From assembly GCA_040755695.1 (NCBI GenBank), contig JBFMAK010000004.1, positions 34,112 to 98,111 on the forward strand: a DNA stretch of 64,000 nucleotides, in the 5' to 3' direction. Position numbers and translations under genes: made by a program. Positions within the stretch are counted from its first letter, which is position 1. Every line of letters begins with the position of its first letter. Below the pieces are notes generated by a model. It had not been told where the DNA came from, did not search any database, and saw only the letters and a program-made list of their open reading frames with translations. Positions 1 through 64,000 of this stretch are shown here, piece by piece. The DNA is from Candidatus Iainarchaeum sp. (GTDB lineage: Archaea > Iainarchaeota > Iainarchaeia > Iainarchaeales > 1-14-0-10-31-34).

Positions 1-270
1 TTTAAGCACAGCAAGAGAGGTTGTTGGAGTGAAAGTGTAAGGAGGAGGCAGGGGATAAGGCAGTTTCGCCAGGTAAAGGCTTGAAATCCTTTTTACTTTA
101 ATTCCCTCAATTAATTCCTCTTTTTTTGTGTTAGGAATCCTTGAAGTAAGAACTTGAATTTCATGGCCTCTCGCAGCAAGCCTTTTCCCTACATGAAACA
201 CAACCTTCTCTGTCCCGCCCATATAAGGATAGAATAAAGGGTCCAGCATGCACACCCTAAAAGAATCCAT
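1..270 (-). CDS. Glycosyltransferase family 4 (GT-B), N-terminal part; runs off the window edge
   Basis: Manual translation from ATG at 270: MDSFRVCMLDPLFYPYMGGTEKVVFHVGKRLAARGHEIQVLTSR, a typical GT4 N-terminus (P..GG.E...LA.RGHEV.V.T). Not in the ORF track. Confidence 0.85.
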   Translation of the reverse strand, partial: MDSFRVCMLDPLFYPYMGGTEKVVFHVGKRLAARGHEIQVLTSRIPNTKKEELIEGIKVKRISSLYLAKLPYPLPPPYTFTPTTSLAVLK

Positions 271-348
271 AACCAATCCATAAAGCGCAAAGAAAATTTA
301 AATTTATTTAATCTCCATCCAAAAAAAGAAAAAAAAAAGAAGAAAGGT

Positions 349-370
349 TTATTAAGAAGGAAAGACCTTA
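349..370 (+). promoter_or_regulatory. TATA-like promoter motif shared with the ORFan at 2949
   Basis: TTATTAAGAAGGAAAGACCTTA here versus TTATTAAGAGGGAAAGACTTA at 2904-2924; both lie about 22-24 nt upstream of an ATG. Confidence 0.5.
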
Positions 371-392
371 ATGATAAATAAAGGTGAAATGA

Positions 393-701
393 ATGCCTTT
401 ACCGAAAAGAGGAACAACAAGAAAAAGGAATCCAAGAATAAGAGATACCTATAAAGGGCATGTTTTATTTTATATCCCAGAAACAGGAGAATTTTTTAGA
501 GGAGTACCAGAACGCAGAGAGATAAAAGAAGTTTATAAACACGGTCTTAAAAGAAACCAATGGATATTCGACACTATGCCTGTAAAAGCATTAGCTACAA
601 AACCCACTTCATCTTTATTCATGCATACTGCCCCAACACTTGAAAATGAAAAGGTTATTAAGTTAAGAAAAAAGAAAATACATATAGGGAAGAAAAGATA
701 A
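393..701 (+). CDS. Small basic hypothetical protein (ORFan)
   Basis: 102-aa K/R-rich ORF preceded by an AAGGTGA RBS-like sequence. Confidence 0.6.
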   Translation: MPLPKRGTTRKRNPRIRDTYKGHVLFYIPETGEFFRGVPERREIKEVYKHGLKRNQWIFDTMPVKALATKPTSSLFMHTAPTLENEKVIKLRKKKIHIGKKR

Positions 702-805
702 TTTCACCCACAATTTGTAATTCTATATAAGCATACATCTTATTAAGGTTGATCAGAACGTAAACTTTTTATTTATATTTGAGTATAATGTATTACGGTG
801 ATTGC

Positions 806-1018
806 ATGGAAACTGTTATCGTATCACAAAAGTTTCAGATAGTCCTGCCCAAGCTTATTAGGAGGAGTTTGGGGATTGAGCCGAAAGAAAAGTTAGTTGT
901 TATAGAGAAAAAAGGGGTAATAGAATTAATTCCAGTAGGGAAAATGAGTGAAGCCAAAGGTTTAGCCAAAGGAGTTACAACAAAAAAGCTGAGGGATGAA
1001 AGTGAACGTTTTAGTTGA
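806..1018 (+). CDS. AbrB/MazE/SpoVT-family antitoxin (VapB-like)
   Basis: METVIVSQKFQIVLPKLIRRSLGIEPKEKL matches the AbrB fold pattern; overlaps the downstream PIN gene; GGTGA RBS before ATG 806. Confidence 0.9.
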   Translation: METVIVSQKFQIVLPKLIRRSLGIEPKEKLVVIEKKGVIELIPVGKMSEAKGLAKGVTTKKLRDESERFS

Positions 1019-1382
1019 TTCTTTTGGATGGATTGAATATTTTGGGGAAGGAAGGTTGTCAGAAAAATACGGCCAGTACATTGAAAAAGCAAACAAATCT
1101 GAATTCTTTACCCCTTCAATTGTTCTCTTTGAAGTGTACAAGCAAATAAAGCGAATGCAGAATGAAACCAAGGCATTGGAAGCAATTGCTTACATAGTGT
1201 CTTATACAACAGTAATCATATTAGATGAAAATATTGCAATAGAAGCTGCAGAAAAAAGCATTGAAACAGGCCTCGGAATGGCTGATTCAATAATTAAAGC
1301 CACAGCAGAAAAAACAAAAGCAAAAATAATTACCTCAGACAAACACTTCAGAGGAATGAAAGAAATAATACTCGTAGAGTAA
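996..1382 (+). CDS. vapC: PIN-domain toxin (VapC)
   Basis: LVDSFGWIEY, LFEVY, MADSII and ITSDKHF carry the acidic PIN catalytic residues. Confidence 0.9.
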   Translation: MKVNVLVDSFGWIEYFGEGRLSEKYGQYIEKANKSEFFTPSIVLFEVYKQIKRMQNETKALEAIAYIVSYTTVIILDENIAIEAAEKSIETGLGMADSIIKATAEKTKAKIITSDKHFRGMKEIILVE

Positions 1383-1765
1383 TTCTACATAAGAATACAT
1401 AACATAATGCTGCTGAAACAATGCTTCCGCAGGGCAATCAATGAAATGGGCGCAAATAAAAGACCTAAAACAATTCCAATTAATATAAAGTGCCGTTAAT
1501 ACACCTGTTTTTTTGTTTTGAGCCTGAAAATTGCTTTTCTTGCTTTTAGCCTCTTTTTTTGAATAACTCCAGTTTAAGGGATGTCGGATTCCTAAAGGAA
1601 ATTGCTTTATACATAAAGATTTCCGGGTTTTCTATGCAATAACAGAGTGTTATTTTTGCTCTGTTTTGTTAACAAAAGCCTTTTAAAGCCCTAAAGCAGA
1701 ATATATTACTGAATTGAATTCTATTAATTCAATTTTTCTATATATTTTTTATGGGGTGGTAAAAT

Positions 1766-2851
1766 TTGAAGTCAGTAATAGAGGAAGCAGTAAATAAAAG
1801 CGTTGCAGTCAAAGCAGAAGACAAAATAGAGGAATTCGGCGCTCCTAAAATCATGGTGATAGGTACAGGGGGAGCAGGCTGCAATGCAGCAAACAGGCTG
1901 GCAAACATGGGCGTTTCAGGAGCCCAATTGGTTGCAGTGAACACAGACAAACAGCACTTATCAATTATTAATGATGAATTAACCAAAATCCTGATAGGGA
2001 AGAGCGTTACAAGGGGTTTAGGAGCAGGAGGATATCCAGACATTGGAGCAAAGGCAGCAGAAGTGTCAAGGCAGGCCCTAGAAGAGGTTTTAAGCGGGGT
2101 AGACATGCTTTTTCTTTCAGCTGGAATGGGGGGAGGAACAGGAACTGGAAGTGCGCCAATTATAGCACAAATAGCAAAAGAGCAGGGCGCAATAGTAATA
2201 GCAATAGTAACCTATCCTTTTGCCTTAGAGAAAGCAAGACTAATAAAAGCAGAAGAAGGAATAGAAGAACTAAGGAAAAGCACAGACACAGTGGTGGTAA
2301 TAGACAACAACAGGCTAGTAGAATTGGTTCCAAACCTTCCAATACAAGACGCATTCAAGGTAGCAGACGAAGTCACAGCACGGACAGTAAGGGGCATAAC
2401 AGAAACAATAACCCAGCCTTCTTTGATCAACTTGGACTTTGCTGATGTTAGGGCAGTAATGGGAAACAAAGGCCTTTCAGTAATTGCAGTAGGGGAAAGC
2501 AAGTCAGTCAACAAAGTAGATGAAGTAGTGGAAGACACTTTAAAGAATGTCCTCTTGGACGTGGACTTTACTGGAGCTTCAGGAGCCTTAATTCACATTA
2601 CAGGAGGACCTGAACTGACCTTGGGCGAAGCAAACGCTGTAGGCGAAATGCTCACAGAAAGCATTGACCCTAAATCTGTAGTCATCTGGGGCGCAAGGGT
2701 TGACCCGACATTTGAAAACAAAATAGAAGTAATAAGCATTTTCACAGGAGTGCACAGCCCTTACATTAAAAGCCCAGAAGAAACCTCTGAGTCAAGAGCC
2801 ATGAGCTCCAGAGCAAAAGGAAAAAGCGAACTAGGCCTAGGATACGCGTAA
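1766..2851 (+). CDS. ftsZ: Cell division protein FtsZ (paralogue outside the secE-spt5 cluster)
   Basis: GTGGAGCNAAN, AVNTD, GMGGGTGTG tubulin signature and INLDFADV; TTG start. Confidence 0.97.
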   Translation: MKSVIEEAVNKSVAVKAEDKIEEFGAPKIMVIGTGGAGCNAANRLANMGVSGAQLVAVNTDKQHLSIINDELTKILIGKSVTRGLGAGGYPDIGAKAAEVSRQALEEVLSGVDMLFLSAGMGGGTGTGSAPIIAQIAKEQGAIVIAIVTYPFALEKARLIKAEEGIEELRKSTDTVVVIDNNRLVELVPNLPIQDAFKVADEVTARTVRGITETITQPSLINLDFADVRAVMGNKGLSVIAVGESKSVNKVDEVVEDTLKNVLLDVDFTGASGALIHITGGPELTLGEANAVGEMLTESIDPKSVVIWGARVDPTFENKIEVISIFTGVHSPYIKSPEETSESRAMSSRAKGKSELGLGYA

Positions 2852-2948
2852 ATCCTCCTTTCCTTTCTTTTTCTTTTTTTTTTGATTTTTTTATGAGCAA
2901 AGCTTATTAAGAGGGAAAGACTTACTATTGAATAGAGATGATAAAAAA

Positions 2949-3278
2949 ATGCCAAAACCAGCAAGAATAAAAGTAGGAAAACCAAGACTACAAGATAATA
3001 GGAGAAAAAAGATTATTTACATTACAGAAGGAAAAGGAAAAGAATTTTTGGCAGAACTGTCCAGTCATAAAATTCCAGCATTTCATGGTTATAAACATGG
3101 GCCTTTTACTGTAGTGAATAGCTTACGCGGAAGAGAAAGAAGAACTCTTAGGGAAGATGCTCCAATAGCAAACCGCAGTGAACTCAGAGGCACAACTTTT
3201 GAAAAAGGATTTAAGGGCACGGCACAACAACTTTATGTTGGAACAAAAGAATCCAGGAAAAAAAGCCCTAAAAAATAA
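2949..3278 (+). CDS. Small basic hypothetical protein (ORFan)
   Basis: MPKPARIKVGKPR..., K/R-rich, with the same upstream motif as the 393 ORF. Confidence 0.6.
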   Translation: MPKPARIKVGKPRLQDNRRKKIIYITEGKGKEFLAELSSHKIPAFHGYKHGPFTVVNSLRGRERRTLREDAPIANRSELRGTTFEKGFKGTAQQLYVGTKESRKKSPKK

Positions 3279-3322
3279 TTTTTTGCATAGGTTTAAATAG
3301 GATTGAATTGAATTAATTTAGG

Positions 3323-4459
3323 ATGAAGAAAATTCTCTTGCTTGCCGGGTTTTTGGCTTTAGTGATTGCAGCTGGCTGCATAAAGCAGCCCTTGAGCAGT
3401 GCAGAACTCACAAAAATCTATTTCTATAAAAGCGACGGCACCATGACAATAAAACACATATATTACGGCGAATTAAGTGCTGACAGCACTGAATGGGAGC
3501 AGAACTGCACCGAGGCCCTGCAAGGCCAGATTGATTCAATAATAGAAGACGCAAAATCAAAGAGGACTACAGCAAAAAGCGAAGAAGAATTCAAGAAACT
3601 CAACAATTCAATTGCAGCACTCGAACTAATAAAGGGAAGGATTGAATGCAGCCTGCAGAGAGACAATGCCTTGAACTTGGAAGAGAAAGCAAAAATAACA
3701 GCAACAATTGAAATGGACAAAGACTTCATAAAAAAAATAAGAGACCTGAATGCAGGGGAAACAGACTACGGCATAACAAGAGAGGAAGGGGGAGGCTTCA
3801 CTGCAAGAATTCCATTAAAAGAAAACATAAGCGCAATAGACCTTTTCGCAGAAAACATCACCAAAAAAACAATTAAAATAAAAGTTGAAGGGGATGTCTC
3901 ATCAATAAAGCCCGAAGGTTATACAATAGAAGATAATTATTATGTCTTCAGGAACCCGGAAAAATTCAAGGAAGAATTCATTGAATTAAATTACAAGCTT
4001 AACGCATACTATTTCCTTGTGGGCTACTTCCTTCCTGCAGCAGTGCTCATAGGATTAATGGTAATACTTATAATAGTCGCATTATCGTTCTCAGGCAAAA
4101 AAAAGGTGGGCACAACAAAAACAAAAGAGGAAATAGCAAAGCCTGTGAAAATTGAAGACGAGAGAAGGCAGATGATAGCAGAAAAAATAGAGCAAGAAAA
4201 AAAATTAAGGGAAAAAATATCAGGCGAAACAGAAAAAGAAAAGAAACCTCAAAAGCCATTGAGCCCAGAAGACCAAATGGAACAACTCAAAATAAAACTT
4301 ACAGAAGTGCTAAGAAAAGAGATAGGCTCAAGCGACATAAAAATAATGTCCTTCACCAAAGTAAGGGACAATTACCTCGCAAAAGTGGAGATAGTGAACG
4401 AATTATACTTCATGGACTTGGACTCAAAGTTCAGGATAATAGACTTCAAGAAAATGTGA
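3323..4459 (+). CDS. Membrane-anchored hypothetical protein (lipoprotein-like signal, internal TM helix, charged cytoplasmic tail)
   Basis: MKKILLLAGFLALVIAAGC lipobox-like N-terminus; TM segment YFLVGYFLPAAVLIGLMVILIIVAL. Confidence 0.75.
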   Translation: MKKILLLAGFLALVIAAGCIKQPLSSAELTKIYFYKSDGTMTIKHIYYGELSADSTEWEQNCTEALQGQIDSIIEDAKSKRTTAKSEEEFKKLNNSIAALELIKGRIECSLQRDNALNLEEKAKITATIEMDKDFIKKIRDLNAGETDYGITREEGGGFTARIPLKENISAIDLFAENITKKTIKIKVEGDVSSIKPEGYTIEDNYYVFRNPEKFKEEFIELNYKLNAYYFLVGYFLPAAVLIGLMVILIIVALSFSGKKKVGTTKTKEEIAKPVKIEDERRQMIAEKIEQEKKLREKISGETEKEKKPQKPLSPEDQMEQLKIKLTEVLRKEIGSSDIKIMSFTKVRDNYLAKVEIVNELYFMDLDSKFRIIDFKKM

Positions 4460-4590
4460 TTAATGCATATATTTAAATTATCTGCCTCAGCCAATTAATA
4501 CATAGAATATGCAATCAACTCTGCTTCTCGCATGAATGTTGCTTTGTGTACTCTATTACACAAGAATTATAAAGAAAGGTGAAAAATTAA

Positions 4591-4740
4591 ATGGCTTTCA
4601 GAAGTTTTTCTGGCGGCGAAAGGAAAATGTACAAGGCTGTCTGCTCTGACTGCGGACAAGACTGCGAGGTTCCATTCCAGCCAACAGAAGGAAAACCTGT
4701 CTACTGCAGGGAATGCTACCAAAAGCACAGAAGATACTAA
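4591..4740 (+). CDS. CxxC-x17-CxxC small zinc-finger protein
   Basis: Manual translation MAFRSFSGGERKMYKAVCSDCGQDCEVPFQPTEGKPVYCRECYQKHRRY (49 aa); AGGTGA RBS; below the ORF-track cutoff. Confidence 0.92.
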   Translation: MAFRSFSGGERKMYKAVCSDCGQDCEVPFQPTEGKPVYCRECYQKHRRY

Positions 4741-4820
4741 TTAGTTGGAATTAAACAAGACAAACAAACCAATTTTATTCTTTTTCTATTTTATTTTTAT
4801 TAAGTCACTCACCAGAACAG

Positions 4821-4904
4821 GCGGGGGTCGGATAGCGGTCTATTCCACCAGCTTGAGGGGCTGGCGCCTCAGTGGCTTCGAGAGTTCGAATCTCTCCCCC
4901 CGCA
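4821..4904 (+). tRNA. tRNA-Leu(GAG)
   Basis: Acceptor GCGGGGG/CCCCCGC, anticodon arm CCAGC-TTGAGGG-GCTGG, long variable arm, T arm GAGAG-TTCGAAT-CTCTC. Confidence 0.95.
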
Positions 4905-4933
4905 AATCAGAACCTTGCGGTTCCGATACCTCC
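4905..4933 (+). repeat. Dispersed hairpin repeat family A, copy 1
   Basis: AATCAGAACCTTGCGGTTCCGATACCTCC abuts the tRNA-Leu discriminator base; further copies at 10224, 10286, 12321 and 27885. Confidence 0.92.
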
Positions 4934-5007
4934 AAACCGCCGCTGCCGGTTTACGTCAGACCTTATAACACAAATTTTTTATTAATTTTGCTGTTTTTTC
5001 TTTGTTT

Positions 5008-6216
5008 ATGAGAAAATCTTTGAATCAGTACAGGAATATTGTTGGGGATGAAAGCATTGACAAGCTTTACGAGGCTGCAGCCCCCTTAAGCGAAAAACAT
5101 TTCGTTCACATTAATTCAACTCATTACGGTGGAGGCGTTGTTGAAATACTAAACAGCCTAATCCCTTTAATGAATGATGCGGGCATTAGCACTGGATGGA
5201 GGGTCCTCAAGGGAACATCAGAATTTTTTACTGTAACCAAAAAATTTCATAATGCCTTGCAAGGAGAAAAAATTAATTTTTCTGAAATGAAAAAAAAGAT
5301 TTACATTGACTTTAATGAACAGAATTCTTTTATTACCCACATAAGCCATCATGATTGCATAATAATTCATGACATTCAGCCACTGCCTTTTATAACCTTC
5401 TATAAAAAAACACAGCCTTGGATTTGGCGCTGCCATGTCGATTTATCAAGGCCTAACAAAGAAGTCTGGAATTACCTGAAAAAATTTATTTTAAGGTATG
5501 ATGCAGTCATTGTTTCAGCAAAAAAGTTTAAGAAAAGTATGCCTATACCAACGCGCATAATTGTCCCATCAATAGATCCTTTAAGCGCAAAAAATGAAGA
5601 AATACCGCAAAATAAAATCGAAAAATTTCTGGCAAAAAAAGGCGTTGAATGCAATAAGCCTATTATCTCACAGATCTCCCGCTTTGATAAATGGAAGGAC
5701 CCATTAGGGGTAATTAAAGTGTTTAAGCTCATTAAAAAGAAAGTGGACTGCAAACTGGTTTTAATGGGGAGCATGGCAGGAGATGACCCTGAAGGACCTA
5801 TTATATATGGAAAAATACTTAAAGAGGTTGAAGGCGAAAAAGACATTATTTTATTAACAGAAGACAATGCCTTTCTGGTTAATGCATTGCAAAGGGCGTC
5901 TTCTGTTGTTTTACAAAAATCTATCAAGGAAGGCTTTGGCCTTTCAGTCAGTGAAGCCTTATGGAAAGAAAAGCCAGTAATAGGAAGCAATGTGGGGGGC
6001 ATTCCATTGCAGATAATCAACGGAAAAACAGGCTATCTGGTTGACGGCATAAAAGATTGCGCAGACAAAACAATTAAACTGTTAAAAAATGAGAAAATGG
6101 CCAAAAAAATGGGTGCCCAAGGAAAAGAATTCGTGAAAAACAATTTTCTGATTACAAGACACTTAAAAGATTATTTTGAATTATTTAAAGAAAAAAGATT
6201 TGGGCTAATAAAATAG
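5008..6216 (+). CDS. treT: Trehalose synthase TreT (GT4)
   Basis: HINSTHYGGGVVEIL, VTKKFHNALQG, WRCHVD, QISRFDKWKDPLG and EGFGLSVSEALWK motifs. Confidence 0.88.
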   Translation: MRKSLNQYRNIVGDESIDKLYEAAAPLSEKHFVHINSTHYGGGVVEILNSLIPLMNDAGISTGWRVLKGTSEFFTVTKKFHNALQGEKINFSEMKKKIYIDFNEQNSFITHISHHDCIIIHDIQPLPFITFYKKTQPWIWRCHVDLSRPNKEVWNYLKKFILRYDAVIVSAKKFKKSMPIPTRIIVPSIDPLSAKNEEIPQNKIEKFLAKKGVECNKPIISQISRFDKWKDPLGVIKVFKLIKKKVDCKLVLMGSMAGDDPEGPIIYGKILKEVEGEKDIILLTEDNAFLVNALQRASSVVLQKSIKEGFGLSVSEALWKEKPVIGSNVGGIPLQIINGKTGYLVDGIKDCADKTIKLLKNEKMAKKMGAQGKEFVKNNFLITRHLKDYFELFKEKRFGLIK

Positions 6217-6286
6217 AAATTTGCGGGTTGCATTTCAAGCAAATGAACAATAAATTTTTATAGTTTTCTAGATACTTCTCTACCGT

Positions 6287-7324
6287 ATGCCAGCAATAGA
6301 AACATTAATCCAGAATGATTACCTTAGATTCCTGCTTATTTTGGTAGCTTCATTCATAATTGCCAGAACAGCGCATTTTATCCTCAAGAATTATTTGAAG
6401 AAACTGACTGAAAAAACAAAAAGCGACATTGATGACATTTTAGTTGACTTGATTACAAGGCCATTATATGTTCTGGTTATGCTTGGAGGCTTTTATCTTG
6501 CCTTGAAATCCTTGGCTGTATTAAATCCTTACTATTTATGGTTGGACGGAATATTCTTTCTTTTATTTGTGTTCATAATTGCAAGGCTTGTTTCAAGGGC
6601 TCTTGCTATATTTGTAAGCAAGGGTCTTAAAGTACAAAAAAAATTTGAGAAAACACCTCAGTTGATAAACAAAATAGTTTCTGCGGTAATCTACTTATTT
6701 GCCATACTGATTGCATTGGATTATTTTGGAATCGAAATAACGCCGGTTATTGCTGCTTTGGGCATTGGAGGACTAGCTGTGGGCCTTGCACTTCAAAGCA
6801 CTCTCTCAAACTTTTTTGCAGGCCTAAGCATAATTTCAGCCAAGCCAATCAATATAGGGGACCACATTGAAATTCCGGATGCAAATATTTCCGGTTACGT
6901 GGAAGACATAAGCTGGAGGGCAACAAGAATCAAAACCCTTCCCAACACTATTGTAATAGTGCCTAACTCAAAGCTAGCTGAAAGCATTATAGTGAATAAT
7001 TCTCTTCCACAAAAAGAGATGGCTGCATTAGTTCAGTGCGGTGTTGCCTACAATTCTGACCTCAAAAAAGTCGAAAAGGTCACAGTGGATGTAGCAAGGA
7101 AAATCCAGAAGACAGTGCCTGGAGCAGTAAAAGAATTTGAGCCTTTCATAAGATACCATACCTTCGCGGACTCAAACATTAATTTTACTGTTATCCTTAG
7201 AGTGGAAACCTTTGTGGATAAGTACCTTGTAATGCACGAATTCATTAAAGCGCTTAAAGAGAGATACGACAAGGAAGGCATTGAAATCTCCTGGCCTGTA
7301 AGAAAAATATATTACGGGAAATGA
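6287..7324 (+). CDS. mscS: Small-conductance mechanosensitive channel
   Basis: GIGGLAVGLALQSTLSNFFAG, GYVEDISWRATRI and IVPNSKL MscS motifs. Confidence 0.93.
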   Translation: MPAIETLIQNDYLRFLLILVASFIIARTAHFILKNYLKKLTEKTKSDIDDILVDLITRPLYVLVMLGGFYLALKSLAVLNPYYLWLDGIFFLLFVFIIARLVSRALAIFVSKGLKVQKKFEKTPQLINKIVSAVIYLFAILIALDYFGIEITPVIAALGIGGLAVGLALQSTLSNFFAGLSIISAKPINIGDHIEIPDANISGYVEDISWRATRIKTLPNTIVIVPNSKLAESIIVNNSLPQKEMAALVQCGVAYNSDLKKVEKVTVDVARKIQKTVPGAVKEFEPFIRYHTFADSNINFTVILRVETFVDKYLVMHEFIKALKERYDKEGIEISWPVRKIYYGK

Positions 7325-7325
7325 A

Positions 7326-8309
7326 TCATCTGCCTAACGCCAAGAAAAGGAAAAGAAAATAAGACAACAATAGCACAAAGCCTTTTGCCCTTGAAATCCT
7401 AAAACCAAAGAAGGTAAATATCACTAACAAAAGGGAAACAAAAAACATGAATGGAATTAAGAGCAGTTCAAATTTTAATGGCACGAGCAATGGCGAAACA
7501 ATTCCTGCTGCCCCCACTACCATGAGAATGTTCACTGTATTGCTTCCAATAATGTTTCCAACCATGATATTGTTTAATCCTTTTTTTATTGCAGTAATTG
7601 AAACAAAGAGTTCAGGCACTGTAGTGCCCAAGGACATGAGGGTTGCGGCAATAAGGCTTTCATGAAAGCCAAAAGAAAAAGCAATCCCCTTGATTCCATC
7701 AATTAAAATTAATGCCCCTAAATACAATCCTATCAGTCCTATGCCAAAAACACCTAACTCAAGCAAAAGGGCCTTCTTGAAGCTTTTCGCTATTGACCTA
7801 ATTAAGGTTTCAGGTTTGAAGAGGTTAAGGTAAGTGTGAAAGCTGAAGAAGTCCGCAACCCTTATCTGAATTTTAAGCAGGAAAAACATGTACGCAATAA
7901 AACCAGCAAACAAAAGCAGGGACTCATAAAATGAAATCACCCCGTCAAAAGCAAAACCCATAAAAATAAAAGAAGCCAGGAACATGATCATTAATTCCCT
8001 GCTGAAAACCTCTCTTGGAATTAAAATTGCCCCTGCAATAACAGAGCTCAAGCCAAGAATAAGGCTTATGTTTGCAATGTTCGCCCCAACAATGTTTCCT
8101 ACAGCAATGCCCCCTGAACCAGCAAAAGAAGAAATAAGAGAAGAGGAAAGCTCTGGCAGAGAGGTTCCAATTGCAATAATTGTAAGGCCTATCACCAATT
8201 CGCTTATTCCGTAGATTCTTGCAATCCTTGAAGCGCTTCCTACAATTAAATCAGAGCTCTTCATCAATAAAAAGAAAGCCGCAAAAACAAACAAAAAATA
8301 CAAAATCAT
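7326..8309 (-). CDS. Calcium/sodium antiporter (CaCA, YrbG-like)
   Basis: Two alpha repeats: IGTSLPE...GNIVGANIAN and LGTTVPE...GNIIGSNTVN. Confidence 0.92.
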   Translation of the reverse strand: MILYFLFVFAAFFLLMKSSDLIVGSASRIARIYGISELVIGLTIIAIGTSLPELSSSLISSFAGSGGIAVGNIVGANIANISLILGLSSVIAGAILIPREVFSRELMIMFLASFIFMGFAFDGVISFYESLLLFAGFIAYMFFLLKIQIRVADFFSFHTYLNLFKPETLIRSIAKSFKKALLLELGVFGIGLIGLYLGALILIDGIKGIAFSFGFHESLIAATLMSLGTTVPELFVSITAIKKGLNNIMVGNIIGSNTVNILMVVGAAGIVSPLLVPLKFELLLIPFMFFVSLLLVIFTFFGFRISRAKGFVLLLSYFLFLFLALGR

Positions 8310-8379
8310 GGTGCTCCACAAAATAAAAAGCGAAAAATTATTTAATGACTTCAGGCATTAAACTAAAAGTGGTTCAAAA

Positions 8380-9591
8380 ATGATTGATGTAGGCTTCATT
8401 ATCGGGCTCATAGGCCTAATAATATTCTTTGGATTCTTTGCTTCGGTGTTCTTCCAGAGGACGAAAATCCCTGACGTCCTTCTGCTCATATTTATTGGAA
8501 TGCTTATAGGGCCTATTTTAGGCTATATTAGCTCTGCTTCGCTGATGGCTTTCGCGCCGTTGATTGGGACAATAGCATTAATCATAATAGTGTTTGAAGG
8601 CGGAGCAAAACTGGATTTGGAGACAGTGATAAAGCAGCTGCCCCAAGCAAGCATATTCACTGTAATAGTGTGCATTCTTACAGCAATCATTTCAATGGTC
8701 TTCACCATATTTTTGGGGATGCCCTTAATCTACGGCCTTCTCTTGGGGTTCATTATTGCGGGAACCAGCTATGAAATAATCGCTTCACTTGTTTCAAAGC
8801 TTTCTGTTTCAGAGGAAATAAAAACTTTATTGAGCTTGGAGTCAGCGTTCAACACAGCAATAACCATTGTTGCGGCTATTGCTTTAGTGCAATTGATTTC
8901 GCTTAAAACATTTGATGTAATAAACCCTTTCCAGAAGATTGCAAGCGCTTTCTCTATCGCAATAGTTTTAGGCATTATTGCAGCATTCCTTTGGGCAAAA
9001 ATAATGAAAATTCTTAAAGGGCAGCCATACCATTACCTTCTCAGCCTCTCAAGCTCTTTTGTTTTATATGTTGTTACAGAAATACTTGGAGGCAACGGGA
9101 TTACCTCCATCCTCATATTCGGGCTAGTGCTTGCCAACTACAACACAATAACAAGGGCATTGAACCTGCGAAGCTACTTCAAGATAGACTATTCTGTCAA
9201 AACCCTCCAGACAGAAGTGAGCTTTTTTGTGAGGACAATGTTTTTCGTTTACTTGGGCGCAGTATTCAATTTCAGTGAATTCACCCAGCAAATCATCATA
9301 ACTTCCCTTGTAGTTTTTCTGGCAATAATCATTGCAAGATATGCTTCAATTAAAATCTTATTGAAATTAAACAATTCACTGAAAGAATCTGATACAGTTA
9401 TTATGTCCATGCTGCCGAGAGGCCTTGGCACAGCAGTTTTAGCCTCACTTCCATTATCCTTTGGCCTGAAACTGGACTTCACAAACATTGTGCTAATGAT
9501 TGTAATCCTCTCAAATGTTTTCGCCACAATAACAGTATTCTATTTCGAGAGAGCATACAAAAAGAACTTGATTGCAACAACCCAACTATAA
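8380..9591 (+). CDS. Cation:proton antiporter (CPA1, NhaP-like)
   Basis: IPDVLLLIFIGMLIGP, IIVFEGG, ESAFN and PRGLGTAVLA; about 12 TM helices. Confidence 0.9.
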   Translation: MIDVGFIIGLIGLIIFFGFFASVFFQRTKIPDVLLLIFIGMLIGPILGYISSASLMAFAPLIGTIALIIIVFEGGAKLDLETVIKQLPQASIFTVIVCILTAIISMVFTIFLGMPLIYGLLLGFIIAGTSYEIIASLVSKLSVSEEIKTLLSLESAFNTAITIVAAIALVQLISLKTFDVINPFQKIASAFSIAIVLGIIAAFLWAKIMKILKGQPYHYLLSLSSSFVLYVVTEILGGNGITSILIFGLVLANYNTITRALNLRSYFKIDYSVKTLQTEVSFFVRTMFFVYLGAVFNFSEFTQQIIITSLVVFLAIIIARYASIKILLKLNNSLKESDTVIMSMLPRGLGTAVLASLPLSFGLKLDFTNIVLMIVILSNVFATITVFYFERAYKKNLIATTQL

Positions 9592-9604
9592 ATTTTTAAT
9601 TAAT

Positions 9605-9934
9605 TTAGAGCTTAAATTTATGCATTCTTCTTACCCTTTCAAGCTTTCCTGTTTTCAGATTGTAATGTAAAGGCCTCTTCCAGAAACGCCTCCATTCCTT
9701 TCCCCTCAAACCTTTTTCTGTTGCTATAACTTGAAGAATGAATTGTCTTGTTTTAGGTCCTCTTATTCTTAGAATATTAAAAGCATCATATAATGTTCCC
9801 TTGAATTCTGGTTTAAGCTTTTTAACAGCATTTAAAATATTTTCTTCTGTTTCGGAATACCTGCGCTTTCTCAAAACCTTTCTCTGTCCAATAAGCCTTA
9901 TTTCCTTGTAATATATTTCTCCGCTTTTACGCAT
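9605..9934 (-). CDS. Small basic hypothetical protein (ORFan)
   Basis: 109-aa, strongly K/R-rich ORF filling the intergenic gap. Confidence 0.55.
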   Translation of the reverse strand: MRKSGEIYYKEIRLIGQRKVLRKRRYSETEENILNAVKKLKPEFKGTLYDAFNILRIRGPKTRQFILQVIATEKGLRGKEWRRFWKRPLHYNLKTGKLERVRRMHKFKL

Positions 9935-9981
9935 TCCAAAACACTAAAAAACAATTAGTGCATAACTTAATTATAATTCTA

Positions 9982-10060
9982 TCTTTTTCCTTTTTGGGCA
10001 ACTTTCCCTTTCTTTTTTGGGATAACGTAACACTTTTTTCTTTCGGGAAAGAAAAAAGGG
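9982..10060 (-). repeat. Dispersed repeat family B, copy 3' of tRNA-Ser(TGA)
   Basis: Minus strand: CCC-TTTTTTCTTT-CCCG-AAAGAAAAAAG-TGTTACGTTATCCC-AAAAAAGAAAG-GGAAAGTTGCCC-AAAAAGGAAAAAG; same architecture as 10112-10184, 26778-26875 and 62629-62770. Confidence 0.75.
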
Positions 10061-10065
10061 TCCGA

Positions 10066-10222
10066 CGCGGAGGACGAGATTCGAACTCGCGTGAGCTTTT
10101 GCTCGCCAGCTTTCCTGCCGCCATTTTTTTCTCTTTGGGGCAACTTACCACTTTCTCTTTTTTCTAAAAAGAGAAAGGGGCAGGCTCAAGGCTGGTGCGT
10201 TGGACCACTCCGCCACCTCCGC
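10066..10222 (-). tRNA. tRNA-Ser(TGA) with a 73-nt intron at 37/38 (10112-10184)
   Basis: Acceptor GCGGAGG/CCTCCGC; CCAGC-CT-TGA-G|intron|A-GCTGG; canonical BHB (CTTG/CAGG central helix, two 3-nt bulges, CTGCC/GGCGG intron helix); long variable arm. Confidence 0.95.
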
Positions 10223-10367
10223 AAATCAGAAACTACGTTTCCGATACCTTCCTTGTATTACATTCGCTTGCGCTCAGTAATACTTATCAGAACCTTGCGG
10301 TTCCGATACCTTCCAACCGGTCCGTCAGTTGACGCCGGTGCACTACATTCGCTACGCTCAGTAGTGC
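10223..10367 (+). repeat. Mosaic array of hairpin modules (A-C-A-x-C) upstream of tRNA-Ser(TGA)
   Basis: Family A copies at 10224-10252 and 10286-10314; hairpins GTATTAC-attcgcttgcgctca-GTAATAC (10255-10283) and GCACTAC-attcgctacgctca-GTAGTGC (10340-10367). Confidence 0.85.
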
Positions 10368-10689
10368 TTCCACAGCTTTTGTGTGGTTATAGTTTTATTG
10401 CAGGAAAACATTTAATAAAAAAAGGTTTTAGTTTAAGAAAAATTAGAGCGAAGAATTGAGGAAGGGCAGACCAGGGATCTGCTGCAGCCTTTAAGGAAAA
10501 GGCCGGCGAAGAAAATGCTCCGCAGTGCAGTATGGCCTGCCTCCTTTAACTCCCAATACCCGATACTATCTTTTAAGAGCATTAATTTAAATATTTTTTT
10601 ATTTTATTTTTCAATCAATTGAATTAAACATAAAAAAAGGCTCTTTAAAGCAGAATATTTTTAAATTCAAGTTCAATAATAATTAAAGC

Positions 10690-12321
10690 ATGAAAGGAAA
10701 ATTCTGTTTAATTGCAGTTCTGGTTGTATTTGCTTTGCTTACTGCTGGATGCACTTTAAGCCCAGGCAAGCCTCCTGAAGAAAAGCCAGGGGAAACGCCC
10801 AGCCTTCTTACCCCGCCTTCAAGTGTTACAGCTGAAGTGAAAGGCAGTACTGCAAGGATTACCTGGAGCAAGAGCACTGAAACTGGGGTAAAAGGATACA
10901 ATGTGTTCAGGAGCCTTCTAAAAGGAAAGAATTACATGAAATTGACTGAAGAGCCTTTGGATGTAAACGAATTCACTGACAAGGAATTGGCTGAAGGCCT
11001 TACATACTATTATGCTGTAACAGTAGTTAACTCGCAGGGAACAGACAGTGAGTTCTCTCAGGAGGCAAGCGCCCTGGTTTTAGGGATTGAATTGATTATA
11101 GACAAAAATAACTCAATTTATGCGGGCTTATGCGAGGAAAAGGAAAGCCAGTTCAAGAAAGACTTGTGCTTGTCTAATTATGCAATAGAGCACTTGGATG
11201 GCCTTGTATGCAATTTCATTGAAGGCCTCTCAAAAGACAACTGCTTCAATGAAGTGGCAACAAAAAAGAATGAAGCAGCCTTCTGCGCTTTTATCACTGT
11301 GCTGAATCCTTCAATGAAAGATGCTTGTTACAAGACAATTGCAGTAGCATTGAATGACGCAAAGATTTGCCTGCAGATAAAAGATAAGACAGTTTCAGAT
11401 GAATGCACTAAAACAATAGCCTTAAGCCAGTCTTCGGCAACTGAATGCAATTCAATTGCAGGCGTCACAGAAAGGGATGACTGCTTTACCCAACTGGCGC
11501 AAAAACTCAAGGACTACAAGGTGTGCAATAATATTTCTTCTTCTCGCTCTTTCACTGCATTCAAGAAAGACGAATGCCTTAATTCCCTTCTATCAAGCGC
11601 AACAGACGAAAAGATATGCGCTTTATACATTGACAAAACCTTGGCAGACAACTGCTACAATTCAATTGCAGTCAATACAGGCAATTTCGATTTATGCGAA
11701 AAGATAGTCAGCGACTATAATTCCGATGTATGCGTCTTCAACGTAGACAAAAATGTCCTAAAATTAGAGTACTGCACCATAATAAAGGATGCAAACATAC
11801 AGCAGGACTGCTTTACATATTTAGGGGAGAAGAACCCTTCAATTGAGGCGTGCGAATTAATACTCAATTTCCCTGACAAGGAAACCTGCTACTATAATTT
11901 GGCAGTCAAAAACCTTTCATTCGAGCAATGCAAAAACATTGCGGCAGACATGAACAAAAGGGATTCATGCTACAGCCAGATTGCAGCAGACCTGAACCAG
12001 AGCAGTGCCTGCATTAGAATAAGAGACAACACAATAAGAAACAACTGCTATGCCTTAGTGGCATTGAATTCGCTTAGCCCTGAAGTGTGCGAAAAAATTA
12101 CTACTGGAACAGGATACATTTCATGCATTAGCGAAATAGCAATAAAATTAAAGGACTACAGTGTCTGCAAGCAGGTAACAAAAGACTATCCTGCCTTCAT
12201 TTACAACAGAACAGACTATTGTTATTATGATTTCGGCGTTGAATTGAAAAGCCATGACGCCTGCGCAAAAATATTCAATCCTGCATACAGGGTTGCATGC
12301 GACGGCAATGCCTCAATTTAA
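10690..12321 (+). CDS. Surface lipoprotein with a fibronectin type III domain and Cys-rich ~26-aa repeats
   Basis: LLTAGC lipobox; FN3 pattern (ITWSKS, KGYNVFRS, TYYYAVTVVN); periodic C-x13-C-x~11 repeats to the C-terminus. Confidence 0.85.
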   Translation: MKGKFCLIAVLVVFALLTAGCTLSPGKPPEEKPGETPSLLTPPSSVTAEVKGSTARITWSKSTETGVKGYNVFRSLLKGKNYMKLTEEPLDVNEFTDKELAEGLTYYYAVTVVNSQGTDSEFSQEASALVLGIELIIDKNNSIYAGLCEEKESQFKKDLCLSNYAIEHLDGLVCNFIEGLSKDNCFNEVATKKNEAAFCAFITVLNPSMKDACYKTIAVALNDAKICLQIKDKTVSDECTKTIALSQSSATECNSIAGVTERDDCFTQLAQKLKDYKVCNNISSSRSFTAFKKDECLNSLLSSATDEKICALYIDKTLADNCYNSIAVNTGNFDLCEKIVSDYNSDVCVFNVDKNVLKLEYCTIIKDANIQQDCFTYLGEKNPSIEACELILNFPDKETCYYNLAVKNLSFEQCKNIAADMNKRDSCYSQIAADLNQSSACIRIRDNTIRNNCYALVALNSLSPEVCEKITTGTGYISCISEIAIKLKDYSVCKQVTKDYPAFIYNRTDYCYYDFGVELKSHDACAKIFNPAYRVACDGNASI

Positions 12322-12350
12322 ATCAGAACCTTGCGGTTCCGATACCTCCC
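12321..12350 (+). repeat. Dispersed hairpin repeat family A, copy between convergent genes
   Basis: AATCAGAACCTTGCGGTTCCGATACCTCCC; the first 29 nt are identical to the 4905 copy. Confidence 0.92.
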
Positions 12351-12359
12351 TTTGGTGGT

Positions 12360-13025
12360 TCAAATACCTCCCTTAAAATTCGGATTCCTTAATTTACTGA
12401 TTGTTTCAATCAAATTCTTTGACTTGAAGATGGTTGAACCGCTCACAAGAATTGTTGCTCCCCCATCAATTACCTTGCGCGCATTCAATTCATTTATGCC
12501 ACCGTCAACCTCTAACTCAAAATTCAATCCCCTTTCTTCCTTCAATTCATTCAATTCCCTTATTTTCTGGATTGATTCCTCAAGGAATTTCTGGCCTCCA
12601 AAGCCTGCATTAACGCTCATAACCAGAACCATATCAACAGAATCAAGGAAAGCAAGAACTTCTTTCACTGGCGTTAAAGCATTCACTGCAATCCCTGCCT
12701 TAACATTATTTGATTTAATCAATTCAATTAATTCATCCTGCTTTTTTGTTGCCTCAACATGAAAGGAAAGGAATTCAGGCTTAAAAGAAAGAAATCTTTC
12801 AATCAGCTTTTCAGGCTCTGAAATCATCAAGTGAATATCCAAAGGCACTCTTGTCCTGCCGCAAATTGATTCAATTACAGGCAGGCCGAAAGAAATGTTT
12901 TGTACAAACAAACCGTCCATTACGTCCAAGTGCAGCAAGTCAGCTCCAGCCTCTTCCACCCTCTTGATTTCTTCTCCCAGCACAGAAAAATCAGCTGAAA
13001 GAATTGAAGGCGCAATTAAAACCAT
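12360..13025 (-). CDS. rpe: Ribulose-phosphate 3-epimerase
   Basis: IAPSILSADF, LHLDVMDGLFV, DIHLMI, MSVNAGFGGQKF and EVDGGIN. Confidence 0.97.
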   Translation of the reverse strand: MVLIAPSILSADFSVLGEEIKRVEEAGADLLHLDVMDGLFVQNISFGLPVIESICGRTRVPLDIHLMISEPEKLIERFLSFKPEFLSFHVEATKKQDELIELIKSNNVKAGIAVNALTPVKEVLAFLDSVDMVLVMSVNAGFGGQKFLEESIQKIRELNELKEERGLNFELEVDGGINELNARKVIDGGATILVSGSTIFKSKNLIETISKLRNPNFKGGI

Positions 13026-13031
13026 TTTTTA

Positions 13032-14021
13032 TTACCCCCAATGTTTAAGTCTCCTGAGAATTGCTCCCTTTCTTCTGTGATAAGTTATTCTCCGCGGACT
13101 TGATTTAGCCATGCTTTTTATTCGAGTTGAAACCACTTCACTCATTTTATTAAATTCTTCAAGTTTTCTTGTTTGCCCTGTCCTGACCATAAATTCTCTG
13201 ATTACTTTAACTGAATCATTAAATTGTTTCATCCTGCTTTCAACATGTTTTTGTATTGTCTGAATGGCTGGCTTTTCGTGCTCAAACCTCCTATTAGGAA
13301 TTGCAATACATTTAAATTTCAAGCCAAGTGCTAATGCCACAACAGGCCTTATGGGCTCTTTGCCCCACATGCCAAGAGAATCTTTTATTTCTTTTCTTGA
13401 ATTCTTAAAAATTTCTTTTATGAAAGAATTGATTTTATTATGTGCTTGAGGAGTCAAACAAATCATTCCCGAAAATGTCTGAAAAGAAAACGGATTGCTT
13501 AAAAAAGGATTTGCCTTAAATTTGCTTGGCTCAAAAGCAGGGTTTGCATAACTTGCAAACCTTGAAACCCATATTTCATTGAGATACTGCGGTTTAGGGA
13601 AACTTAAAATGTTTCTGTGCCTGAAAGCCCAGCCAGCAGTAACAAATTCTGCTTCCCTTTTCAGTACAGGCTTTATTAAACGGTCCAATTGTTTTGAAGA
13701 GTAAAGGAAATCATCACAGCAGGAAAGCATTGCAAAAACATTATTCCTTTCAGCTAACTCAAAGCCTCTATCTATTGCATCATTTAACCCCAAATTTTGT
13801 GCTCTTTCTAATGTAATTCTCTCTCCTGTTGCCTTAAGCCTTCTTCTAACTTTATCATTCAAGCCATTCTCTGAAGTGTCTTCAATAATGAAGCTGGGTT
13901 TGATACCAATTCTTTTCAGTGAAAGAGCAGCATTTTTTATGGTAGCTGGAAGTGTTTCAATAACATATTTCCTTCCAATGGTAGGAATTATCACCGCAAC
14001 AGTATTCTTCATTTTCTTCAA
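13032..14021 (-). CDS. Divergent GT2/GT-A-like protein with a basic C-terminal tail
   Basis: N-terminal AVIIPT, NLGLNDAIDRG and a CCDD (DxD-like) motif; otherwise divergent. Confidence 0.5.
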   Translation of the reverse strand: MKKMKNTVAVIIPTIGRKYVIETLPATIKNAALSLKRIGIKPSFIIEDTSENGLNDKVRRRLKATGERITLERAQNLGLNDAIDRGFELAERNNVFAMLSCCDDFLYSSKQLDRLIKPVLKREAEFVTAGWAFRHRNILSFPKPQYLNEIWVSRFASYANPAFEPSKFKANPFLSNPFSFQTFSGMICLTPQAHNKINSFIKEIFKNSRKEIKDSLGMWGKEPIRPVVALALGLKFKCIAIPNRRFEHEKPAIQTIQKHVESRMKQFNDSVKVIREFMVRTGQTRKLEEFNKMSEVVSTRIKSMAKSSPRRITYHRRKGAILRRLKHWG

Positions 14022-14077
14022 TTGAATTCACCCCTTTTTTTCATCCAACAAAAACTGTTATTCATCAGTTACCCTTG

Positions 14078-14151
14078 TGGACCGGTCGGGATTTGAACCC
14101 GAATTCTCTCGGATGCGAACCGAGCGCATTGCCAGGTTGTGCTACCGGCCC
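14078..14151 (-). tRNA. tRNA-Ala(CGC)
   Basis: Reverse complement GGGCCGG...CTCGG-TTCGCAT-CCGAG...TCGGG-TTCAAAT-CCCGA-CCGGTCC-A. Confidence 0.95.
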
Positions 14152-14203
14152 AAACAAATAATGAATTAATTATAAAAAAAAGGTTAAATTATAATGCATT
14201 GAG

Positions 14204-14632
14204 TCATTTTTCCTGCTTTTCTTTTTTTATGTGAAATAATATCATTATGCCTCTCGCGGCACCAGTAAGCCAGGGCTTTATGTGGAAGAATATTTTAACT
14301 AGCCTTGCAAGGCCTGTGAGCACTGGCTTGATTATAGCAAGAATGCCTACTGTCTTAACAAATATGAGATAGGGAATGAAAGAGAGAATGAGAAGCCAGT
14401 TTTCTTTCACAAATTCTTCTTTCCGTTTTGCCTTAAAATAATGATTGACTAAATCAACGCCCAAAATTATTACTGCAATAATGTCAATTACCTCAACCCA
14501 AAAAAGGCTTTCTTCAGAAATAGAGTGCCTGAAAAACAATTCAATAATTAAAGTAATAAAAATTACGAGTGTTGCATTGAACACTATTACCTTCCAGGTC
14601 TTGGCGTGCTGTTCAGGAATCATATAAACCAT
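14204..14632 (-). CDS. Stand-alone ion-transport (voltage-sensor-like S1-S4) membrane protein
   Basis: IDIIAVIILGVDLVNHYFKAKRKEEFVKENWLLILSFIP resembles the S2-S3 region of Ion_trans proteins; no pore loop. Confidence 0.55.
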   Translation of the reverse strand: MVYMIPEQHAKTWKVIVFNATLVIFITLIIELFFRHSISEESLFWVEVIDIIAVIILGVDLVNHYFKAKRKEEFVKENWLLILSFIPYLIFVKTVGILAIIKPVLTGLARLVKIFFHIKPWLTGAARGIMILFHIKKEKQEK

Positions 14633-14729
14633 AAATTAAAGGCATTTAAGTTAAAAAAACCTGCTGGAAAAAATCCAAAAAAGCAACAAATTAATATAAG
14701 TTTAACCTTAAGTTTTAAGAGTGAACTAA

Positions 14730-17700
14730 ATGAGCGAAGAAGAGGAAAAGCCAAGGGCTGAAAGCGGGGAAGAAAAGCACAGGGTGGAGAAGAGCATTGT
14801 GAAGGAAGACAACGACATATTTGATGAAGTGTTTGAGGGAAAAAAGGAAAAGAGGGTGGAGCAAAGAATTGAAGAGACTGAAGAAGAGGAAAAAGAAATG
14901 AATGAAAAGGAAGGAAAGGAATTAGGAGGGGAAGAGGAATTAATTCCAATTAAAGAAAAAAAGAAGAAAAAAGAAAAGGAAAAGAAGTTGAAGGGCGTTG
15001 AAGGCGCAAGGCAGGAAATGCTCCAAGAAAAAGAGAAAGACAAACTCAAGAGGGAGATAATAAAAAAGGCATTGAAGTCTGCAACAATAGAGCCAGAGAT
15101 AATGGAACCTGAAATTGAAGAAGTAGAATTAGAGCCTGAAGAGATAAGCCCTGAAGACATTGAAGGCCTGGGAGAAAAATACCTTAAAGAAGAATTAGGA
15201 GAAAAAGAAAGCGAAGTAGAATTAATTGAGCCTGCAACAGTGCCTTTAAGGTTTCTGGAGTATGAAGCAAAAAATTCTGTTTTCATTGGAAGAAAAAAAT
15301 CAGTCTTCCAGTCCTACAAGGACGAGGCAGGCCTCTTGATTGGGAGAGTGGAAGAAGACGGAAAACATAAAGAAAAAACAGTATTATTAGACGGACTGAA
15401 CCCTCACGTAATATTTGTTTGCGGCGCGAGAGGATCGGGAAAATGCCTTACAGGCGATTCACTGATAACATTAGAAGACGGATCAATTATACCTATAAAA
15501 GAATTAGAATACAACAACAAAAGGGTCTTGGGATTAAATCATGAACTAAAAATAGTTCCATTAAAAAAAGAGGGCTTTTACAAAAGAAAAGTAGACAAAT
15601 TGTTTTCTCTCCTGTTAAGGAGTGGAAGAGAAATAAAATTGACTCCAGAACACCCTCTCCTTACAATTAATGGGTGGGTGCAGGCACAAGAACTAAAAAG
15701 AAAAGACAGTATAGCAACTCCAAGAATTCTTAATGTGTTTGGAAACAGTAAAATGAAAGAAGGGGATGTAAAGCTTTTAGCTTATTTTATAGCAGAAGGC
15801 CATCTTGGAAATGCCTTTGTATTGTTTAGTAATCAAGACAAAAAAATAATTGAAGATTTCTCTAAAAGCATAAGGGAATTTGACGAAAACCTGAGGATCG
15901 AAGTGCACAGCAAAAGCTGGTGCTATAGAATAGCACAAAAAAAGAAAGGCATTGATTTAAGAAATATTGTAAGAAATGAAAAAGGGCAGTTTACAAACAA
16001 GGGTTTTGTCATTACACAAAAAAGCTCTCTGGCTAAATGGTTTGAAAGCATTGGCTTATACGGAAAGCTTTCAAAAGAGAAATTTATTCCGGAAGAAATA
16101 TTAAAGCTTTCAAAAGAACAACTGGCCTTATTTCTTAACAGGCTTTTCAGCTGTGATGGAAGCATTCACAAGGTAAGCGGAAGCGAAAAAAACTGGCTGA
16201 TTTCTTATGCTAGTTCCTCAGAGAAACTAATAAGGCAAGTGCAACACCTTCTGCTTAGATTTGGGATAATCTCAAAGATTAAACCAAAAAAAACAAAATT
16301 TAAAGAGAAAATATTTGATTCTTTTGAATTGGTTATTTCATCTGAAAGCGTAATCAAATTCATTCAAGAAATAGGCTTTTTTGGAATAAAAGAATTAAGA
16401 CAAGAAACTGCAATAAAAAACATGCTTGAAATTAACAGAAACCCCAACATAGATACAATTCCAAAAGACATTTGGGATATTTATAGGCCAAAGAATTGGA
16501 CGGCAACAGCCAGAGCTATGGGTTACAGCCAAAAGTCATTAAAGTCATTGCATAATGCCATAAATTATGCTCCTTCAAGAGAAAAGCTATTGAAAATTGC
16601 CCAAATAGATGAAAATAAGGGAGTACAACTGATAGCAGAATCAGACATTTTTTGGGATGAGGTAGTTGAATTAAAAGAAATAGAAGGGGAAGAAGTGTAT
16701 GATATTTCTGTCCCAGAATACCACAATTTTATTGCAAACGATATAATTGTTCATAATTCTTACGTCCTTGGAGTCATAGCAGAGGAACTGGCTCTAAGAA
16801 ACAAGAACATTGGCACAATAGTAATTGACCCTGTGGGAGTATTCTGGAGCATGAGGTATCCAAACAAAGAGGAAAAAGAATTAAAGGAATTAATTGAATG
16901 GAATTTAATGCCTCAAGGCCTGGAGAACTTAAAGGTATTCGTGCCAGAAGGCATTAAAGCAGAAATTCCAAGGAATACTTACGATGCAACATTTGCAGTA
17001 CTGCCTTCAATGCTTTCAGTGGAAGACTGGTGCCTTACGTTTGGAATGGAGCGCTTTGGGCCGACAGGCCTTCTGTTAGACAAAGTACTCAAAAAAATAG
17101 AGCATGGTTATAAGACAACAGAAGCAAAATACATTAAAGCAAAGAAAGGAAACTACAGCTTGGAGGAATTGATTCAATGCCTTGAAACAGAAGAAGAATT
17201 AAATTCAAAAGAGAGAGGCTACAAGCAAGATTCCATCAGGGCTCTGGCTTCAAGGCTTGAAGCAGCAAAGAACTGGGGCATATTCTCAGAGAAAGGCACT
17301 CCATTAAGCGAATTAAGCAGGGAAAACCAGCTTACTGTTTTAGACACAAGCTTTTTAGAGGACAATGTCGGGGCATTAGTAATAGGGATTCTGGCTAGAA
17401 GAATCCTTTCAGCAAGAAAGATTTCTACAAGAAAAGAGAGCGCAAAAAAATTGAAGGCAAGCATGGACGAAATGCTTGAACTGGAGATTCCTCCAACATG
17501 GCTGTTCATAGATGAAGCCCACACTTTAATTCCCTCAGGGAATGTAAAAACGCCTGCAACAGAGGCTTTAGTGGAATACGTAAAGCAGGGAAGGAGGCCT
17601 GGCTGCAGCATTGTTTTTGCAACACAGCAGCCCAGCGCAATAGACACAAAGGTTTTATCCCAATTGGATATTCTTATTTCGCATAAACTGGTTTTTGACG

Positions 17701-18932
17701 ACGACATAAAAGCAATATACAAGAGGATTCCGACAATAATTCCATTCAAATACAAGAAAAGCAATTTCATTAGGACTCTCCCAATTGGAAAAGCATTAGT
17801 AGGAGACAGGAGAGAGGAAACAAGCAGGGCTTTCGTGCTGAGCATTAGGCCCAGGATAAGCCAGCACGAAGGAAGGGATGTAGAGGCAACATCAATTGAA
17901 TCAAAAATGAGCGAAGAACAAGTCCAAAAACTTGCAGTGGAAATGCTTATCTCAAAATTGAACAGGGAAGGAGAAATAGAATTGCCTCAAGTGAATTCGC
18001 TTATTGACACGCTGAACAGCAAGTATAAAACAAAGGTAATGCTCTCCTCAGTTCTTGACGCCCTTGAAGACAAGATGGTTTCAATTGATTCAGAGAAAAT
18101 ATTCCTGCCTTCAGCAATAAAAAAAGAGGAAGAAATAGCAGAAAGAAAGGAATTAATTGAAGAAAAAGGAATTGAAAGGGGAATTGAAGGCAAAGCAGAA
18201 GAAATGGCAGAAGCATTTCATTCGTTCCCGATCAGATTCAGTGAAGAGAGAGCCAGAAGGATTGCTGAAAGCGCAAGGAAGAAGAAAAAATTGGGTTTGA
18301 TTGGAAGGGAAGAGCAATTGAAATCTTTGAATCTGTACTACGAAAAAATATTCAAGATTCAATACAATGACTTTAACCAAAGACAGGAATTCTTTTCCAA
18401 CAACTGTTATGTGAGTTCTGAGACCGGTGAATTTCTGCATGCAACAGACAGAGAATTCATTGAATCAAAAGGATTCTCAAAAGTCATTCCCTTAGGAAGG
18501 GATGAAGCAAGCACTCTCGGAAGGCTTATTGAAAGAAAAAACCTGAAAGAATTAATTGGGCTGGGAGGCATAAGCGAAGAGAAAGCAAAGAAAGTGCTCG
18601 AAGAACTTACAAGAAAAGGATTCGTGAAAAAAGAATTAAAAGAGGGGAAGGCATCCTATTTCCTCAACTCGCAATTAGAGCTTCCGCCAAACCCAAGGCA
18701 CAAAATTGTCAATTCACTGGATGAACTGCCTTTAACAGAAATAAAAGCAGGGCAAGTCAAGAAAGAAAACTTCACTGAAAGCCAGGTAATGCAGGCCCTG
18801 CAAAACTATTGGCCTTCAATTGTAATCAAAAAGCTTTCATTAATACTGAAGCCCTACTTTGAGGCTGTCCTAGAAGAAGCAGGAAAAGAAAGAAGGCTTA
18901 AGATAGACGCAATCACGGGAAAAATAATTTAA
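14730..18932 (+). CDS. HerA/FtsK-superfamily (DUF87-like) ATPase with an intein and a long acidic N-terminus
   Basis: Walker A GARGSGK|S split by the intein, IVIDPVG, Walker B LFIDEAH, QGRRPGCSIVFATQQP; about 962 aa after splicing. Confidence 0.88.
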   Translation: MSEEEEKPRAESGEEKHRVEKSIVKEDNDIFDEVFEGKKEKRVEQRIEETEEEEKEMNEKEGKELGGEEELIPIKEKKKKKEKEKKLKGVEGARQEMLQEKEKDKLKREIIKKALKSATIEPEIMEPEIEEVELEPEEISPEDIEGLGEKYLKEELGEKESEVELIEPATVPLRFLEYEAKNSVFIGRKKSVFQSYKDEAGLLIGRVEEDGKHKEKTVLLDGLNPHVIFVCGARGSGKCLTGDSLITLEDGSIIPIKELEYNNKRVLGLNHELKIVPLKKEGFYKRKVDKLFSLLLRSGREIKLTPEHPLLTINGWVQAQELKRKDSIATPRILNVFGNSKMKEGDVKLLAYFIAEGHLGNAFVLFSNQDKKIIEDFSKSIREFDENLRIEVHSKSWCYRIAQKKKGIDLRNIVRNEKGQFTNKGFVITQKSSLAKWFESIGLYGKLSKEKFIPEEILKLSKEQLALFLNRLFSCDGSIHKVSGSEKNWLISYASSSEKLIRQVQHLLLRFGIISKIKPKKTKFKEKIFDSFELVISSESVIKFIQEIGFFGIKELRQETAIKNMLEINRNPNIDTIPKDIWDIYRPKNWTATARAMGYSQKSLKSLHNAINYAPSREKLLKIAQIDENKGVQLIAESDIFWDEVVELKEIEGEEVYDISVPEYHNFIANDIIVHNSYVLGVIAEELALRNKNIGTIVIDPVGVFWSMRYPNKEEKELKELIEWNLMPQGLENLKVFVPEGIKAEIPRNTYDATFAVLPSMLSVEDWCLTFGMERFGPTGLLLDKVLKKIEHGYKTTEAKYIKAKKGNYSLEELIQCLETEEELNSKERGYKQDSIRALASRLEAAKNWGIFSEKGTPLSELSRENQLTVLDTSFLEDNVGALVIGILARRILSARKISTRKESAKKLKASMDEMLELEIPPTWLFIDEAHTLIPSGNVKTPATEALVEYVKQGRRPGCSIVFATQQPSAIDTKVLSQLDILISHKLVFDDDIKAIYKRIPTIIPFKYKKSNFIRTLPIGKALVGDRREETSRAFVLSIRPRISQHEGRDVEATSIESKMSEEQVQKLAVEMLISKLNREGEIELPQVNSLIDTLNSKYKTKVMLSSVLDALEDKMVSIDSEKIFLPSAIKKEEEIAERKELIEEKGIERGIEGKAEEMAEAFHSFPIRFSEERARRIAESARKKKKLGLIGREEQLKSLNLYYEKIFKIQYNDFNQRQEFFSNNCYVSSETGEFLHATDREFIESKGFSKVIPLGRDEASTLGRLIERKNLKELIGLGGISEEKAKKVLEELTRKGFVKKELKEGKASYFLNSQLELPPNPRHKIVNSLDELPLTEIKAGQVKKENFTESQVMQALQNYWPSIVIKKLSLILKPYFEAVLEEAGKERRLKIDAITGKII
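15444..16757 (+). mobile_element. Intein (438 aa) with a LAGLIDADG homing endonuclease
   Basis: Starts CLTGDSLI; block B IKLTPEHPLLT; LAGLIDADG-like LLAYFIAEG and LNRLFSCDG; ends VYDISV...HNFIANDIIVHN with Ser as the +1 residue. Confidence 0.95.
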
Positions 18933-18948
18933 TTAATTTAATTTTTTT

Positions 18949-19542
18949 ATGGCTCAAGCTTTTTCTTTAAGGGAAGGAATAAAGGAATTAAAAGAAAGAA
19001 TTATTGAACTAAAAAAAAGAGGCAAATTTGTTATTGTAGGGATTGCGGGGGCAAGCTGTTCAGGAAAGACATTCACTGCAAGAAAAATAAAGGCAAAAGT
19101 AATTCCATTCGACGACTACTACATAGGACTGAAAAAAATGAACAAAAAAAAAGTGAAGAACTTCGATGAACCCAAAGCGCTCGACCTCAAACTACTTAAA
19201 AAGCACTTGAAAGAACTAAAAAAAGGCAGGGCAGTCAGAAAACCTATTTATGACATGAAAACACATGAAAGGAAAGGGATTGAAAAATTTATTCCCTCAA
19301 AAATAATGATACTCGAAGGCCTTTACGCCCTCAGGCATGAAATACTAAAATTCATTGACTTGAAGGTTTTTGTTGAATCACCAAAAAAATTAAGGCTGAA
19401 GAGAAGGATTGAACGAGATGAAAAAGAAAGAGCATGGAGCAAAAAAGAAGCAATCCAATACTTCAATCAAGTAGTTGAGCCAAACTATAAAAAATACGTT
19501 CTGCCAACAATAAAAAATACTGAAATCATAATAAAAAATTAG
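18949..19542 (+). CDS. udk: Uridine kinase family protein
   Basis: VGIAGASCSGKT, FDDYY, NFDEPKALD, ILEGLYAL and RLKRRIERD. Confidence 0.85.
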   Translation: MAQAFSLREGIKELKERIIELKKRGKFVIVGIAGASCSGKTFTARKIKAKVIPFDDYYIGLKKMNKKKVKNFDEPKALDLKLLKKHLKELKKGRAVRKPIYDMKTHERKGIEKFIPSKIMILEGLYALRHEILKFIDLKVFVESPKKLRLKRRIERDEKERAWSKKEAIQYFNQVVEPNYKKYVLPTIKNTEIIIKN

Positions 19543-19553
19543 GGCTGAATCAA

Positions 19554-20768
19554 ATGATAAAAGAATTTTACCTGAAAAACGGAATTAATCTCTTGGTTGA
19601 AGAAAGAAAGGAAAGCAAGTCTGTTGCAATAGTCGTGGCAGTGAACTTCGGGTCACTCTACGAAAACAGAAAGCAGGCAGGCATAGCCCATTTAATTGAA
19701 CACCTCATGTTTTCAGGCACAAAAAAAAGAAACAAAAAACAGATATCAGAAGAAATAGACAATATAGGGGGAAAAATAAACGCATTCACATCCAATGACA
19801 TGACAGCCTATTATGTTGAATTACAGGACAAGCACTTAGACATAGGCTTGGGGGTATTGAGCGACTGCCTGCAGAACTCCTTGTTCGAAGAAAAAAACAC
19901 GGAATTGGAAAAGCAAATAATACTAAAAGAAATAAACCAGCTTAAGGATAATCTGCCTTACTACTCAATTGACTTATTCCAGAAATTATGCTTCAAAGAC
20001 AACAAAATGGAAAGCGTCATAGGAACAAAAGAAACTGTAGGAAATATAAAAAGAGAAGACATACTGAACTATTACTCGAGATTTTATGCCCCAAAGAACT
20101 TCATTGTATCAGTTGTAGGAAACGTGAAAGCACAAGAAGTAAAAGAAAAAGTAAAGCAGAAGTTCTTGAACAAAAAATTGCCTGAAACCAAAAGAATCGA
20201 ATTAAAGAAGGAAAGGCAAGAAAAAAGAGAGAAAATAATTAAAAGGCAGGTAAACCAAGCGCACCTAGCCTTTGGTGTTAGGGCCCCAAAAAGCAATGAG
20301 AAAAGCGTTTTTGCAATGGAGGTAATTAATGCCTTCCTTGGCGGAGGCCTAAGCTCAAGGCTTGTCCAGGAAATAAGGGAGAAGAGAGGCCTTGCATATG
20401 TCGTGCACTCTATTTACGAAAGCAATCCATTCTTCGGCTTCTTTTTGCTGTATGTAGGGACAGGCAAGAAAAACCTCGGGCTAGTAAAAGAATTGATAGG
20501 AAAAGAATTGCTTGAACTCAAAGAAAAGAAATTGGGTGAAACTGAATTAAAGAACGCAAAACAGTACATTGAAGGAAAGCTTTTGCTCAACGAAGAAAAC
20601 AATTACGAGAAAGCGATTAACACAGTGAAATACAAGCAGAACAGAATAAAGTCAACAGAAGAATACCTGAAAAAAATCAAGGAAGTAACAGCAAGAGAAG
20701 TAATGGATACAGCAAAAAAATATTTTGGGGAAGAGAAGATTGTGAGCGTTGAAATAAGGCCTAAATAA
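19554..20768 (+). CDS. M16 (pitrilysin-family) zinc peptidase
   Basis: GIAHLIEHLMFSGT (HxxEH), INAFTS and SSRLVQEIREKRGLAY. Confidence 0.93.
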   Translation: MIKEFYLKNGINLLVEERKESKSVAIVVAVNFGSLYENRKQAGIAHLIEHLMFSGTKKRNKKQISEEIDNIGGKINAFTSNDMTAYYVELQDKHLDIGLGVLSDCLQNSLFEEKNTELEKQIILKEINQLKDNLPYYSIDLFQKLCFKDNKMESVIGTKETVGNIKREDILNYYSRFYAPKNFIVSVVGNVKAQEVKEKVKQKFLNKKLPETKRIELKKERQEKREKIIKRQVNQAHLAFGVRAPKSNEKSVFAMEVINAFLGGGLSSRLVQEIREKRGLAYVVHSIYESNPFFGFFLLYVGTGKKNLGLVKELIGKELLELKEKKLGETELKNAKQYIEGKLLLNEENNYEKAINTVKYKQNRIKSTEEYLKKIKEVTAREVMDTAKKYFGEEKIVSVEIRPK

Positions 20769-22022
20769 TTAGCTCTGCTTTTTTGATTTGCATTTATTTA
20801 AAACATTCATTAGCATTTTCTTTCCTTTCAAAAGCCCTTTTTTGTTTAGTGCATCAACAGCGAAATGCACCACTTTTGGCTGGCTTTTTGATTTTCTGAC
20901 AAAAAAACCGTATTCATTATAGAAGGCTCTTATGCCGTCAAATTCGCTGAATTCAACTGCATTGGACTGAAGAAGGTCTTTTAATTTTGAGAAATCAATT
21001 TCTGCCTCAATCCCGCCTTTGTAGTAGAGGGTCTTGAATTGCGAGGAAAAATCTTCAAGGCTTTTTGAATCAATTGAGGAGAGAAGGCCTGCAACGTAAA
21101 TAGCATCAGAGTAATTCATGTGCTTTACGAAAGAATAATGGCCTGAGTATTCTGCTGCAAGCTTTGCCCTGGTTTCCTTTATTTTCTGGATTACTCTCAC
21201 CTGGCCCATCTTGGAGTAATAAACCTTGAAGCCCTTGTCTTTCAAGAAAAATTCTGCTTCCCTGCTCAAATCAACAGTCAAAACAACACTATCTTTTTCT
21301 TTGAGGTAATTTTCTGCCAAGAGGCAGGCAATAATATTGGAGGAAACAATTTTCCCCTTGTTTGCAACCAGAAGCCTGTCAGCATCAAAGTCAAAGGCAA
21401 AGCCCACCTTGCCTTTCTCTGCTGTAAGCCTTTTCAATTCATTCAATGTTGAGTCCTTTGGCTCAGGGTCGACCCTTGAAAGAAGAGGGTCAGGAACAGA
21501 ATTAACTGTTTCAGGGAAAACCTGCTTTAGAGAGCAAGCGCTGCCATTCCTTAAATCAAATATCCCTCCATTAAATTCAGGCAGTGCCTCAATGTATTCA
21601 CGAAAATCACAGTTAATTTTAGGCTCAAAAAACTTTTTAGGCATTTTAAGGCCTGAACCATTAATTGAAACAAATTCCTCCTCCAGTTTCAGCAAATAAC
21701 CAGAAGAAAAGAACTCCCTTCCATTAAAAATTTTTGCTCCATTGAATTCGAAAGGGTTGTGCGAGGCTGTAATGCACGCTCCAAGCTTCCTTGCCATAAA
21801 AGCAACTGCAGTGGTTGGCGCCAAACCCAAAAAATTTTTTTCTCCATCAAAGCCCTCCATCAAAGAACTGCACAAGCTTAAGCCATGCTTTCTCGGGTCA
21901 TGCCCCAAAACAATTCCATCAGAAAAAGAATTAAGGGCCCTGCCCAAAGCAAAGAAATTCTTTTCTGTAACCGCTTTACCGTAAAGCCCTCTCACATCAT
22001 AAGAACCGAACATTCCATCCAT
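20769..22022 (-). CDS. Phosphohexomutase (PMM/PGM family)
   Basis: FGSYDVRG, ITASHNP phosphoserine loop, FDFDADR metal loop and AEYSGHY. Confidence 0.88.
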   Translation of the reverse strand: MDGMFGSYDVRGLYGKAVTEKNFFALGRALNSFSDGIVLGHDPRKHGLSLCSSLMEGFDGEKNFLGLAPTTAVAFMARKLGACITASHNPFEFNGAKIFNGREFFSSGYLLKLEEEFVSINGSGLKMPKKFFEPKINCDFREYIEALPEFNGGIFDLRNGSACSLKQVFPETVNSVPDPLLSRVDPEPKDSTLNELKRLTAEKGKVGFAFDFDADRLLVANKGKIVSSNIIACLLAENYLKEKDSVVLTVDLSREAEFFLKDKGFKVYYSKMGQVRVIQKIKETRAKLAAEYSGHYSFVKHMNYSDAIYVAGLLSSIDSKSLEDFSSQFKTLYYKGGIEAEIDFSKLKDLLQSNAVEFSEFDGIRAFYNEYGFFVRKSKSQPKVVHFAVDALNKKGLLKGKKMLMNVLNKCKSKKQS

Positions 22023-22125
22023 TCAATTCACTTAAACTAATCTTTTCGTAAGCAAATTATAAAACAGTAACGCTTAAATATAGGGAAAAGCAAGATATTA
22101 AAGCAAAAGGAATTAAAGGATTGGA

Positions 22126-22464
22126 ATGGAAGACTACCTTAAAAGAAAAGAAGAAGAAGAAAAGCTGATGAGTAAGAACCCTGTGCTGCTCCAGATACTC
22201 CTCTCAAAAGAGCAGACCATAGAATCAAAGCTTAGGACAGCCTTCTCTTTGATCCAGACAGCAATAGGCCTTGCAGCCTTCGGCCTTGCAATAATAACCT
22301 TCTTTAAAGGCGAACTTGGATACCTGATTATTGGGGCATTCTTAATTCTTATTGCATTAATTTTGGTGTGGTTCGCAATAAAACGCTACTTCCATTACGC
22401 CCAAGAAAGCCAGATAATAAAAGAGCACAGGGCAGACTTAAGGGAATTAATAGGACAAGAATAA
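22126..22464 (+). CDS. DUF202-like small membrane protein
   Basis: LSKEQTIESKLRTAFSLIQTAIGL resembles the DUF202 pattern (LA.ERT.LAW.RT); two TM helices. Confidence 0.65.
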   Translation: MEDYLKRKEEEEKLMSKNPVLLQILLSKEQTIESKLRTAFSLIQTAIGLAAFGLAIITFFKGELGYLIIGAFLILIALILVWFAIKRYFHYAQESQIIKEHRADLRELIGQE

Positions 22465-22485
22465 TTAAACAAAAAAGCTGATTGA

Positions 22486-22767
22486 ATGGAATTAAAGGAT
22501 TTTGTAGGCAAGCCATGCAAGAGCAGGACTGCATGCGAGTTCATCCCAAAGAAAAAAATTGAATTGAATCTTTCCCTTACAGCGCAGAACCTAAGAGAAA
22601 AAGAAGTCATTGTAGAAATGGAGACGCCTTACCTCCTCCTAATAAAATTCAAGGGAAAAAACATTTCACTCTTCAAGAGCGGCAAAATGATAGTGAAAGA
22701 AACACAGGACGAGAGCGAAGCAAGGGTTATAGCAGAAGAATTAATAAACAAGATAATACAAAAATAG
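22486..22767 (+). CDS. Conserved-looking small hypothetical protein
   Basis: 93-aa ORF with normal codon use; ISLFKSGKMIVK beta-rich motif. Confidence 0.7.
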   Translation: MELKDFVGKPCKSRTACEFIPKKKIELNLSLTAQNLREKEVIVEMETPYLLLIKFKGKNISLFKSGKMIVKETQDESEARVIAEELINKIIQK

Positions 22768-22795
22768 ATTAAGAAATGTAAAAGAGGCAAGAAGA

Positions 22796-23452
22796 ATGCT
22801 GAATTTTTCAATGATCCCTGAGATACTGCTTATCCCTAGAGAAGGCTTCAATGCACTGAAAAAAGAGACAGAGGCATTGGACGGAATAACCACTGGGGTA
22901 ATACTCTTCATTGCGTCAACAGCCCTTTCTGTGGGATTCCTTGCCTTATTTGAACCCAACAAATTTGATGTTATTTCAGAAATAAAAACGCTTTCAACAA
23001 GCATGGTGTTCATAATAATTTTCACGATAATTGTGGGAACAATTGCAGCAAAGACAGCAAAAAAAGCATTCAATGGCATAGGCGATGCCGCAATAACAAT
23101 AAGTTTTAGCGGTTACAGCCAGGCAGTATACTTCATTATCTCACTCCTGATGACCTTGCTGACAATAATTTTAGGCCTCACAATACTAAAGGAAATGCCA
23201 CAAAACATTTTTTCCTTGGCGCTCTCAACAGGCCCTGCAGGCATGCTGTTCCTTGCAGTAATTGCTGCAGGAGCCCTCTGGTGGCTTTATGTTCACGGAA
23301 GCGGCATAGCAGAAGCAAACAACCTCTCTTTTTTCAAAGGGGTTGCAGTATCATTGTTCGCCAGCATTACAGCAATAGCAATAACAACATTCATTGTCCT
23401 TACAGCAGACTTTGTCATAGTAACGCAAACAGGCTTTTCAATAATCCCCTAA
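22796..23452 (+). CDS. Yip1-domain membrane protein
   Basis: EILLIPREGFNALK start, about five TM helices, GIAEANNLSFFKG. Confidence 0.7.
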   Translation: MLNFSMIPEILLIPREGFNALKKETEALDGITTGVILFIASTALSVGFLALFEPNKFDVISEIKTLSTSMVFIIIFTIIVGTIAAKTAKKAFNGIGDAAITISFSGYSQAVYFIISLLMTLLTIILGLTILKEMPQNIFSLALSTGPAGMLFLAVIAAGALWWLYVHGSGIAEANNLSFFKGVAVSLFASITAIAITTFIVLTADFVIVTQTGFSIIP

Positions 23453-23508
23453 TTGCTTATATAATGCTTTAAAACAATTTTTGCACTCAAACTCTTTATT
23501 GGTATTAT

Positions 23509-24600
23509 ATGAAAAACTCATTCAGTTTTGGAAGAATTTTAGGCATAAGCCTTGAACTGCACATAACCTTCATACTCCTAATAATAGCCATTGCAGCAGG
23601 CATCCTATTGCTTGACACAAAAAATTTTATTCCCACAATGCTCTTGCTTTTCTTCCTCTTCCTTTCAGTATTCCTGCACGAATTAGTTCACTCAATTGTT
23701 GCAGTATACAAGGGCGTGAAAGTAAAAAAAATAATCCTGCTTCCAATAGGAGGCTTAGCACAAACAGAAAGAATGCCTGAAAAACCATTAGACGAATTCC
23801 TCATCTCAATTGCAGGCCCATTATTCAATTTCCTTGTGGTCTTTGCAGTAGCATTATCAGTTGTATTCCTGCACCTGCCTTTCCCTTCAATACAGCAGTT
23901 AAGCAATCCAGCCCTATTAGAACAGTTAATGATGCAATACCCTTTATTCGCATTATTCTGGGTCAACCTAATTTTAGGTGCATTCAACCTCTTTGTTCCT
24001 GCAATGCCAATGGACGGCGGCAGGGTTTTAAGGTCATTGCTTGCAATTAAATTCGGGACAGTAAAAGCAACAGGCTTTGCAACAAAACTCAGCATTGCAA
24101 TAGCAGCAGCAATGTTTCTCATAGGAATATTCGCCAATTTCTGGCTTGCAATAATCGCAGTATTCGTTTACTTTGGGGCCCAAGCAGAAAACGAGGCAAC
24201 ACAAATAAAAGCAGTCCTTGAAAGAAGCCCAATAAAAAAATTAATTAAGCCCTTGCCAAAAACAGTCTCAGGCGAAAAAACACTTAAAGAATTATATGGC
24301 GAAATGAAGAAAAGAAACCAGACAGGCCTGCTAATAAAATTAGGCAAAGGGCTTGGATACATTGGAATTGAATCCTTAAAGCAAGAAAAAAAAGAGAACT
24401 GGGGCAAAATAAAAGCAAAAGAGAAAGCACAGAAGATTCCCTCAATTCCAATAGAATCAACTGCCTCTGAAGCACTCACAAAACTAATGCAGTCGCCTTA
24501 CAGCTTCTTCACAGTAAAAGAAAAAGCAAAAATAACAGGCATAATAGAACAGTCTGCCCTCACCAAACTATTCCAACTGAAAAGAATCGGAGAAGTATAA
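23509..24600 (+). CDS. Site-2 protease (M50) with degenerate CBS domains
   Basis: LHELVHS (HExxH), ISIAGPLFN and FNLFVPAMPMDGGRVL. Confidence 0.93.
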   Translation: MKNSFSFGRILGISLELHITFILLIIAIAAGILLLDTKNFIPTMLLLFFLFLSVFLHELVHSIVAVYKGVKVKKIILLPIGGLAQTERMPEKPLDEFLISIAGPLFNFLVVFAVALSVVFLHLPFPSIQQLSNPALLEQLMMQYPLFALFWVNLILGAFNLFVPAMPMDGGRVLRSLLAIKFGTVKATGFATKLSIAIAAAMFLIGIFANFWLAIIAVFVYFGAQAENEATQIKAVLERSPIKKLIKPLPKTVSGEKTLKELYGEMKKRNQTGLLIKLGKGLGYIGIESLKQEKKENWGKIKAKEKAQKIPSIPIESTASEALTKLMQSPYSFFTVKEKAKITGIIEQSALTKLFQLKRIGEV

Positions 24601-24632
24601 TAAGGGAAAACATTTAAAAGGAGTGCTACACT

Positions 24633-24655
24633 AATATTACTATTATGGTAATATT
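24633..24655. promoter_or_regulatory. 23-bp inverted repeat, putative AbiEi operator
   Basis: AATATTAC-tattatg-GTAATATT, 14 nt upstream of the antitoxin ATG. Confidence 0.55.
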
Positions 24656-24669
24656 GAGGTAACGTTAAA

Positions 24670-25167
24670 ATGTCTGGCAAGAATGGCATTAAGGGGTTGT
24701 CCAACAAGGAGATTAGGGTAGTGTCTTTTCTGGAATTGGAGGAAAAGCGCTTCTTTTCCAAGAAAGACATTAAGGGTTTTTTCAAGTCTGCAAGCGATAT
24801 GCGCAAATACATTTATTCGCTTAAACATAAAGGCAGAATCGCCAAAATAAACAAGGATAAATATTATCTTGTTCCAATTCAGGCACAGAAAGCTTGGGCA
24901 GAACACCCTTTTATTGTTGCAGATGAACTTTTTAATGGAAAAGAATACTATATTGGTGGAAAGGCTGCTGCCCATTACTGGGGGCTTATAGACCAGCTTC
25001 CTTTTATTGTTGATGTTTTTTCCACTAAAAAGCAGGGCGCCAAAACAATCCTTGGAACAAAATTCAGGTTTCGCCGTATTAGAAAGCTTGGCGGTTTTGT
25101 AAGAAAAACTATTGGTAACCACGGTTTTCTGATTGCAAGCAAAAAGGAGAGCAAAAAATGGATTTAA
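24670..25167 (+). CDS. Type IV TA antitoxin (AbiEi-like, wHTH)
   Basis: N-terminal wHTH; YYIGGKAAAHYWGLIDQLPFIVDV is typical of the AbiEi C-terminal domain; overlaps the toxin gene. Confidence 0.82.
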   Translation: MSGKNGIKGLSNKEIRVVSFLELEEKRFFSKKDIKGFFKSASDMRKYIYSLKHKGRIAKINKDKYYLVPIQAQKAWAEHPFIVADELFNGKEYYIGGKAAAHYWGLIDQLPFIVDVFSTKKQGAKTILGTKFRFRRIRKLGGFVRKTIGNHGFLIASKKESKKWI

Positions 25168-25916
25168 TCAGCAAAGCCAGGCTTCAGAACATTGCGGCTG
25201 AAAAAGGCTTTAACCTCATTTACCTAGAAAAAGACTATTTTCTTACTGTCTTGCTGTATTTAATCAAAGACATTAAAGGCTTGTACTTCAAGGGCGGAAC
25301 AGCATTAAACAAAACTGTATTCAACCACACAAGGCTGAGCGAGGACTTGGACTTCACTTGCACGGCAAAAATAAGCGAAGTTAAAAGGAAGATTGAAGAA
25401 ATAATAAAAGAAAACCTTGGATTATTTACAAGAATTGGAACAGACAAAGAAACAGGAAAATTTACCAGAATCCAAGTCTTTTATAAAGGTTATTTCAGGA
25501 AAAAAGAATACGTTAATGTTGATTTGAATGCTAACGCCAGAATTCACTTAAAGCCGGAAGAAAAAAACGTAAAGCATTTTTATTACAGGAAAATCCCAAG
25601 GTTCTCGGTACAAACATTAAACTTCAAGGAACTTATCGCAGAAAAGGTTTCAGCAACATTCGGGCGCAACGCGCCAAGAGACTATTACGACCTTTACAAC
25701 ATAATAACCAAAAAAATTCCAGTAAACATAAAACTCGTAAAACAAAAACTGAAAGAACACAACCAAAAATTTGACATCAATAAAATATTCAAGCCAGGAA
25801 GCAAAGTATACAGTAGATGGCAAACAGACCTGCTTCCACTCACAAAAACAAAACCAGAATACAAAAAAGTAATAAAAACAATAGCAAAATACTTCAAATA
25901 CAAGCAAAAAAAATAA
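25158..25916 (+). CDS. Type IV TA toxin, AbiEii nucleotidyltransferase
   Basis: LEKDY, FKGGTALNK, RLSEDLDF, IAEKV and PRDYYDLY. Confidence 0.92.
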   Translation: MDLISKARLQNIAAEKGFNLIYLEKDYFLTVLLYLIKDIKGLYFKGGTALNKTVFNHTRLSEDLDFTCTAKISEVKRKIEEIIKENLGLFTRIGTDKETGKFTRIQVFYKGYFRKKEYVNVDLNANARIHLKPEEKNVKHFYYRKIPRFSVQTLNFKELIAEKVSATFGRNAPRDYYDLYNIITKKIPVNIKLVKQKLKEHNQKFDINKIFKPGSKVYSRWQTDLLPLTKTKPEYKKVIKTIAKYFKYKQKK

Positions 25917-25930
25917 ACGTAAAAAAAATA

Positions 25931-26683
25931 ATGGGTAGTTCAATGAAAATTAAAAAAATTTATTTATGGGGTAAAAAGCGTGCTTTTATTGAATTAAAAG
26001 AAGATGATTATGGTCGTCTAGTTAATATAACAAAAAAATACAGTATGGGGGGTGAAATGACTTTAGGGGAATTTTTCGCTGAATGTTTTATTGTTAAGCC
26101 AATACCTAATTTTAGATTAGCATATCACCCATCTGGTATTAGTATTGGAATCGATTTAGGCGAAAAAGGCAGACCTCTTCAACTCACTTTTATCTCCAGA
26201 GAAAAAACAATGCAAAATATTGAAAAAATTTTAGGCAAAGAAAAAACAAAAAGGCTGTTGGAATTGTTTAAACATAGGGATAAAAAAATGTCTGAAGTGT
26301 TGAAATGGAGGAATTATCTATTAACTAAACCAATAGGCAGCAGGGGGGAAGACAAATTATTGTCTGCTCTTGTGCATATTGGTAAACTACAAGACAAAGA
26401 AAGAATAGTCGAAAGAATTGACAGTGAGATTAAGAAATCCTTTAGACCACTTATAATAAATTACTGTAAAAAAAGAAAGTGGATTATTCCATTAATAGGT
26501 CCGTCCTTTATTTCAGATAAAGCAAAAATAATGAGTAATGGTTCCTCGTGGGGGGTTGGTTCAAGAAAAACATCAAAAAAATTAGTAAAAGGAACATACC
26601 AATGGCCTATTACTATCAAAGAAGATAAAGGATGGCATAAAGAAATCAAAAAAATGAGAGCAAAAACAAAAAGACAGTTATAA
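25931..26683 (+). CDS. AT-rich basic hypothetical protein (ORFan)
   Basis: ORF of about 250 aa from ATG 25931, with lower GC than its neighbours. Confidence 0.6.
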   Translation: MGSSMKIKKIYLWGKKRAFIELKEDDYGRLVNITKKYSMGGEMTLGEFFAECFIVKPIPNFRLAYHPSGISIGIDLGEKGRPLQLTFISREKTMQNIEKILGKEKTKRLLELFKHRDKKMSEVLKWRNYLLTKPIGSRGEDKLLSALVHIGKLQDKERIVERIDSEIKKSFRPLIINYCKKRKWIIPLIGPSFISDKAKIMSNGSSWGVGSRKTSKKLVKGTYQWPITIKEDKGWHKEIKKMRAKTKRQL

Positions 26684-26695
26684 TTAAAAAAAAAT

Positions 26696-26777
26696 GCTGG
26701 GGTCGGATAATGGCATTCCACTGGCCTCGAGAGCCAGCGCCCTCAAGGGCATGAGAGTTCAAGTCTCTCCCCCAGCG
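26696..26777 (+). tRNA. tRNA-Ser(CGA)
   Basis: GCTGGGG/CCCCAGC acceptor, CTGGC-CTCGAGA-GCCAG anticodon arm, long variable arm. Confidence 0.95.
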
Positions 26778-26875
26778 CTGCCCCTTCTTTTCTTTAGAAA
26801 AGAAAAGAAGCGGTAAGTTGCCGGAAGAAAAGAAAGTAAAAAGTGCAAGGAGCCCAAAAAAAGAAAAAAGAAGAT
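26778..26875 (+). repeat. Dispersed repeat family B, copy 3' of tRNA-Ser(CGA)
   Basis: CTGCCC-CTTCTTTTCTTT-AGA-AAAGAAAAGAAG-CGGTAAGTTGCC..., 36/45 identical without gaps to the tRNA-Ser(TGA) intron. Confidence 0.88.
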
Positions 26876-26890
26876 TGTTAATTAAATTAT

Positions 26891-27259
26891 TTATCTTCTG
26901 AATATCCTTCTGTAAAGTTTCCTTACAGGGTGTTTTTTAGTTCTTACATGACCGGGTTCATTTATTATTGTATGATTAATTCTGCCTAGGAAATCATATT
27001 TCTTTTCAATTGTTTTAAAAGAAGTGCTGCCGTCCATAATACTTCTTATTTTACGCATTACTGTTTCTGACTGTCTTTTTCCGTTATGGCCCCACACTCG
27101 TTCTATTGTTGTGGTTTTTTCGGGCATATTAGTACTTATATGGTCAACTTTTTTTCTGATTATGATTTCTCTAAATACATTATTTGGTTTATCAAATATT
27201 ATGTCTTTGGATCTTCCATTAATTGCTTCTCTAACTTGTTGCTCTGTCAAATTTTTCAT
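26891..27259 (-). CDS. Small basic hypothetical protein (ORFan)
   Basis: 122-aa ORF with an R/K-rich C-terminus (HPVRKLYRRIFRR); TATA-like TTTATATAA upstream. Confidence 0.6.
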   Translation of the reverse strand: MKNLTEQQVREAINGRSKDIIFDKPNNVFREIIIRKKVDHISTNMPEKTTTIERVWGHNGKRQSETVMRKIRSIMDGSTSFKTIEKKYDFLGRINHTIINEPGHVRTKKHPVRKLYRRIFRR

Positions 27260-27346
27260 TAATATCTCTCATTATATCCTATTAGTAAATAAGCTCTTTC
27301 TTATATAAAAATTTTTTGTTTTTAATTATTTTAAGGGGGAATAATA

Positions 27347-27844
27347 ATGGATAAAGCAAGGTTTTCGGTCATTGAAATAGAGAACCCTGAAACAAACGAA
27401 ATAATCATAGGCCAAGGCAATTTTACGGTGAAAACAATAGAAGACTTCTATGACGTCCTGGTGAGCAGCAGTCCTGGAATAGAATTCGGGGTGGCAATGA
27501 ACGAGGCAAAACCAAAGCTGGTTAGAGTGAACGGGAACTTACAAGAACTAAAGGACAGGGCAGCAAAAACCTGCCTTCAATTAGGCGCAGGCCATGCATT
27601 CGTGATATACTTCAGGAAAGCCTTTCCATTGCACGTATTGAACGCAATAAAATCAATGCCCACAATAGCAAACATTTACTGCGCTACAAGCAATCCCCTG
27701 CAATTAATCACAGCAGAAACATCACTGGGAAAAAGCATTACAGGTGTTGTTGATGGAACAGCAGCAGACAAAATTGAAACACCAAAAGAAAAAAAAGAAA
27801 GGCTTGAACTGTTAGAAAAATTAGGCTTCAGGAAAAAAGAATAA
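27347..27844 (+). CDS. Adenosine-specific kinase family protein (DUF355)
   Basis: IIIGQGNF, FGVAMNEA, GAGHAFVI, IYCATSNPLQ and ITGVVDG. Confidence 0.85.
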   Translation: MDKARFSVIEIENPETNEIIIGQGNFTVKTIEDFYDVLVSSSPGIEFGVAMNEAKPKLVRVNGNLQELKDRAAKTCLQLGAGHAFVIYFRKAFPLHVLNAIKSMPTIANIYCATSNPLQLITAETSLGKSITGVVDGTAADKIETPKEKKERLELLEKLGFRKKE

Positions 27845-27847
27845 AAA

Positions 27848-27971
27848 GCGGCTATAGTCTAGTGGTTAGGATTCGAGCTTCCCAAATCAGAACCTAACGG
27901 TTCCGATACCTCCCTTAAGAGGTTGTGATTGGAGTGAGCTCGCTACCCGGGTTCGAATCCCGGTAGCCGCA
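27848..27971 (+). tRNA. tRNA-Gly(CCC) with a 52-nt intron at 37/38 (27885-27936, boundary ambiguous by 1 nt)
   Basis: GCGGCTA/TAGCCGC acceptor; CGAGC-TT-CCC-A|intron|A-GCTCG; central helix TTCC/GGAG with a relaxed BHB; T arm CCGGG-TTCGAAT-CCCGG. Confidence 0.93.
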
Positions 27972-27993
27972 CTTCAAGTTTGGTTATTTGGAT

Positions 27994-28848
27994 TTAGTCT
28001 TTTCCAACAGTGCCTAATGCTAAGGCATACGAATAGAATGGGCCTCAAAGCTCATGGTATTTTGCCGGCTGTTTTTCTATTTCAAAGTAATTTTTTACGA
28101 ATTCAGAAAACTTCAGCCATTTCTCCCTGTGCTCTCTGGCTTTTTGCGTAAAAGAAAAAAACAAAGATATGTTGAACCAAATGCGAGCTTCAAATTGGAT
28201 TATGGAAAAATCCCTGGCAAACATTATAAGAAAATGATTCAAGAAGAAATACAAGAAAAACAAACCTGCAATAAAAAATAGTAATTCAATAATAAAAAAA
28301 GGAAAAAATCCAGTTAAAAAAGCAAATATGATAAAAAGCGGAAAAATAAATATCATTGAAAATGCCCCTACTGCCCAGAAGAAAATAAATTGAAAGATAT
28401 AAATTTTCATGAGCTCTTCCTTTCCCATCTCATTAACAAAAGACATCTGGCTCATGCTCGTCAAACCTTCTGTTTTGAATTCAACAATTAAAGCATTCTC
28501 AAATTTTTGCCAGAATTCCTTGTATTTGTCACTGAGAGCCTGCTTAAGTTCAGTGAAGCTGAATCTTTTGTTTTCTTTTTTAATCCATTCCATCAGAAAA
28601 TTCAATACAACCAATTCAGAGGTGTTTAAGCCTGCTGTTTTTTCATCATTAATTCTTGGAAAAAATTCTTCACCAAAACTTTCAAGCTTGACTGCCCCTT
28701 TGTCTTCCAGCCTGAAAATTGAAGCCATAAAACTATTTTTTGAAAAATACTTTTTCACTAGAAATTCTGCAAGGCCAGGAGAATAATCAAAAGGTGGCTT
28801 TTCAAAATATTCTCCCACAAAAATCAACTCTAAACTATTAATATACAA
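27994..28848 (-). pseudogene. DUF2207-like membrane protein remnant (N-terminally truncated, premature TGA)
   Basis: PPFDYSPG...SIFRLEDKG and WLKFSEFVKNY; the frame continues past TGA(28045-28047) as GPFYSYALALGTVGKD*, matching the family C-terminal motif LW..Y..YA.ALG. Confidence 0.65.
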
Positions 28849-28927
28849 AAGCTTTAAATATTACCTTAACTCTTTAAACTAATTGAAAAGCATTTTTTAA
28901 TGCTTCAAATAAAAGGGAGGTTTAACA

Positions 28928-29200
28928 ATGACATTGCAGGAAATAAAAAGCCTTGACATAATGTCAGCAGCCAAAATCTACGGGGCAATGGGATTTATTG
29001 CAGGCATAATAATGGGAATAAGTATCTTGATATTTGGAACAGCAGCCTCAGGAGCTCTGGGTTTTGGCGTTGGTTTATTGGGCTTCATAATGGCAGTAGT
29101 ACTTTACACAATTATTGGCTTTGTTGGAGGCCTTGTAGGAGCATTCATCTATAACATTATTGCAGGTTTCATCGGCGGAATAAAAATAGAATTGAAGTAA
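28928..29200 (+). CDS. Small two-TM Gly-rich membrane protein (DUF3566-like)
   Basis: EIKSLDIMSAAKIYG...GGIKIELK pattern; GGGAGG RBS. Confidence 0.7.
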   Translation: MTLQEIKSLDIMSAAKIYGAMGFIAGIIMGISILIFGTAASGALGFGVGLLGFIMAVVLYTIIGFVGGLVGAFIYNIIAGFIGGIKIELK

Positions 29201-29238
29201 ATAAACCGCCCCCTTTTTCTTTTTTTTATTTTTTTGGG

Positions 29239-29432
29239 TTAAAGGTTTTTTGTTAGTTCTGATTTGAGTTTTTCGAATAATTTGCTTGAAATCTTTCCGA
29301 TTTCTTTCAGGAATAATAGCTTTTCCATATTTCATCTTCTTTGTTATCCCAAATCTTTTCCAACGCCTTCTGGGACAAAGCAGCCTTAGAATAATTCTCT
29401 TCCTCAATCTTTTCTCTGCCTGGTTCTCTCAT
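29239..29432 (-). pseudogene. Degraded type II TA module: short antitoxin-like ORF (29307-29432) plus internally deleted PemK/MazF-like toxin (29239-29328)
   Basis: Manual translations: MREPGREKIEEENYSKAALSQKALEKIWDNKEDEIWKSYYS and, overlapping its end, MEKLLFLKEIGKISSKLFEKLKSELTKNL. Confidence 0.55.
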
Positions 29433-29458
29433 GATCTTGCTCCTGCTATTATATAACA

Positions 29459-30334
29459 CTAATCTTCTTTTATTAAAGTAGATTTGATTAACTGTTTTTC
29501 TTTTCTCTTGAACAAGGACTTAATTTCATTTAATTCCTTGTGTGGGCCAATGAATGTAATGGAAGGGAAATGAATGAATACCTTGATGCCTGAGAATTCA
29601 AGCGAAAGATTCTTTGAGGAGTCATACAAAAAGTTTTCGCTTACCAGTTCAAGCAATTTATCAAGAGACTGAACTGGAAGAAGTAAAGAATTCTCTTTCT
29701 TTTTTGCATTGAATTTGGCTGAAACCAAGTCAATGAAGGAAAGGTCATTTGATTCAAGAAAGAATTCCTGCGGTTGGAGCATGCTTTGGATTCTGGAAAT
29801 GCATTCAAGGGAATTCCAGTTCAAGTCCAAAGAAAAAAAGTCATTGAAATTGAATTCCTTGAGCGATTCAATGTGAGAGGAAAAAACCTTTGAAAGGTAA
29901 TCCAGGTGCCTTGCCTTCAATTCAATCCTCTTGTTCAATTCAATTAACTCGCTTACATTGAACTGGCTTGAACTCTTTGCTGCCTTCAGGAGCTCTGAGT
30001 CCTCTTTTGCTCGCTCAATTAAGGTTTGAAGGTACTGCACAATGGATTCAATTTCGTTCTCTGCGTTCTTGGTTTTGAGCAGGGAATTCAATTTCATTAA
30101 AAGCTTGTTCTTCATTTCAGAGTTAATTTCAGTTGCTCCTTTGTCTGTAATAAAGAAGTGTTCTCCTTTTTTTGTTATTAAGCCCAGGGAAAGGCAGTCC
30201 TTTAAAGTCCTTGAAAGGGAGGCCTTGGCTGAATTCATTGAACTATAAGAAGAAGAGGTTTTTCCGAGCAAGGAATTAAAGCTTATTCCCTGATATTGTT
30301 TAATCATCAGCAGAACAGAATTCTTTACAGTCAT
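29459..30334 (-). CDS. Hypothetical protein with an N-terminal winged helix and a coiled coil
   Basis: MTVKNSVLLMIKQ...LSRTLKDCLSLGLITKKGEHFFITDKG is a wHTH-like pattern. Confidence 0.7.
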   Translation of the reverse strand: MTVKNSVLLMIKQYQGISFNSLLGKTSSSYSSMNSAKASLSRTLKDCLSLGLITKKGEHFFITDKGATEINSEMKNKLLMKLNSLLKTKNAENEIESIVQYLQTLIERAKEDSELLKAAKSSSQFNVSELIELNKRIELKARHLDYLSKVFSSHIESLKEFNFNDFFSLDLNWNSLECISRIQSMLQPQEFFLESNDLSFIDLVSAKFNAKKKENSLLLPVQSLDKLLELVSENFLYDSSKNLSLEFSGIKVFIHFPSITFIGPHKELNEIKSLFKRKEKQLIKSTLIKED

Positions 30335-30412
30335 CAATAAATAAAAGGAATGCGAAAGAAATAAAAATAAGATAAGCACTTCATTTAATAGCAAAAGAAA
30401 AGAAGGAAAAAA

Positions 30413-31213
30413 ATGATTTACTCAATAATAAATTCAATAAAGCTGCTGGCAACAAAACCCTTCTATATAATAACGGCTTTGGTGATAAGCATCATCAATG
30501 CAGTCCTATTATTTTTCGTCCAGGACGACTTAACGCAGTTTTTGAGCGGTTCTCTCCTAACAGGAAACCTGCCTTCAAGCAATATCACTGTACTGCCGTA
30601 CCAGGTAATTTCAATGTACCCAAAGCAGTCAATAGAATTGATTGCAGTCTTCTTCTTGTGGATTCTATTGAATGTAATGCTTTTCTTTGGCTTTGCCCAT
30701 TACTCAAAAAAATTAAACCAGAAAAAGGCAAATGCGGGCGCATCATTCGGCTTCATGGCAGAAAAACTGCTTGAGGCAGTGAAAGTTACAGTGTTCTTTT
30801 TCTTGATTGGAGCATTGTTTGCAACCTTAATCTGGTTTGCATTGGTTTTAACCATATCAAACGCAATTCTGGGGATTATTGCATTAATAATACTGGCAAT
30901 CATACTGCTTTTGGTTTTAATTGAATTCATTCTGACTCCTGCCGTGATGGCAGCAGAAGAACTGAAATTAAAGGAAGGCCTAAAAGAAACATTTGCCTTC
31001 TCCTCAAAGCACTCGATCGAAATATTAATACTCATAATAATTATTGGAGTGATTGACACCCTGATAAACGAAATAATAATTTTAATAGAAGATTTTTCCT
31101 TTGCGCAGAATTACTGGGTCCAGAACGGAATTGAAATAATTGCGGCATTGATTGTCACTTCCCTTGCATTCTTAATCTTAACCCAATTCTACTTAACAAA
31201 GAAAAAAGAATAA
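30413..31213 (+). CDS. Multi-pass membrane protein of unknown function
   Basis: 266 aa with about six hydrophobic segments; co-oriented with smc. Confidence 0.75.
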   Translation: MIYSIINSIKLLATKPFYIITALVISIINAVLLFFVQDDLTQFLSGSLLTGNLPSSNITVLPYQVISMYPKQSIELIAVFFLWILLNVMLFFGFAHYSKKLNQKKANAGASFGFMAEKLLEAVKVTVFFFLIGALFATLIWFALVLTISNAILGIIALIILAIILLLVLIEFILTPAVMAAEELKLKEGLKETFAFSSKHSIEILILIIIIGVIDTLINEIIILIEDFSFAQNYWVQNGIEIIAALIVTSLAFLILTQFYLTKKKE

Positions 31214-31237
31214 ATAAAGCATTAAACAGTGAAAGAA

Positions 31238-34024
31238 ATGGCCACAATAGCAAAGCTCAGGCTGAAAAACTTCAAGTCATTCAACAAAGCATTAATTCCT
31301 TTCAGCCAAGGCTTCACCTCAATAGCAGGAAGCAACGGAAGCGGAAAATCAAACATCCTTGACGCACTAATGTTTGTATTAGGAATAACAAGCCTTAAAA
31401 CCCTGCGCGCTTCAAAGCTCACAGACCTGGTGAACCACAACGCAACAGAAGGATACGCCTTAGTGGAGATTGAACTCCAAAACAAGGAAAACAATTACAT
31501 GCTTTCAAGGGAAATAGACAAAAAGGGAGTTTCAGTTTTCAGGCTAAACGGAAAGAGAAGCACATTAAACGAAGCCAACAGCCTCTTGAACGAATTAGGC
31601 ATAAGGGCAGACGGCTACAATATTGTGGTGCAAGGAGACATCACAAGAATAATTGAAATGAATGCAGTGGAGAGAAGGGAAATAATTGATGACCTTGCAG
31701 GGCTTAGGGAGTACGACGAAAAAAAAGGTGAAGCACTAAAGGAATTGGACAAAGTAGACCAGAAAATCAAGGAAGTGACAATTGTACTAAAGGAAAGGGA
31801 ATCATATTTAGAGGAAATAAAAAAAGAGAGGGAAGCAGCATTAGAGCACCAGAAGCTTTCAGCAGAATTGCAGCAGACTAAAGCAACCCTGCTTGACAGC
31901 GAAATAAAAAAAATAAACAAGGAAAGCAATGAATTCCAAGAAAAAAAGATGGAATTCACCCAGTCAAGGGAAAAAGCAGAGGGAACATTAAAAGAAATAG
32001 CAGAAGAAGAAAAAAGAATACAGCAAAAAATTGAAGAACTCAACAGAAAAATAATTGAGTCAAGCCAGAAAACCTATGCAGGAATAGGAATAGAATTAGA
32101 GGAAGCAAAATCAGAGAAAAGGCTCAGCGAAGAAAAAATCAGCCAGAGAAAGGAATTCACCATAAGGATAAACAACAGGATTCACTCCATCACAGAAAAA
32201 GCAAACTCAATAAAGGAAAGAAAAACAGAAACAAAAAATAGAATTAAAGAAATCCAGGAAAAAGAGCTTGAGTTTGAAGAAAAAATAAAAGAAAAGGAAA
32301 ACCAAATAAAAAAAGAAAAAGAGAGGATTGGCTCAATAAAAGAAAAAATAAACAGGCTCAAAGAAAAAATAAAAAACGAGAATATCAAGCTCAACAAAAG
32401 CAAAGAAGAATTCTTCCAGTCAAAAGCAGAAAGCGAAAGGCTCAAAAAAGAAATAGAAACACAAGAAGAAGCACTCAAAGAAATAAAAGAAGACCTTGCC
32501 TCAATAAATGTCTTCAGCAAAAGCAAGGGCCTAAGGGAAAAAATAAAGGGCTTGCAAAGACTCATTGAAGAAACACAGAAAGCCCTAGGAAAAGAGAAAG
32601 CAAGGGAAATAGAGAAAATAAAGGCTTTGACAAAAGAGATTGAGACAGGATTAAAGGAAATCCTTGAGGGCGTAGAGGAATTAAGCCCTGAAAATAAAAG
32701 GCAAAAAATTGAAGCCTTACAGAAAGAGAATGCAAAGAAATTCAAGGAAAGCTTTGAGCTGAAGTCAAGGCAAGAGAAAGAAATTGAATTAATAGAAAAA
32801 GAAACAGAAATAAGGGAGAGAGAAAGAATCGAGTTAGAGGCAATGCTTGGAGAGGAGAGTGGAACAGAAAAAGAATTAAGTGAACTGAAAGCCCAAAAGA
32901 TTGAAGCAGGGCTTCAAATAAATTCATTCAATGAAAGCCTAGGGGAAATGGAATTCAACGAGAAGGAAGGCATAAAAGAAACAAAAGACTTAATGGAAGA
33001 CATTGACAGCGCAAGAAAGGCAATGGCAAAAGAAGAAGAGAGAATAAGCGAACTGAATGAAAAGATAAGGAAACTGAATATTGAGCTCGAGAAGCAGACG
33101 CAGGAAAGCCATTACCTCTATGAAGAAAAAGAAAAGGAAAGCACGAAGACAGGCGCACTGCAGGAAAAAAAACTGAAGCTGGAACAAAAAATATCTAAGT
33201 TGATAAAGGAAGAAAACGAGATAGAGATAGAGAAATCAAAGAACGAGGTAAGGCTTGTTGACCTGCAGGAGGAATTCAAGGATTTAAGCGAAATAAAGAA
33301 ACTTGAAGGATTTGAAATAGAGGAATTAAGGGAGAGAATGCTTGAATGCGACAAGAGAATAAAGGAGTTAGGCCCAATAAACCTCAAAGCAATAGAGTCA
33401 TTCGAGGGCCACGCAAAAGAATTGATTGAAATAAAAGAGAAATCAGAGAAACTGGACAAGGAGAGGAATGCAGTAATCGAAATGATTGACAAGATTGAAG
33501 TGAAAAGGCTCAATGTATTCACTGAATGCTTCAATCAAATAAACCAGAACTTCAAGAAAATGTACGAGGCATTGGCAGAAGGAGAAGGCTTTTTGAGGCT
33601 GAGCAATGAATTGGACCCATTGAATTCAGGCCTGTTAATTGAAGCAAAGCACGAAAGCGAGAAATTAAAGAACATTGATTCAATGAGCGGGGGAGAAAAA
33701 AGCCTTACTGCAATAGCATTCCTTTTCGCAATACAATTATACCAGCCGGCTCCATTCTACTTCTTTGACGAGGCAGACGCTGCACTAGACAAAGCCAATT
33801 CAGTCAAATTAGCAAGAATGATAAGGCAGATATGCTCTGAAAGCCAGTTCATTGCAATAACCCACAATGACGTCCTAATAAAAGAATCAGACCAAATAAT
33901 AGGCGTTGCATTGAACGAAAACAACACTTCAGTCATAGGACTAAAATTAAGGGAAGAATACGAAAAAAAAATAAAAGAAAACAATTCTCCAGAAAAAAAA
34001 CAGCAAGCAATACAAATTGCCTGA
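31238..34024 (+). CDS. smc: Chromosome segregation protein SMC (no recognisable hinge)
   Basis: LKNFKSF, GSNGSGKSN, Q-loop VVQGD, LGPINLKAIE, MSGGEKS and FFDEADAALD; continuous coiled coil between the two head halves. Confidence 0.88.
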   Translation: MATIAKLRLKNFKSFNKALIPFSQGFTSIAGSNGSGKSNILDALMFVLGITSLKTLRASKLTDLVNHNATEGYALVEIELQNKENNYMLSREIDKKGVSVFRLNGKRSTLNEANSLLNELGIRADGYNIVVQGDITRIIEMNAVERREIIDDLAGLREYDEKKGEALKELDKVDQKIKEVTIVLKERESYLEEIKKEREAALEHQKLSAELQQTKATLLDSEIKKINKESNEFQEKKMEFTQSREKAEGTLKEIAEEEKRIQQKIEELNRKIIESSQKTYAGIGIELEEAKSEKRLSEEKISQRKEFTIRINNRIHSITEKANSIKERKTETKNRIKEIQEKELEFEEKIKEKENQIKKEKERIGSIKEKINRLKEKIKNENIKLNKSKEEFFQSKAESERLKKEIETQEEALKEIKEDLASINVFSKSKGLREKIKGLQRLIEETQKALGKEKAREIEKIKALTKEIETGLKEILEGVEELSPENKRQKIEALQKENAKKFKESFELKSRQEKEIELIEKETEIRERERIELEAMLGEESGTEKELSELKAQKIEAGLQINSFNESLGEMEFNEKEGIKETKDLMEDIDSARKAMAKEEERISELNEKIRKLNIELEKQTQESHYLYEEKEKESTKTGALQEKKLKLEQKISKLIKEENEIEIEKSKNEVRLVDLQEEFKDLSEIKKLEGFEIEELRERMLECDKRIKELGPINLKAIESFEGHAKELIEIKEKSEKLDKERNAVIEMIDKIEVKRLNVFTECFNQINQNFKKMYEALAEGEGFLRLSNELDPLNSGLLIEAKHESEKLKNIDSMSGGEKSLTAIAFLFAIQLYQPAPFYFFDEADAALDKANSVKLARMIRQICSESQFIAITHNDVLIKESDQIIGVALNENNTSVIGLKLREEYEKKIKENNSPEKKQQAIQIA

Positions 34025-34026
34025 AA

Positions 34027-36447
34027 TCATTTCTTCTTTTTAGTTTTCTTTCCGTTGGACTTTCTCTTGGGTTTAGGTTTTGATTTGGGGGTTTGCTCTG
34101 CCTTTATTTCTTCTTTTTCTAATTTACTTAAATCAATTTTGGGTTCTTCGTCTTTCTTCAGTTCCCTTTCTTCCTTTCTCTCTTCTTTTAGGAGCTGGGA
34201 TTTCTCTTTCGTGTAGGAATCCATTCTCTTCTTGTACTCCTGCTCTGAAATTAAGCCTCTGCCATAAAGCCTTTTCAGGCCTGCAAGGCTTCTGTCCTTT
34301 GCCTTCAGTTCCTCCCTGAACCTGTCAATGTCAATCAAGTGAGTGGACTTGGATTTAAGAGAGCCTTCAACTAATTCCAATTCCTTCTTGTACTCAGAGC
34401 TCAGCTCAGAGTGCTTTTCCTGTGAAATCCTTCCTGAAGCAAGGGCTTCATCCAATCTCAATTGAAGTTTCTTGATTCTTTCAGCCTGGTACTTGGGCTT
34501 AACAGAATAATTCAGGTAATTGCTGTACAGCAGGAGGATCACAAAAACAATTAATGCGACGATCACAGTCCCCATAATTAAATTGAAGAGAGCTTGCTGG
34601 TTATCTGAAGGGGTTAAATTAACATTTAAAATATTCCCTCCTTGCCCCTTTATGTATTGGGACTCACTGAAGGTGCCATAATAAGAGTAAATGTCTGTTG
34701 CTGAATCATACAATGCCTCTGAGAGATAAGCAAGGCTCAAGCCGTTCTTTAATTTTTCTTTTGCAACTATTACCTGCCCGTCCTTCTGATAGAAGTATGC
34801 TGCATCAAGGAAGTATCTTGCGTGAGCAACGTAAAGTCTGCTCCAGCCGAAGACCTTCTTTGAGCTTGAATTCTTTTTAATTGAAGATTCAATTGAATTT
34901 ATTTTTTCTTGGAGCATTGAATGAAGGGCATTAAAGTCTTTGTCTTTTGAGTCTAATTCAGCGTTAATTAATGCAACAGAAGAGCTTGAATCAAAGAGTT
35001 CAGCCAGAAACCATTTCAGTTCTTCCTCTTTTTTTGCTGCCTCAAGCCTTCTCTGAATGTCTTTAATGTCCTCTGAATCTAATACCTTGATGCCGTTCTC
35101 TGCATTAACCAAGTAATTGTCTGATGCCCCTTTAAAGTGGTCGTCAGGCTTTACCATTGCAGTAGAGTTCTTTGCTATCTCATAAAAGCTTTTTGAAGCC
35201 TTATACCAGCTTACAGCGAACTCGTAGTCCTGAATGTCTTCCAGGGCAGTAGAATTAGTTGTTGACCCTTCCCTAATATCAACTACAATTGTTGTTTTGG
35301 GCTGCTGCAATTTCTCCAAATTCAACTGGCTCCAAGCAAGCCTTTCCTGTGCTGCAATATACCAGTCTAACTGATCAATAGGAACAAAAGAGTCAAGGTT
35401 TGCCTTCAAATTGGTTATATCATTGCCTAATTCCTCAAGCCTTCTCTTAAACAAGGTTGAACTATCATCCAAAAGAGAAGGGTTATCAGAAACATCTTTT
35501 ACAAGAGAAGCATAAACATTCGCAAGGAAGGCATTGTTTGCAGCAGAGTAAAGGTAATTATTATCATAAAGGCTTTGTGTTTCCTTTAAAGTGCTTTCAG
35601 CTGAATTCAGCATGCTTAACAGGAAATTTATTTGGGCCTGATCTGAAAGCCTTGTGTTTGAGAGTGAAGCCTTTGCTTCATTTATTCTTTCCTTTGTTTC
35701 CTCAATCATTTCTTTTGTAAGTGACTGCATTGGATAAAGGCTTGAATCAAGAGGGATAGGCTTTGGCTCAAAGATTTCTTCAGGCCCTGCAGAGCCCTTG
35801 TTGACGTCAATCTGCTCTATTGGAGTGAAAGCAAGTTTAAGCACTTCATCAATGCCCTGAACTTCAACTACCTTCAGAGTCCATTCCTGAATAGCATAAT
35901 CAACCAAATTAATGTTTTTTACTGTGCTGTCTGTTTTGATCATCTGTTTTGCTGAGCCTTTAGGAATCATGAAAAGCCTTATTCCTGTCCTGGCCGCCTC
36001 CTTTGATTTTTCAAAGACTCCTGCAACGCTGCCTACAGTGCCGTCCTCTGAGATCGTGCCAGTAATTCCAACCCTTGCATCCAATTTCTTGTCTTCAAGC
36101 ATTGAAATTGTAAGCAGTGCCATTGCTGCTCCAGCGCTAGGGCCTTCAACCATTGAGGCATCAGAATTAATGTCAAACTTGTAATCGTAATCTTCAATTT
36201 TGCTGTAATAATTTCTTGCAAGCTTTAATGCAGTCCTTTCAGCGCTTTGAGTGGTAGTTCCAACCAAAGGGTTTACTGAAGACCAGATCTTTCCTGTTCC
36301 GGGCTCAATTGTAAGCGTTAAGTCAGCAGAGATTGCTCCTCCATCCCCTGTCACAGCAAAAATCTTCATTGAGCCATTGGTGATTACAGCAGAAACATTA
36401 AAAGAGAACAGAATTAAAAGAACGAAAACCAAAAAAAACTTCTTCAT
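34027..36447 (-). CDS. Archaeal secreted/membrane-anchored S16 (Lon-type) serine protease without ATPase domain
   Basis: Signal peptide; VEGPSAG catalytic Ser; ITGTISEDGTVGSVAGVFEK catalytic Lys; C-terminal TM helix and coiled coil. Confidence 0.85.
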   Translation of the reverse strand: MKKFFLVFVLLILFSFNVSAVITNGSMKIFAVTGDGGAISADLTLTIEPGTGKIWSSVNPLVGTTTQSAERTALKLARNYYSKIEDYDYKFDINSDASMVEGPSAGAAMALLTISMLEDKKLDARVGITGTISEDGTVGSVAGVFEKSKEAARTGIRLFMIPKGSAKQMIKTDSTVKNINLVDYAIQEWTLKVVEVQGIDEVLKLAFTPIEQIDVNKGSAGPEEIFEPKPIPLDSSLYPMQSLTKEMIEETKERINEAKASLSNTRLSDQAQINFLLSMLNSAESTLKETQSLYDNNYLYSAANNAFLANVYASLVKDVSDNPSLLDDSSTLFKRRLEELGNDITNLKANLDSFVPIDQLDWYIAAQERLAWSQLNLEKLQQPKTTIVVDIREGSTTNSTALEDIQDYEFAVSWYKASKSFYEIAKNSTAMVKPDDHFKGASDNYLVNAENGIKVLDSEDIKDIQRRLEAAKKEEELKWFLAELFDSSSSVALINAELDSKDKDFNALHSMLQEKINSIESSIKKNSSSKKVFGWSRLYVAHARYFLDAAYFYQKDGQVIVAKEKLKNGLSLAYLSEALYDSATDIYSYYGTFSESQYIKGQGGNILNVNLTPSDNQQALFNLIMGTVIVALIVFVILLLYSNYLNYSVKPKYQAERIKKLQLRLDEALASGRISQEKHSELSSEYKKELELVEGSLKSKSTHLIDIDRFREELKAKDRSLAGLKRLYGRGLISEQEYKKRMDSYTKEKSQLLKEERKEERELKKDEEPKIDLSKLEKEEIKAEQTPKSKPKPKRKSNGKKTKKKK

Positions 36448-36538
36448 ACAAGTAGCAATTAATCCACAAAAAGAAATTTAAATTAATTCTTTTGGTTAGA
36501 AGAAAAAGAAATTAAAACAAAAAAAAGGAAAGAAGGAT

Positions 36539-36853
36539 TCAGCCGAATAATGCTCCTAGTCCGGCTGCTGCTTCTTCTTCGGTTTTGGCTTCTTCTTTCT
36601 TTTCTTCCTTTTTTTCTGCCTTGGCTTCTTGTGCTGGAGGTTGAGCTGGAGCAGAAACTGAAGGCATTATTGAAGCGCTCTTTATTGCCTCGTCAATGTT
36701 GACTTCCTTCAGTGAAGCAATCAAAGCCTTAACCCTTGCAGGGTCGGCTTTAATTCCTGCGGCTTCAAGGACTGAAGTAACATTTTTTTCGTCAATGCTT
36801 TTCTTTGCTGAGTGAAGCAGCATTGCAGCATAAACGTATTCCATTTTTTTCAC
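36539..36853 (-). CDS. rpl12: 50S ribosomal protein P1/L12
   Basis: [11 protein letters not shown]...[12 protein letters not shown]. Confidence 0.97.
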
Positions 36854-36896
36854 CTCTTTAATTTTTTTTAATTCATTTTTATTTTAATAAAAATTT

Positions 36897-37739
36897 TCAC
36901 TCCTTGATTTTCTCCTTTAACAATTTTGCCTCAATGTCTGCCTTCTTGATGAATTCATTTACTGTTTCCTCGTTGTAAATTCCGGCGTTCAGTGAAAGGC
37001 TCAAGGAATCAATGAAGGCCTTGAAAAGCAAGTGCTTTACTGTTTCGCCTGTAATATAATAGGAATTCAATGCCAGGTTCAATGCATTCAAGTGCGCCTG
37101 CCTGAATTCCCCGAAAACCTTTGCTTCATCTATGTCTAATACTCCGGCCTTGAATATTTGTTTTCCTTCAAGGACCCCAATCAAATTCAATCCAACCTTT
37201 ATTGGTTTAATATTCAATTTATTTAAAGTGCCAGCAGCAGGCTTTGAGACAATTGCGCCTTTCTTGCAGACAACTGTGTCCTCTGGAATCATTATTGTTG
37301 CGCCTTGAATTCTTGCATTGATTCCAGCTTGCTTTAAATCGCTTAAAGCTGGACCTGGGGGAAGGCCAGTGTCTCCTGCCGGGACAATTAAATCGAATGG
37401 GGCAATCATTCCTGCTTTTGCGCTCATGCTTCCCTTGTTTTTCTTGAGCACTGCATAAAGCTCGAAAGGATTCAATTCAGTGAAAATTACTGCAATAGAG
37501 CCAGAAATCATTTCATCCAGGCCAAGCCCTTTCACTTTGGATTCACTCAAAGCCTTTTTTACCACTCTTGCCTTTGAAACCTTTATTACTGCCTTGGGCT
37601 TAAGCAGTTTTCTTGTGTCCTGAAATAATGCAGCAGGGAAACTTGAAATGTCAGCCAATGCAATTACAGGGTATTTTTCTGCCAACTGCTTTAATTCCTC
37701 TAATTCTGCATGCTTCCACTTCTTTGTATGGCGTGTCAT
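36897..37739 (-). CDS. rplP0: 50S ribosomal protein L10/P0
   Basis: FTELNPFEL, AKAGMIAPFDLIVPAGDTGLPPGP; conserved operon position. Confidence 0.95.
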   Translation of the reverse strand: MTRHTKKWKHAELEELKQLAEKYPVIALADISSFPAALFQDTRKLLKPKAVIKVSKARVVKKALSESKVKGLGLDEMISGSIAVIFTELNPFELYAVLKKNKGSMSAKAGMIAPFDLIVPAGDTGLPPGPALSDLKQAGINARIQGATIMIPEDTVVCKKGAIVSKPAAGTLNKLNIKPIKVGLNLIGVLEGKQIFKAGVLDIDEAKVFGEFRQAHLNALNLALNSYYITGETVKHLLFKAFIDSLSLSLNAGIYNEETVNEFIKKADIEAKLLKEKIKE

Positions 37740-38407
37740 TGTGCTTCACCTTTCTGCACTTCGCCAACCTTTACTGGGGGGCCCATTGTCAGTTTCACAA
37801 AAACAGATTTTACGTTCTGCTTTTTTCCAGGCAGCTTTGCTTCAACTGCCTCATAAACTGAAAGAATGTTTTCAGCCAATTGCTCGTCAGGCATTTTCTC
37901 GTTGCCTACACTCAAGTGAATTACAGGCATGAATTTGCCTTTCTTGTTTGTAATCCTTGTAGTGCTCGAACTCTTTGAAACAAATTGCTGCACAGCCTTG
38001 ACATCAGGCTGAACAGGCTTAGGCATCTTGCCTCTTGGAGCCAGAATTTGACCCAAAAATTTTCCTACAGTAATCATCACAGGGCCTTCAGCAAGCAATA
38101 CATCAACAGAGTCAGCAAGCTCTTGGACCTGCTTTTTGTCAAGGGCCTGAATTTCGTTCTCCATTATTACCCTTTCAACAATTCCCTTCAGGGAAGAAGC
38201 AAAGCCTTTGTCGCGCACGAAAACCAGTGCCCTGACCTTTTTTGCTTCCTGGTGAGGCAATACTACCTCCAAGTCAATCCTGTTGGTGTCCTTCTTAAAG
38301 TCAATTCCCTTGAAATTGATTGTCAAGTCAACAGACTGCCTGAATTTCCTTGTCTTGCCTTTGTCGCGGGCCTTCTGCAATGCTTCTAGTACTTCCTTTT
38401 TATCCAA
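37736..38407 (-). CDS. rpl1: 50S ribosomal protein L1
   Basis: RKFRQSVDLTINFK, LGQILAPRGKMPKP and KLTMGPPV; TTG start with AGGAGG RBS. Confidence 0.96.
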   Translation of the reverse strand: MDKKEVLEALQKARDKGKTRKFRQSVDLTINFKGIDFKKDTNRIDLEVVLPHQEAKKVRALVFVRDKGFASSLKGIVERVIMENEIQALDKKQVQELADSVDVLLAEGPVMITVGKFLGQILAPRGKMPKPVQPDVKAVQQFVSKSSSTTRITNKKGKFMPVIHLSVGNEKMPDEQLAENILSVYEAVEAKLPGKKQNVKSVFVKLTMGPPVKVGEVQKGEAQ

Positions 38408-38421
38408 TCGAAAACCTCCTG

Positions 38422-38450
38422 CAAAACTTTTGGGAAAAGTTTTATCAAAA
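38422..38450. repeat. Hairpin repeat family D, intergenic copy upstream of rpl1
   Basis: CAAAACTTTT-GGG-AAAAGTTTT-ATCAAAA, similar to the two CAAACTTTT-loop-AAAAGTTTG-ATCAAAA units inside the RNase P RNA. Confidence 0.7.
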
Positions 38451-38568
38451 AAACTCTCCGAGTTAGCAGTAGTAACGGATTAAAATCAAGAAAAATTTAC
38501 ATAATAATTATGGGGCAAGGTTTAAAAAAGAAGGAGTTAAAAAAGAATTCGCAACAACTTAATAATAA

Positions 38569-40410
38569 ATGGAAGTTAAAGAGCCAGAATTTAAGAGGGT
38601 GAAATTAGACTTAGCCTTTTTTCTTAAAGTACTAATAATAGCAAATTTTCTGATTATTTTCTCTGTTCTTTTCTTGCATCCAATACCAGAATACCTTCTT
38701 GTTACCGACACAATAACACACATAAAATGGATTGAACTAATAAAAAAAGACTTCAAATATATTGACTACAATCATTTTGGTTCTTATCCTAAAGGATTCC
38801 ATTTAATCAATGCTGCATTAAGCTTCCTGTTGCCAGTAGGAACAGCAATGGCACTCAGCACTGCAATATTTGGCGCCCTACTAATAGTCTTCTCATACAA
38901 GCTTGCTTTTCTTGTAAGCAAAAACAAAACACAAGCATTAACAACCGCATTTATTACCTCGACAATTAGTGTTGGGGTTACTTCTTCAATTTCTTCGGCA
39001 ATACCCCAAACCTTTGCTTTAGCTTTAATGGTGATGACTGCATATTTTTTCCTTAAAAAGGACTGGATTAAAGGAGGCATAACATTAGGCATTTATTCAA
39101 CTATTCACACTTCTTTCCCTTTAGTGATCGGGTTAATTTTAATTATTGCGTTGATAGATTTATTTAAAAGAAACAATACAGAAAACCTTTTTGTCTTAAT
39201 TAAAATGATTGCTTTAATGCTGGCTTTTTTTCTTCCCTTAGTTCTCTTTCAAAATTATTATAAAATGCAACCGGCAGTGATCCTTGATTCACTGCCAAGA
39301 ATTCAATTCTATGATGATATGATTTCTCCTTTAAGCCTTCTTTCAGTCACAAGTCCTTTTGGGATAATATTGTTAGCATTTATTGGGTTATATTTTTATA
39401 AAAAAAACATTTCAGAACAAAAATTTCAGTTAATGATATTATGGTTTTTAATTCCTTTAGCCTTATCACAGGCATACTGGCTCACCGACTCAGGCCTTGT
39501 GTTGTGGATTTTTCCGGCTTCAAGAATTCTCATATTCTTCTTGTTTCCAGTAGCATTCTTTTCTTCAAAAACAATTATGATGCTTAAAAGAAAGGAAATT
39601 ATTTTTGCTGTAGTTTCAATAATATTCCTTATTTCAGTATCAAACTCTTTTAGTTTATACCAACAAAAACCTGCAATTGACAAATATGATTTTGAATTAA
39701 TTGAACACCTAAAAAAAGATGGAAAAATAGACAAAATTATAGCTGGTGATTACGGTGCGCAAGTAATACAACTAAGCTTGAATAAAGGCGTTTCCGATCG
39801 AGATTTATGGCTTATTTTTGGGGGCTATTTAAAAACACTAATAGACGAAAACAGGGTTGATTTTGTTTTATTATACAAAAAAAAATATTCCAAAGGATAT
39901 GAAGTTAAAAGAGGCGTAACAAAAGATTTTGAAAACAAGAAATGGATTTTACTTAAAATAGGGAAAGAATTAAAATTTCAGAAACCAGAAAATTTGAATT
40001 TATATTTGATAAGTTTTATTACATTTCTAAACTCTAAATATGAGAAAATAGCCATCAATAACCCTTATTTTATTGCAGTGATTGCAGAAGATTCGAAAGA
40101 CATAACCTGCATGAAAATGCTGGAAGGCATTAGTATTGAAAGCTGCCCCAAAGAGGTTGATTTCATCATAAAAGGAGAGAAAAAAAATATAATAGAGCTA
40201 TTCAACTCATACGACAAGGATTACTTTAAATTAAAGTTATTATACATGTACAGAAAAAAAATGCTAAATTTTTCTTCACCACTAAACCCATTCCTTAAAT
40301 TAGAAAATGCAGAATACCTCTCACACATAAAAAGATGGACTTCAACATCACCTTATTCCCAACCAAATGAAAATATAGCAAGGGTTTTCTGGGCGCTTGG
40401 CTTAAGATAA
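38569..40410 (+). CDS. Polytopic membrane protein, possible GT-C glycosyltransferase
   Basis: About 10-11 TM helices; DTITH and YPKGFH early loop motifs; AT-rich; first gene of a GT2/DUF2304 operon. Confidence 0.6.
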   Translation: MEVKEPEFKRVKLDLAFFLKVLIIANFLIIFSVLFLHPIPEYLLVTDTITHIKWIELIKKDFKYIDYNHFGSYPKGFHLINAALSFLLPVGTAMALSTAIFGALLIVFSYKLAFLVSKNKTQALTTAFITSTISVGVTSSISSAIPQTFALALMVMTAYFFLKKDWIKGGITLGIYSTIHTSFPLVIGLILIIALIDLFKRNNTENLFVLIKMIALMLAFFLPLVLFQNYYKMQPAVILDSLPRIQFYDDMISPLSLLSVTSPFGIILLAFIGLYFYKKNISEQKFQLMILWFLIPLALSQAYWLTDSGLVLWIFPASRILIFFLFPVAFFSSKTIMMLKRKEIIFAVVSIIFLISVSNSFSLYQQKPAIDKYDFELIEHLKKDGKIDKIIAGDYGAQVIQLSLNKGVSDRDLWLIFGGYLKTLIDENRVDFVLLYKKKYSKGYEVKRGVTKDFENKKWILLKIGKELKFQKPENLNLYLISFITFLNSKYEKIAINNPYFIAVIAEDSKDITCMKMLEGISIESCPKEVDFIIKGEKKNIIELFNSYDKDYFKLKLLYMYRKKMLNFSSPLNPFLKLENAEYLSHIKRWTSTSPYSQPNENIARVFWALGLR

Positions 40411-40420
40411 AAAAAGGTGT

Positions 40421-41083
40421 TTGAAATTGATTGCTGCAATAATCCCCGCATTAAATGAAGAAGCCGCAATAGAAAAAGTTGTAAAAGAAACAAGAAAATT
40501 TGCAGGCAAAGTTATTGTAGTCAGCGACGGCAGCACTGACAGGACAGCAGAAAAAGCAGAAAAGGCAGGCGCAATTGTTTTGGCCAACTCTGCAAACATG
40601 GGGAAAGGCTTTGCTTCAAGAATAGGAGTAAAAAAGGCATTGGAATTCAATCCAGAAATCATAGTTCTAATTGACGCTGACTTGCAGCACGACCCAAGAG
40701 AAATTCCAAAAATGGTTAGAGAATTAAAAGAAAAGAAACTGGACCTTGTACTAGGTGCAAGGATTGGAAAAAAAGGCATGCCTAAAACAAAAACAATCGG
40801 CAATGCCTTAATTGATTTTTTAATAAGAATATTCTATGGAATCAATTTGAAAGACAGCCAGTGCGGTTTTAAGGCAATAAAAAAAGAAGCCCTGCAAAAG
40901 ATAATGTGGAATTCAAATGACTACGGCATGGAAACAGAGATTGCGGCAAGGATAGCAAAGAACAAACTCAAATTTAAAGAAGTTCCAATAAAGACAGCAT
41001 ACAATGATAAATATAAGGGAACAAGTGTTATTGATGGGATAAAGATTTTTTTGAACATAATTTGGTGGCGTATCTTTATATGA
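40421..41083 (+). CDS. GT2, dolichol-phosphate glycosyltransferase-like
   Basis: IIPALNEE, VSDGSTD, NMGKG, IDADLQHDP and DSQCGFKA. Confidence 0.92.
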   Translation: MKLIAAIIPALNEEAAIEKVVKETRKFAGKVIVVSDGSTDRTAEKAEKAGAIVLANSANMGKGFASRIGVKKALEFNPEIIVLIDADLQHDPREIPKMVRELKEKKLDLVLGARIGKKGMPKTKTIGNALIDFLIRIFYGINLKDSQCGFKAIKKEALQKIMWNSNDYGMETEIAARIAKNKLKFKEVPIKTAYNDKYKGTSVIDGIKIFLNIIWWRIFI

Positions 41084-41418
41084 ATTTGCTGCTGCTTCAA
41101 ATAATAGTAACCTTATTCAGCGTTTTAATGATATACGTGGCTTTTATTACATACAAAAAAAGACAGATACTCCAAATGGACTTCATTTTATGGCTTTTTG
41201 TGTGGGCCTGCTTTATAATAGGAATAAACTTTTCTGAAAGCTTCAAGAAAATAATCGAGACCCTAAGAATCGGGAGAACCATGGATTTACTTTTCATTTC
41301 AGCATTTATTGTATTATTTTTCATTCTTTTTTTCCTGTTTAAAATTGCAAGAGACGACCAAAAGAAAATCAATCTGGTTGTAGAGCACTTGGCGCTAAAG
41401 AAACAGAAAAGGCAATAA
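41080..41418 (+). CDS. DUF2304 family membrane protein
   Basis: LRIGRTMDLLF...KKINLVVEHLAL; typical partner of DPM-type GT2 genes. Confidence 0.82.
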   Translation: MNLLLLQIIVTLFSVLMIYVAFITYKKRQILQMDFILWLFVWACFIIGINFSESFKKIIETLRIGRTMDLLFISAFIVLFFILFFLFKIARDDQKKINLVVEHLALKKQKRQ

Positions 41419-41423
41419 AGCAA

Positions 41424-42024
41424 TTACAATTTTTTTGCAACCACAAGCATCCTGCGAGGTATTACGCCAAAATGTTTTTCTCTCCACTCAAAGACTGGCT
41501 CAAAGCCGTTTTTTCTTTAAGATTTTCTTGAGGGTTTTCTTGGGATAATACCTCACGTGCTCCCCTAACGGGTCATAAATTTTTTCCCAGTAAAATAAGG
41601 CTACTATCAAATTCTTTAAAAAATTGAATTCAGGGGCAATAATTATGATGTTTCCATTCTTTTTTAAGACCCTTCTAAACTCTGAAAACATTTTTTTTGT
41701 GTCAGGAACATGCTCTATAACCTCGCCAGCGAATATTGTGCTGAAACTGTTGCCAGGGAAAGGAATGTCTGTGACTGAGCCCTGCCTGAACTTTACGTGA
41801 GGATAATTCTTTTTTGCTTTTTTTACTGCCGTGCGCGAAATGTCTATTCCCTGGGCCGGAACTATTTTGTTCAATTCATTTGTTATTAGCCCGTACGCAC
41901 AGCCGACGTCAAGGCAGTCATTTTTAAGGAAAGGCCTTATCATTTCCATTGTTTCATTTATTTCTTTTTTGCTCCAGCGGGCAACAGGATCCTTTTCCCA
42001 AATCCTTTCATAAAATTCTTTCAT
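41424..42024 (-). pseudogene. Class I SAM methyltransferase with a +1 frameshift in an A6 run near the 3' end
   Basis: LDVGCAYG and FAGEVIEHVPD; removing one A at 41509-41514 restores LKKNGFEPVF...MLVVAKKL* (stop at 41424). Confidence 0.7.
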
Positions 42025-42025
42025 A

Positions 42026-42544
42026 TTATTTCCTTTTAGCTTTTATTATCATTGAAGTAGAAAAAAATTTATTTTTTATTTTAGGCATTGAAGGAACTAC
42101 ATAATCGATATCCACAAAAAACTCATTTTCTGAAAAAATTTTTTTTATTTGGCTTGAGTAAATTGCTTTCTCATCCTTGTTTAATGAACCCCCAGAAATC
42201 TTAAGTATGAATGCATACAAGTAAAACATTACTCCATTAGGCTCTATTCCGTAATAGGTGCCTTTTGGTTTTAGAACTCTTTTAATCTCTTTAAGTACTT
42301 TGTTTATGTCCTTCAAATGATGCAATACAAAAGCGACAAAAACTGCATCAAAAGACTTTTCTTTAAAAGGCAGATTAAACGCGCTTGCTTGCACAAAATC
42401 ATTCAATTCGTATTTTTTTACGTCAGTTGGAAAAACCTTGTTTTTTTCGCCCAAAACTCTTGTAAATCTTCCTGCGCCGCACCCTATCTCAAGCAATTTC
42501 TTGTTTTTAATATTGAACATGTTAACTATTAGTCTTTCTGTCAT
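42026..42544 (-). CDS. Class I SAM-dependent methyltransferase
   Basis: LLEIGCGAG, ASAFNLPF, FVLHHL and RVLKPKG. Confidence 0.9.
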   Translation of the reverse strand: MTERLIVNMFNIKNKKLLEIGCGAGRFTRVLGEKNKVFPTDVKKYELNDFVQASAFNLPFKEKSFDAVFVAFVLHHLKDINKVLKEIKRVLKPKGTYYGIEPNGVMFYLYAFILKISGGSLNKDEKAIYSSQIKKIFSENEFFVDIDYVVPSMPKIKNKFFSTSMIIKAKRK

Positions 42545-43211
42545 TTTTTTTACCTGCCAAATTATGGCCTATGAAACCAACAATTGCCCCACACAAAAAA
42601 GCAATTCTTGAAAAAATTTCCTGAATTTCCCTTTTAATTATGCTGGACCCTTTAATCTTTTCTGGATTAAAATCAATATTGTTGTACTTTAAATTAATTT
42701 TAACCAATAGCCTTCCGTAAGCAAAACTATTATTAACAGATTTCCAGAACCCCTTGCTTTTTCTTTCGTGCAAAACAGGCGCAATAGGCAATTCCAGACC
42801 TTTGTATCCTAAATTATTTAATCTGGCAAACAATTCAGTATCCTCAGCCAAAGGAAAATTTTCATTCATTTTATTATTTTTAAGCACAGATGAATGACAG
42901 GCAATGTTAGACCAACACCAAGGTGTCTGCCTTACCTCAATTCCCCTAATTATTGTTTTTTCGCCGTGCCTTTTTACTGCCTCAACCATTTCCTCAAGCC
43001 ATGTATTTGTCAAAGGCATTGCATCGCTTTCGGTTATGACCAAAATCTTTCCTTTTGCCCTGCTTATTGCATCATTTAATGCTTGAGGAATTCCTTTCTT
43101 CTGGGATGTCACTAATTCAAAGCCTTGGAATGACTGCTTCTTAAGCGCACTGATTAAAGGCTTCAATTCTTCTCTGCTTTTGGCTACTGCAATAACAGAA
43201 ACTTCTTTCAT
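42522..43211 (-). CDS. Glycosyltransferase family 2
   Basis: ALNDAISRAKG, ITESD and EDTELFARL. Confidence 0.8.
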   Translation of the reverse strand: MKEVSVIAVAKSREELKPLISALKKQSFQGFELVTSQKKGIPQALNDAISRAKGKILVITESDAMPLTNTWLEEMVEAVKRHGEKTIIRGIEVRQTPWCWSNIACHSSVLKNNKMNENFPLAEDTELFARLNNLGYKGLELPIAPVLHERKSKGFWKSVNNSFAYGRLLVKINLKYNNIDFNPEKIKGSSIIKREIQEIFSRIAFLCGAIVGFIGHNLAGKKNDRKTNS

Positions 43212-44617
43212 TCAGCCATCTCCCTCAAAACTTTTAATGGAACGCCAAAGACCCCCTTTAAGCCGTAATACTTGTACAGATTATATAAATGAAACAAAAT
43301 TATTTTAGGTTTTCTTGACAGCATTTTTTTGTGCCATTGCTTTACTGCATAATCTAAAAGCCCTTCAACTTCTTTGCAGCTATAAGAAGGCAGGTTAGTA
43401 ATGCTCTTGTCATTCCCTTTGATTTTCCTCCAGTCACTTACAGCAAGATAGCCTTTTCTCTTGCACCAATCATACATTTTAGTCCCTGGAAAAGGCACAC
43501 AAATAGAAAACTGCAGTGTATCAGAAGGCAAATTCAAAGCAAATTTTATTGTATTCAGATCGCTTTCCCTTGTTGAGTAAGGCAGACCCAAAACCCAGCA
43601 AACATGAGACCTCAGCTTAAATTTCCTGCAGGCTTCAACAAACCTTATAATATCTTCTCTTGTAATTGGCTTGCCGAAATGCTTCATTACATTGGGGTCA
43701 GCCGACTCAGCCCCAATAGTAACTCCAGTACAGCCAGCCTTTTTCATTAATCCAAGAAGCCCATTGCTCACCTTTGCATCAACCATGCAATTCCATTTAA
43801 GTTTCAGCTTCCGCTTGACTATTTCATTGCATATTCTCCCGGCATGCTTTTCATTTATTGCAAAACTGTCGTCATCGAAATAGAGCTCATTTGGCCGGTA
43901 TTTGCCCAACAAGTAATTCATTTCATCAACAACATCTTTTGGGTTTCGTATTCTGTAGTTTGGCTTGCAGTAATAGACTGGAACAGTGCAAAAATCGCAT
44001 CCTCTCGGGCAGCCCCTGCTTGAAACCAGAACAACATTAAAGCCGTTCAGTTTAGGGTCATTGTATTTTTGCATGGGAAGTTCTTCTCTCTCAGGCCAAG
44101 GCAATTCATCCAAGTTTTCTATGAGTTCACGGGCAACGAATTTGTGGCCTTTAGCATAAACGCCTTTGGGAATCTTCTTTAATTTTCCATTCAAGTATTT
44201 AATTAAATCCAAGATACTGTAATCGCACTCCCCTACAATAACATAATCATAGCCTTCCTTCAAATGCTCTCTTGGTGTTGGGGTCGCATGATAGCCTGAC
44301 GCAGCAGTTATAAGAGAAGGCTTTAATTTTTTAAGCATTTTAATTGTTTTCAGGTCATAATCAAAAGAGGAAGCAGTTGTCTCCCAAATTAATATGTCTG
44401 GATTGAATTCCTTAAATTTTTTAATGAACTGCCTTCTATTCAATTCTTCTGCTGTTGAATCAATAATGTGAGCGTCATAGCCGTTCTTTTTCAGGACTGC
44501 TGTAGCATAAGCAAGCCTGACAGGAAAAGGAAAATATTTCATTGAATTTTTTGAGACAGTAATGTCCCACCTGCACCTGAGCCATGGCCCAGGGGGATTT
44601 GCAAGCAATATTTTCAT
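43208..44617 (-). CDS. Cobalamin-binding radical SAM protein (class B, HpnJ-like)
   Basis: N-terminal B12-binding domain (LANPP, RLAY, VGECD); SRGCPRGCDFC; YFDDDSF; GAES. Confidence 0.9.
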   Translation of the reverse strand: MKILLANPPGPWLRCRWDITVSKNSMKYFPFPVRLAYATAVLKKNGYDAHIIDSTAEELNRRQFIKKFKEFNPDILIWETTASSFDYDLKTIKMLKKLKPSLITAASGYHATPTPREHLKEGYDYVIVGECDYSILDLIKYLNGKLKKIPKGVYAKGHKFVARELIENLDELPWPEREELPMQKYNDPKLNGFNVVLVSSRGCPRGCDFCTVPVYYCKPNYRIRNPKDVVDEMNYLLGKYRPNELYFDDDSFAINEKHAGRICNEIVKRKLKLKWNCMVDAKVSNGLLGLMKKAGCTGVTIGAESADPNVMKHFGKPITREDIIRFVEACRKFKLRSHVCWVLGLPYSTRESDLNTIKFALNLPSDTLQFSICVPFPGTKMYDWCKRKGYLAVSDWRKIKGNDKSITNLPSYSCKEVEGLLDYAVKQWHKKMLSRKPKIILFHLYNLYKYYGLKGVFGVPLKVLREMAE

Positions 44618-45942
44618 CTTACCGCCAATTTAATATTTTTATAAAATCTTTTAAAATAAATATTTAAATATAACAAAAACATTCTTGGCTTTGATAACAT
44701 CTTAAAGTATTTGATGTAATTTTTATGTTTGGTTGAACTCCATGCCAAAAATATTTTCTTTTTATAGAAAGCCAAATCCTCTTTGGTAAGGTTTTCTAAT
44801 CTTATTGGGTAATCATTCATGCAATAATGGTAATCAGAAAGCCTTTTTATATTTAATATTGCTTTTTCTAGGCAATATTTTTCTAGATCTGTGCCTATTA
44901 ATGGAGTCATTATGCTTACCTGTATTCCATCAGGATGTATTTCTTTAATGAGTCTAACTGTCATTTCAAGATCTTCTTTTGTTTCTGTTGGAGTTCCAAT
45001 TATGATGAATGCATGACATAGAATTTCTGCTTTGTGTGTCATTTTAAATGCTTCTTTTATTTGTTTTACTGTTATGCCTTTTCTCATAAAATTAAGTATT
45101 TTCTGAGAGCCTGATTCAACGCCGTAATTTATGAATGTGCATCCAGCATCTTTCATCATTTCAAGTTTTTCCTTGTCAATAAGATTTACTCTTGTGCTAC
45201 ACTTCCAGTTTATTTTTAATGGTTTCACTGATTCACAAAATTTTTTTAGCCAATCTAAGTTCCATGTAAAAGTGTCATCAAGGAAATAAAAGATAAAATT
45301 GCTGCCATAATTGTTTATTATTTGTTTTATTTCTGCTACAACGTTTTCAGGGCTTCTCAGCTTAACTTTATCACCGAATAATTTTCTTTGAGTTGGCTGG
45401 CAAAAGATGCAATTGTATGGGCAACCCCTTGACATCATTATCTCGATTTCATGGTTCATCCTTAGATATTTGCCGTAATCAATTAATTTTCTGTTAGGAA
45501 AAGGGATTACATCTAATTTTTCAACATGCTCTCCGTAAACCAATCTTTCCTTTATTTTTCCTTTGATTATATTTAAAAAAATCTTTTCGCCCTCGCCAAC
45601 TACTAAAAAGTCAACATGTTTATTCTTAAGCATATTAGCTGTGTCAACAGTAGCATGAGCTCCACCGACTATAACTTTAGCATGAGGGCATATCTTTTTG
45701 GCTATTTCAATTGCCCTTAAACCATTTTTTGCTATGGGGGTTTGTATTGAAAAACCTATGAATTTAGGACTCACTTGCTTTAATCTTTGCTTGTATTCTT
45801 TCCAACTTGTAAACGTTAAATCAATTATTTCAGATTTTATTTTATTGGCTGCTAAATAAGATGCAATATATTGAATCCCTAACGGAGCTGAACTTCCCCC
45901 TGCCAACAATTCTGGGGTTCGAGGATATACTAAAGTTATCAT
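44614..45942 (-). CDS. Cobalamin-binding radical SAM protein (class B)
   Basis: PLGIQYIASY, GGAHAT, VGEGE, SRGCPYNCIFC, FLDDTFT and GVESGSQ. Confidence 0.92.
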   Translation of the reverse strand: MITLVYPRTPELLAGGSSAPLGIQYIASYLAANKIKSEIIDLTFTSWKEYKQRLKQVSPKFIGFSIQTPIAKNGLRAIEIAKKICPHAKVIVGGAHATVDTANMLKNKHVDFLVVGEGEKIFLNIIKGKIKERLVYGEHVEKLDVIPFPNRKLIDYGKYLRMNHEIEIMMSRGCPYNCIFCQPTQRKLFGDKVKLRSPENVVAEIKQIINNYGSNFIFYFLDDTFTWNLDWLKKFCESVKPLKINWKCSTRVNLIDKEKLEMMKDAGCTFINYGVESGSQKILNFMRKGITVKQIKEAFKMTHKAEILCHAFIIIGTPTETKEDLEMTVRLIKEIHPDGIQVSIMTPLIGTDLEKYCLEKAILNIKRLSDYHYCMNDYPIRLENLTKEDLAFYKKKIFLAWSSTKHKNYIKYFKMLSKPRMFLLYLNIYFKRFYKNIKLAVR

Positions 45943-46700
45943 TTTTTCACGCCCAAACACTGTATCATCATAAGATTATAGAAGCCCCTTAAAAACTCTG
46001 GCAATTTATATTTCTTTTTAAGTTTATTAAAACCTTCAATTTTAATATAATCAAATTTTTCTAATTGAATATTATGTTTTTCAAATAAATTTTTGACTTC
46101 ACTGAAGCCCGTAAACCAATGGTAATCCACACAGGCTTTCCCGAGCAATTTTTCGTCTATGAATTTCCTAAGAAACCTTGGAAACAGAATAGTGAAAGGC
46201 AGGCCGTCATGTGGATTCCAGAGAATAAACAATGGAAAATACCTTGCTTCTGTTGTTACAAATATGCTGCCTCCTTTTTTTAAAACCCTTGACATTTCGC
46301 TCGCAAAGGACTCATGGTCAGGAACATGTTCTAATGTGTCCGTGCAGATAATTAAATCAAAAAATTCGCTGGAATAAGGAATTCTCCTCCCATTCCATAA
46401 TTTCAGCTCCTGCGGTTTCAGTTTGAGGTCTTTGAATCTCTGCCTTGATATCTCCAAAAAATATTTGTTGACATCTATTCCATACACTTTTGCCCCCCCT
46501 TCAGCAAATGCACAGGCAATTCCGCCTGTTCCAGTGCTTGCATCCAAAACCTTTTTGCCTTTCACTTTCAATGAAAGATGCTTTATTATTTTTCTGCCTA
46601 AATCAAACCTGCTCAAAGCATACCTTACATCAACTTCGGGCTGGGTCATAGGCTGTATTTTGTCATTCTTCCATAAAACCAATTTATCCTGCCATTTCAT
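45939..46700 (-). CDS. Class I SAM-dependent methyltransferase
   Basis: VLDASTGTGG, FDLIICTDTLEHVPD and RVLKKGG. Confidence 0.9.
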   Translation of the reverse strand: MKWQDKLVLWKNDKIQPMTQPEVDVRYALSRFDLGRKIIKHLSLKVKGKKVLDASTGTGGIACAFAEGGAKVYGIDVNKYFLEISRQRFKDLKLKPQELKLWNGRRIPYSSEFFDLIICTDTLEHVPDHESFASEMSRVLKKGGSIFVTTEARYFPLFILWNPHDGLPFTILFPRFLRKFIDEKLLGKACVDYHWFTGFSEVKNLFEKHNIQLEKFDYIKIEGFNKLKKKYKLPEFLRGFYNLMMIQCLGVKK

Positions 46701-46712
46701 TTTTTTTGCACC

Positions 46713-47699
46713 TTAAAATTTATTGCCAAAAAACAATTTTAATCCAAATACGGCACCGGAAAGCCAAACCAAATTCCTAAGAAATATTATGACAAAAGAC
46801 AATGGAATTAACTGAATTTCTTTTCTTGAAATAAAAACAAAAAAATTATAATACAAAGCAAAAAGCAAGGAAAACCCAATCAAGGAAAGATAAATTGCAT
46901 CAAAGTAAAAAGGGCTTAAAATCAAAGCCAAAACAAAAACTGCAGCAAAGAGAGGGGCAAAAGGTATTTCTAGGCCTGTATAAGAGTCCCCTGAAATTTT
47001 TTTTGGGTGAATTGCATACAATTTCATTCTCCAGTAAGCCCTCCAAAACTGCTTTTTAAGGTACTCAATTAGATTGCTTGGATGCCTGTGCCAGACAAAA
47101 ATGCTTTTATCAAACAGCAGCCTGCGGCCAGCCTTTGAAATCCTGAAAGAAAGTTCTGGATCTTCGCCTGAGGCCTGAGGGAAACTTTCATTAAAACCAT
47201 TAAAACCCAAAAAAATGCTTCGCTTGTAGGCGCAGCAGTAAGAGCCAAGGAAATCAGTAAATTCAGGCTGCCTGCTGTGGCGCCATTCAATCTCGTATCC
47301 TGAATACCTTGCAATAATGCTTTTTCTGTTTAAGGTCCTGTAAGTGCCCCCAACGCCGGCCACACAATATTTTTTGAAGTCTTCAGAGATTTTTTTAAGA
47401 AAATCCTGCGGTGCAATGCAGTCAGAGTCAAGGAAGACAATTATTCCTGCTTTTGATTTTTTTGCCCCGAAATTCCTTGCCCCTGCAGGGCCCCTATGCT
47501 TTATTTTCAGAATTTTAATTTTAAGCCTTGATTTTTTCTCGAATTCATTTATTAACTCAAGGCTTTTGTCAGTGCTTCCGTCATCTACCAATATTACATT
47601 GAATTCATTGAAATGCTGTCTTTCAAGGCCTTGAAGGCATTTAACTATGGTTTTCTCAGAATTGTAAAACGGGATTATTACAGAAACTTTTTCTTTCAT
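46713..47699 (-). CDS. Glycosyltransferase family 2
   Basis: VSVIIPFYN, VDDGSTD, GPAGARNFG, FLDSDC and GEDPEL. Confidence 0.93.
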   Translation of the reverse strand: MKEKVSVIIPFYNSEKTIVKCLQGLERQHFNEFNVILVDDGSTDKSLELINEFEKKSRLKIKILKIKHRGPAGARNFGAKKSKAGIIVFLDSDCIAPQDFLKKISEDFKKYCVAGVGGTYRTLNRKSIIARYSGYEIEWRHSRQPEFTDFLGSYCCAYKRSIFLGFNGFNESFPQASGEDPELSFRISKAGRRLLFDKSIFVWHRHPSNLIEYLKKQFWRAYWRMKLYAIHPKKISGDSYTGLEIPFAPLFAAVFVLALILSPFYFDAIYLSLIGFSLLFALYYNFFVFISRKEIQLIPLSFVIIFLRNLVWLSGAVFGLKLFFGNKF

Positions 47700-47776
47700 T
47701 TTTTATCCTGTTTTTGCAATTTTATTGTGGGCTAACATTATTGGTTAAATATCTTTTATTCCACAATTAGTTTTAA

Positions 47777-48739
47777 ATGAAAAGCTATTCGGGCAAAAAA
47801 ATGGTGGTTTCATTTATAATTCCGGCCCATAACGAGGAAAAAATGATAGGCTTTGCCCTAGAGCCCTTAATAAAATTGAAAGCAGACTGCCCTTTCATTG
47901 AAATATTGGTTGGGCTTGACGGCTGCACTGACAGAACAAAAGAAGTGGCTGGAGAATTTAAAGAGATTAAATTATTTGAGTTCAAAGAAAGAAAAGGAAA
48001 GCATAAAGTGTTGAACGAATTAGTCAAAAAAGCGCGCGGTGAAATATGCGTTATAAATGATGCTGACTGGATTTTTGTTGCAAGAAAAAATGATTTAAAA
48101 AAAATGATTGAATGCTTTGAAGACAAAAGCATTGGGGGTTTAGGAGACCATTACGCTTTAACCTTTGCCCCAGAAATACTCAAAAAAAGCAATTCAATCC
48201 TGTTTGCAGGAGAAGCATGGAACCTTCTTTTCATCACAGAATACAAAAACAAATTCTTCACCAAAGAAATTAACGGAGAAAGGTTTGCAGATTTTGGAAA
48301 AGCCAGCTATCCCTTCTTTGTTCATTTTTTCAGGAAAAACTCTGTTGGAGAAGCAACAACGCTTGCAGATGACGCAGAGAGATTCCTGCAAATTGAAAGA
48401 AAAGGATTGAAAGTGAAACTGCTTCCTTTCGGCTCAAAGCCTTATTTCATTCCAGCATACAATTCAATTGACTTGAAAGGAATACTGAAACAGAGAAGCA
48501 GAGGCTTTATTGCGCAGAAACAGATAAGAGAGAAATATGGGTCAAATAATTTTACTGCAAAAACAAGCCTTTCGCTATTCTTTTACGCCCTCAAAAATCT
48601 TCCAAGAGTAAAAAAACCAAAACATGTTTTTGGGGTTCTCTTATGGTGGGTTCTTTCAGGGATTTCATACATTAATTATGCAGTAAGGAAAAGAAATCTT
48701 TCAACTGAAGAAGGCTGGCAACTAGGATTAAGCCGTTAG
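47777..48739 (+). CDS. Glycosyltransferase family 2
   Basis: SFIIPAHNEE, LDGCTDRT, GKHKVLN and INDAD. Confidence 0.87.
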   Translation: MKSYSGKKMVVSFIIPAHNEEKMIGFALEPLIKLKADCPFIEILVGLDGCTDRTKEVAGEFKEIKLFEFKERKGKHKVLNELVKKARGEICVINDADWIFVARKNDLKKMIECFEDKSIGGLGDHYALTFAPEILKKSNSILFAGEAWNLLFITEYKNKFFTKEINGERFADFGKASYPFFVHFFRKNSVGEATTLADDAERFLQIERKGLKVKLLPFGSKPYFIPAYNSIDLKGILKQRSRGFIAQKQIREKYGSNNFTAKTSLSLFFYALKNLPRVKKPKHVFGVLLWWVLSGISYINYAVRKRNLSTEEGWQLGLSR

Positions 48740-49810
48740 AACTTTAAAGTAGAGTTTTGGATTGAAAATTATGTTCCTGACCTGAAAAAGGCAGTGCGTG
48801 CAATAGCACCCTTCCCCTTCAATCATTTTTCTCTGTCTATCTGCTTTTTTTGAAAACCACACAGAAGAAAAAGCATAATTTGCTTTCCTTAGACTTCCAA
48901 TGCTTGGGAGGAGTTCGCATAAAGAAAGGCTGCCGTCTGAATTAATTACCCCTGCAACCTTTCCTGCAAGGCATGGAATCACCTGCCTTTCCTGCCTTAA
49001 TGTCTCAAGCTGTATTTTATTTAGGAAAGAATTAATCTTGAATGCCATGAGAGGATAGAATGATTTCATGAAAAAACTGTTCTTGTAATACCTTTTGTCC
49101 CTTGAAGAATAGGCTTTCAGGTTTTCCCTGTATTCACCAAAAAGCTTTTCCATCTGCTCTGCTGTAGGGGGCTTTAATTCCGGGTTTTTTGGGTTGCCTC
49201 TAATTATCTCAATTGTATGAAAGTCAACATCCATTTCATCCCTTACAAAATCCATTAAAGCGCCCATTTCACCGTAGTTTTGGTTGCATACAACAGTGCA
49301 CACCATTGTGGAAAGCTGGGGGAATTCTCTTTTCAGTTTTCTAAGTTTTTTTTCTGTTTTCAGAACCTTCTGAAAATTACCCTTTACTCCTCGAATCGAG
49401 TAATGCGTTTTCTCCAAGCCGTCAAGAGAGAGCAGAATTGTAAGATTTATTTCACTGCATTCTGAGAGAATTTTTTTTGTTGTCTTGTATATTTTTTCAG
49501 GAAGAAGGCAGTTTGTTGGAATTGCAATGTTTTCCGCCTTATTGTTTTCAAAAAAAACCCTGCAGATTTCAGGCAAATCATTTCTCAGAAAAGGCTCTCC
49601 TCCACTCAAATGAAGCCATGCGAGTTCATGCATGTTTTCTGAAATTCTTTTTATTTCTTCAAGCGACAAATCATCTTTTCTGTTCAAATTTTTCCAGTTA
49701 AAGCAGGTTTTGCACCTGCTGTTGCATTTGCTTGTAACAAAGAAAATCATGTAAGGGGGCAATTTGTTCTTTCGGGGATTTAAAAGCCATTTGAATGATT
49801 TTCCAATCAT
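48728..49810 (-). CDS. Radical SAM protein with a SPASM/twitch domain
   Basis: VTSKCNSRCKTC, LSGGEPFLR, SLDG; C-terminal PCLAG...LCE...CYCTHC. Confidence 0.9.
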   Translation of the reverse strand: MIGKSFKWLLNPRKNKLPPYMIFFVTSKCNSRCKTCFNWKNLNRKDDLSLEEIKRISENMHELAWLHLSGGEPFLRNDLPEICRVFFENNKAENIAIPTNCLLPEKIYKTTKKILSECSEINLTILLSLDGLEKTHYSIRGVKGNFQKVLKTEKKLRKLKREFPQLSTMVCTVVCNQNYGEMGALMDFVRDEMDVDFHTIEIIRGNPKNPELKPPTAEQMEKLFGEYRENLKAYSSRDKRYYKNSFFMKSFYPLMAFKINSFLNKIQLETLRQERQVIPCLAGKVAGVINSDGSLSLCELLPSIGSLRKANYAFSSVWFSKKADRQRKMIEGEGCYCTHCLFQVRNIIFNPKLYFKVLTA

Positions 49811-50709
49811 TTATCGCCCGCCTCGCTGAATTTTTTAACTCCCTTCATTACTCCTGCGCTCCAATAAATTCTCCCAAGAAAGAGCAGAGGAGCATAAAGA
49901 ATAACTTCAGGGGAATATTTTAAATTCTTCCATAAAACAAACGAAAAGGAAACAACGAAAAGAACTGGAAGGAACAGAAGCATTTCATAAAAATTTTTCC
50001 TGAAGAGAAAACTCCAAGAGAAAGGATTATCGTATTTCAGATTCACGTATGCTTCCCCTATGCCGTGCTCAAATCTGTGGAATAAAAAATTTTTCAGGTT
50101 TTTTATCTTGTGAAAGTGCTTTGCTTTAGCTTCAGGGAGAAAAACTATCCTGTAATTTTTATTTTTTAGTTTGATTGAAAGTGCAGTATCCTCTGTCCAA
50201 AGCACTTCCTCATCAAATCCATTCAATTCATTAAATATTTTCTTTCTAATGCAGAAGTTTGCGCTTGTTGCAAGAACTCTCTCTTCTTTCTTCATTTTTG
50301 GGTTCAGTGAATGCGCCCAGTCAAGGTGGATTGCTTTTGAGTAAATATTTTTTTCTCCGTCAATCAATGACCCATAAACAGCAGTTGTTTCTCTGTTCAT
50401 CATTTCTTTAACCATTATTTTAAGCCATTTTTTTTCTGGAGCACAGTCAGAGTCAAGAAAGGCTATTATTCCTGCTTTTGCTTTCCTTGCCCCAAGATTT
50501 CTTGCAGCAGCAGGACCTTTATGTTTTTGCTGAACCAAAATTACCCCCTTAAATTTTTTTACTATATCCCTTGTGCTGTCGATGCTTCCATCATCCACTA
50601 CTATGACCTCAAACTGGCTTTTAGGGAAATCAGATTTAAGAATTGAACTTAATGTAAGGGCAATTGTTTTCTCTGGATTATAGCAGGGAATTACAATAGA
50701 CACTTTCAT
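49807..50709 (-). CDS. Glycosyltransferase family 2
   Basis: VSIVIPCYN, VDDGS, GPAAARNLG, FLDSDC and TEDTAL. Confidence 0.93.
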   Translation of the reverse strand: MKVSIVIPCYNPEKTIALTLSSILKSDFPKSQFEVIVVDDGSIDSTRDIVKKFKGVILVQQKHKGPAAARNLGARKAKAGIIAFLDSDCAPEKKWLKIMVKEMMNRETTAVYGSLIDGEKNIYSKAIHLDWAHSLNPKMKKEERVLATSANFCIRKKIFNELNGFDEEVLWTEDTALSIKLKNKNYRIVFLPEAKAKHFHKIKNLKNFLFHRFEHGIGEAYVNLKYDNPFSWSFLFRKNFYEMLLFLPVLFVVSFSFVLWKNLKYSPEVILYAPLLFLGRIYWSAGVMKGVKKFSEAGDK

Positions 50710-50994
50710 ACATTAATATTGACTGCTTAAAATAAAAAATAAGAGGGCGGAAAAGGAGAGAAAAAATCTCCTTGCAATTTCCTTTACAAAAATTTTTTCC
50801 GCCCTTGTTGTTGCATGCCAACCACTCTCTTTTATTGAATTGGGTTGAAACCTTCCTGAAGGACAAAAAAAATGCAAAATATAAATAATAGTTTTTTGGT
50901 ACAAAAAACGTAAAATTGGCTGAAAACAACTGGGGGTTAGAAATTCAAACCAAATATTTAAATATATCCAAGGACACATTATTAATCCTAAAAA

Positions 50995-51040
50995 AAACAA
51001 CATATAGTGTTTTATTTATTACAAACACAACATATAGTGA
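50995..51040 (+). promoter_or_regulatory. Tandem NrdR boxes
   Basis: AAACAACATATAGTGT (50995-51010) and ACACAACATATAGTGA (51025-51040), 30 bp apart, fitting the NrdR-box consensus acaCwAtATaTwGtg; downstream of an AT-rich TATA-like stretch. Confidence 0.85.
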
Positions 51041-51079
51041 GGTTAATTTGTTTTTTAATGAAATTGAGGGGTGAATAGC

Positions 51080-53182
51080 ATGAAGTGTCCTTTCTGCAAT
51101 AACACTGAGACAAGAGTAATAGATAAGAGAATTAATGACGAAGAAAAGAGCAATAGGAGGAGAAGGGAATGCCTAAAGTGCGGCAGGCGCTTTACAACCT
51201 ACGAGAGAATTGAATCCCTGCCCAAAATCGAATTCGTAGAAAAAAGGGATGGAAGAATTGTTGCCTTTGACAAGGATAAAATCACTGAAGCCATATTCAA
51301 GGCAGCACAGTCTGTTGGAGGAACAGACAAGAGCATTGCAGAAGGGCTTTCAGACAAGGTCATAGAATTATTAGAACAAAAATTTGGCTCAAACAAGACA
51401 CCAAAAGTTGAAGACGTCCAGGACGCAGTAGAAAAAGTATTGATAGAAGAAGGCCACACAAAAACAGCAAAAGCATTCATTTTATACAGAGAGAAAAGAA
51501 AAGAAATGAGGGACCTAAAATCATATCTTACAAAAGCAAACGAAATAATTAACAGCTATCTGAATATTAATGACTGGCGCGTAAAAGAGAACGCCAACGC
51601 AGACTTCTCTATTTCTGCATTTCAGGCGCACATTTCAGGTGAAATAATTGCAGAATACGCACTAAACAATATTTACCCAAAAGAAATAGCTGAAGCGCAC
51701 AGAAAAGCAGACTTCCACATTCACGATTTGAGTGTTGGAACCTTCACTGCTTACTGCGCTGGCTGGAGCTTAATGCAATTGTTAATGGAAGGATTTAATG
51801 GAGTGAGAGGAAGGGTTTCAGCAAAGCCTGCAAGGCACTTCAATGCAGCCTTAGGCCAGTTAGTCAACTTTTTTGGTACTCTTCAAAATGAATGGGCTGG
51901 CGCTCAAGCAGTATCATCTTTTGACACCTATTTTGCACCTTTAGTGAGAGAAGACAAACTGAATTACAAGCAGGTAAAACAGAGCATACAAGAATTCGTT
52001 TATGGAATCAATCAGACAACGCGCTGGGGCAACCAGGTTCCATTCACTAATATTACCTTGGATTGGACTGTGCCTGAAGACATGAAAGACCATAAAGCAA
52101 TAGTTGGGGGGGAACTGCAGAAAGACACCTATTCAGATTACCAGGAAGAAATGGACTGGATCAATAAGGCATTCATTGAGGTAATGAGCGCAGGAGACAT
52201 GAATGCAAGAATCTTCACCTTCCCTATTCCAACATACAATATTACAAGAGACTTTGACTGGGGCACAGAGAATGCTAACCTTCTATTTGAAATGACAGCA
52301 AAGTATGGAATCCCATACTTCCAGAACTTTATTAACAGTTCCTTGAAGCCTCAGGATGTGCGCAGTATGTGTTGCAGATTACAGTTAAGGTTAGATGAAT
52401 TGAGGGCAAAGACTGGAGGCTTGTTCGGCTCAGGAGAACAGACAGGAAGCATTGGGGTAGTAACAATAAACATGCCTAAGATTGGCTTTCTTTCAAAAAG
52501 CAGGGAGGAATTCTTTGAAAGGCTCGGAAAATTATTGGTGCTGGCAAAGGATTCACTTGAAATAAAAAGAAAGGAAGCAGAAAAAAACATGCAGCAAGGC
52601 CTGCTTCCTTACACTAAAAGATATTTAGGGCACTTGAACAACCATTTCTCCACGATTGGATTAGTGGGAATGAATGAGGCAGGCATTAATTTCCTGCACC
52701 AGAGCATTGCAGAAAAAGAGGGAAAGCAGTTAGCCTTGGATGTATTAGACTTCTTCAGAGAGAAATTAACTGAATTCCAGGCAGAAACAGGCCACATCTA
52801 TAACTTGGAGGCAACGCCAGCAGAAGGAACGTCTTACAGGCTTGCAAGAATTGACAAGAGGAATTACCCTGAAATAATTACAGCAGGGAATGGAACGCCT
52901 TTCTATACAAATTCAACGCACCTGCCAGTGGACTACACTGACGACATATTTGAGGCATTAAAGCACCAGGACGAACTTCAAACAAAATACACTGGGGGAA
53001 CAGTATTGCACGGCTTCATTGGAGAGAGGATTGACTCAAACCAGTCATGCAAGAAGCTGGTGAAGAAGATTGCAGAGAATTTCAGGCTGCCTTACTTCAC
53101 TGTAACCCCAACATTCAGCATCTGCCCAGTGCACGGCTACATCAAGGGAGAGCACAAGAACTGTCCCACGGCAGCAAAATAA
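51080..53182 (+). CDS. nrdD: Class III ribonucleotide reductase core fused to an N-terminal NrdR zinc ribbon and ATP-cone; lacks the C-terminal glycyl-radical loop
   Basis: MKCPFC...RRRRECLKCGRRFTTYER (NrdR); VEKRDG...AKAFILYR ATP-cone; HIHDL, SMCCRL, EATPAEG and YTGGTVLH; GAGGGGTGA RBS. Confidence 0.93.
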   Translation: MKCPFCNNTETRVIDKRINDEEKSNRRRRECLKCGRRFTTYERIESLPKIEFVEKRDGRIVAFDKDKITEAIFKAAQSVGGTDKSIAEGLSDKVIELLEQKFGSNKTPKVEDVQDAVEKVLIEEGHTKTAKAFILYREKRKEMRDLKSYLTKANEIINSYLNINDWRVKENANADFSISAFQAHISGEIIAEYALNNIYPKEIAEAHRKADFHIHDLSVGTFTAYCAGWSLMQLLMEGFNGVRGRVSAKPARHFNAALGQLVNFFGTLQNEWAGAQAVSSFDTYFAPLVREDKLNYKQVKQSIQEFVYGINQTTRWGNQVPFTNITLDWTVPEDMKDHKAIVGGELQKDTYSDYQEEMDWINKAFIEVMSAGDMNARIFTFPIPTYNITRDFDWGTENANLLFEMTAKYGIPYFQNFINSSLKPQDVRSMCCRLQLRLDELRAKTGGLFGSGEQTGSIGVVTINMPKIGFLSKSREEFFERLGKLLVLAKDSLEIKRKEAEKNMQQGLLPYTKRYLGHLNNHFSTIGLVGMNEAGINFLHQSIAEKEGKQLALDVLDFFREKLTEFQAETGHIYNLEATPAEGTSYRLARIDKRNYPEIITAGNGTPFYTNSTHLPVDYTDDIFEALKHQDELQTKYTGGTVLHGFIGERIDSNQSCKKLVKKIAENFRLPYFTVTPTFSICPVHGYIKGEHKNCPTAAK

Positions 53183-53205
53183 ATAATTGAATGAGGTGAC
53201 ATAAA

Positions 53206-53352
53206 ATGGAAGAAAAGGAATGCGGAAAAGAATGCGAGGTATACAGCAGGGTAGTAGGCTATTTCAGGCCAGTACAGTCATGGAATGAAGGAAAACAAGA
53301 GGAATTCAAGCACAGGAAAACATATGAAATAAAAGAAAAAGAATTAAAGTAA
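53206..53352 (+). CDS. Stand-alone glycyl-radical domain of NrdD (48 aa)
   Basis: Manual translation MEEKECGKECEVYSRVVGYFRPVQSWNEGKQEEFKHRKTYEIKEKELK; own GAGGTGA RBS at 53193-53199; not in the ORF track. Confidence 0.9.
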   Translation: MEEKECGKECEVYSRVVGYFRPVQSWNEGKQEEFKHRKTYEIKEKELK

Positions 53353-53372
53353 AAAAAAAAGTGAAGGAAAAA

Positions 53373-54077
53373 ATGGAATTCAAGGGAATACAGAAGACTA
53401 CTTTAATTGATTTTCAGGGGCACATTGCCTCTACTTTATTTCTTTCGAAATGCAATTTCTCTTGCCCTTACTGCCAGAACCCCTTGCTTGTAAGGGATGA
53501 TAAAAGCCTTGTTTCAATCCCTGAAAAGGAAATGATTGAACTGCTTGACGAAAGAAAGGAATTCATTGAAGGCATCTGTATTACAGGCGGAGAGCCAACG
53601 CTCTACGGCAAAGAATTAAAGGAATTCGTTAAGAGAATAAAAAGGGAATTGAAGCTGAAAGTCAAGCTGGACACTAACGGAAACAATCCCTTGATATTAA
53701 AAGAATTAATTCAAGAAAAATTACTGGACTACATTGCAATGGACATCAAAGGGCCTTTAGATAAATACGATGAAATTGCGAGAGTAAAGGTAGACAAGAA
53801 GGCAGTGCAGGAGAGCATTGACCTGATAATGAATTCAGGTCTTGAGTACGAGTTCAGGACAACCATTGTACCGGAATTTTTTTCAAGAGAAGATGCAATC
53901 TCAATAGGAAAATGGCTTATGGGAGCAAAAAAATACTTTTTGCAGCAATTCAATAATCAAACAGAATTGCTTGACCCCGAATTCAAGGAAAAAAAGCCTT
54001 ATCCTCCAGAGAAATTAAAGGAATTAGCACAATTAATGAAGCCTTTCTTTGGGGAATGCGGTGTCAGGGGAATCTGA
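53373..54077 (+). CDS. nrdG: Anaerobic RNR activating enzyme
   Basis: KCNFSCPYCQNP, ITGGEPT, KLDTNG, AMDIK and EFRTT. Confidence 0.93.
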   Translation: MEFKGIQKTTLIDFQGHIASTLFLSKCNFSCPYCQNPLLVRDDKSLVSIPEKEMIELLDERKEFIEGICITGGEPTLYGKELKEFVKRIKRELKLKVKLDTNGNNPLILKELIQEKLLDYIAMDIKGPLDKYDEIARVKVDKKAVQESIDLIMNSGLEYEFRTTIVPEFFSREDAISIGKWLMGAKKYFLQQFNNQTELLDPEFKEKKPYPPEKLKELAQLMKPFFGECGVRGI

Positions 54078-54098
54078 TTTAAAAAAAAAACAGGAAAA

Positions 54099-54569
54099 TC
54101 AATTGAAATAAGAATCGTATTTTCCTTCTTTCAGGGCTTTAATTGCTTTATCGGGTTTTACTCCGTCTACCGTGAGGCCTAAAGAGTAACAGGAGCCCAT
54201 GACTTCTGCTGCAGCGCTTTTCAGGCTTGAAGACTTCATTGAGTCAATCTTCATTTCAGCAACTTTAATGACCTGCTCTATTGAAATGTCTCCTACAATC
54301 TGCTCTTTAGGGTTAGGAGAACCTTTTGGCAGATTTAATTCTTTTTTTATGAGGGCGCTAGTGGGAGGGCTTCCTACTTTTATTGTGAAGTTTTTCTTTG
54401 AGTCAATTTCTATTGTGACTGGAATCTTTATTCCCTCGAAAGCCTTTGTCTTGGAGTTAATTTCAGCTACAATAGCCCCAATGTTTACTCCTAAAGGACC
54501 TAACGCTGGACCCAAAGGAGCTGCTGCTGTTGCTTTTCCTGCTTCAACCATTACTTTGACTTCAGGCAT
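54099..54569 (-). CDS. rpl11: 50S ribosomal protein L11
   Basis: VEAGKATAAAPLGPALGPLGVN and GSPPTSALIKKE. Confidence 0.97.
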   Translation of the reverse strand: MPEVKVMVEAGKATAAAPLGPALGPLGVNIGAIVAEINSKTKAFEGIKIPVTIEIDSKKNFTIKVGSPPTSALIKKELNLPKGSPNPKEQIVGDISIEQVIKVAEMKIDSMKSSSLKSAAAEVMGSCYSLGLTVDGVKPDKAIKALKEGKYDSYFN

Positions 54570-54595
54570 AAATTTTCCTCATTAAAAAATATAAT

Positions 54596-55045
54596 TCATT
54601 CTTTTAGAATTCTGATGTGCTCTGCCCTTATTGTCACAGGAATCTTTACTGCTGCCTCAAGCAATTCAACTGTGACTTCCTCTTTTGTTGGATTTACCCT
54701 GAGCACCCTTGCCTTTTCTCCCTTGAAAGGCCCAGTAATCAATTCTACTTTCATTCCTTCCTTTATGGACTTCATTAAAGGCTTTGCTTCAAGCAGGGAA
54801 GAAAGCTCTTCAATTTTTACTTGGCCTCCCACAATTCCCTTTCCTTTAATGTGAGGGGTATTGGCAATAGCCCTCCTTACTGTTAGCTCTGAGTCTGCCT
54901 CTATGAGCACGTATCCTTTAAGGCCTGGAATAACGCTCAAAGAATAAACGCTTAATCCTTCCTCTTTTACCTTGTTTGAAAGGATGTCAACAACCAAGGA
55001 CTCCTGGCCTACTGTTGTTCTAAGAGTAAAGATCATTAGTATCAT
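54596..55045 (-). CDS. spt5: Transcription elongation factor Spt5/NusG
   Basis: RTTVGQE, GYVLIEA and the KOW motif VELITGPFKGEKARV. Confidence 0.96.
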   Translation of the reverse strand: MILMIFTLRTTVGQESLVVDILSNKVKEEGLSVYSLSVIPGLKGYVLIEADSELTVRRAIANTPHIKGKGIVGGQVKIEELSSLLEAKPLMKSIKEGMKVELITGPFKGEKARVLRVNPTKEEVTVELLEAAVKIPVTIRAEHIRILKE

Positions 55046-55058
55046 TCCATTATAAAAA

Positions 55059-55244
55059 TCATATTTTCGGGAAGCCCATTGAAATAAAAGTAAAAATCAA
55101 TTTCATTATGTAACCAATTACTGCAACCAATAGTATGCCCAGACCTGTTGCCTTAATCATTACCATGAATTCTTCCCTGTCAGGCTTTCTGGCTACAGTG
55201 AAGATCCTCCTGCTTGACTCAATGAAAGGACTCAAATTAAACAT
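55059..55244 (-). CDS. secE: Protein translocase subunit SecE/Sec61-gamma
   Basis: RRIFTVARKPDREEF...GLGILLVAVIGY; position between ftsZ and spt5. Confidence 0.93.
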   Translation of the reverse strand: MFNLSPFIESSRRIFTVARKPDREEFMVMIKATGLGILLVAVIGYIMKLIFTFISMGFPKI

Positions 55245-55312
55245 TTTTTTCACCAAAAAAAAGATTTTCCTGCAATACAAATAAAAAACAATTCTTAATT
55301 ACGCCTTAAATT

Positions 55313-56464
55313 TCATCCAGTGAATTCAATCCCCAAATCAATTTCTCCTTCGTCATTATACAATTCCTTCAACTGCTTTGCTCCACTCCCTGAACCCAGG
55401 TAAGGGAATTTCCCTCCGGCAATTACAACCATTGCCTGGATCTGGTTCCTTGGAAGGTCTTCCTCTATCATTGCCCCCCAAATGATATGGGCGTTAGCAT
55501 TAATTTTAGAGCTTACTGCTTCCACAATCATTTCTGCCTCCCTTAAAGTCATGTCTGCGCCCCCAACAACATTCACTAAAGCCCTTGCAGCCTCACTTAT
55601 GTCTACATCCAGCAAAGGAGAAGTCAAAGCGTTCTCCACTGCCTCCAAAGCCCTTGAGTCAGTTGCTTTTTCTGCATGGCTTTCACCTAATCCAATCATT
55701 GCTGCACCGCCTTTATCCAGTATTGTCCTCAGGTCAGCGAAATCCAAATTGATCAGCCCAGGCTTTGTGACCATTTCAGTTATGCCTTTCACTGCATTTG
55801 TGAGCACTTCATCTGCAACCCTGAAAGCCGCAGTAACAGGCAGGTCAGGGGCAATCTCTAAAATTTTATCATTCGGGATAACAATTATAGTATCTGACTC
55901 CTTTCTCAATCTAGCCAATCCATCCAATGCGTTCTCCATTCTCTTCCTTCCTTCAACAGTAAAAGGCAGGGTGACAACAGAAATTGTTAAGGCTTTAGAT
56001 CCTTTTGCAATGTTTGCCACAATTGGTGAAGCCCCAGTCCCTGTGCCTCCGCCTAAACCGCAGGTAATGAAAACCAAATCAGAATCATTCAGTATCCCGG
56101 AAACATCTTCAATTGACTCCTGCGCTGCTGCCTCTCCAATAGAAGGATTGCTTCCTGAGCCTAATCCTTTAGTTAATTTTTTTCCTATAAGAAGCTTCTT
56201 TTCAGCCTGAACAGAGAGAAGGTCTTGAGCGTCAGTGTTCATTACAATTGTTTCAGCTCCATGAATTCCAATTTCACTCATCCTGTCAACAGTATTGCAG
56301 CCTCCGCCTCCAACACCCACAACCCTTATTTTTGCCCTGCTGGCTTCAAGCAATCTCACTAATTCTTCGTCTTGTTCCCCTTGAGGCAGCCTCTTTCCTT
56401 TAGGGCCTAATTTGCCTCCTTCAGACAAGGCTTTCCTTACTGCGCGCTCTACAACAGACTTCAA
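55313..56464 (-). CDS. ftsZ: Cell division protein FtsZ (FtsZ1-type gene context)
   Basis: GVGGGGCN, GLGGGTGTG and INLDFADL; ftsZ-secE-spt5-rpl11 synteny. Confidence 0.97.
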   Translation of the reverse strand: MKSVVERAVRKALSEGGKLGPKGKRLPQGEQDEELVRLLEASRAKIRVVGVGGGGCNTVDRMSEIGIHGAETIVMNTDAQDLLSVQAEKKLLIGKKLTKGLGSGSNPSIGEAAAQESIEDVSGILNDSDLVFITCGLGGGTGTGASPIVANIAKGSKALTISVVTLPFTVEGRKRMENALDGLARLRKESDTIIVIPNDKILEIAPDLPVTAAFRVADEVLTNAVKGITEMVTKPGLINLDFADLRTILDKGGAAMIGLGESHAEKATDSRALEAVENALTSPLLDVDISEAARALVNVVGGADMTLREAEMIVEAVSSKINANAHIIWGAMIEEDLPRNQIQAMVVIAGGKFPYLGSGSGAKQLKELYNDEGEIDLGIEFTG

Positions 56465-56595
56465 GACCTAAAACCTCCAATAAATTTATAAAAAGCAAAA
56501 CCATTAATAGTATTAAAACAAAAAATTTCCTGCAAAAAATCAATCATTTTGTTTTGTCACTGGAAAATAATTAAAAGGCAAAGGTAAAATTAATT

Positions 56596-57558
56596 ATGAA
56601 AAGAAAAGGATTAAAAGCTATTGCTCAAGCCATAAGGGATTTAAAAATACAGGGAGCCTCAAAAGTAAGGGAGAAGGCAGTCAAAGCAATAGCAGAAAGC
56701 GTAAAGCACACAGAAACAAAAGAAGTCCATGAATTCAAGAAAGAACTTAAAAGAAATCTTCTCCTCATACTGAACGCAAGGCCTACTGAACCAGAGCTCA
56801 GGACAGCAGTAAGAATAATTTTAAGGAAGGCACTGCACGAAACAGACTCCCTGAATGAACTCAAAGAACACATTTACAGGGCGTGCATGAACTACGAGAA
56901 AGAAAGAATAAAGGCAATGCAATTGATTGCACTATACGGCGCAAGGCTCATACCAAAAAATTCAATTGTTCTTACACACTGCCATTCAAACACAGTAGAA
57001 GAAATCCTTTTATTAGCACACAAGCAAAAGAAATTAAGGAAAGTATACTGCACTGAAACAAGGCCATTATTCCAAGGAAGAATTACTGCAAGAAACCTTG
57101 CAAGAAAAGGAATCAAAGTCATATTAATAGCGGACAACGCTGTCTTTTCCTTCATGAAAGAATGCGATTTATTTTTTACTGGAGCAGATGCAGTCCTTGC
57201 AGACGGTTCGGTAATAAACAAGATTGGCACAGCAGGCATTGCCTTAACAGCAAAAAAATTCTGTGTGCCTTACTACGCTGCAACCTCCTCCCATGCCTTT
57301 GACCCTCTTACTTTTTATGGAATAGAAGAAAAAATTGAAGAGAGAAATCCAAGCGAAGTATGGGACAAAAAATTGAAGAATTTAAGCATAAGGAATCCTG
57401 CCTTTGACAGGACTGAAGCAGAATTCATTGAAGGCATAATAACAGAAAAAGGCGTTCTAACACCGGAAAGCCTCTGCCAGCTGAAATACAAGGAACTCCA
57501 CCTCGACAAACAAAAAGAAGAATTTTTAGACATATACAGGACAATAAAGGAATTGTGA
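56596..57558 (+). CDS. Ribose-1,5-bisphosphate isomerase (eIF2B-like family)
   Basis: IQGA, ARPTEP, LTHCHS, TETRPLFQG, GADAV, NKIGT and NPAFDRT. Confidence 0.85.
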   Translation: MKRKGLKAIAQAIRDLKIQGASKVREKAVKAIAESVKHTETKEVHEFKKELKRNLLLILNARPTEPELRTAVRIILRKALHETDSLNELKEHIYRACMNYEKERIKAMQLIALYGARLIPKNSIVLTHCHSNTVEEILLLAHKQKKLRKVYCTETRPLFQGRITARNLARKGIKVILIADNAVFSFMKECDLFFTGADAVLADGSVINKIGTAGIALTAKKFCVPYYAATSSHAFDPLTFYGIEEKIEERNPSEVWDKKLKNLSIRNPAFDRTEAEFIEGIITEKGVLTPESLCQLKYKELHLDKQKEEFLDIYRTIKEL

Positions 57559-57562
57559 AATC

Positions 57563-57961
57563 ATGGACTACAAAAAATACAAATTTCATTTGACAATAGG
57601 GCTAATTTTACTTGTTGTAATAATATCGGCTGTTTTTATTTATTATTTGCCAACAAAAGAAAAAGAAGCATGTAACAAACTAGGGATTACTACAATGAGT
57701 ATGCTTCATGTTTCTAAATGCACAGATAATGAGGAAAAAGCTTATGTTAAAGTTGACACGCCTTATTGGACAAGAGAATATTATAATGAATCAGGAAATA
57801 TTATTCTAAAATGCGGTGAAACTTACGATGAGTACAGTTCCGCTGAGTACATGGACCAATGCACAAAATTTGAAAAAGCTCTCACATGCAATAAACGAAT
57901 GTGCTTCAATGAATTTGAATATTACATCAAATATTACTTATATTACTTTTTTAATTTTTGA
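57563..57961 (+). CDS. Small AT-rich exported Cys-containing hypothetical protein
   Basis: N-terminal TM helix; six Cys residues. Confidence 0.6.
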   Translation: MDYKKYKFHLTIGLILLVVIISAVFIYYLPTKEKEACNKLGITTMSMLHVSKCTDNEEKAYVKVDTPYWTREYYNESGNIILKCGETYDEYSSAEYMDQCTKFEKALTCNKRMCFNEFEYYIKYYLYYFFNF

Positions 57962-58539
57962 TGCAGTCAAGTGAGAACATGAAACAATTGTTTCCATCGT
58001 ACGCAAACCCCAATACTTGGCGGACAATTACAGCAGACCAAACCCGCAGGGAAGACTGGAAGCAAATTCGCCAGAAAATTCTTGAGCGTGATGATTATGC
58101 CTGTCAGTATTGCGGCTTCAAATCAGACAAATGGCAAATCGTGCACCACATTAACGGAAACCCAAATAACAATCGCCATTCAAACCTCATGGTTGTCTGC
58201 CAAATGTGCAACCTCATTGAACACGCGGGAATGGGTTGCGTATTGCAGGGTGTTGTTGACTTGTACAAAAAAGCGAAATACAGCCAAAACGAGATTGTCG
58301 CAAAGACTAGGGAACTGCGAGCGTCTGGAAAGACCGATGCTGAAATAATCCGGGAACTTGGCCTTGAGGAAAAAATGGAATTCAGGCAGGATTGGGCTTA
58401 TCTCAAACCACTTTTCGGTTTCGTAACCTCACGAAAGGCGACCGATGAAAAGACAAACATTGCCTTGGCATACCAGTATCAAGCGGCCAGAAATCCGGCC
58501 AGCCAAGGTCAGCAGCAGCGGAGTTTGGGTGAGTTTTAA
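57961..58539 (+). CDS. HNH endonuclease
   Basis: ERDDYACQYCG, VHHINGNPNNN and NLMVVCQMCNLIEH. Confidence 0.87.
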   Translation: MQSSENMKQLFPSYANPNTWRTITADQTRREDWKQIRQKILERDDYACQYCGFKSDKWQIVHHINGNPNNNRHSNLMVVCQMCNLIEHAGMGCVLQGVVDLYKKAKYSQNEIVAKTRELRASGKTDAEIIRELGLEEKMEFRQDWAYLKPLFGFVTSRKATDEKTNIALAYQYQAARNPASQGQQQRSLGEF

Positions 58540-58573
58540 CCTCAAAAGACCATAGGTCGTTATATTTATATAT

Positions 58574-58590
58574 TAGTTGTTTAACAACTA
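58574..58590. promoter_or_regulatory. Perfect palindrome, putative autoregulatory operator
   Basis: TAGTTGTT-T-AACAACTA between a TTTATATA TATA-like box and ATG 58596. Confidence 0.6.
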
Positions 58591-58595
58591 TAATC

Positions 58596-59240
58596 ATGTT
58601 GGAGTTGACTGAAAAGCGTTTGGTTTCCATTTTGTGGATGCTGAAAAACAAGGGGAAAAAATGGAGCATTCACGAGCTGAGCAAAGGCTCTGTCGGATTG
58701 TCATATAGACCAACATTTAGTTTTGTCAAAGAGCTCGAGAACAAAGGTTTTATAGAAAAAGACCCAAAGACCGCAGAATATGGTGTTACAAGGGTTGTTG
58801 ATTTGGTTAGATTTGTTTCGCTTGCAAGGCCTGTTGGAAGCTTGAAAACGCTTAATTTTCATTCGCCGCTTGAATTTTCTAAAACCCTGAAAATGGTTCA
58901 AGAATCAAAATTGCCACTTGCTTTCACTGTTTTTGCGGGAAGCGAGCTTTACAGGCAATACGTGAAAACAGACCAAGTACACGCTTACATAAAAAAAAGG
59001 GAGGAAGAAAAGTGGGGCAAATACCTGCTTTCAAAAAACTGCCTGAAAGCCCAAAAAAGCCAGGCAAATTTATTCTTGATTCCAACAGAACAAGGGGCTT
59101 TTTTCAAGGACGCCACAAAAGTGAGAGGCTATTCCATTGCGCCAGCGCCAATTCTTTTGAGCGATCTCTTGAGCTTCGGCGGCTTGGCTGAAGAACAGGC
59201 AAGCTTTCTGATGGAAGAATGGCTTAACAACAGGCTGTGA
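58596..59240 (+). CDS. wHTH plus AbiEi_2-like antitoxin/regulator
   Basis: N-terminal wHTH; C-terminal PILLSDLLSFGGLAEEQASFL resembles AbiEi_2/DUF2186. Confidence 0.7.
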   Translation: MLELTEKRLVSILWMLKNKGKKWSIHELSKGSVGLSYRPTFSFVKELENKGFIEKDPKTAEYGVTRVVDLVRFVSLARPVGSLKTLNFHSPLEFSKTLKMVQESKLPLAFTVFAGSELYRQYVKTDQVHAYIKKREEEKWGKYLLSKNCLKAQKSQANLFLIPTEQGAFFKDATKVRGYSIAPAPILLSDLLSFGGLAEEQASFLMEEWLNNRL

Positions 59241-59247
59241 TTCTCAA

Positions 59248-59991
59248 ATGGAAAAACTGATGATTGAAAAGTCAGACGAATTCCTGTATACTTTCTTTAA
59301 GAACCTTGGAAAGACCGAGATTGATGAAATTGGCTTGATGGGTGGCTGGGCAGTGCATTACACTCTCAAAAACAAGGATGTTGTTCACATTGGTTCAAGA
59401 GACATTGACATTTTCTTTGACCCTGCAAAAATAAATCCAAAAGCCATTGAAGAAAAACTCAAAAGTATGGGTTTTCATCCACACTCCACTTTCCGCTGGG
59501 TAAAAATATTCCATAGCGAAACGGGAAAAGAGCTTGGCTTGGAAGAAAGCAAAAAACACCCAATCCACAATCTTTCATACGTCTACTTTGACATTACCAC
59601 GCCAAACAAAATAGGGCACTCAATGCCAGAGCCATTGCTCAAAAAGGTTTTCAAGAAAGAAAAAGAACACGTAAAAATCAAAGACATTCACGTAATGGTT
59701 CCTTCTCCCAAAATACTGATTGAAATGAAGCTGACGTCTATTCCTGGACGAAGCGATGCTTTCAAAAGAACAAAAGACATAGCAGACCTTTACGCTCTGC
59801 TGGAAAACAATCTTGGCTTGTGGGTTGTGAAAAAAGGCCAAAGAGTAAAAACAAAGGGTTTGGACAAAAAACTTGCAAAAGGATTCAAGGAAAAGCTTGA
59901 AAGATTCAAAATAGACGGCACAATTGCAGCGTCAGCCACAATGCTGAAAATAGGGCAAACCACGCTTACGGATTTGTTGGAAAAAATTTGA
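59248..59991 (+). CDS. Nucleotidyltransferase (AbiEii-like toxin)
   Basis: LMGGWAV, SRDIDIF and KRTKDIADLYALL. Confidence 0.78.
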   Translation: MEKLMIEKSDEFLYTFFKNLGKTEIDEIGLMGGWAVHYTLKNKDVVHIGSRDIDIFFDPAKINPKAIEEKLKSMGFHPHSTFRWVKIFHSETGKELGLEESKKHPIHNLSYVYFDITTPNKIGHSMPEPLLKKVFKKEKEHVKIKDIHVMVPSPKILIEMKLTSIPGRSDAFKRTKDIADLYALLENNLGLWVVKKGQRVKTKGLDKKLAKGFKEKLERFKIDGTIAASATMLKIGQTTLTDLLEKI

Positions 59992-60206
59992 GGCTATGTG
60001 ACTAACTTCAGCGGTTAATAAACCATTGTCATATACCCCAAAACTCGCCAAGAATTCGGGGGGTTACGTTACAGCGCAACTCTATTTAAATGGCCAGAAT
60101 TTTTTCTTGGTCAGCGCACAAAATTTAACCCATTCGCCGCATGAACGCTTCTGTGTTGGCGCATTTTGCTTAGGGAGTGTGGTAAATCTATAACCTGTGT
60201 TGATGT

Positions 60207-62156
60207 TCAGCTGATTGTAATTGTGCCTGTCATTAAAGGGTGGACGCCGCAGTGAAAGCTGAATGAACCGTTCTTGTCTGCAACGAATTGAACTGCTGTA
60301 GTGACATTAAAAGGAAGCTCTGTGTTGATGTTGAAGTCTGGAATTACAATGCTATGGTTTGCGTCCAATGATGTAATATTCAATTTCACTGTGTCATTCA
60401 GGCTCACTGAAAAAGAATTTGGAACAAAACCAGCGTTAGTGTCAGCGTTCACGTCAAATGTTCTGAGCTGTCCTGCGTAAACGTGCAGGCACTGGGCAGT
60501 GCATAAACCTGCATTGCTGCATGAATCTGTGGTCAAAGAATTGGAGTCATCGCACTGGGAATTAGAAGTGCACGCAGGAGTAATACATGAATCATTACAG
60601 CACAACTGGTTTGCATCGCATGGACTGTCTTCATCGCATTCACTTTCAGGCAGTTCAGGCTCCTTTAATGTAATAACTTTTATTACAGGGCTCATGATCC
60701 ATTGGCTTCCTGCCTTGTGAACTGACTCTGGCTTGAAATCCAAGAGAAGGTCAGTTTCCTTGTTTGCGTCAATAATGAATTGATGCACTAGCTTTATTTT
60801 ATCGCTTGGCACCTTAACTTCAGCTGTATTGTTTCCGTCAAAGCCTACTGTTGCGCTGTCCACTGAAAGCCTTATCTGGGTGTAATGGCCTGATTCAAGG
60901 GTTTTTGTTCCGAGCAATTCCTGCACATTAGCCAATTTCATTAAATCAAAGGTCGCAGAATAGTTTGCGTCAGTGAAATCAAACCATTTGCCGCCCTCAG
61001 TTTTGTGAACCTCAATCTTTGAGATAGTTATATTAAGGGAAGTGAAATCTTCGCTGTTATTGTTTCCATCATCGTTTTCTTTAGGGGAGTCCTTCAAGTA
61101 AATCTTCAGGTCACCGAAGCCCGGAGTAATGTAGCCTTCTGTTTTGCCATCTTTATCCCCTTTACCGTCATCTTCTTCCTCTCCATCATCATCTTCTTTT
61201 TCTGTTTTTACTACGAATTCAATGTTTTTGTCTGTAAGATAGGTTCGAACTATATGGTAAGGCTGCGTCAAAGCCAAGGTTACTACCTCATCTGGCCCTG
61301 GAGAGCTCTCTTCCACGAACACCCTGATTGAATTCCCCTGCTCTCTTAAGTCATCTATCTCAATTGAATAGCCTCCGGTGCTCTGCTCTCCCATGAAAAC
61401 AGCAATAACCATTTCTTTGCTGAAGTCAACTGAAGGAAGCTCTGGTGCTGGGCTCACGCCTTCTTTTACCTTGCTCCACGCTGCCTGCCAAGCGCTGTTG
61501 TCTTTTACAACCAAATTTTCTGCTGTCTTGTAACCGCTATTATAACCCTTTTCAATTGTCTCGAAGTCTATTTCCTTGCCGTGCTCTTCCTCATCCTTCT
61601 GCTCCTGCTCTTGCTCGTCTTCATGCTCTTTTTCTGACTCAATCTTTATTACAGGCTTCACGATGAATTTGTCCGCTGCTTTCTTTAACGAAGCAGGACT
61701 GAAGTCAATTACCAAAGTCACAGTCTTGTTTTCATCAATAGTGAATTCTCTAACCAGCTTTATTTTATCTCCTGGAACCATTACACTGAAGGTATTGTCG
61801 TCAATTACTGCCTCAACTTTTGTTACATCAAACCTTATTTGGGTATAATGGCCTGCTTCCAGCTGGCTCTGGCCAATTATTTCCTGTACATTAGACAACT
61901 TCATTAAATCAAAAGTTTTCTCCCCTTGGAAGAAAGTAATCCATTTGCCTCCCTCTGTCTTGTGCACCTCAATATTTGATATAGTGACATTCAGCGAGGT
62001 AAGACCAGGGATCGTCATTTCATTGGCATCAGTAATCTTTAAGACTAAAGTGCCGTAACCTGAAGGGATAATTCCTCCTGGCGGCTGCTGAGTGCAGCCA
62101 AACAACACAATTGAAAAAACTAACAGCAAAGCAATTAAACCAAACTTCCTATTCAT
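60207..62156 (-). CDS. Modular surface lipoprotein: DUF4382-like x2, PrcB-C-like domain, Cys-rich segment, cupredoxin
   Basis: VLFGC lipobox; two homologous EVHKTEGGKW...GHYTQIR...DKIKLV domains; VDFSKEMVIAVFMGEQSTGGYSIEI; C-terminal NHS...FHCGVHPLMTG. Confidence 0.8.
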   Translation of the reverse strand: MNRKFGLIALLLVFSIVLFGCTQQPPGGIIPSGYGTLVLKITDANEMTIPGLTSLNVTISNIEVHKTEGGKWITFFQGEKTFDLMKLSNVQEIIGQSQLEAGHYTQIRFDVTKVEAVIDDNTFSVMVPGDKIKLVREFTIDENKTVTLVIDFSPASLKKAADKFIVKPVIKIESEKEHEDEQEQEQKDEEEHGKEIDFETIEKGYNSGYKTAENLVVKDNSAWQAAWSKVKEGVSPAPELPSVDFSKEMVIAVFMGEQSTGGYSIEIDDLREQGNSIRVFVEESSPGPDEVVTLALTQPYHIVRTYLTDKNIEFVVKTEKEDDDGEEEDDGKGDKDGKTEGYITPGFGDLKIYLKDSPKENDDGNNNSEDFTSLNITISKIEVHKTEGGKWFDFTDANYSATFDLMKLANVQELLGTKTLESGHYTQIRLSVDSATVGFDGNNTAEVKVPSDKIKLVHQFIIDANKETDLLLDFKPESVHKAGSQWIMSPVIKVITLKEPELPESECDEDSPCDANQLCCNDSCITPACTSNSQCDDSNSLTTDSCSNAGLCTAQCLHVYAGQLRTFDVNADTNAGFVPNSFSVSLNDTVKLNITSLDANHSIVIPDFNINTELPFNVTTAVQFVADKNGSFSFHCGVHPLMTGTITIS

Positions 62157-62291
62157 CTCCTCTCCTCCTATTAAATTAATTCAATGAATCAATGTAATGC
62201 GCAGATAAAATTAAAAAAAGAGGCATTCGGGAAGGCAAAAAAATTAAAAAAAGCAATTAATTTAAATTCGTTATTCTACATAAAATACTTT

Positions 62292-62631
62292 GGCGGGTAG
62301 GACAAGGCCAGCTGACGGTTCCTTAAGTGGAGCTGAGGAAAGTCCGTCCATCCAAACTTTTTGAAAAAAGTTTGATCAAAACAAACTTTTAAGAAAAGTT
62401 TGATCAAAAAACACTTGAAAAGGTGGCTCTCGGAACAGAAACGAAACCATTCAAGGATTACAATGAATGAAAAAAGAGGTTCTTTGAATATAGTTTCAAG
62501 CTTTGCTTGAAATTTTTCAAAGCTTTGCTTTGAAATAGGATGAAACGGCTGAGAGCAGATGCAAGCCTTCAATGGCGCTCAGGTGAATGCTGGATAAAAA
62601 CAAAAGACGGCTTACTCTGTCCTGCTCCGCC
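62292..62631 (+). ncRNA. rnpB: RNase P RNA
   Basis: P1 GGGTAGGACA/TGTCCTGCTC; P2 CCAGC/GCTGG; conserved GAGGAAAGTCC, ACAGAAA, GATGAAACG, GAATGC and ACAAAAGACGGCTTA; P4 AAGTCCG/CGGCTT. Confidence 0.9.
62353..62409 (+). repeat. Tandem family D hairpins inside the RNase P RNA
   Basis: CAAACTTTT-TGAA-AAAAGTTTG-ATCAAAA followed by CAAACTTTT-AAG-AAAAGTTTG-ATCAAAA. Confidence 0.88.
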
Positions 62632-62770
62632 CTTTTCTTTTAAAAAAAGAAAAGTGCAGGTTGCCCAAAAGAAAAGAAGCGGCAAGTTGCTGGAAGAAAA
62701 GAAAAAAAGCGACAGGCTGTCGGAAAGAAAGAAAATTAACGGGTTGCCTCAAAAGAAAAAAGAAAGGGGT
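62629..62770 (+). repeat. Dispersed repeat family B, expanded copy 3' of the RNase P RNA
   Basis: CTTTTCTTTT-AAA-AAAAGAAAAG hairpin, then four purine-tract/mini-hairpin units (TGCAGGTTGCCC, CGGCAAGTTGCTG, CGACAGGCTGTCG, ACGGGTTGCCT). Confidence 0.8.
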
Positions 62771-62822
62771 TAGGGGCAATAAATTTAACTATTTCTTGTA
62801 ATAAATTGTGATAGGTAAAATT

Positions 62823-64000
62823 ATGAATGATCTAATTGGCAGGTCAAAAAATATTTTTAATAAATTAAATATTGAAGAACTGCAAAAGGCAGGTATTGAA
62901 AGAGAGGATATAAAAGTTTCTTCTCACAGCCACCATATTGTTACTTATCCCCCATTATCTGCTTTGCCCGAAATAAATCCTTCAGAAATATATTCAAGTA
63001 ACAACCAAAAATCTAATCGAGAAATAGCCCTTTACCTGCATTTGCCGTTTTGCACAGGAAAATGCTTATATTGCGCCTATATAACTCTAGCAAACAAGCC
63101 TAAAGAGTTTATTGACAGATACATTGATGGCGTTGAAAAAGAAATTGACCTCTTGCTAAAATTCCCAAACCTTCAAAATATTACAGTAAATTCACTTTAT
63201 GTTGGCGGCGGAACACCAACTTTTTTATCAGCTCAACAGCTGGGCAGAGTCTTAAAATTGCTGAAAACTAGATTTACTGTTAAAAGTTGGGCAGAAATAA
63301 CCGTTGAAGCAGGACCAGAAACAATTGTTGCTTATGACGGAAAAGAAAAGTTGGAGATTCTTTTACAAAATGGAGTAAACAGGTTAAGCATTGGCTTTCA
63401 AACTTTTAATGATGATATATTGAAATTAATTAGGAGAAGGCATAATTCAAAACAAGAAATAGAAGCATACAATTTATTAGAAAAAGTTGGTTTTGAAAAT
63501 ATTAATATTGATTTAATTCCGGGTTTGCCTGACCAAACACTTGAAAGCTGGCAAAACGATTTAGAACAAATAAGCAAACTGGATCCAGCTTCTGTAACCT
63601 GCTATCCGCTTTCCATAAAGCAAACAGCCGCTATCTGGCCAATGTATCAGGAAGAAATAAAGAGATTTCCAAGCAGAGAAAACGTCATAGTGATGCACAT
63701 AATGGCAAATGAATTCTTTAATGATTTAGGTTACACTCAAAGGCCTGTCTGGTGGTATACAAAAACACCTGAATATGTTTACAAACAACAAATTCATAAG
63801 TGGGGTGAGCTTGGAGAACAATTAGCTTTAGGTGCCTCTGGATATTCATTTATGAATGGTTTCCAGTATTTCAACTATCGAACTGTGCCTCAATATTTAG
63901 AGGCAGTTGAAAACAATAAGTTGCCTGTCTGGAAAGGCACAAAACTTTCAAAAGAAGATTTGATGAGAAGACTAATCTTATTCGGTTTAAAAACAGGGCT
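62823..64000 (+). CDS. HemN/HemW-like radical SAM protein, partial (runs off the window edge)
   Basis: Manual translation: LYLHLPFCTGKCLYC, YVGGGTPT, NRLSIGFQTF and NIDLIPGLPDQT. Confidence 0.9.
   Translation, partial: MNDLIGRSKNIFNKLNIEELQKAGIEREDIKVSSHSHHIVTYPPLSALPEINPSEIYSSNNQKSNREIALYLHLPFCTGKCLYCAYITLANKPKEFIDRYIDGVEKEIDLLLKFPNLQNITVNSLYVGGGTPTFLSAQQLGRVLKLLKTRFTVKSWAEITVEAGPETIVAYDGKEKLEILLQNGVNRLSIGFQTFNDDILKLIRRRHNSKQEIEAYNLLEKVGFENINIDLIPGLPDQTLESWQNDLEQISKLDPASVTCYPLSIKQTAAIWPMYQEEIKRFPSRENVIVMHIMANEFFNDLGYTQRPVWWYTKTPEYVYKQQIHKWGELGEQLALGASGYSFMNGFQYFNYRTVPQYLEAVENNKLPVWKGTKLSKEDLMRRLILFGLKTG

Follow-up and report, generated by a model that had tools for sequence, protein, structure and literature searches.

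A structured repeat that opens tRNA introns and follows stable-RNA genes in Iainarchaeota-type DPANN archaea

Background

Why does the intron of a tRNA gene begin with a sequence that also lies directly behind another tRNA gene? The question is raised by the tRNA-Ser(TGA) gene in a 64-kb stretch of an archaeal chromosome, which was analysed as a whole and is called the window below. The window has a G+C content of about 37% and its genes include those for ribosomal proteins L1, L10, L12 and L11, Spt5/NusG, nrdD and two ftsZ. Of the loci that were fetched, those closest to the window come from MAGs labelled Candidatus Iainarchaeum and from one unclassified archaeon (JAUSKK01, JBDRIL01, JACPJC01), and the genes that they have in common with the window are about 70-79% identical at the DNA level.

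The origin of tRNA introns in archaea is an old open question that is usually argued from static intron distributions. In Thermoproteales, similar bulge-helix-bulge (BHB) introns occur in many tRNA species at canonical as well as non-canonical positions (Fujishima et al. 2010, as described in PMC4033280), and in that description the sharing is read as gain by transposition, the mechanism of which is not known. A first-pass annotation of the window had interpreted the intron of tRNA-Ser(TGA) as one copy of a non-coding, mobile hairpin element that targets stable-RNA genes and is tolerated inside them as a BHB intron, and had suggested this as a route for the birth of tRNA introns.

Results and discussion

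The intron of tRNA-Ser(TGA)

Six stable-RNA genes were found in the window with ARAGORN and Rfam:

4821-4904, + strand, tRNA-Leu(GAG)
10066-10222, - strand, tRNA-Ser(TGA) with one intron after nucleotide 37 (Rfam tRNA, 44.6 bits; ARAGORN -i, tRNA-Ser(tga) i(38,73))
14078-14151, - strand, tRNA-Ala(CGC)
26696-26778, + strand, tRNA-Ser(CGA), intronless (ARAGORN; Rfam, 51.1 bits at the E-value threshold)
27848-27971, + strand, tRNA-Gly(CCC) with an intron
62296-62626, + strand, RNase P RNA, archaeal type (Rfam RF00373, 119.9 bits, model positions 1-288)

The intron of tRNA-Ser(TGA) was delimited by ARAGORN with introns allowed, by reading of the sequence and by constrained folding. It runs from 10184 to 10112 between nucleotides 37 and 38 of the tRNA (G37 at 10185, A38 at 10111), and approximately its first 60 nt are made up by a repeat that is here called element A:

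10112-10184, - strand, BHB intron of tRNA-Ser(TGA), 73 nt
10124-10183, - strand, element A, intron copy (mirror match 11/11)
10183-10179, - strand, CTGCC
10177-10166, - strand, pyrimidine arm
10165-10163, - strand, loop AGA
10162-10151, - strand, purine arm
10148-10139, - strand, mini-hairpin GTAAGTTGCC
10136-10124, - strand, mirror purine run

Read from 10183 to 10139, the intron can be aligned without gaps to the sequence behind tRNA-Ser(CGA) (26778-26822) with 36 of 45 positions identical. The nine differences comprise four double changes (T-A to C-G or the reverse) within a perfect 12-bp stem, which account for eight of them, and a ninth in the linker, so the match and the four compensatory pairs of the first-pass annotation were reproduced. 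The other 45-mers of the window, compared on both strands, have a mean score of 11.7 (sd 3.1) and top scores of 24-27; scores of 30 and 32 are palindromic stems read on the opposite strand. Because the background maximum is 27 apart from such palindromic self-overlaps, the similarity between intron and trailer is not a low-complexity accident.

The intron copy had also been described as closed by a canonical BHB, and a constrained fold agrees with this. The element's CUGCC pairs with GGCGG near the 3' end of the intron (10122-10118) in a 5-bp inner helix, the anticodon-loop CUUG pairs with CAGG (10117-10114) in a 4-bp helix, and the anticodon stem is formed by 10195-10191 and 10110-10106. There are two bulges of 3 nt each, AGC and AAA. 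With the BHB imposed as a folding constraint, each of the 14 pairs that define the motif is standard or G.U and the free energy is -28.1 kcal/mol, compared with -32.5 kcal/mol for the unconstrained minimum, which does not return the BHB. On this model the intron fits the canonical motif and is a predicted substrate of the splicing endonuclease. A C/D-box sRNA in the introns was rejected on reading the sequence, element A being without C or D boxes.

Copies behind other stable-RNA genes

Perfect pyrimidine/purine hairpins of at least 10 bp are found in only four places in the 64 kb, and all four are oriented in the sense of their RNA gene:

10151-10177, hairpin in the tRNA-Ser(TGA) intron
10033-10058, hairpin in the tRNA-Ser(TGA) trailer
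26784-26810, hairpin in the tRNA-Ser(CGA) trailer
62632-62654, hairpin in the RNase P RNA trailer

None of the 59 protein ORFs of the window is followed by such a hairpin. The three trailer hairpins belong to longer copies of the repeat:

9982-10065, - strand, element A-like copy directly 3' of tRNA-Ser(TGA) (mirror 10/11, direct 9/11)
26779-26875, + strand, element A copy 1 nt past the 3' end of tRNA-Ser(CGA) (core 26779-26836)
62627-62770, + strand, element A copy immediately 3' of RNase P RNA (core 62627-62679, mini-hairpin GCAGGTTGCC)

The copy behind tRNA-Ser(TGA) is a member of a sister subfamily with another hinge. Its hairpin (10058-10033) is followed by the mini-hairpin variant TGTTACGTTATCC and the mirror run AAAAAAGAAA, then by an extra GGAAAGTTGCC with a purine unit and finally by the promoter-like TTATAATT of the next gene. 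The copy behind tRNA-Ser(CGA) has one extra mini-hairpin and purine unit after its core and ends just short of the stop of a convergent ORF (26891-27259), and the copy behind RNase P RNA has three additional units of mini-hairpin and purine run. The Rfam match to RNase P RNA stops at 62626 and the repeat begins at 62627, so the related copies that had been noted in sense orientation at the 3' ends of tRNA-Ser(TGA) and RNase P RNA are confirmed. The flank copies open with runs of T4-T7 no more than 10 nt from the RNA 3' end, and they lie between the stable-RNA gene and the next promoter or the stop of a convergent gene.

Anatomy and covariation of element A

A scan of metagenomes gave matches in 87 contigs, and these together with the window and two related MAGs provided 77 distinct copies. 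The search pattern was drawn from copies in the related MAGs and contained the mini-hairpin with its purine flanks only, so that neither the hairpin nor the mirror was required; the full plan is nevertheless present in nearly all metagenome matches. Element A is thus a real repeat family, as had been proposed, and a non-coding, structure-constrained repeat of Iainarchaeota-type DPANN archaea.

The element is about 55-65 nt long and consists of CTGCC(C), a pyrimidine arm of 8-16 nt, a loop of 3-5 nt, a perfectly complementary purine arm, 0-2 nt, a mini-hairpin GYARGTTGCC divided as G-Y-A/R-G-T/T-G-C, 0-2 C and a second purine run. The hairpin of the first-pass annotation is therefore real, but the element is more than a hairpin because CTGCC at the 5' end, a mini-hairpin of invariant sequence and a purine tract as third strand belong to it as well. 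CTGCC is nearly invariant, and CTGCC(C) is located directly 5' of the stem in most copies; the mini-hairpin is GTAAGTTGCC in 69 of the 77. The purine arms, in contrast, are found in 46 versions, and the stems are built up by 707 T-A, 195 C-G and 3 T.G pairs over all copies. Within one genome the arms differ among all copies, unlike a burst of identical transposon copies. In one copy (L147/L200) the loop itself holds a further hairpin.

The second purine run does not repeat the purine arm and is not complementary to it either. In 72 of 77 copies it is the exact mirror image of the arm, against a mean of 15 and a maximum of 25 such matches for random pairings of arms with runs. Where the arms are asymmetric, in 34 copies, the mirror fits 30 and a direct repeat 7. 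The more G there are at the end of the purine arm, the more C follow GTTGCC, and the mini-hairpin is longer in the CG...CG variants, which suggests that the mini-hairpin is a hinge that would lay the run back along the stem in register. On a single strand, short loops connect a pyrimidine tract to its reverse complement and this to its own mirror image, which is the layout of an intrastrand triplex. A three-stranded helix is the only structural rationale for the mirror run, because mirror repeats come from no template-copying process and symmetric proteins do not read them; the triplex itself is a prediction from sequence.

The strands of the putative triplex would be purine-purine-pyrimidine on the tRNA-sense strand and pyrimidine-purine-pyrimidine on the opposite strand. 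The sense strand is favoured for the fold, since the mini-hairpin commonly has a T.G pair, for which the opposite strand would have C x A. Purine-purine-pyrimidine triplexes are well established for DNA and doubtful for RNA, and if the folded strand is RNA this would be the first natural RNA triplex of that kind. The covariation of three strands is unusually clean sequence evidence for a natural triple-helical fold.

Triple helices and tRNA-type processing are combined also in the ENE/MALAT1 3' end, where a triple helix of two U-rich strands and one A-rich strand adjoins a tRNA-like structure that is processed by RNase P. The likeness is that a motif capable of a triple helix is associated with a tRNA-type processing site. 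However, in element A the sense strand combines a single U-rich tract with two A-rich ones, and the ENE pattern is found only on the antisense strand, where the mini-hairpin would hold the C x A mismatch. The bacterial intrastrand triplex repeats (PIT/TM; Holder et al. 2015, PMC4666352) are similar in having three consecutive tracts on one strand able to fold into a triple helix. These repeats are abundant, intergenic and G/C-rich, in vivo footprinting did not support a stable triplex (PMC4666352), and an earlier study had, as cited in PMC4666352, found no terminator activity. Element A differs in being A/T-rich, in its conserved mini-hairpin hinge and in covarying over 46 arm variants; the bacterial motif is without a tie to tRNA genes or introns.

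Placement at gene and exon boundaries

The placement of the 77 copies was counted with ARAGORN, introns allowed, and further sites were identified by reading the flanks. At least 50 copies are in or against tRNA genes, which constitute about 1% of the DNA analysed. Twenty-one copies are inside canonical introns, in sense and at the start of the intron, and 13 abut or overlap the tRNA 3' end, also in sense. About 12 are in T-loop introns (GGTTCAA directly followed by CTGCC; checked in L154 and L145) and one is in a D-loop intron (L123). Relative to the tRNA, 35 copies are sense and 5 antisense, the latter including those in L017, L141, L197 and L202. One copy begins two bases past a 5S rRNA gene (L190), six of the remaining copies begin 0-4 nt past the stop codon of a same-strand ORF, and some are found in other intergenic DNA. 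The CTGCC end meets a gene or exon boundary in every case, antisense copies included. The association with stable-RNA genes that had been put forward is thus strong (tRNA, RNase P RNA and 5S rRNA) and biased 35:5 towards sense, but it is not exclusive because of the copies behind stop codons and in intergenic DNA.

Element A opens introns of Ser(TGA, GGA, CGA and GCT), Asn, Gly, Arg, Tyr, Leu, Glu and Pro-type tRNAs. In this it agrees with transposed or mobile archaeal tRNA introns, which are recognised by nearly the same sequence turning up in several tRNA species. The intron copies have a stretch resembling GCAG, GGCAG or GGCGG, 6-10 nt before the 3' splice site, that is able to pair with CTGCC, and the final nucleotides of the intron are specific to the anticodon loop of the host tRNA.

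Introns gained or lost

The tRNA-Ser(TGA) gene of one relative (L066) is syntenic with that of the window, being divergent from the same fibronectin-type-III gene, and has a longer intron with element A at its start. A homologous gene in another (L092) has element A at the same place and also shares a reverse-oriented hairpin of a second family, element B (described below), at its 5' end. The intron is therefore older than the separation of these genomes and is not a fresh insertion. Over 61 nt, the trailer of tRNA-Ser(CGA) in the window shares 93% of its positions with the L066 intron in tRNA-Ser(TGA), but it is only 80% identical to the intron in the window itself.

Genes with and without the intron were also found. 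The tRNA-Ser(TGA) gene on a metagenome contig (L138) is intronless, with 38 of 38 positions identical in the 5' half and element A directly 3' of the gene; it is taken as orthologous to the window gene from sequence identity, as synteny with the window, sought for L138, L127 and L193, gave nothing useful. The tRNA-Asn(GTT) gene beside ftsZ has an A intron of 79-81 nt in L096 and L184 and none in L061. L096, with an intron of 79 nt, and L061 differ by a clean indel flanked by CTGTTAA and CCGG, and the tRNA is upstream of ftsZ in both. Orthologous genes thus differ in presence of the intron for Asn(GTT) and, between the window and L138, for Ser(TGA). Such filled and empty alleles show that A introns have been acquired or lost within the time span that separates these genomes. 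The proposal of intron birth is strengthened by these alleles of Asn(GTT) and Ser(TGA), but the intron on which it was built is not a recent one and is shared with L066 and L092. Tandem arrays of element A in L166 and L182 are a further sign of turnover, as is the copy with a second hairpin inside its loop (L147/L200).

A folded repeat or a host module?

The reading preferred here, with a probability of about 0.5, is that element A is a REP-like and introner-like folded repeat that enters gene ends and tRNA loops by insertion or recombination. The 5' end of a copy would be placed exactly on a processing boundary, which may be the 5' splice site after nucleotide 37, a T-loop or D-loop position, the first nucleotide behind a mature tRNA, 5S rRNA or RNase P RNA, or sometimes a stop codon. 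On the tRNA-sense strand, the pyrimidine arm, the purine arm and the mirror run would fold back on one another into a three-stranded helix. In a tRNA gene, CTGCC would pair with the GGCAG-like stretch near the 3' end of the intron to form the inner helix of a BHB, and the splicing endonuclease would then cut out the copy so that the insertion is harmless to the tRNA. Behind a gene, the T-rich arm and the T-rich complement of the purine runs probably act as a two-way terminator and insulator. Transcription from the convergent side, for example of the ORF ending at 26891, would meet T-runs from the complement of the purine runs. Spread would take place by insertion at the DNA level, through an enzyme that recognises the folded strand.

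Bacterial REPs (REP-RAYT, MITE-like) resemble element A in that they are small hairpin repeats outside genes, have a short conserved motif at their 5' end, are located at the 3' ends of genes, form lineage-specific sequence families and are often exapted as terminators or stabilisers. Element A differs in that no RAYT or TnpA was found for it in the 64-kb window and the fetched loci, and in that it has copies inside genes as introns. It also has a third strand, the mirror run, which is not known from REPs, and its arms vary from copy to copy without loss of the structure. Introner elements of eukaryotic algae and fungi are repeated and non-autonomous and create introns by carrying or completing the splicing signals of the host. 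Element A is likewise repeated and non-autonomous and completes splice signals, but its splicing depends on a protein endonuclease acting on a BHB instead of the spliceosome, its targets are tRNA genes and no transposase was found with it among the window ORFs and the flanking ORFs. The transposed introns of Thermoproteales are the closest precedent, in which many tRNA species are hit as in element A. Compared with those introns as they are presented in PMC4033280, element A is found in DPANN, the shared part is a structured module of about 60 nt at the 5' end of the intron, the module also trails tRNA, 5S rRNA and RNase P RNA genes, and both empty and filled alleles are seen. Neither such a module nor trailer copies or empty alleles are part of that account.

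Several observations are difficult for the preferred reading. No candidate transposase, integrase, reverse transcriptase, IS200/IS605 or RAYT protein is encoded among the 59 window ORFs, and no mobiliser candidate recurs among 100 ORFs flanking other copies; since this is so, the mobility of element A is inferred. Nor do these 59 and 100 ORFs include an autonomous, transposase-bearing relative of the kind that MITEs have. No target-site duplication is seen beyond an ambiguous AA at the Asn site, and in place of long terminal inverted repeats there is just the 4-5 nt pairing of CTGCC with GGCAG, in intron copies only. The last 6-10 nt of the intron must pair with the anticodon loop of its own tRNA, and a mobile element cannot supply them. 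The arms are all different within a genome and yet nearly every copy is structurally perfect, which argues for selection on each resident copy and not for recent copying. The sense bias of 35:5 would also fit a function at the RNA level. The first-pass interpretation is therefore partly supported. It was right in kind, and filled and empty alleles speak for a mobile element, but it went too far on the recency of the intron, on the exclusive association with stable RNAs and on mobility as a demonstrated property, the latter in view of the missing IS200/IS605 TnpA or RAYT-like candidates in the 59 and 100 ORFs.

A weaker but serious alternative is that element A is a module selected by the host that marks or protects transcript ends, is bound by a lineage-specific protein, reaches introns by recombination between tRNA genes and is not itself mobile. 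Its role might be termination, insulation or stability of 3' ends through a hairpin-triplex cap. The structural perfection of nearly all copies, found with a pattern that required neither hairpin nor mirror, is what such a module would show, and invariant short motifs together with covarying arms resemble RNAs that are recognised by proteins. The strong sense orientation, the positions exactly past mature 3' ends and in some cases past stop codons, and the occurrence of one architecture in lineage-specific subfamilies across phyla point in the same direction, as do the flank copies of the window that separate a stable-RNA gene from the next promoter or convergent stop. However, a T-rich, terminator-like unit past the 5' splice site should harm the host tRNA. 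The element is absent from half of the stable-RNA genes and from all 59 protein ORFs in the window, and its several positions within tRNAs, tandem arrays, occasional antisense copies and presence or absence in closely related tRNA genes are not what a host module predicts. By analogy with bacterial REPs, this alternative and the REP-like, introner-like reading may overlap.

Mobility at the RNA level is improbable. In that case an excised intron RNA led by element A would be joined to other RNAs by reversed endonuclease and ligase chemistry and then copied into DNA. The coincidence of the element's 5' end with RNA cleavage sites (the 5' splice site and the RNase Z site) and the strong sense bias would be explained, and similar introns in many tRNA species recall the transposition that, according to PMC4033280, was proposed for Thermoproteales. 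On the other hand, a reverse transcriptase was found neither in the window nor among the flanking ORFs, antisense copies exist in L017, L141, L197 and L202, family B is often antisense at 5' flanks, and there are copies past ORFs and in intergenic DNA.

Ancestry from a split gene, in which the intron would be the fossil trailer of a 5'-half tRNA gene fused to the leader of a 3' half, is disfavoured and still less probable. Split tRNA genes are known in DPANN (PMC4033280), and the start of the intron is a trailer module elsewhere, but the similarity is too recent (93% between trailer and intron compared with about 75% for shared genes), introns at three different tRNA positions start with the same module and there are intronless alleles with identical exons. 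Chance low-complexity similarity or ordinary oligo-T terminators, for which the T/C and A/G runs of the arms, a genome rich in purine runs and the T-rich flank copies with their T-runs could be cited, are refuted by the 36/45 match against a background maximum of 27, by the invariant non-repetitive motifs, by 87 metagenome matches nearly all with a perfect hairpin and mirror unasked for by the pattern, by the mirror statistics, and by a distribution with none past the window protein genes (0 of 59 ORFs) and at least 21 copies inside tRNA genes.

Related subfamilies and element B

A structural scan for a hairpin plus a mirror run, with the hinge sequence unconstrained, recovered all four window copies together with diverged subfamilies. 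Other hinges with the same architecture are CGTTCACG, CCTTGG, CATTAATG, TACGTTRCC and others. These A-like subfamilies are found in MAGs labelled Altiarchaeota, Woesearchaeota, Aenigmatarchaeota and others, and their copies are located at the start of introns or immediately past tRNA 3' ends, with one subfamily per genome in both places.

Element B is a hairpin family unrelated to A with the core AAATCAGAACC-N3-4-GGTTCCGATACCTCC. It is present at five places in the window:

4906-4931, element B directly after tRNA-Leu
10225-10249 and 10286-10311, two reversed copies of element B against the 5' end of tRNA-Ser(TGA)
12322-12347, element B after an ORF
27886-27911, element B opening the tRNA-Gly(CCC) intron

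An exact-pattern scan of species-representative genomes found element B at no fewer than 120 loci over many archaeal phyla, and 42% of the matches listed are inside or within 100 nt of a tRNA identified by ARAGORN. Among the matches listed, the tRNA-linked copies are divided between the 3' flank in sense (13), the 5' flank in antisense (10) and introns (12), with essentially none in the reverse arrangements. The stem covaries, with GAACC/GGTTC in some copies and GAAAC/GTTTC in others. A C/D-box sRNA was rejected for element B on sequence reading, as CUGA is found on the reverse strand only. That two unrelated families follow the same placement rule makes a one-off coincidence very unlikely.

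A broader and more tentative proposal is that DPANN archaea contain "BHB introners" (element A, the A-like subfamilies and element B) which keep seeding and removing tRNA introns and trailers, element A propagating or persisting through an intramolecular triplex on the tRNA-sense strand. If true, the birth of protein-spliced introns could be studied and tested in a system where it is still going on. Element A provides concrete material for such tests: it is found both as a trailer and as an intron at three positions in tRNAs, alleles with and without it occur in related genomes, and it has lineage-specific subfamilies across several DPANN phyla. In practice, elements of this kind account for tRNA genes that gene finders overlook or mis-call in DPANN genomes, and elements A and B could be used as markers of intron turnover.

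Neither element is covered by an Rfam family at the gathering or the E<=1 threshold. Full-text literature searches with the core sequences of A and B gave unrelated primer matches only, and topic searches of the literature returned no description of them. The orthologous tRNA-Gly(CCC) gene of L066 has its intron at the same position as the window gene but with a completely different sequence. Viral contigs were scanned for both elements, with no match for element A and one for element B, which is located directly after a tRNA-Ser(GCT).

A second hairpin family at tRNA genes

Element B is a hairpin family unrelated to element A (the repeat of about 60 nt found in tRNA introns and trailers), and it shows the same duality of intron and flank at tRNA genes. 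Its consensus is ATCAGAANC-N2-4-GNTTCCGATACCT-CC(C/T)TT, and its tail, GATACCTCC, presumably resembles the 3' end of 16S rRNA. The window holds the following copies:

4906-4931 (+), directly 3' of tRNA-Leu
10225-10249 and 10286-10311 (+), in reverse orientation next to the 5' end of tRNA-Ser(TGA)
12322-12347 (+)
27886-27911 (+), at the start of the tRNA-Gly(CCC) intron

Outside the window, element B was sampled in loci L001-L121, and at least 120 exact-pattern matches, among the matches listed, came from archaeal metagenome-assembled genomes of many phyla. It is always the 5' end of element B that abuts the tRNA gene. The stem covaries, and an A x C mismatch is kept that reads as G.T on the opposite strand. 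Neither Rfam nor the literature gave a match to element B.

At several of the loci fetched for comparison (L014 6798-6936, L058 7557-7648, L073 521-545, L036, L095, L120 and L030), an intact tRNA gene is adjoined by tandem units, each consisting of a 17-nt copy of the tRNA 3' end (from the T-loop onward), CCAC, element B and an A/T run. They give the impression that part of the tRNA end was duplicated several times.

Turnover of intron content

The tRNA-Gly(CCC) gene of the window (27848-27971) has an ortholog in locus L066 (4389-4559), and a gene of the adenosine kinase family adjoins both. The two introns share their position but are unrelated in sequence: the one in L066 is 98 nt long and lacks element B, whereas that in the window is 52 nt long and contains it. 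The intron content thus turns over while the position remains fixed.

Variants of element A

Tandem arrays of element A with a period of 48 nt and a shortened pyrimidine arm were found inside T-loop introns in two loci (L166 1413-1537 and L182 3486-3563). In the only two copies with a T.G wobble in the stem (L183 and L197), the mirror run has an A and therefore matches the pyrimidine arm and not the mutated purine arm. In L147, L174 and L200, the stem loop of an element A copy is enlarged because a distinct hairpin (GACGCATCTTCGATGCGTC) has been inserted into it, pointing to nested insertion.

Hairpins in the RNase P RNA and other genes of the window

The RNase P RNA of the window is 331 nt long, compared with a model of 288 positions, and the gene contains hairpins of further types:

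62354-62411 and 62493-62535 (+), two tandem copies of a third-family hairpin (AAACTTTTnnGAAAAGTTTGATCAAAA) and two tandem hairpins of the TTTCAAGCTTTGCTTGAAA type

These may be tolerated helix expansions or spliced inserts. The AAACTTTTnnGAAAAGTTTGATCAAAA family also adjoins copies of element B or A in other loci (L005, L072, L055, L132, L162 and L190).

Two protein-coding genes were also recorded:

14730-18929 (+), HerA-like helicase ORF of 1400 amino acids
57958-58536, HNH_3 domain protein

An intein whose homing-endonuclease domain is of the LAGLIDADG type lies within the helicase ORF (Pfam Intein_splicing and LAGLIDADG_3).

Follow-up and report, generated by a model that had tools for sequence, protein, structure and literature searches.

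The tRNA-Gly(CCC) gene in the 64-kb stretch of DNA analysed here (the window) has an intron that opens with a dispersed hairpin of about 30 nt, family A. Judging from sequence comparison with relatives, this intron appears to be an ordinary BHB intron at the canonical position, which exists independently of the repeat. We think it somewhat probable that family A is a hairpin module of the REP/MITE kind, settling in stretches of RNA that are subsequently removed, and that in this gene it sits inside a pre-existing intron. The locus is organised as follows:

27848..27972, plus strand: tRNA-Gly(CCC) gene (ARAGORN with introns allowed; Rfam RF00005 tRNA model, 52.3 bits)
27848-27884, plus strand: exon 1
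27885-27936, plus strand: intron (52 nt, position 37/38)
27937-27971 plus discriminator, plus strand: exon 2
27885..27918, plus strand: family-A module, AATCAGAACC-TAAC-GGTTCCGAT-ACCTCCCTTAA, intron nt 1-34 (pattern match; covariance model R1, 57.3 bits)
27915..27936, plus strand: element-independent 3′ part of the intron, TTAAGAGGTTGTGATTGGAGTG, which aligns with TTAAAGAATTATGATTGGAGCA of the L020 intron

The intron lies between canonical positions 37 and 38 (ARAGORN -i intron (38,52)), and the exons alone fold as a cloverleaf, with the Rfam tRNA model spanning 1-71. In the closest relative, L020, a neighbouring gene is 88% identical at the amino acid level, and the tRNA-Gly(CCC) exons match those of the window at 71 of 72 positions while the flanks diverge, which argues for a functional gene; its intron is presumably spliced. 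The orthologous tRNA in L020 has an intron of 25 nt, GAATTAAAGAATTATGATTGGAGCA, at the same site and without the family-A element. This intron is a perfect, textbook hBHBh′, complete with its central helix, both bulges and both flanking helices, and it shares with the window intron both its start (AAT) and its 3′ end (TGATTGGAG, about 13 nt). Since L020 has the same intron without the element, intron and family-A repeat are separable. Family A in the window is a ~28-nt indel beside the 5′ splice site of an existing intron, 1–3 nt downstream of that site. The sequences are compatible with either direction of change, an insertion in the window or a precise deletion in L020; L021, a more distant relative with an A2 copy at the same tRNA-Gly(CCC) site, bears on this point.

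In the predicted fold, GGAG of the intron 3′ part pairs with anticodon-loop nucleotides 32–35 as the central BHB helix, and TGATT pairs with AATCA as the outer helix h′. The proposed pairing of the intron 3′ end back on the 5′ half of the element is possible in this way, and the BHB fold with AAUCA/UGAUU has −21.4 kcal/mol; an alternative fold that retains the full hairpin of family A is about equal (−21.2 kcal/mol). The unconstrained minimum is −25.0 kcal/mol, so that the candidate BHB folds (−20.8 to −21.4) are about 4 kcal/mol above it. The central helix UUCC/GGAG and a 3-nt 3′ bulge are present in the window intron; pairing of the first intron nucleotide, A(i1), with U would leave a 5′ bulge of 2 nt, as against 3 nt when that base is unpaired. 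The segment from 27915 to 27936 appears to be an older part of the intron than the family-A module.

The original prediction held that this tRNA had acquired its intron from the repeat, and that claim is not supported. The complete, element-free BHB intron of L020 occupies the same site with the same ends, more distant relatives have other contents there and one has no intron, and the 3′ 18–22 nt of the window intron, which pair with the anticodon loop, lie outside the repeat. The content of the site is subfamily A1 (upper stem CC/GG) in the window, subfamily A2 (upper stem AAAC/GTTT) together with other sequence in L021, hairpins unrelated to family A in L003 and L022, and family B in L025; L026 is intronless.

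Besides the copy in the intron, the window contains these family-A copies and neighbouring hairpins:

4905..4933, plus strand: family-A copy, directly after the discriminator of tRNA-Leu(GAG) (4821-4904)
4934-4959: type-D small hairpin, following that copy
10224..10254, plus strand: family-A variant (upper stem AC/GT, loop TAC), abutting the 5′ end of the minus-strand tRNA-Ser(TGA) and antisense to the tRNA
10286..10314, plus strand: family-A copy in the leader region of tRNA-Ser(TGA)
10255-10283 and 10340-10367: two type-C hairpins, flanking the copy at 10286..10314
10315-10339: type-D hairpin, also flanking that copy
12321..12376, plus strand: family-A copy (12321-12353) and a partial repeat of its own 3′ half (12357-12376), occupying the gap between two convergent genes

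The pattern ATCAGAA-N{7,8}-TTCCGATACC matches the 64-kb window five times, at 4906, 10225, 10286, 12322 and 27886, always on the plus strand, and not once in 100 dinucleotide shuffles; the five copies first proposed are therefore borne out. As had also been noted, the first 29 nt of the intron are identical at 27 positions to the copies at 4905 and 12321, and the differences are either in the loop or compensatory: both of those in the intron copy are in the loop (TAAC vs TTGC), while the copy at 10224 has AC/GT for CC/GG in the upper stem and a loop of 3 nt. The lower stem of 7 bp, AUCAGAA/UUCCGAU, is invariant in the family, as is the A·C mismatch, which is kept in all five window copies, as predicted, and in 29 of the 29 distinct copies collected. 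The upper stem varies from 1 to 4 bp and the loop from 3 to 4 nt. The ACCUYY tail has an invariant ACC, such that a 7-bp stem followed by ACC is found in 29/29 copies; one copy has a changed basal pair, with compensation (CUCAGAA/UUCCGAG). Family A thus consists of a 22-nt hairpin with 9–11 bp and a tail. The strand opposite to the one we call sense forms the better hairpin (−12.5 vs −8.1 kcal/mol), with the A·C mismatch read as a G·U wobble and GNNA or GNA loops in 25 of the 29 copies. All five copies in the window are outside mature gene products, and in this family A resembles REP elements, which are extragenic, multicopy imperfect palindromes of 20–40 nt. At 12321, the first base of the copy is the last stop-codon base of the ORF at 10690-12321, and the opposite strand of 12321..12376 encodes the terminal residues (..KGGI*) of ribulose-phosphate 3-epimerase (12360-13025, minus strand).

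Two details of the original description need correction. The copies at 10224 and 10286 do lie upstream of tRNA-Ser, as stated, and since tRNA-Ser(TGA) is on the minus strand (10064-10223) they are antisense to it. Among the tRNA-like ends said to precede the copies, the CCGCA at 4900-4904 does represent a genuine 3′ end, that of tRNA-Leu(GAG); the CCGCA before 10224 is the reverse complement of the 5′ end of tRNA-Ser(TGA), and the CCCA is the anticodon loop of tRNA-Gly.

A wider search, which had been suggested, found family A in at least 18 other archaeal contigs, giving 29 distinct copies with those of the window, and the family appears to be common to a clade of tiny DPANN archaea. Its ATCAG end nearly always lies 0–7 nt past a tRNA or 16S rRNA 3′ end (about 11 of 12 cases at stable-RNA 3′ ends), at nt 1–3 of a canonical intron (4/4, in Gly, Gln and Leu tRNAs) or at a stop codon; one copy starts 2 nt past a 16S rRNA 3′ end. 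This end faces the tRNA gene end, whether the 3′ end on the same strand or the 5′ end on the opposite strand. As to the general pattern of repeats in the tRNA introns of relatives, family A opens the introns of tRNA-Gln(TTG), tRNA-Leu(CAA) and another tRNA-Gly(CCC) in other genomes and is also present in the T-loop intron of a tRNA-Ser, so that Gly, Gln, Leu and Ser tRNAs are all represented. Module A or B is at the intron 5′ end in at least six different tRNA genes across genomes. Whole introns are not near-identical between isoacceptors: the ~30-nt module is all they have in common, their 3′ parts are unrelated, and the window has one A intron. The bases preceding ATCAG vary (..GCAA, ..CCAT, ..GCGT, ..TTTAG, ..CTCT, ..ACTT and others). 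Loop sequences are shared within genomes, which would be the expected product of spread or homogenisation within a genome: the window and L006 have TTGC, two contigs that belong to one Iainarchaeum MAG both have TAGC, and L016 and L017 have CGAT. Hairpins follow 12 of 24 tRNA 3′ ends as against 25% in controls, a figure that is indicative only because the loci were picked for carrying the element.

Family B obeys the same placement rule as family A, at three sites in the window:

10064..10223, minus strand: tRNA-Ser(TGA), with a 73-nt intron (~10114-10186) opening with a family-B module (ARAGORN, Rfam, alignment with trailer copies)
26779..26840, plus strand: family-B module directly after the 3′ end of tRNA-Ser(CGA) (26696-26778); repeat family D17
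62627..62770, plus strand: family-B units in tandem, immediately following the archaeal RNase P RNA (62296-62626); repeat families D5 and D17

The module in the tRNA-Ser(TGA) intron is a T-rich/A-rich palindrome with a small hairpin, GTGGTAAGTTGCCCC, and the one at 26779..26840 shares 38 identical nt with a portion of the tRNA-Ser(TGA) intron in L003. A second repeat family in the other intron-bearing tRNA of the window, which had been predicted, is thus present. The broader claim, that both introns came from different repeat families, holds for their content (A in tRNA-Gly, B in tRNA-Ser(TGA)) and is not supported for the origin of the tRNA-Gly intron from A. The modules are also reshuffled between relatives. 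The tRNA-Leu gene is followed by A-D in the window but by D-C-A in L006. About 125 extra nt lie upstream of tRNA-Ser(TGA) in the window, in the order A′-C-A-D-C, A′ being the variant at 10224, which is absent from L006; a single A is found there in L006. Several features hint at movement as DNA: the ATCAG end faces tRNA gene ends on either strand, antisense copies occur in 3′ UTRs (L001) and in an intron (L002), a 36-nt duplication of the 3′ end of a histone gene flanks one family-A copy in L001, and in L012, direct repeats of about 45 nt that include the element flank a 1.5-kb ORF.

We propose that modules A, B, C and D are a small set common to a DPANN clade, which would be gained, lost and reshuffled at the DNA level between close relatives, in the manner of REP or MITE sequences. 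They would persist wherever they are removed from, or lie outside, the functional product, that is, in tRNA and rRNA trailers, tRNA leaders, BHB introns and gaps between convergent genes. In the tRNA-Gly intron, family A may be tolerated in that its AAUCA replaces the older AAUUA strand of helix h′ and pairs with the retained UGAUU; alternatively, its own stem may serve as the helix beside the 5′ bulge. With either modelled fold, the splicing endonuclease could still excise the entire insert. Since the element is found in an older intron as well as after tRNA and 16S rRNA genes, introns would be remodelled by moving hairpins and not created by family A. The hairpin is multicopy and conserved, it keeps to a few kinds of position, and it is present or absent between relatives as an indel; that it moves as DNA, and that it is selfish or neutral, is what we infer from these properties. 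A scan of 20 ORFs in the window detected neither a transposase nor a reverse transcriptase nor an HUH nuclease, and the two filled-versus-empty comparisons (the tRNA-Gly intron and the tRNA-Leu trailer) revealed neither a target-site duplication nor a conserved target motif. The lower stem, mismatch and tail are nearly identical across clearly different genomes, which is unusual for a selfish repeat and suggests recognition by a conserved host factor.

Mere tolerance anywhere in non-coding DNA does not explain how tightly family A is placed, and this counts against the reading that we prefer.

What else could account for these arrangements? One possibility is that a free repeat, by inserting into an intronless tRNA-Gly(CCC), created the intron, and that repeat families are a general source of new tRNA introns. 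The presence of A or B at the intron 5′ end in no fewer than six tRNA genes fits this, as do the GGAA/GGAG motifs of the purine-rich B modules, which are able to pair with UUCC of the anticodon loop, and as does the pair L025 and L026, whose tRNA-Gly(CCC) exons are identical, with a 71-nt intron opening with a family-B module in L025 and none in L026. That difference is compatible with either gain or loss, and because introns at 37/38 of this gene occur in five of six sampled lineages, a loss in L026 would account for the pattern no less well than gains on several occasions. As the minimal, complete and element-free L020 intron has its ends in common with that of the window, and the segment that pairs with the anticodon loop is non-repeat sequence, we find this origin doubtful for the tRNA-Gly intron. 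A somewhat less improbable view, still an unlikely one, is that the element is, or adjoins, the att site of integrase-type elements or small cassettes that target tRNA and gene ends, the solo copies having lost their cargo. L042, an IMG/VR contig, has a tyrosine integrase gene followed by tRNA-Ser(GCT) and then an element 1 nt past the encoded CCA; the duplicated gene 3′ end on both sides of the L001 element is as expected after Campbell-type integration; the L012 ORF between its direct repeats adjoins a gene whose product, on weak Pfam matches, is a PD-(D/E)XK nuclease carrying an InsA-like zinc ribbon; and L007 has just a 13-nt 3′ fragment of tRNA-Ala ahead of the element. The Caldiarchaeum model (PMC3293823) also ties intron gain to mobile-element integration. 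Yet L042 is a single integrase-linked case, the search over all loci having otherwise found one integrase fragment, in L014, that does not adjoin an element, and tRNA genes attract integrases regardless. No att-like repeat was seen in the 12.5 kb of L042 examined, and the variable loop and upper-stem length are unlike a double-stranded recombinase core site. In the viral, plasmid and phage collections, the stricter A1 pattern had no match, BLAST matches were at chance level, and only one of 19 matches to a loose pattern is real, the one in L042.

Selection in place is another explanation, which we regard as rather unlikely: family A would be a functional cis-acting RNA signal that marks processing or termination points beside stable RNAs. 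By analogy with the t-elements of Haloferax and with mitochondrial tRNA punctuation, it might be a tRNA-like minihelix (a 7-bp “acceptor” stem and A-CC) cut by RNase P or RNase Z; or it might supply a preformed helix h′ and so define the 5′ splice-site bulge. In an archaeon, RNase P and tRNase Z have been documented to act on t-elements (PMC4326828). The conserved part is exactly a 7-bp stem and ACC in every copy, with the one compensated basal pair; the sense copies begin 0–7 nt past tRNA 3′ ends and 2 nt past the 16S rRNA 3′ end; the hairpin starts at intron nt 1–3, where h′ starts in a BHB; an RNase P RNA is encoded in the window; conservation across genomes fits recognition by a conserved factor; and the T-rich/A-rich palindrome of family B resembles a two-way oligo-T terminator. 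Against such a signal, the element is dispensable, as tRNA-Gly of L020 and tRNA-Ala(CGC) of the window do without it and its presence varies among close relatives. Copies are found in antisense (10224 and 10286 in the window; L001, in 3′ UTRs; L002, in an intron; L011), a T5 terminator separates tRNA and element in L007 and L014, the better hairpin is that of the opposite strand, and the tRNA covariance model does not give even a partial match on the element. Moreover, an RNase P cut at the splice site leaves ends that the tRNA ligase RtcB cannot join. Spread through RNA is what we deem least probable, indeed highly improbable: excised hairpin-led introns or trailers would be ligated to fresh RNA 3′ ends (the 5′ exon after the endonuclease cut, or tRNA and 16S rRNA after 3′ processing) and then copied back into DNA. 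This would explain the exact abutment on processing sites, at intron nt 1–3, 0–7 nt past tRNA ends and 2 nt past 16S rRNA, and the placement rule common to A and B. It would not explain the copy that lies antisense at a tRNA 5′ end or the other antisense copies, which cannot arise in this way; for most copies the better hairpin is in the non-transcribed orientation, the 20 window ORFs scanned include no reverse transcriptase, and we know of no precedent for heritable reverse splicing of BHB introns.

Several known entities were considered and set aside. No window copy matches Rfam at the gathering threshold, nor is there any match at E ≤ 10 over 10000-12500, and the tRNA covariance model has none on the element at E ≤ 10. 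A CRISPR repeat does not fit, as one pair alone is closely spaced (62 nt apart), with compensatory stem changes and another repeat family in between, and the other copies are kilobases apart; integron attC and double-stranded recombinase sites do not fit in size or in the variable stem and loop length. An IS200/IS605 element would have a conserved 4–5-nt target 5′ of the left end, where the bases of family A vary, and a MITE proper is not indicated, as the filled and empty sites compared lack a target-site duplication, the 20 ORFs scanned include no transposase, and the hairpin is the sole inverted repeat. Mimicry of the 16S rRNA 3′ end (helix 45 and anti-Shine-Dalgarno) was rejected, since the alignment score did not exceed that of shuffled sequences, 20 of 300 of which reached it. 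The reverse complement of family A resembles the helix-27 region (0 of 300 shuffles), probably a chance match between GCAA hairpins after six comparisons. A 16S rRNA processing stem in L009 was rejected, there being no leader sequence complementary to the element, and so was a coding function: the antisense ..GGIGT..F-stop at several gene ends (Rpe, the L012 ORF) represents read-through tails and not a conserved domain. The literature searched contained no description of modules A–D.

The mobile hairpin module that we favour has partial counterparts. It is like bacterial REP and MITE sequences in being a short, imperfect, non-coding palindrome whose conserved asymmetry, the mismatch, fixes its orientation, and in being extragenic, often between convergent genes, with many similar copies per genome and a presence that differs between close relatives. 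It differs from them in that neither a RAYT nor any other transposase partner turned up in the 20 ORFs scanned within the window, 64 kb of a 154.8-kb contig, in having neither a target-site duplication nor terminal inverted repeats beyond the hairpin itself, in a sequence conserved across genomes instead of species-specific, and in its marked preference for exact stable-RNA gene ends and 5′ splice sites. In Thermoproteales, tRNA intron transposition (Fujishima et al. 2010, as reported in PMC4090602) implies late movement of intron sequences between tRNA genes, presumably at the DNA level. Here, however, the common unit is a ~30-nt module and not a whole intron, family A is at least as frequent outside introns (tRNA and 16S rRNA 3′ ends, a tRNA leader, between genes), the hosts are DPANN archaea, and an element-free version of the same intron exists. 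In Haloferax volcanii, t-elements act as processing signals that resemble tRNA (PMC4326828, with reference to Hölzle 2008 and 2012). Like family A, they are small structured elements directly beside a stable RNA (5S rRNA), and they can set RNA ends via tRNA-processing enzymes; the 7-bp stem and ACC of family A resemble an acceptor stem with discriminator and CC. Unlike them, family A has no T-arm, is not recognised by the tRNA covariance model, is far shorter (9–11 bp), and occurs in both orientations and within introns. In the Caldiarchaeum model (PMC3293823), a mobile element at a tRNA locus accompanied the gain of tRNA introns and the scattering of fragments in a short time span; that element is 1.8 kb long and encodes a recombinase, whereas the moving unit here is non-coding and ~30 nt, with an integrase link in one contig. 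Archaeal IS200/IS605-type ωRNAs are processed at BHB motifs (PMC12558985). This group is comparable in its strand-specific DNA hairpins, its conserved stem irregularities, its insertion without target duplication and, in archaea, its interaction with BHB motifs and the endonuclease. Family A, however, has no conserved tetra- or pentanucleotide target adjoining it, it consists of one ~22-nt hairpin where those elements have two distinct ends, and no TnpA or TnpB was seen nearby.

As a more far-reaching possibility, which we advance tentatively and consider rather unlikely, A and B might be structure-specific mobile hairpins that home to RNA-processing junctions, inserting just past the 3′ end of a tRNA or rRNA or just past a 5′ splice site, and that act as agents of the birth, growth and turnover of BHB introns in DPANN archaea. 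Landing in an anticodon loop with pairing would give a spliceable intron in one step, L025 versus L026 being a candidate, and a conserved enzyme would take hold of the element by its invariant lower stem, its mismatch and its ACC tail.

The origin of archaeal tRNA introns is an old question, whether they are early or were inserted late, and the splicing endonucleases of this host group tolerate relaxed motifs. The main prior evidence for late movement has been intron similarity in Thermoproteales, without a donor outside introns and without empty sites. In the archaea studied here, family A occurs within introns and also as a free module that follows tRNA and 16S rRNA genes; filled and empty versions of one intron exist in two close relatives, and another pair differs by a whole intron. 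Together these make the remodelling of introns, and possibly their gain, directly testable, and the strict placement beside RNA processing sites may point to a novel enzyme or RNA-processing signal.

The window has a G+C content of 37.5% and derives from a DPANN-type archaeon; the entries closest to it in the databases are metagenome contigs and MAGs that bear the labels Iainarchaeum, Diapherotrites, Nanoarchaeota or just "archaeon". The following RNA genes were called in it.

RNA features of the window
27848–27972, forward strand: tRNA-Gly(CCC), found by ARAGORN with introns allowed; the Rfam tRNA model spans the same interval
27885–27936, forward strand: its intron, 52 nt, after position 37 (ARAGORN)
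62296–62626: archaeal RNase P RNA (Rfam)

That the tRNA-Gly(CCC) intron contains a dispersed hairpin, here called family A (a repeat of about 30 nt), is confirmed by pattern matches together with the ARAGORN/Rfam intron call. All five copies of the original prediction are recovered by the pattern, at 4906, 10225, 10286, 12322 and 27886 on the forward strand, with no match in 100 shuffles. The near-identity of the intron start to the copies at 4905 and 12321 also holds, as the first 29 nt differ at two loop bases only. The copies at 10224 and 10286 do lie in the 5′ leader region of tRNA-Ser(TGA); however, since this gene is on the minus strand (10064–10223), they are antisense to it, and the "CCGCA" ahead of 10224, taken for a tRNA-like end, is present but is the reverse complement of the tRNA-Ser(TGA) 5′ end.

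Counting the window and 18 further contigs, we collected 29 different copies of family A. In 28 of them the lower stem reads ATCAGAA/TTCCGAT, and the single deviating copy has a compensated basal-pair change (CTCAGAA/TTCCGAG). All 29 carry an A·C mismatch as the fourth pair of the stem and an ACC directly past it. Changes in the upper stem (CC/GG, AC/GT, AAAC/GTTT or C/G) are compensated, and the loop, of 3–4 nt, is unconstrained in sequence. The tail is mostly ACCTCCCTT; in the A2 subfamily, with upper stem AAAC/GTTT, it is ACCTTTTCC. This invariance is partly built in, because most of the primary copies were retrieved by exact pattern matching; the invariant features are also kept in six secondary copies, found by covariance model or loose regular expression. 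The better hairpin is on the complementary strand (RNA energy -12.5 versus -8.1 kcal/mol), where the A·C mismatch becomes a G·U pair and the loops are GNNA or GNA in 25/29. No Rfam family matched family A.

Is the repeat, then, the origin of the intron? Orthologous tRNA-Gly loci were fetched via homologues of the upstream gene, an adenosine-specific kinase (PF04008). The closest relative is L020, where the kinase shows 88% identity, gene order is kept, and the tRNA-Gly(CCC) exons match those of the window at 71 of 72 positions. Its intron is just 25 nt, GAATTAAAGAATTATGATTGGAGCA, and folds into a textbook hBHBh′ (bulge-helix-bulge, BHB, with flanking helices), with a central helix UUCC/GGAG, two 3-nt bulges and an outer helix AAUUA/UGAUU. 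The first bases AAT, TTAA and the 3′ end TGATTGGAG are common to both introns, and about 28 nt of family A lie between these parts in the window. Since the L020 intron lacks family A, the intron exists independently of the element. The comparison indicates an insertion of family A into a BHB intron, or its precise deletion from one. In the modelled fold, the element's own AUCA takes the place of the older AUUA strand, so that the outer helix would be preserved. The first interpretation is supported in part: repeats and introns are indeed linked, and generally so, but the L020 intron speaks against creation of the tRNA-Gly(CCC) intron by the repeat, and family A does not appear to have created it.

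Immediately downstream of tRNA-Gly, the window has a DUF2207-type membrane protein (28045–28848, minus) and L020 a SET-domain protein (10668–11042, plus); synteny restarts at a 90-aa ORF, the interval being a gene-replacement hot spot adjoining the tRNA.

When kinase identities are used to arrange the lineages in a rough tree, the content of the tRNA-Gly(CCC) intron site turns over rapidly.

tRNA-Gly(CCC) introns by lineage
Window: 52 nt, family A (A1, upper stem CC/GG) at the start
L020: 25 nt, without the element
L021: ~135 nt, A2 copy at the start, then a partial A1
L003 and L022: 96–98 nt, unrelated hairpins
L025 (locus 4713–4856): 71 nt, family-B module at the start
L026 (locus 2136–2207), sister of L025: intronless

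The exons of L025 and L026 are identical, their flanks share 85% DNA identity, and the neighbouring kinases are 90% identical; they are a clean presence/absence pair for the whole intron.

The ATCAG end of family A adjoins functional boundaries with striking regularity, both in the window and in other archaeal loci.

Placement of family A
0–7 nt past a tRNA 3′ end, same orientation: window tRNA-Leu; two tRNA-Ser genes of L003; tRNA-Ala of L009 and L014; tRNA-Arg of L010, L015 and L018; tRNA-Ser of L042; tRNA-Ala 3′ fragment of L007
Past 16S rRNA: L009, A2 element 2 nt beyond the 3′ end (~9573)
At nt 1–3 of a canonical 37/38 intron: tRNA-Gly(CCC) of the window and L021; tRNA-Leu(CAA) of L005; tRNA-Gln(TTG) of L004, miscalled Glu by ARAGORN
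At a stop codon: window 12321; L006
Antisense: leader of tRNA-Ser(TGA), window and L006; 3′ UTR of a histone gene, L001; downstream of tRNA-Met, L011; T-loop intron of tRNA-Ser(TGA), L002

The one clear exception is the L006 tRNA-Leu, with family A 67 nt downstream and other hairpin modules between. Under uniform placement, family A would be expected within 7 nt in about 1/9 of cases for 100–575-nt spacers (a rough estimate by hand); with at least seven independent cases, chance is, on this rough estimate, negligible. At 12321–12376 in the window, family A occupies the entire gap separating two convergent genes, and ribulose-phosphate 3-epimerase (12360–13025, minus) takes its last residues and stop codon from the antisense strand of the element. 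The tails encoded on that strand are ..KGGI* in the window and ..KGGIGTARF* in L006 (960–1640, plus).

The L009 16S rRNA gene (7243–9573) contains an ORF-bearing intron or insertion of ~830 nt (about 8576–9400, near position 1390), because of which the Rfam 3′ end, 8610, is misleading and false; the true end is ..GGATCACCTCCTT at ~9573. The L002 tRNA-Ser(TGA) (1750–1960, minus) is recognised only once its T-loop intron of ~102 nt is removed; this holds three hairpins AT-NN-GAACC...GGTTC-NN-AT, the middle one a true, antisense family-A copy.

The placement rule also holds for family B, in which a T-rich/A-rich palindrome precedes small GC hairpins and runs of purines.

Placement of family B
Directly past tRNA-Ser(CGA): window, from 26779
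Directly past RNase P RNA: window 62627–62770, tandem array of about four units
Directly past tRNA-Leu(CAA): L005
At the intron start: tRNA-Ser(TGA) of the window, L006 and L003; tRNA-Gly(CCC) of L025

Intron and trailer copies of family B are alignable from the junction onward. In the RNase P array, purine runs AAAAGAAAAGAA are spaced by small GC hairpins such as GCGGCAAGTTGCTG, and the first unit forms the palindrome. Family A is accompanied by small hairpins of types C and D; at shared tRNA genes, the window and L006 differ in how many modules are present and in their order.

We propose that A, like B, would be a small non-coding module that genomes gain, lose and exchange as DNA and that may survive where sequence is cut away later (trailers, leaders, introns) or past a stop codon. 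In the tRNA-Gly intron, family A would be a passenger, taken out by the splicing endonuclease with the older intron. This account is the best supported for A and B, and the most likely. DNA-level behaviour is favoured by indels between close relatives, by loop sequences common within a genome and different between genomes, by the ATCAG end, which can face the 5′ as well as the 3′ end of a tRNA gene whatever the strand, by antisense copies, and by duplicated flanks in L001 (36 nt) and L012 (~45 nt). Exchange of passengers at the DNA level accounts neither for the lower stem, mismatch and tail being invariant across genomes nor for placement almost exactly at RNA processing sites.

Four other readings, none of them confirmed, cover parts of this gap. 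Family A may be a functional processing or termination signal, t-element-like or acting as the outer helix h′; Haloferax t-elements (PMC4326828) resemble it only in a 7-bp stem followed by ACC. It may instead be an attachment site or integration scar, as one contig, L042, with an integrase, a tRNA and then the element, would suggest. RNA-level ligation might be followed by copying back into DNA. The remaining reading, in which the repeat creates the intron, meets the element-free intron of L020. Neither a transposase nor a reverse transcriptase turned up among the 20 window ORFs scanned.

Several loci have further features. L042 (11128–12451, an IMG/VR contig) carries a tyrosine integrase gene, tRNA-Ser(GCT) with encoded CCA and a family-A variant 1 nt on; a DNA methylase and a SIR2-like protein are among the products encoded downstream. 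L007 (1240–1300) retains only the last 13 nt of tRNA-Ala (CCGCCCGGTCCAC), then T5 and the element, and continues with the sequence found past the full tRNA-Ala of L014 (13698–13820); it is a 3′ fragment such as rearrangements at tRNA genes leave behind. In L001 (5380–5500), the archaeal histone gene (5454–5660, minus) is followed by antisense family A and then by 36 nt that repeat the 3′ end of this gene almost identically, stop codon included. In L012 (3560–6650), direct repeats of ~45 nt, each made up of ATTCAGCCTTCGTCACCTC and the element, bracket an intein-like ORF of 524 aa; the gene after it specifies a product of 430 aa, with weak matches to PD-(D/E)XK nucleases and to InsA-type zinc ribbons. 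The window has a 1400-aa ORF (14730–18932, plus; Pfam Intein_splicing, LAGLIDADG_3, DUF87, HerA_C), a HerA-type helicase split by an intein whose homing-endonuclease domain is of the LAGLIDADG type.

No description of these hairpin modules was found in the literature searched. Among known cases, the intron transposition inferred for Thermoproteales (Fujishima 2010, via PMC4090602) comes nearest, and the mobile-element model for Caldiarchaeum (PMC3293823) is also close. Unlike in those cases, the moving unit here is a hairpin of about 30 nt rather than a whole intron, family A occurs more often free than within introns, DPANN archaea are the hosts, and one intron can be compared in a filled and an empty version. 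Family A is similar in form to REP elements and MITEs, but it lacks the defining features of a MITE and has no known partner enzyme. The data make archaeal intron remodelling directly testable.

What the first reader, a model, noticed from the sequence alone, without database searches (positions are those of the whole stretch)
31238..34024. SMC with canonical condensin-type heads but no hinge domain
Seen: a 928-aa protein with all head motifs and the LGPINLKAIE motif. Between roughly residues 170 and 760 it reads as an uninterrupted E/K-rich coiled coil. At the expected apex (about 32490-32730, ...GVEELSPENKRQK...) there is no globular hinge (no GV.G.V..L or GR.TFLPL-like motif) and no Rad50 CxxC hook. 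Known: prokaryotic Smc is about 1150-1200 aa and dimerises through the hinge. No scpA/scpB is adjacent. Inference: a naturally hinge-less SMC with another dimerisation mode, or a precise in-frame deletion of about 240 aa.
Basis: partly seen in the sequence, partly recalled or inferred. Interest (0 to 1): 0.68.

Follow-up and report, generated by a model that had tools for sequence, protein, structure and literature searches.

The report
Archaeal SMC lacking hinge and hook
This is a real, intact chromosome-organising SMC ATPase from a tiny DPANN archaeon whose usual dimerising "hinge" is naturally missing: its closest relatives carry a Rad50-style zinc hook in that place, and this lineage has only a bare helical hairpin, so it shows that SMC proteins can evolve without the domain thought to hold them together.

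Summary
Window 31238-34024 (+) encodes a 928-aa protein with all SMC head motifs, SMC-type arms and joint. It has no hinge (Pfam at E<=10 and my own hinge HMM, with positive controls) and no CxxC.

It is neither a mis-assembly nor a recent deletion. An 89%-identical orthologue from an independent assembly has the same architecture (dS 0.71, dN/dS 0.08, no indel at the tip). About 20 protein clusters, down to 36-40% identity, share the roughly 905-957-aa hinge-less, hook-less form.

The gene sits in a locus conserved across Iainarchaeota (Diapherotrites): membrane protein, then smc, then a convergent Lon_C gene and the L1/L10/P1 operon. At that same locus most relatives (about 990 or 806 aa) carry CP[VTIL]C exactly at the arm midpoint, and Pfam Rad50_zn_hook hits it. 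One relative still has a true hinge. A Nanoarchaeota clade acquired a hook independently.

So the apex module of this orthologous Smc is evolutionarily labile: hinge, zinc hook or plain hairpin. AlphaFold2 predicts the window protein's tip as a helix-loop-helix (426-481, loop 450-454). How it dimerises is unknown. No scpA or scpB lies in the window or in the related loci. No paper describing natural zinc-hook or tip-less archaeal SMCs was found.

The parts
31238..34024 (+). smc orthologue, 928 aa, hinge-less and hook-less
   Evidence: ORF. Pfam SMC_N only. TIGR02169 gives 556 bits in two stretches. The best PDB match is the Pyrococcus Smc head, 1e-99. Foldseek ranks Smc4 and Pyrococcus Smc first.
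31238..31732 (+). N-terminal half of the ATPase head (residues 1-165), with Walker A at 31328-31351 and Q-loop at 31625-31642
   Evidence: Motif positions. Invariant columns in the 96-sequence alignment. AF2 pLDDT 85-94. dN/dS 0.019.
31733..32503 (+). N-terminal arm helix (residues 166-422), including the conserved neck and the conserved KTY..G...EE landmark at 32069-32104
   Evidence: AF2 helix 157-422. G284 and E288 are nearly invariant. dN/dS 0.085.
32504..32686 (+). Tip module (residues 423-483): kink 423-425, helix 426-449, loop 450-454 (32585-32599), helix 455-481, kink 482-483. It replaces the hinge or zinc hook.
   Evidence: AF2 DSSP, pLDDT 50-68. The kinks and the variable-length loop align across 19 hook-less homologues. 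The region is slightly enriched in hydrophobic residues, 0.28-0.31 against 0.19-0.25 in the rest of the arms. dN/dS 0.27.
32687..33502 (+). C-terminal arm helix (residues 484-755), with a joint-like break at 677-693 and the SMC-typical LGPINLKAIE motif at 33368-33397
   Evidence: AF2. The P. yayanosii Smc head plus coiled coil plus joint (5xei) is the best PDB match. Motif position.
33503..33952 (+). C-terminal half of the ATPase head (residues 756-905): signature 33683-33703, Walker B/D-loop 33755-33790, H-loop 33857-33868
   Evidence: dN/dS 0.027.
30413..31213 (+). 266-aa polytopic membrane protein 24 nt upstream on the same strand; a conserved gene pair with the hinge-less smc
   Evidence: An orthologue lies on the same strand upstream of smc, mostly immediately upstream, in 33 related Iainarchaeota loci, plus one weak hit in an Aenigmatarchaeota locus. 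Precomputed DUF7847 or GPDPase_memb on orthologues. No Pfam hit for the window copy. It is absent next to the hinge-bearing relative in L083.
29459..30334 (-). 291-aa protein with an N-terminal winged helix followed by a helical region, divergently oriented; a conserved neighbour and not a kleisin
   Evidence: Found in the window and 24 related loci. hhalign against a ScpA profile gives probability 0.7%. Only weak wHTH Pfam hits.
34027..36447 (-). 806-aa Lon_C-domain protein with an N-terminal hydrophobic signal-like segment, convergent with smc; a conserved neighbour, followed by the rpP1/L10/L1 genes
   Evidence: Pfam Lon_C 50 bits. Found downstream of smc (convergent in nearly all cases) in about 29 related loci and in L083. 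Synteny tables.

Best explanation
The gene is the Smc (condensin-type SMC ATPase) orthologue of an Iainarchaeota/Diapherotrites (DPANN) archaeon, and its apex has been remodelled.

In this radiation the same syntenic gene carries one of three tips. One is a true hinge (rare). The second is a Rad50-like CPxC zinc hook at the exact midpoint of arms of canonical length (the commonest form). The third, as here, is a plain helix-loop-helix tip on arms about 37-40 residues shorter per strand than in the hook form.

Shown here: the ATPase head, neck, joint-like break and arms are SMC-type and under strong purifying selection. The hinge and the hook are really absent. The form is shared by many independent assemblies.

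Inferred: the protein still works as an ATP-driven DNA-organising SMC. Two arms are probably held together by ATP-dependent head engagement, by lateral arm-to-arm (rod) packing, and possibly by tip-to-tip packing of the slightly more hydrophobic terminal hairpins and/or a bridging kleisin. No dedicated constitutive dimerisation domain would be involved. The engineered B. subtilis Smc whose hinge was replaced by the P. furiosus Rad50 zinc hook is functional (PMC5344682), so the nature of the apex module is not critical for Smc function.
For: Identity as SMC:
- TIGR02169 gives 556 bits, against 78-90 bits for the three best Rad50 models (weaker for the rest) and 67 bits for ASRP.
- The best PDB match is the Pyrococcus Smc head/joint at 1e-99. 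Foldseek ranks Smc4 and P. yayanosii Smc above Rad50.

No hinge and no hook: with positive controls.

Natural and selected:
- The orthologue P0002/L001 comes from another assembly, is 89% identical, has no tip indel, and gives dN/dS 0.08 overall, 0.02-0.03 in the heads and 0.27 at the tip.
- 19 hook-less homologues of 905-957 aa appear among the best 120 hits. More appear in the exhaustive search of 50%-identity clusters (P0121, P0132, P0140).

Orthology: the same neighbourhood (membrane protein, smc, Lon_C, rpP1-L10-L1-L11) surrounds hook-less genes (window, L001, L003, L004), a hook gene (L002) and about 30 GTDB loci. A hinge-bearing relative, P0123 (Pfam hinge 96 bits), lies between rpL44e and Lon_C at the same place.

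Zinc hook in relatives:
- CP[VTIL]C sits at the midpoint in 132 of 198 sequences.
- Pfam Rad50_zn_hook hits 8 of 9 tested, 4 of them above the gathering score.
- The AF2 model of P0011 puts residues 485-497 at the tip, flanked by helices with pLDDT 82-89.

Arm lengths from head to tip (N strand/C strand) are 324/300 in the long hook class, 228/209 in the short hook class and 287/260 here.

Head-domain NJ tree with 100 bootstraps: the Iainarchaeota hinge-less clade is supported 100/100 and nests among hinge-bearing archaeal SMCs. The Nanoarchaeota hook clade is supported 100/100, and the two together are never monophyletic (0/100).
Against: - No dimer could be modelled, and the tip has low AF2 confidence (pLDDT 50-68).
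- The hydrophobic enrichment at the tip is small, and the heptad pattern there looks like an ordinary two-stranded coiled coil.
- No kleisin (ScpA) or ScpB was found in the window or in about 40 related loci. The whole genome could not be searched, so a Smc-ScpAB-type complex is unproven.
- A second, canonical smc elsewhere in the genome cannot be excluded.
- The protein scores below the NCBIfam equivalog cut-off (556 < 729).
- The hook-less forms are not monophyletic in the head tree (0/100), and the trees are NJ only, so the order of hinge, hook and plain-tip states is unresolved.
- No reads were available to check the assembly directly.
Confidence: 0.72

Rival explanations
1. Assembly artefact, or a recent in-frame deletion or pseudogene: a normal 1170-aa smc lost about 240 codons in this contig only.
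For: The size difference from canonical Smc (about 1170 - 928 = 242 aa) is roughly the hinge plus a short stretch of each arm. No sequencing runs could be found to check coverage.
Against: An independent ENA assembly carries the same architecture with dS 0.71 and dN/dS 0.08 and no indel at the tip. About 20 protein clusters, down to 36-40% identity and from NCBI, JGI, ENA and Logan assemblies, share the form. The closest longer relatives have a zinc hook, not a hinge.
Confidence: 0.02
2. It is a Rad50/SbcC-type double-strand-break repair ATPase, or a functional replacement for Rad50, rather than a chromosome-organising Smc.
For: Relatives carry a Rad50-like CPxC hook that is recognised by Pfam PF04423. 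Rad50 also lacks a hinge. No kleisin was found nearby.
Against: The head and both arms match SMC models far better than Rad50 models (556 bits against at most 90). Matches to PDB Rad50 are 1e-19 or weaker, against 1e-99 for Smc. The SMC-typical LGPINLKAIE motif and a joint-like break are present. The window protein has no hook. No Metallophos/Mre11 gene lies within +/-8-10 kb in four Pfam-annotated orthologous loci. A hinge-bearing Smc occupies the same locus in a relative.
Confidence: 0.06
3. It is an accessory SMC-like paralogue (defence-type such as Lamassu LmuB, MADS mad3 or Wadjet JetC, or ASRP-like), and the genome's real Smc is elsewhere.
For: PADLOC mad3 gives 172 bits and LmuB 69 bits. 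NCBI annotators call relatives only 'AAA family ATPase'. The whole genome could not be examined.
Against: The defence and ASRP scores are far below the SMC score. The gene lies in a phylum-wide conserved core neighbourhood next to ribosomal protein genes, not in a defence island. It is a positional orthologue of a hinge-bearing Smc. In the GTDB scan the complete Iainarchaeum genome CP064981.1 contributed only its hook-type locus among the 80 best, while foreign canonical SMCs made the list.
Confidence: 0.1
4. Same identity but a different mechanism: the protein is not a constitutive dimer. It acts single-armed, or dimerises only transiently through ATP-engaged heads, possibly anchored or organised by the conserved upstream membrane protein.
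For: No recognisable dimerisation module is present. The tip is the least constrained part (dN/dS 0.27) and is poorly predicted. The membrane-protein/smc gene pair is conserved in 33 related Iainarchaeota loci and is absent next to the one hinge-bearing relative.
Against: From general knowledge of B. subtilis and eukaryotic SMCs, known SMC functions need two arms. The arm length of the hook-less class is tightly constrained (landmark span 371-394 aa in 19 sequences), as expected if the arms pair in register. The tip keeps conserved kinks and a regular hydrophobic core. The membrane-protein link rests on adjacency only.
Confidence: 0.25

Closest known systems
Archaeal/bacterial Smc of Smc-ScpAB (e.g. 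Pyrococcus Smc; TIGR02169)
   Same: Head motifs, neck, joint-like break and antiparallel arms are shared. It gives the best sequence and fold matches. A hinge-bearing relative is a positional orthologue.
   Different: There is no hinge. The arms are about 40 residues shorter per strand than in canonical-length relatives. The score is below the equivalog cut-off. No ScpA or ScpB was found nearby.
Engineered B. subtilis Smc(Zh), in which the hinge is replaced by the P. furiosus Rad50 zinc hook, and the mini-Smc arm-length variants (Buermann et al. 2017, PMC5344682)
   Same: The hook-bearing relatives of this protein are natural counterparts: SMC head and arms with a CPxC hook. The discrete length classes (about 806, 925 and 990 aa) recall the arm-length constraints reported there.
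   Different: The chimera is an artificial construct in a bacterium. The window protein has gone one step further and has no hook either.
Rad50/SbcC
   Same: Both are hinge-less ABC ATPases with a long antiparallel coiled coil. Relatives share the CxxC hook.
   Different: The head and arms are SMC-type, not Rad50-type. The window protein has no hook. No Mre11 gene is adjacent.
'Hinge-less' SMC cluster from marine metagenomes, Actinobacteria-like (Sussfeld et al. 2025, PMC12153180)
   Same: SMC-type heads and arms, no hinge and no CXXC, found as a cohesive environmental cluster and described only from predicted structures.
   Different: That cluster is bacterial and marine. No zinc-hook intermediates or syntenic hinge-bearing orthologues were reported for it. 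Its relationship to the archaeal clade was not tested here.
Archaea-specific SMC-related proteins (ClsN, Sph1/2; PMC9389158)
   Same: They are archaeal SMC-superfamily proteins without a hinge, and most have a zinc hook.
   Different: ASRPs are about 600 aa and only distantly related (NF045487 gives 67 bits against a cut-off of 300). The present family nests inside canonical archaeal Smc.

Membership tests
Smc (prokaryotic condensin ATPase, Smc-ScpAB) | ABC-type head split between the N and C termini, with Walker A, Q-loop, signature, Walker B/D-loop and H-loop | tested here: met
   Motifs located. Pfam SMC_N 119 bits. Pyrococcus Smc head 1e-99.
Smc (prokaryotic condensin ATPase, Smc-ScpAB) | Long intramolecular antiparallel coiled coil with a joint near the head | tested here: met
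   AF2 helices 157-780 with a break at 677-693. Sequence and fold match to 5xei, the Smc head plus coiled coil plus joint.
Smc (prokaryotic condensin ATPase, Smc-ScpAB) | Central hinge dimerisation domain (PF06470) | tested here: not met
   No Pfam hit at E<=10. No hit with my own hinge HMM. Positive controls score 81-121 bits.
Smc (prokaryotic condensin ATPase, Smc-ScpAB) | Score above the NCBIfam equivalog cut-off (TIGR02169, 729.4 bits) | tested here: not met
   555.8 bits in two stretches that skip the hinge part of the profile.
Smc (prokaryotic condensin ATPase, Smc-ScpAB) | Kleisin ScpA (and ScpB) partner encoded in the genome | tested here: inconclusive
   ScpA and ScpB profiles built from 8 and 5 loci next to hinge-bearing SMCs find nothing in the 64-kb window or in about 40 Iainarchaeota loci.
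Smc (prokaryotic condensin ATPase, Smc-ScpAB) | Descent from, and positional orthology with, a canonical hinge-bearing smc | tested here: met
   P0123 (Pfam hinge 96 bits) lies at the same rpL44e / smc / Lon_C locus. The clade nests within hinge-bearing archaeal SMCs.
Rad50/SbcC | CxxC zinc hook at the coiled-coil apex | tested here: not met
   There is no CxxC in the window protein. The hook is present in most relatives.
Rad50/SbcC | Rad50-type head (NCBIfam Rad50 equivalogs) | tested here: not met
   The three best Rad50 models give 78-90 bits, and the others less, against cut-offs of 700-1087.
Rad50/SbcC | Adjacent Mre11/SbcD nuclease gene | tested here: not met
   No such gene lies within +/-8-10 kb in four Pfam-annotated orthologous loci. 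Not every window ORF was scanned.
Archaea-specific SMC-related proteins (ASRP: ClsN/Sph) | Match to NF045487, length about 600 aa, zinc hook | tested here: not met
   67 bits against a cut-off of 300. The protein is 928 aa and has no hook.
Defence SMC-like ATPases (Lamassu LmuB, MADS mad3, Wadjet JetC) | Best match to a defence model, and location in a defence operon | tested here: not met
   mad3 172 bits, LmuB 69 bits and JetC 28 bits, all far below the 556 bits for SMC. The neighbours are core genes conserved phylum-wide.
Marine 'hinge-less SMC' cluster (PMC12153180) | Sequence membership in that Actinobacteria-like cluster | not tested
Only the architecture is comparable.

The most novel reading that the evidence does not exclude
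In DPANN archaea the SMC apex is an exchangeable module. The hinge was swapped for a Rad50-type zinc hook at least twice independently (in Iainarchaeota and in a Nanoarchaeota clade). The hook or hinge was then lost several times, leaving a bare helical hairpin, as in this window. The resulting proteins would remain the cell's only functional condensin-type SMC. That would mean that neither a hinge nor any dedicated constitutive dimerisation domain is required for SMC function, and that arm length and geometry are the conserved determinants.
Probability: 0.35. Interest if true: 0.8.

Novelty: new variant of a known kind. Interest (0 to 1): 0.66.

Why it matters
The hinge is textbook-essential for SMC dimerisation. 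It has also been proposed as a DNA-binding site and a DNA entry gate. An engineered Smc with a zinc hook works in B. subtilis (PMC5344682). The hook-bearing relatives found here would be natural counterparts of that chimera, and the window's protein goes further by having no apex domain at all, while staying under strong purifying selection at a core-genome locus.

This gives the SMC field a ready-made natural series on one orthologous scaffold: hinge, hook and bare tip, each with discrete arm lengths. The series can be used to test what the apex is for, whether constitutive dimerisation is needed, and how arm length is tuned.

It also matters for annotation. These proteins fall below the SMC equivalog cut-off and are labelled 'AAA family ATPase', so surveys seeded on hinge domains will score these lineages as lacking Smc.

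Tried and rejected
- Read mapping across the tip: no public run holds the sequence.
- Exact-protein look-up of the window protein: not on record. The 89% orthologue was used instead.
No dimer model was obtained.
- Upstream 291-aa wHTH protein as a hidden kleisin: rejected, hhalign probability 0.7% against a ScpA profile.
- ScpA and ScpB in the window or related loci: none found.
- A second SMC/Rad50 head in the window: none found.
- Extra hydrophobic seam at the tip as evidence for a four-helix-bundle dimer: only a mild enrichment with an ordinary heptad pattern, so not conclusive.
- A single clean deletion of the hook: rejected as too simple. AF2 break positions in hook-type P0011 (444-446, hook 485-497, 551-552) against the query (423-425, 450-454, 482-483) imply changes in several arm segments.
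- Monophyly of the hook-less forms: 0/100 bootstraps.
- Literature searches for natural zinc-hook or hinge-less archaeal SMC: nothing found beyond the marine bacterial 'hinge-less SMC' and the engineered chimeras.
Full report
**Observation.** The ORF at 31238-34024 (+) is real and encodes 928 aa. Every SMC head motif is present: Walker A 31-38, Q-loop 130-135, LGPINLKAIE 711-720, signature 816-822, Walker B/D-loop 840-851 and H-loop 874-877.

Pfam finds SMC_N and no SMC_hinge even at E<=10. NCBIfam SMC_prok_A scores 556 bits, below its 729-bit equivalog cut-off. It aligns query 4-475 to profile positions 2-489, while SMC_prok_B aligns query 431-895 to profile positions 683-1171, so the hinge part of the profiles is skipped. 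The three best Rad50 models reach only 78-90 bits (the others less), and ASRP reaches 67.

The best solved-structure matches are Pyrococcus Smc head constructs, including the head plus coiled coil plus joint, at 1e-99. Rad50 appears only at 1e-19 or weaker. The protein has no CxxC.

The Pfam hinge model and a hinge HMM that I built both detect the hinge strongly in all control SMCs, including short-armed ones of 809-837 aa and a bacterial one. They detect nothing in this protein or in its 120 closest relatives.

**Structure.** AlphaFold2 with a 96-sequence alignment (mean pLDDT 78.9) gives a normal SMC head and one long antiparallel coiled coil. There is a joint-like break at 677-693. At the far end there is a helix-loop-helix: kink 423-425, helix 426-449, loop 450-454, helix 455-481 and kink 482-483. 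Confidence there is low, pLDDT 50-68. Foldseek against the PDB ranks yeast Smc4 and P. yayanosii Smc first and Rad50 lower.

The quoted GVEELSPENKRQK is the C-side kink.

**Not an artefact.**
- No sequencing runs could be found. However, an independent ENA assembly (L001) carries an 89%-identical orthologue in the same gene order.
- The only indels between the two lie at residues 733-736 and 912-918, none at the tip. dS is 0.71. dN/dS is 0.08 overall, 0.02-0.03 in the heads, 0.085 in the arms and 0.27 in the tip.
- Nineteen of the 120 best database hits, from NCBI, JGI, ENA and Logan assemblies, are hinge-less and hook-less proteins of 905-957 aa, with identity to the query going down to 36-40%. 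The exhaustive search of 50%-identity cluster representatives adds more: P0121, P0132 and P0140.

**Relatives carry a zinc hook.**
- Nearly all other close homologues, in length classes of about 990-1010 and about 806 aa plus intein-bearing forms, have CP[VTIL]C exactly at the midpoint, for example residue 489 of 993.
- Pfam Rad50_zn_hook hits this region in 8 of 9 tested, with four above the gathering score, and none of the nine has a hinge.
- The AF2 model of the hook-type P0011 places residues 485-497 at the tip, between helices with pLDDT 82-89.
- Head-to-tip arm lengths (N strand/C strand) are 324/300 residues in the long hook class, about the canonical Smc length. They are 228/209 in the short hook class and 287/260 in the window protein. 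Each class is tightly constrained.

**Orthology.** The same gene order surrounds the hook-less genes (window, L001, L003, L004), a hook-type gene (L002) and roughly 25-35 GTDB Iainarchaeum loci. The order is a wHTH protein on the minus strand, a roughly 260-aa membrane protein, smc, a convergent Lon_C protein, and then rpP1-L10-L1-L11.

A relative found in the exhaustive search, P0123 (1012 aa), has a genuine hinge (Pfam 96 bits). It lies between rpL44e and Lon_C at the equivalent position. So hinge, hook and bare-tip forms are positional orthologues.

**Phylogeny.** In a head-domain NJ tree the Iainarchaeota hinge-less clade is monophyletic (100/100) and nests among hinge-bearing archaeal SMCs. 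A Nanoarchaeota clade of 951-959 aa with CPLC at the midpoint and no hinge is separately monophyletic (100/100). The two together are never monophyletic (0/100), which argues for independent hook acquisitions. The hook-less forms are not monophyletic (0/100). The query's own clade has 73/100 support.

These are NJ trees on about 400 columns, so the order of events is unresolved.

**Partners.** ScpA and ScpB profiles built from loci next to hinge-bearing SMCs find no match in the 64-kb window or in the Iainarchaeota loci. Adjacency is also missing at several hinge-bearing DPANN loci, so this says little about whether a kleisin exists.

The upstream wHTH protein is not ScpA-like. No second SMC/Rad50 head is in the window. 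PADLOC defence models (mad3 172 bits, LmuB 69 bits) score far below SMC.

**Mechanism.** Shown: this is an SMC-type ATPase with SMC arms and no apex domain, conserved and under purifying selection at a core locus. Inferred: it still acts as a DNA-organising SMC whose two arms are held together by head engagement and arm or tip packing. The tip region is modestly more hydrophobic (0.28-0.31 against 0.19-0.25) and keeps conserved kinks. Otherwise it looks like an ordinary two-stranded coiled coil, and no dimer model could be run.

The engineered B. subtilis Smc with a Rad50 hook is functional, and arm geometry dominates the phenotype there (PMC5344682). A Rad50 carrying an SMC-type (MukB) hinge also works (PMC6969161). 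Both make a non-hinge apex plausible.

**Novelty.** A hinge-less, hook-less SMC cluster has been described from marine, Actinobacteria-like metagenomes (PMC12153180). ASRPs are distant zinc-hook SMC-like proteins (PMC9389158). Surveys of archaeal SMC treat DPANN SMCs as canonical (PMC8665677).

I found no paper describing natural zinc-hook Smc orthologues or bare-tip archaeal Smc. I therefore rate this as a new variant of a known kind, of clear interest to the SMC field.

Noticed in passing
window 14730-18932 (+): A 1400-aa HerA/DUF87-type ATPase is interrupted by a LAGLIDADG intein (Intein_splicing 93 bits, LAGLIDADG_3 80 bits).
   Followed up: partly
P0088, P0090, P0101, P0109 (1538-1563 aa); L006 3858-8384: Several smc orthologues in related Iainarchaeota carry inteins (precomputed PF14528/PF14890), so the same gene is an intein target in this phylum. 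L006 (1509 aa) is assumed to be of this kind from its length only.
   Followed up: no
window 30413-31213 (+): A 266-aa polytopic membrane protein ends 24 nt before the smc start codon. An orthologue lies upstream of smc on the same strand in 33 related Iainarchaeota loci, for both hook and hook-less forms. It is absent next to the one hinge-bearing relative (L083). Possible functional coupling is untested.
   Followed up: partly
window 29459-30334 (-): A 291-aa protein with an N-terminal winged helix followed by a helical region and a C-terminal domain (TrmB-like layout, from memory) is conserved 1-3 kb upstream of smc in 24 related loci. It is not ScpA-like.
   Followed up: partly
window 34027-36447 (-): An 806-aa protein with a signal-like N-terminus, a Lon_C protease domain and a SHOCT-like, Lys-rich C-terminal region is convergent with smc and conserved there in about 29 related loci.
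   Followed up: partly
window 24670-25916 (+) and 58596-59991 (+): There are two candidate AbiEi/AbiEii-like toxin-antitoxin pairs. The first is inferred from the orthologous pair in L001, where only the downstream gene has a precomputed AbiEii hit. The second has only weak AbiEi_2, AbiEii and NTP_transf_5 hits, below the Pfam cut-offs.
   Followed up: no
window 27848-27971 (+) and 10066-10222 (-): Two Rfam tRNA matches of 124 and 157 nt were not called by ARAGORN. They are probably intron-containing archaeal tRNAs. An archaeal RNase P RNA lies at 62296-62626.
   Followed up: no
L019, L029, L043, L068, L079 (match at 6001-~8870 in each): This is a Nanoarchaeota/Woesearchaeota-labelled clade of SMCs, 951-959 aa, with CPLC at the midpoint and no hinge. 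It nests among hinge-bearing SMCs and is separate from the Iainarchaeota clade, so it looks like an independent hinge-to-hook swap.
   Followed up: partly
L040, L042, L057, L063, L070, L073, L081: Aenigmatarchaeota-type SMCs of 809-837 aa keep a strong hinge but have arms roughly 160-180 residues shorter per strand, making them natural 'mini-Smc' proteins. ScpA is adjacent in L040 and L042.
   Followed up: partly
L047 418-3531; P0168, P0187: These SMCs of 1038-1084 aa have no detectable hinge and no CxxC, but their middle looks globular rather than coiled coil. It may be a degenerate hinge.
   Followed up: no
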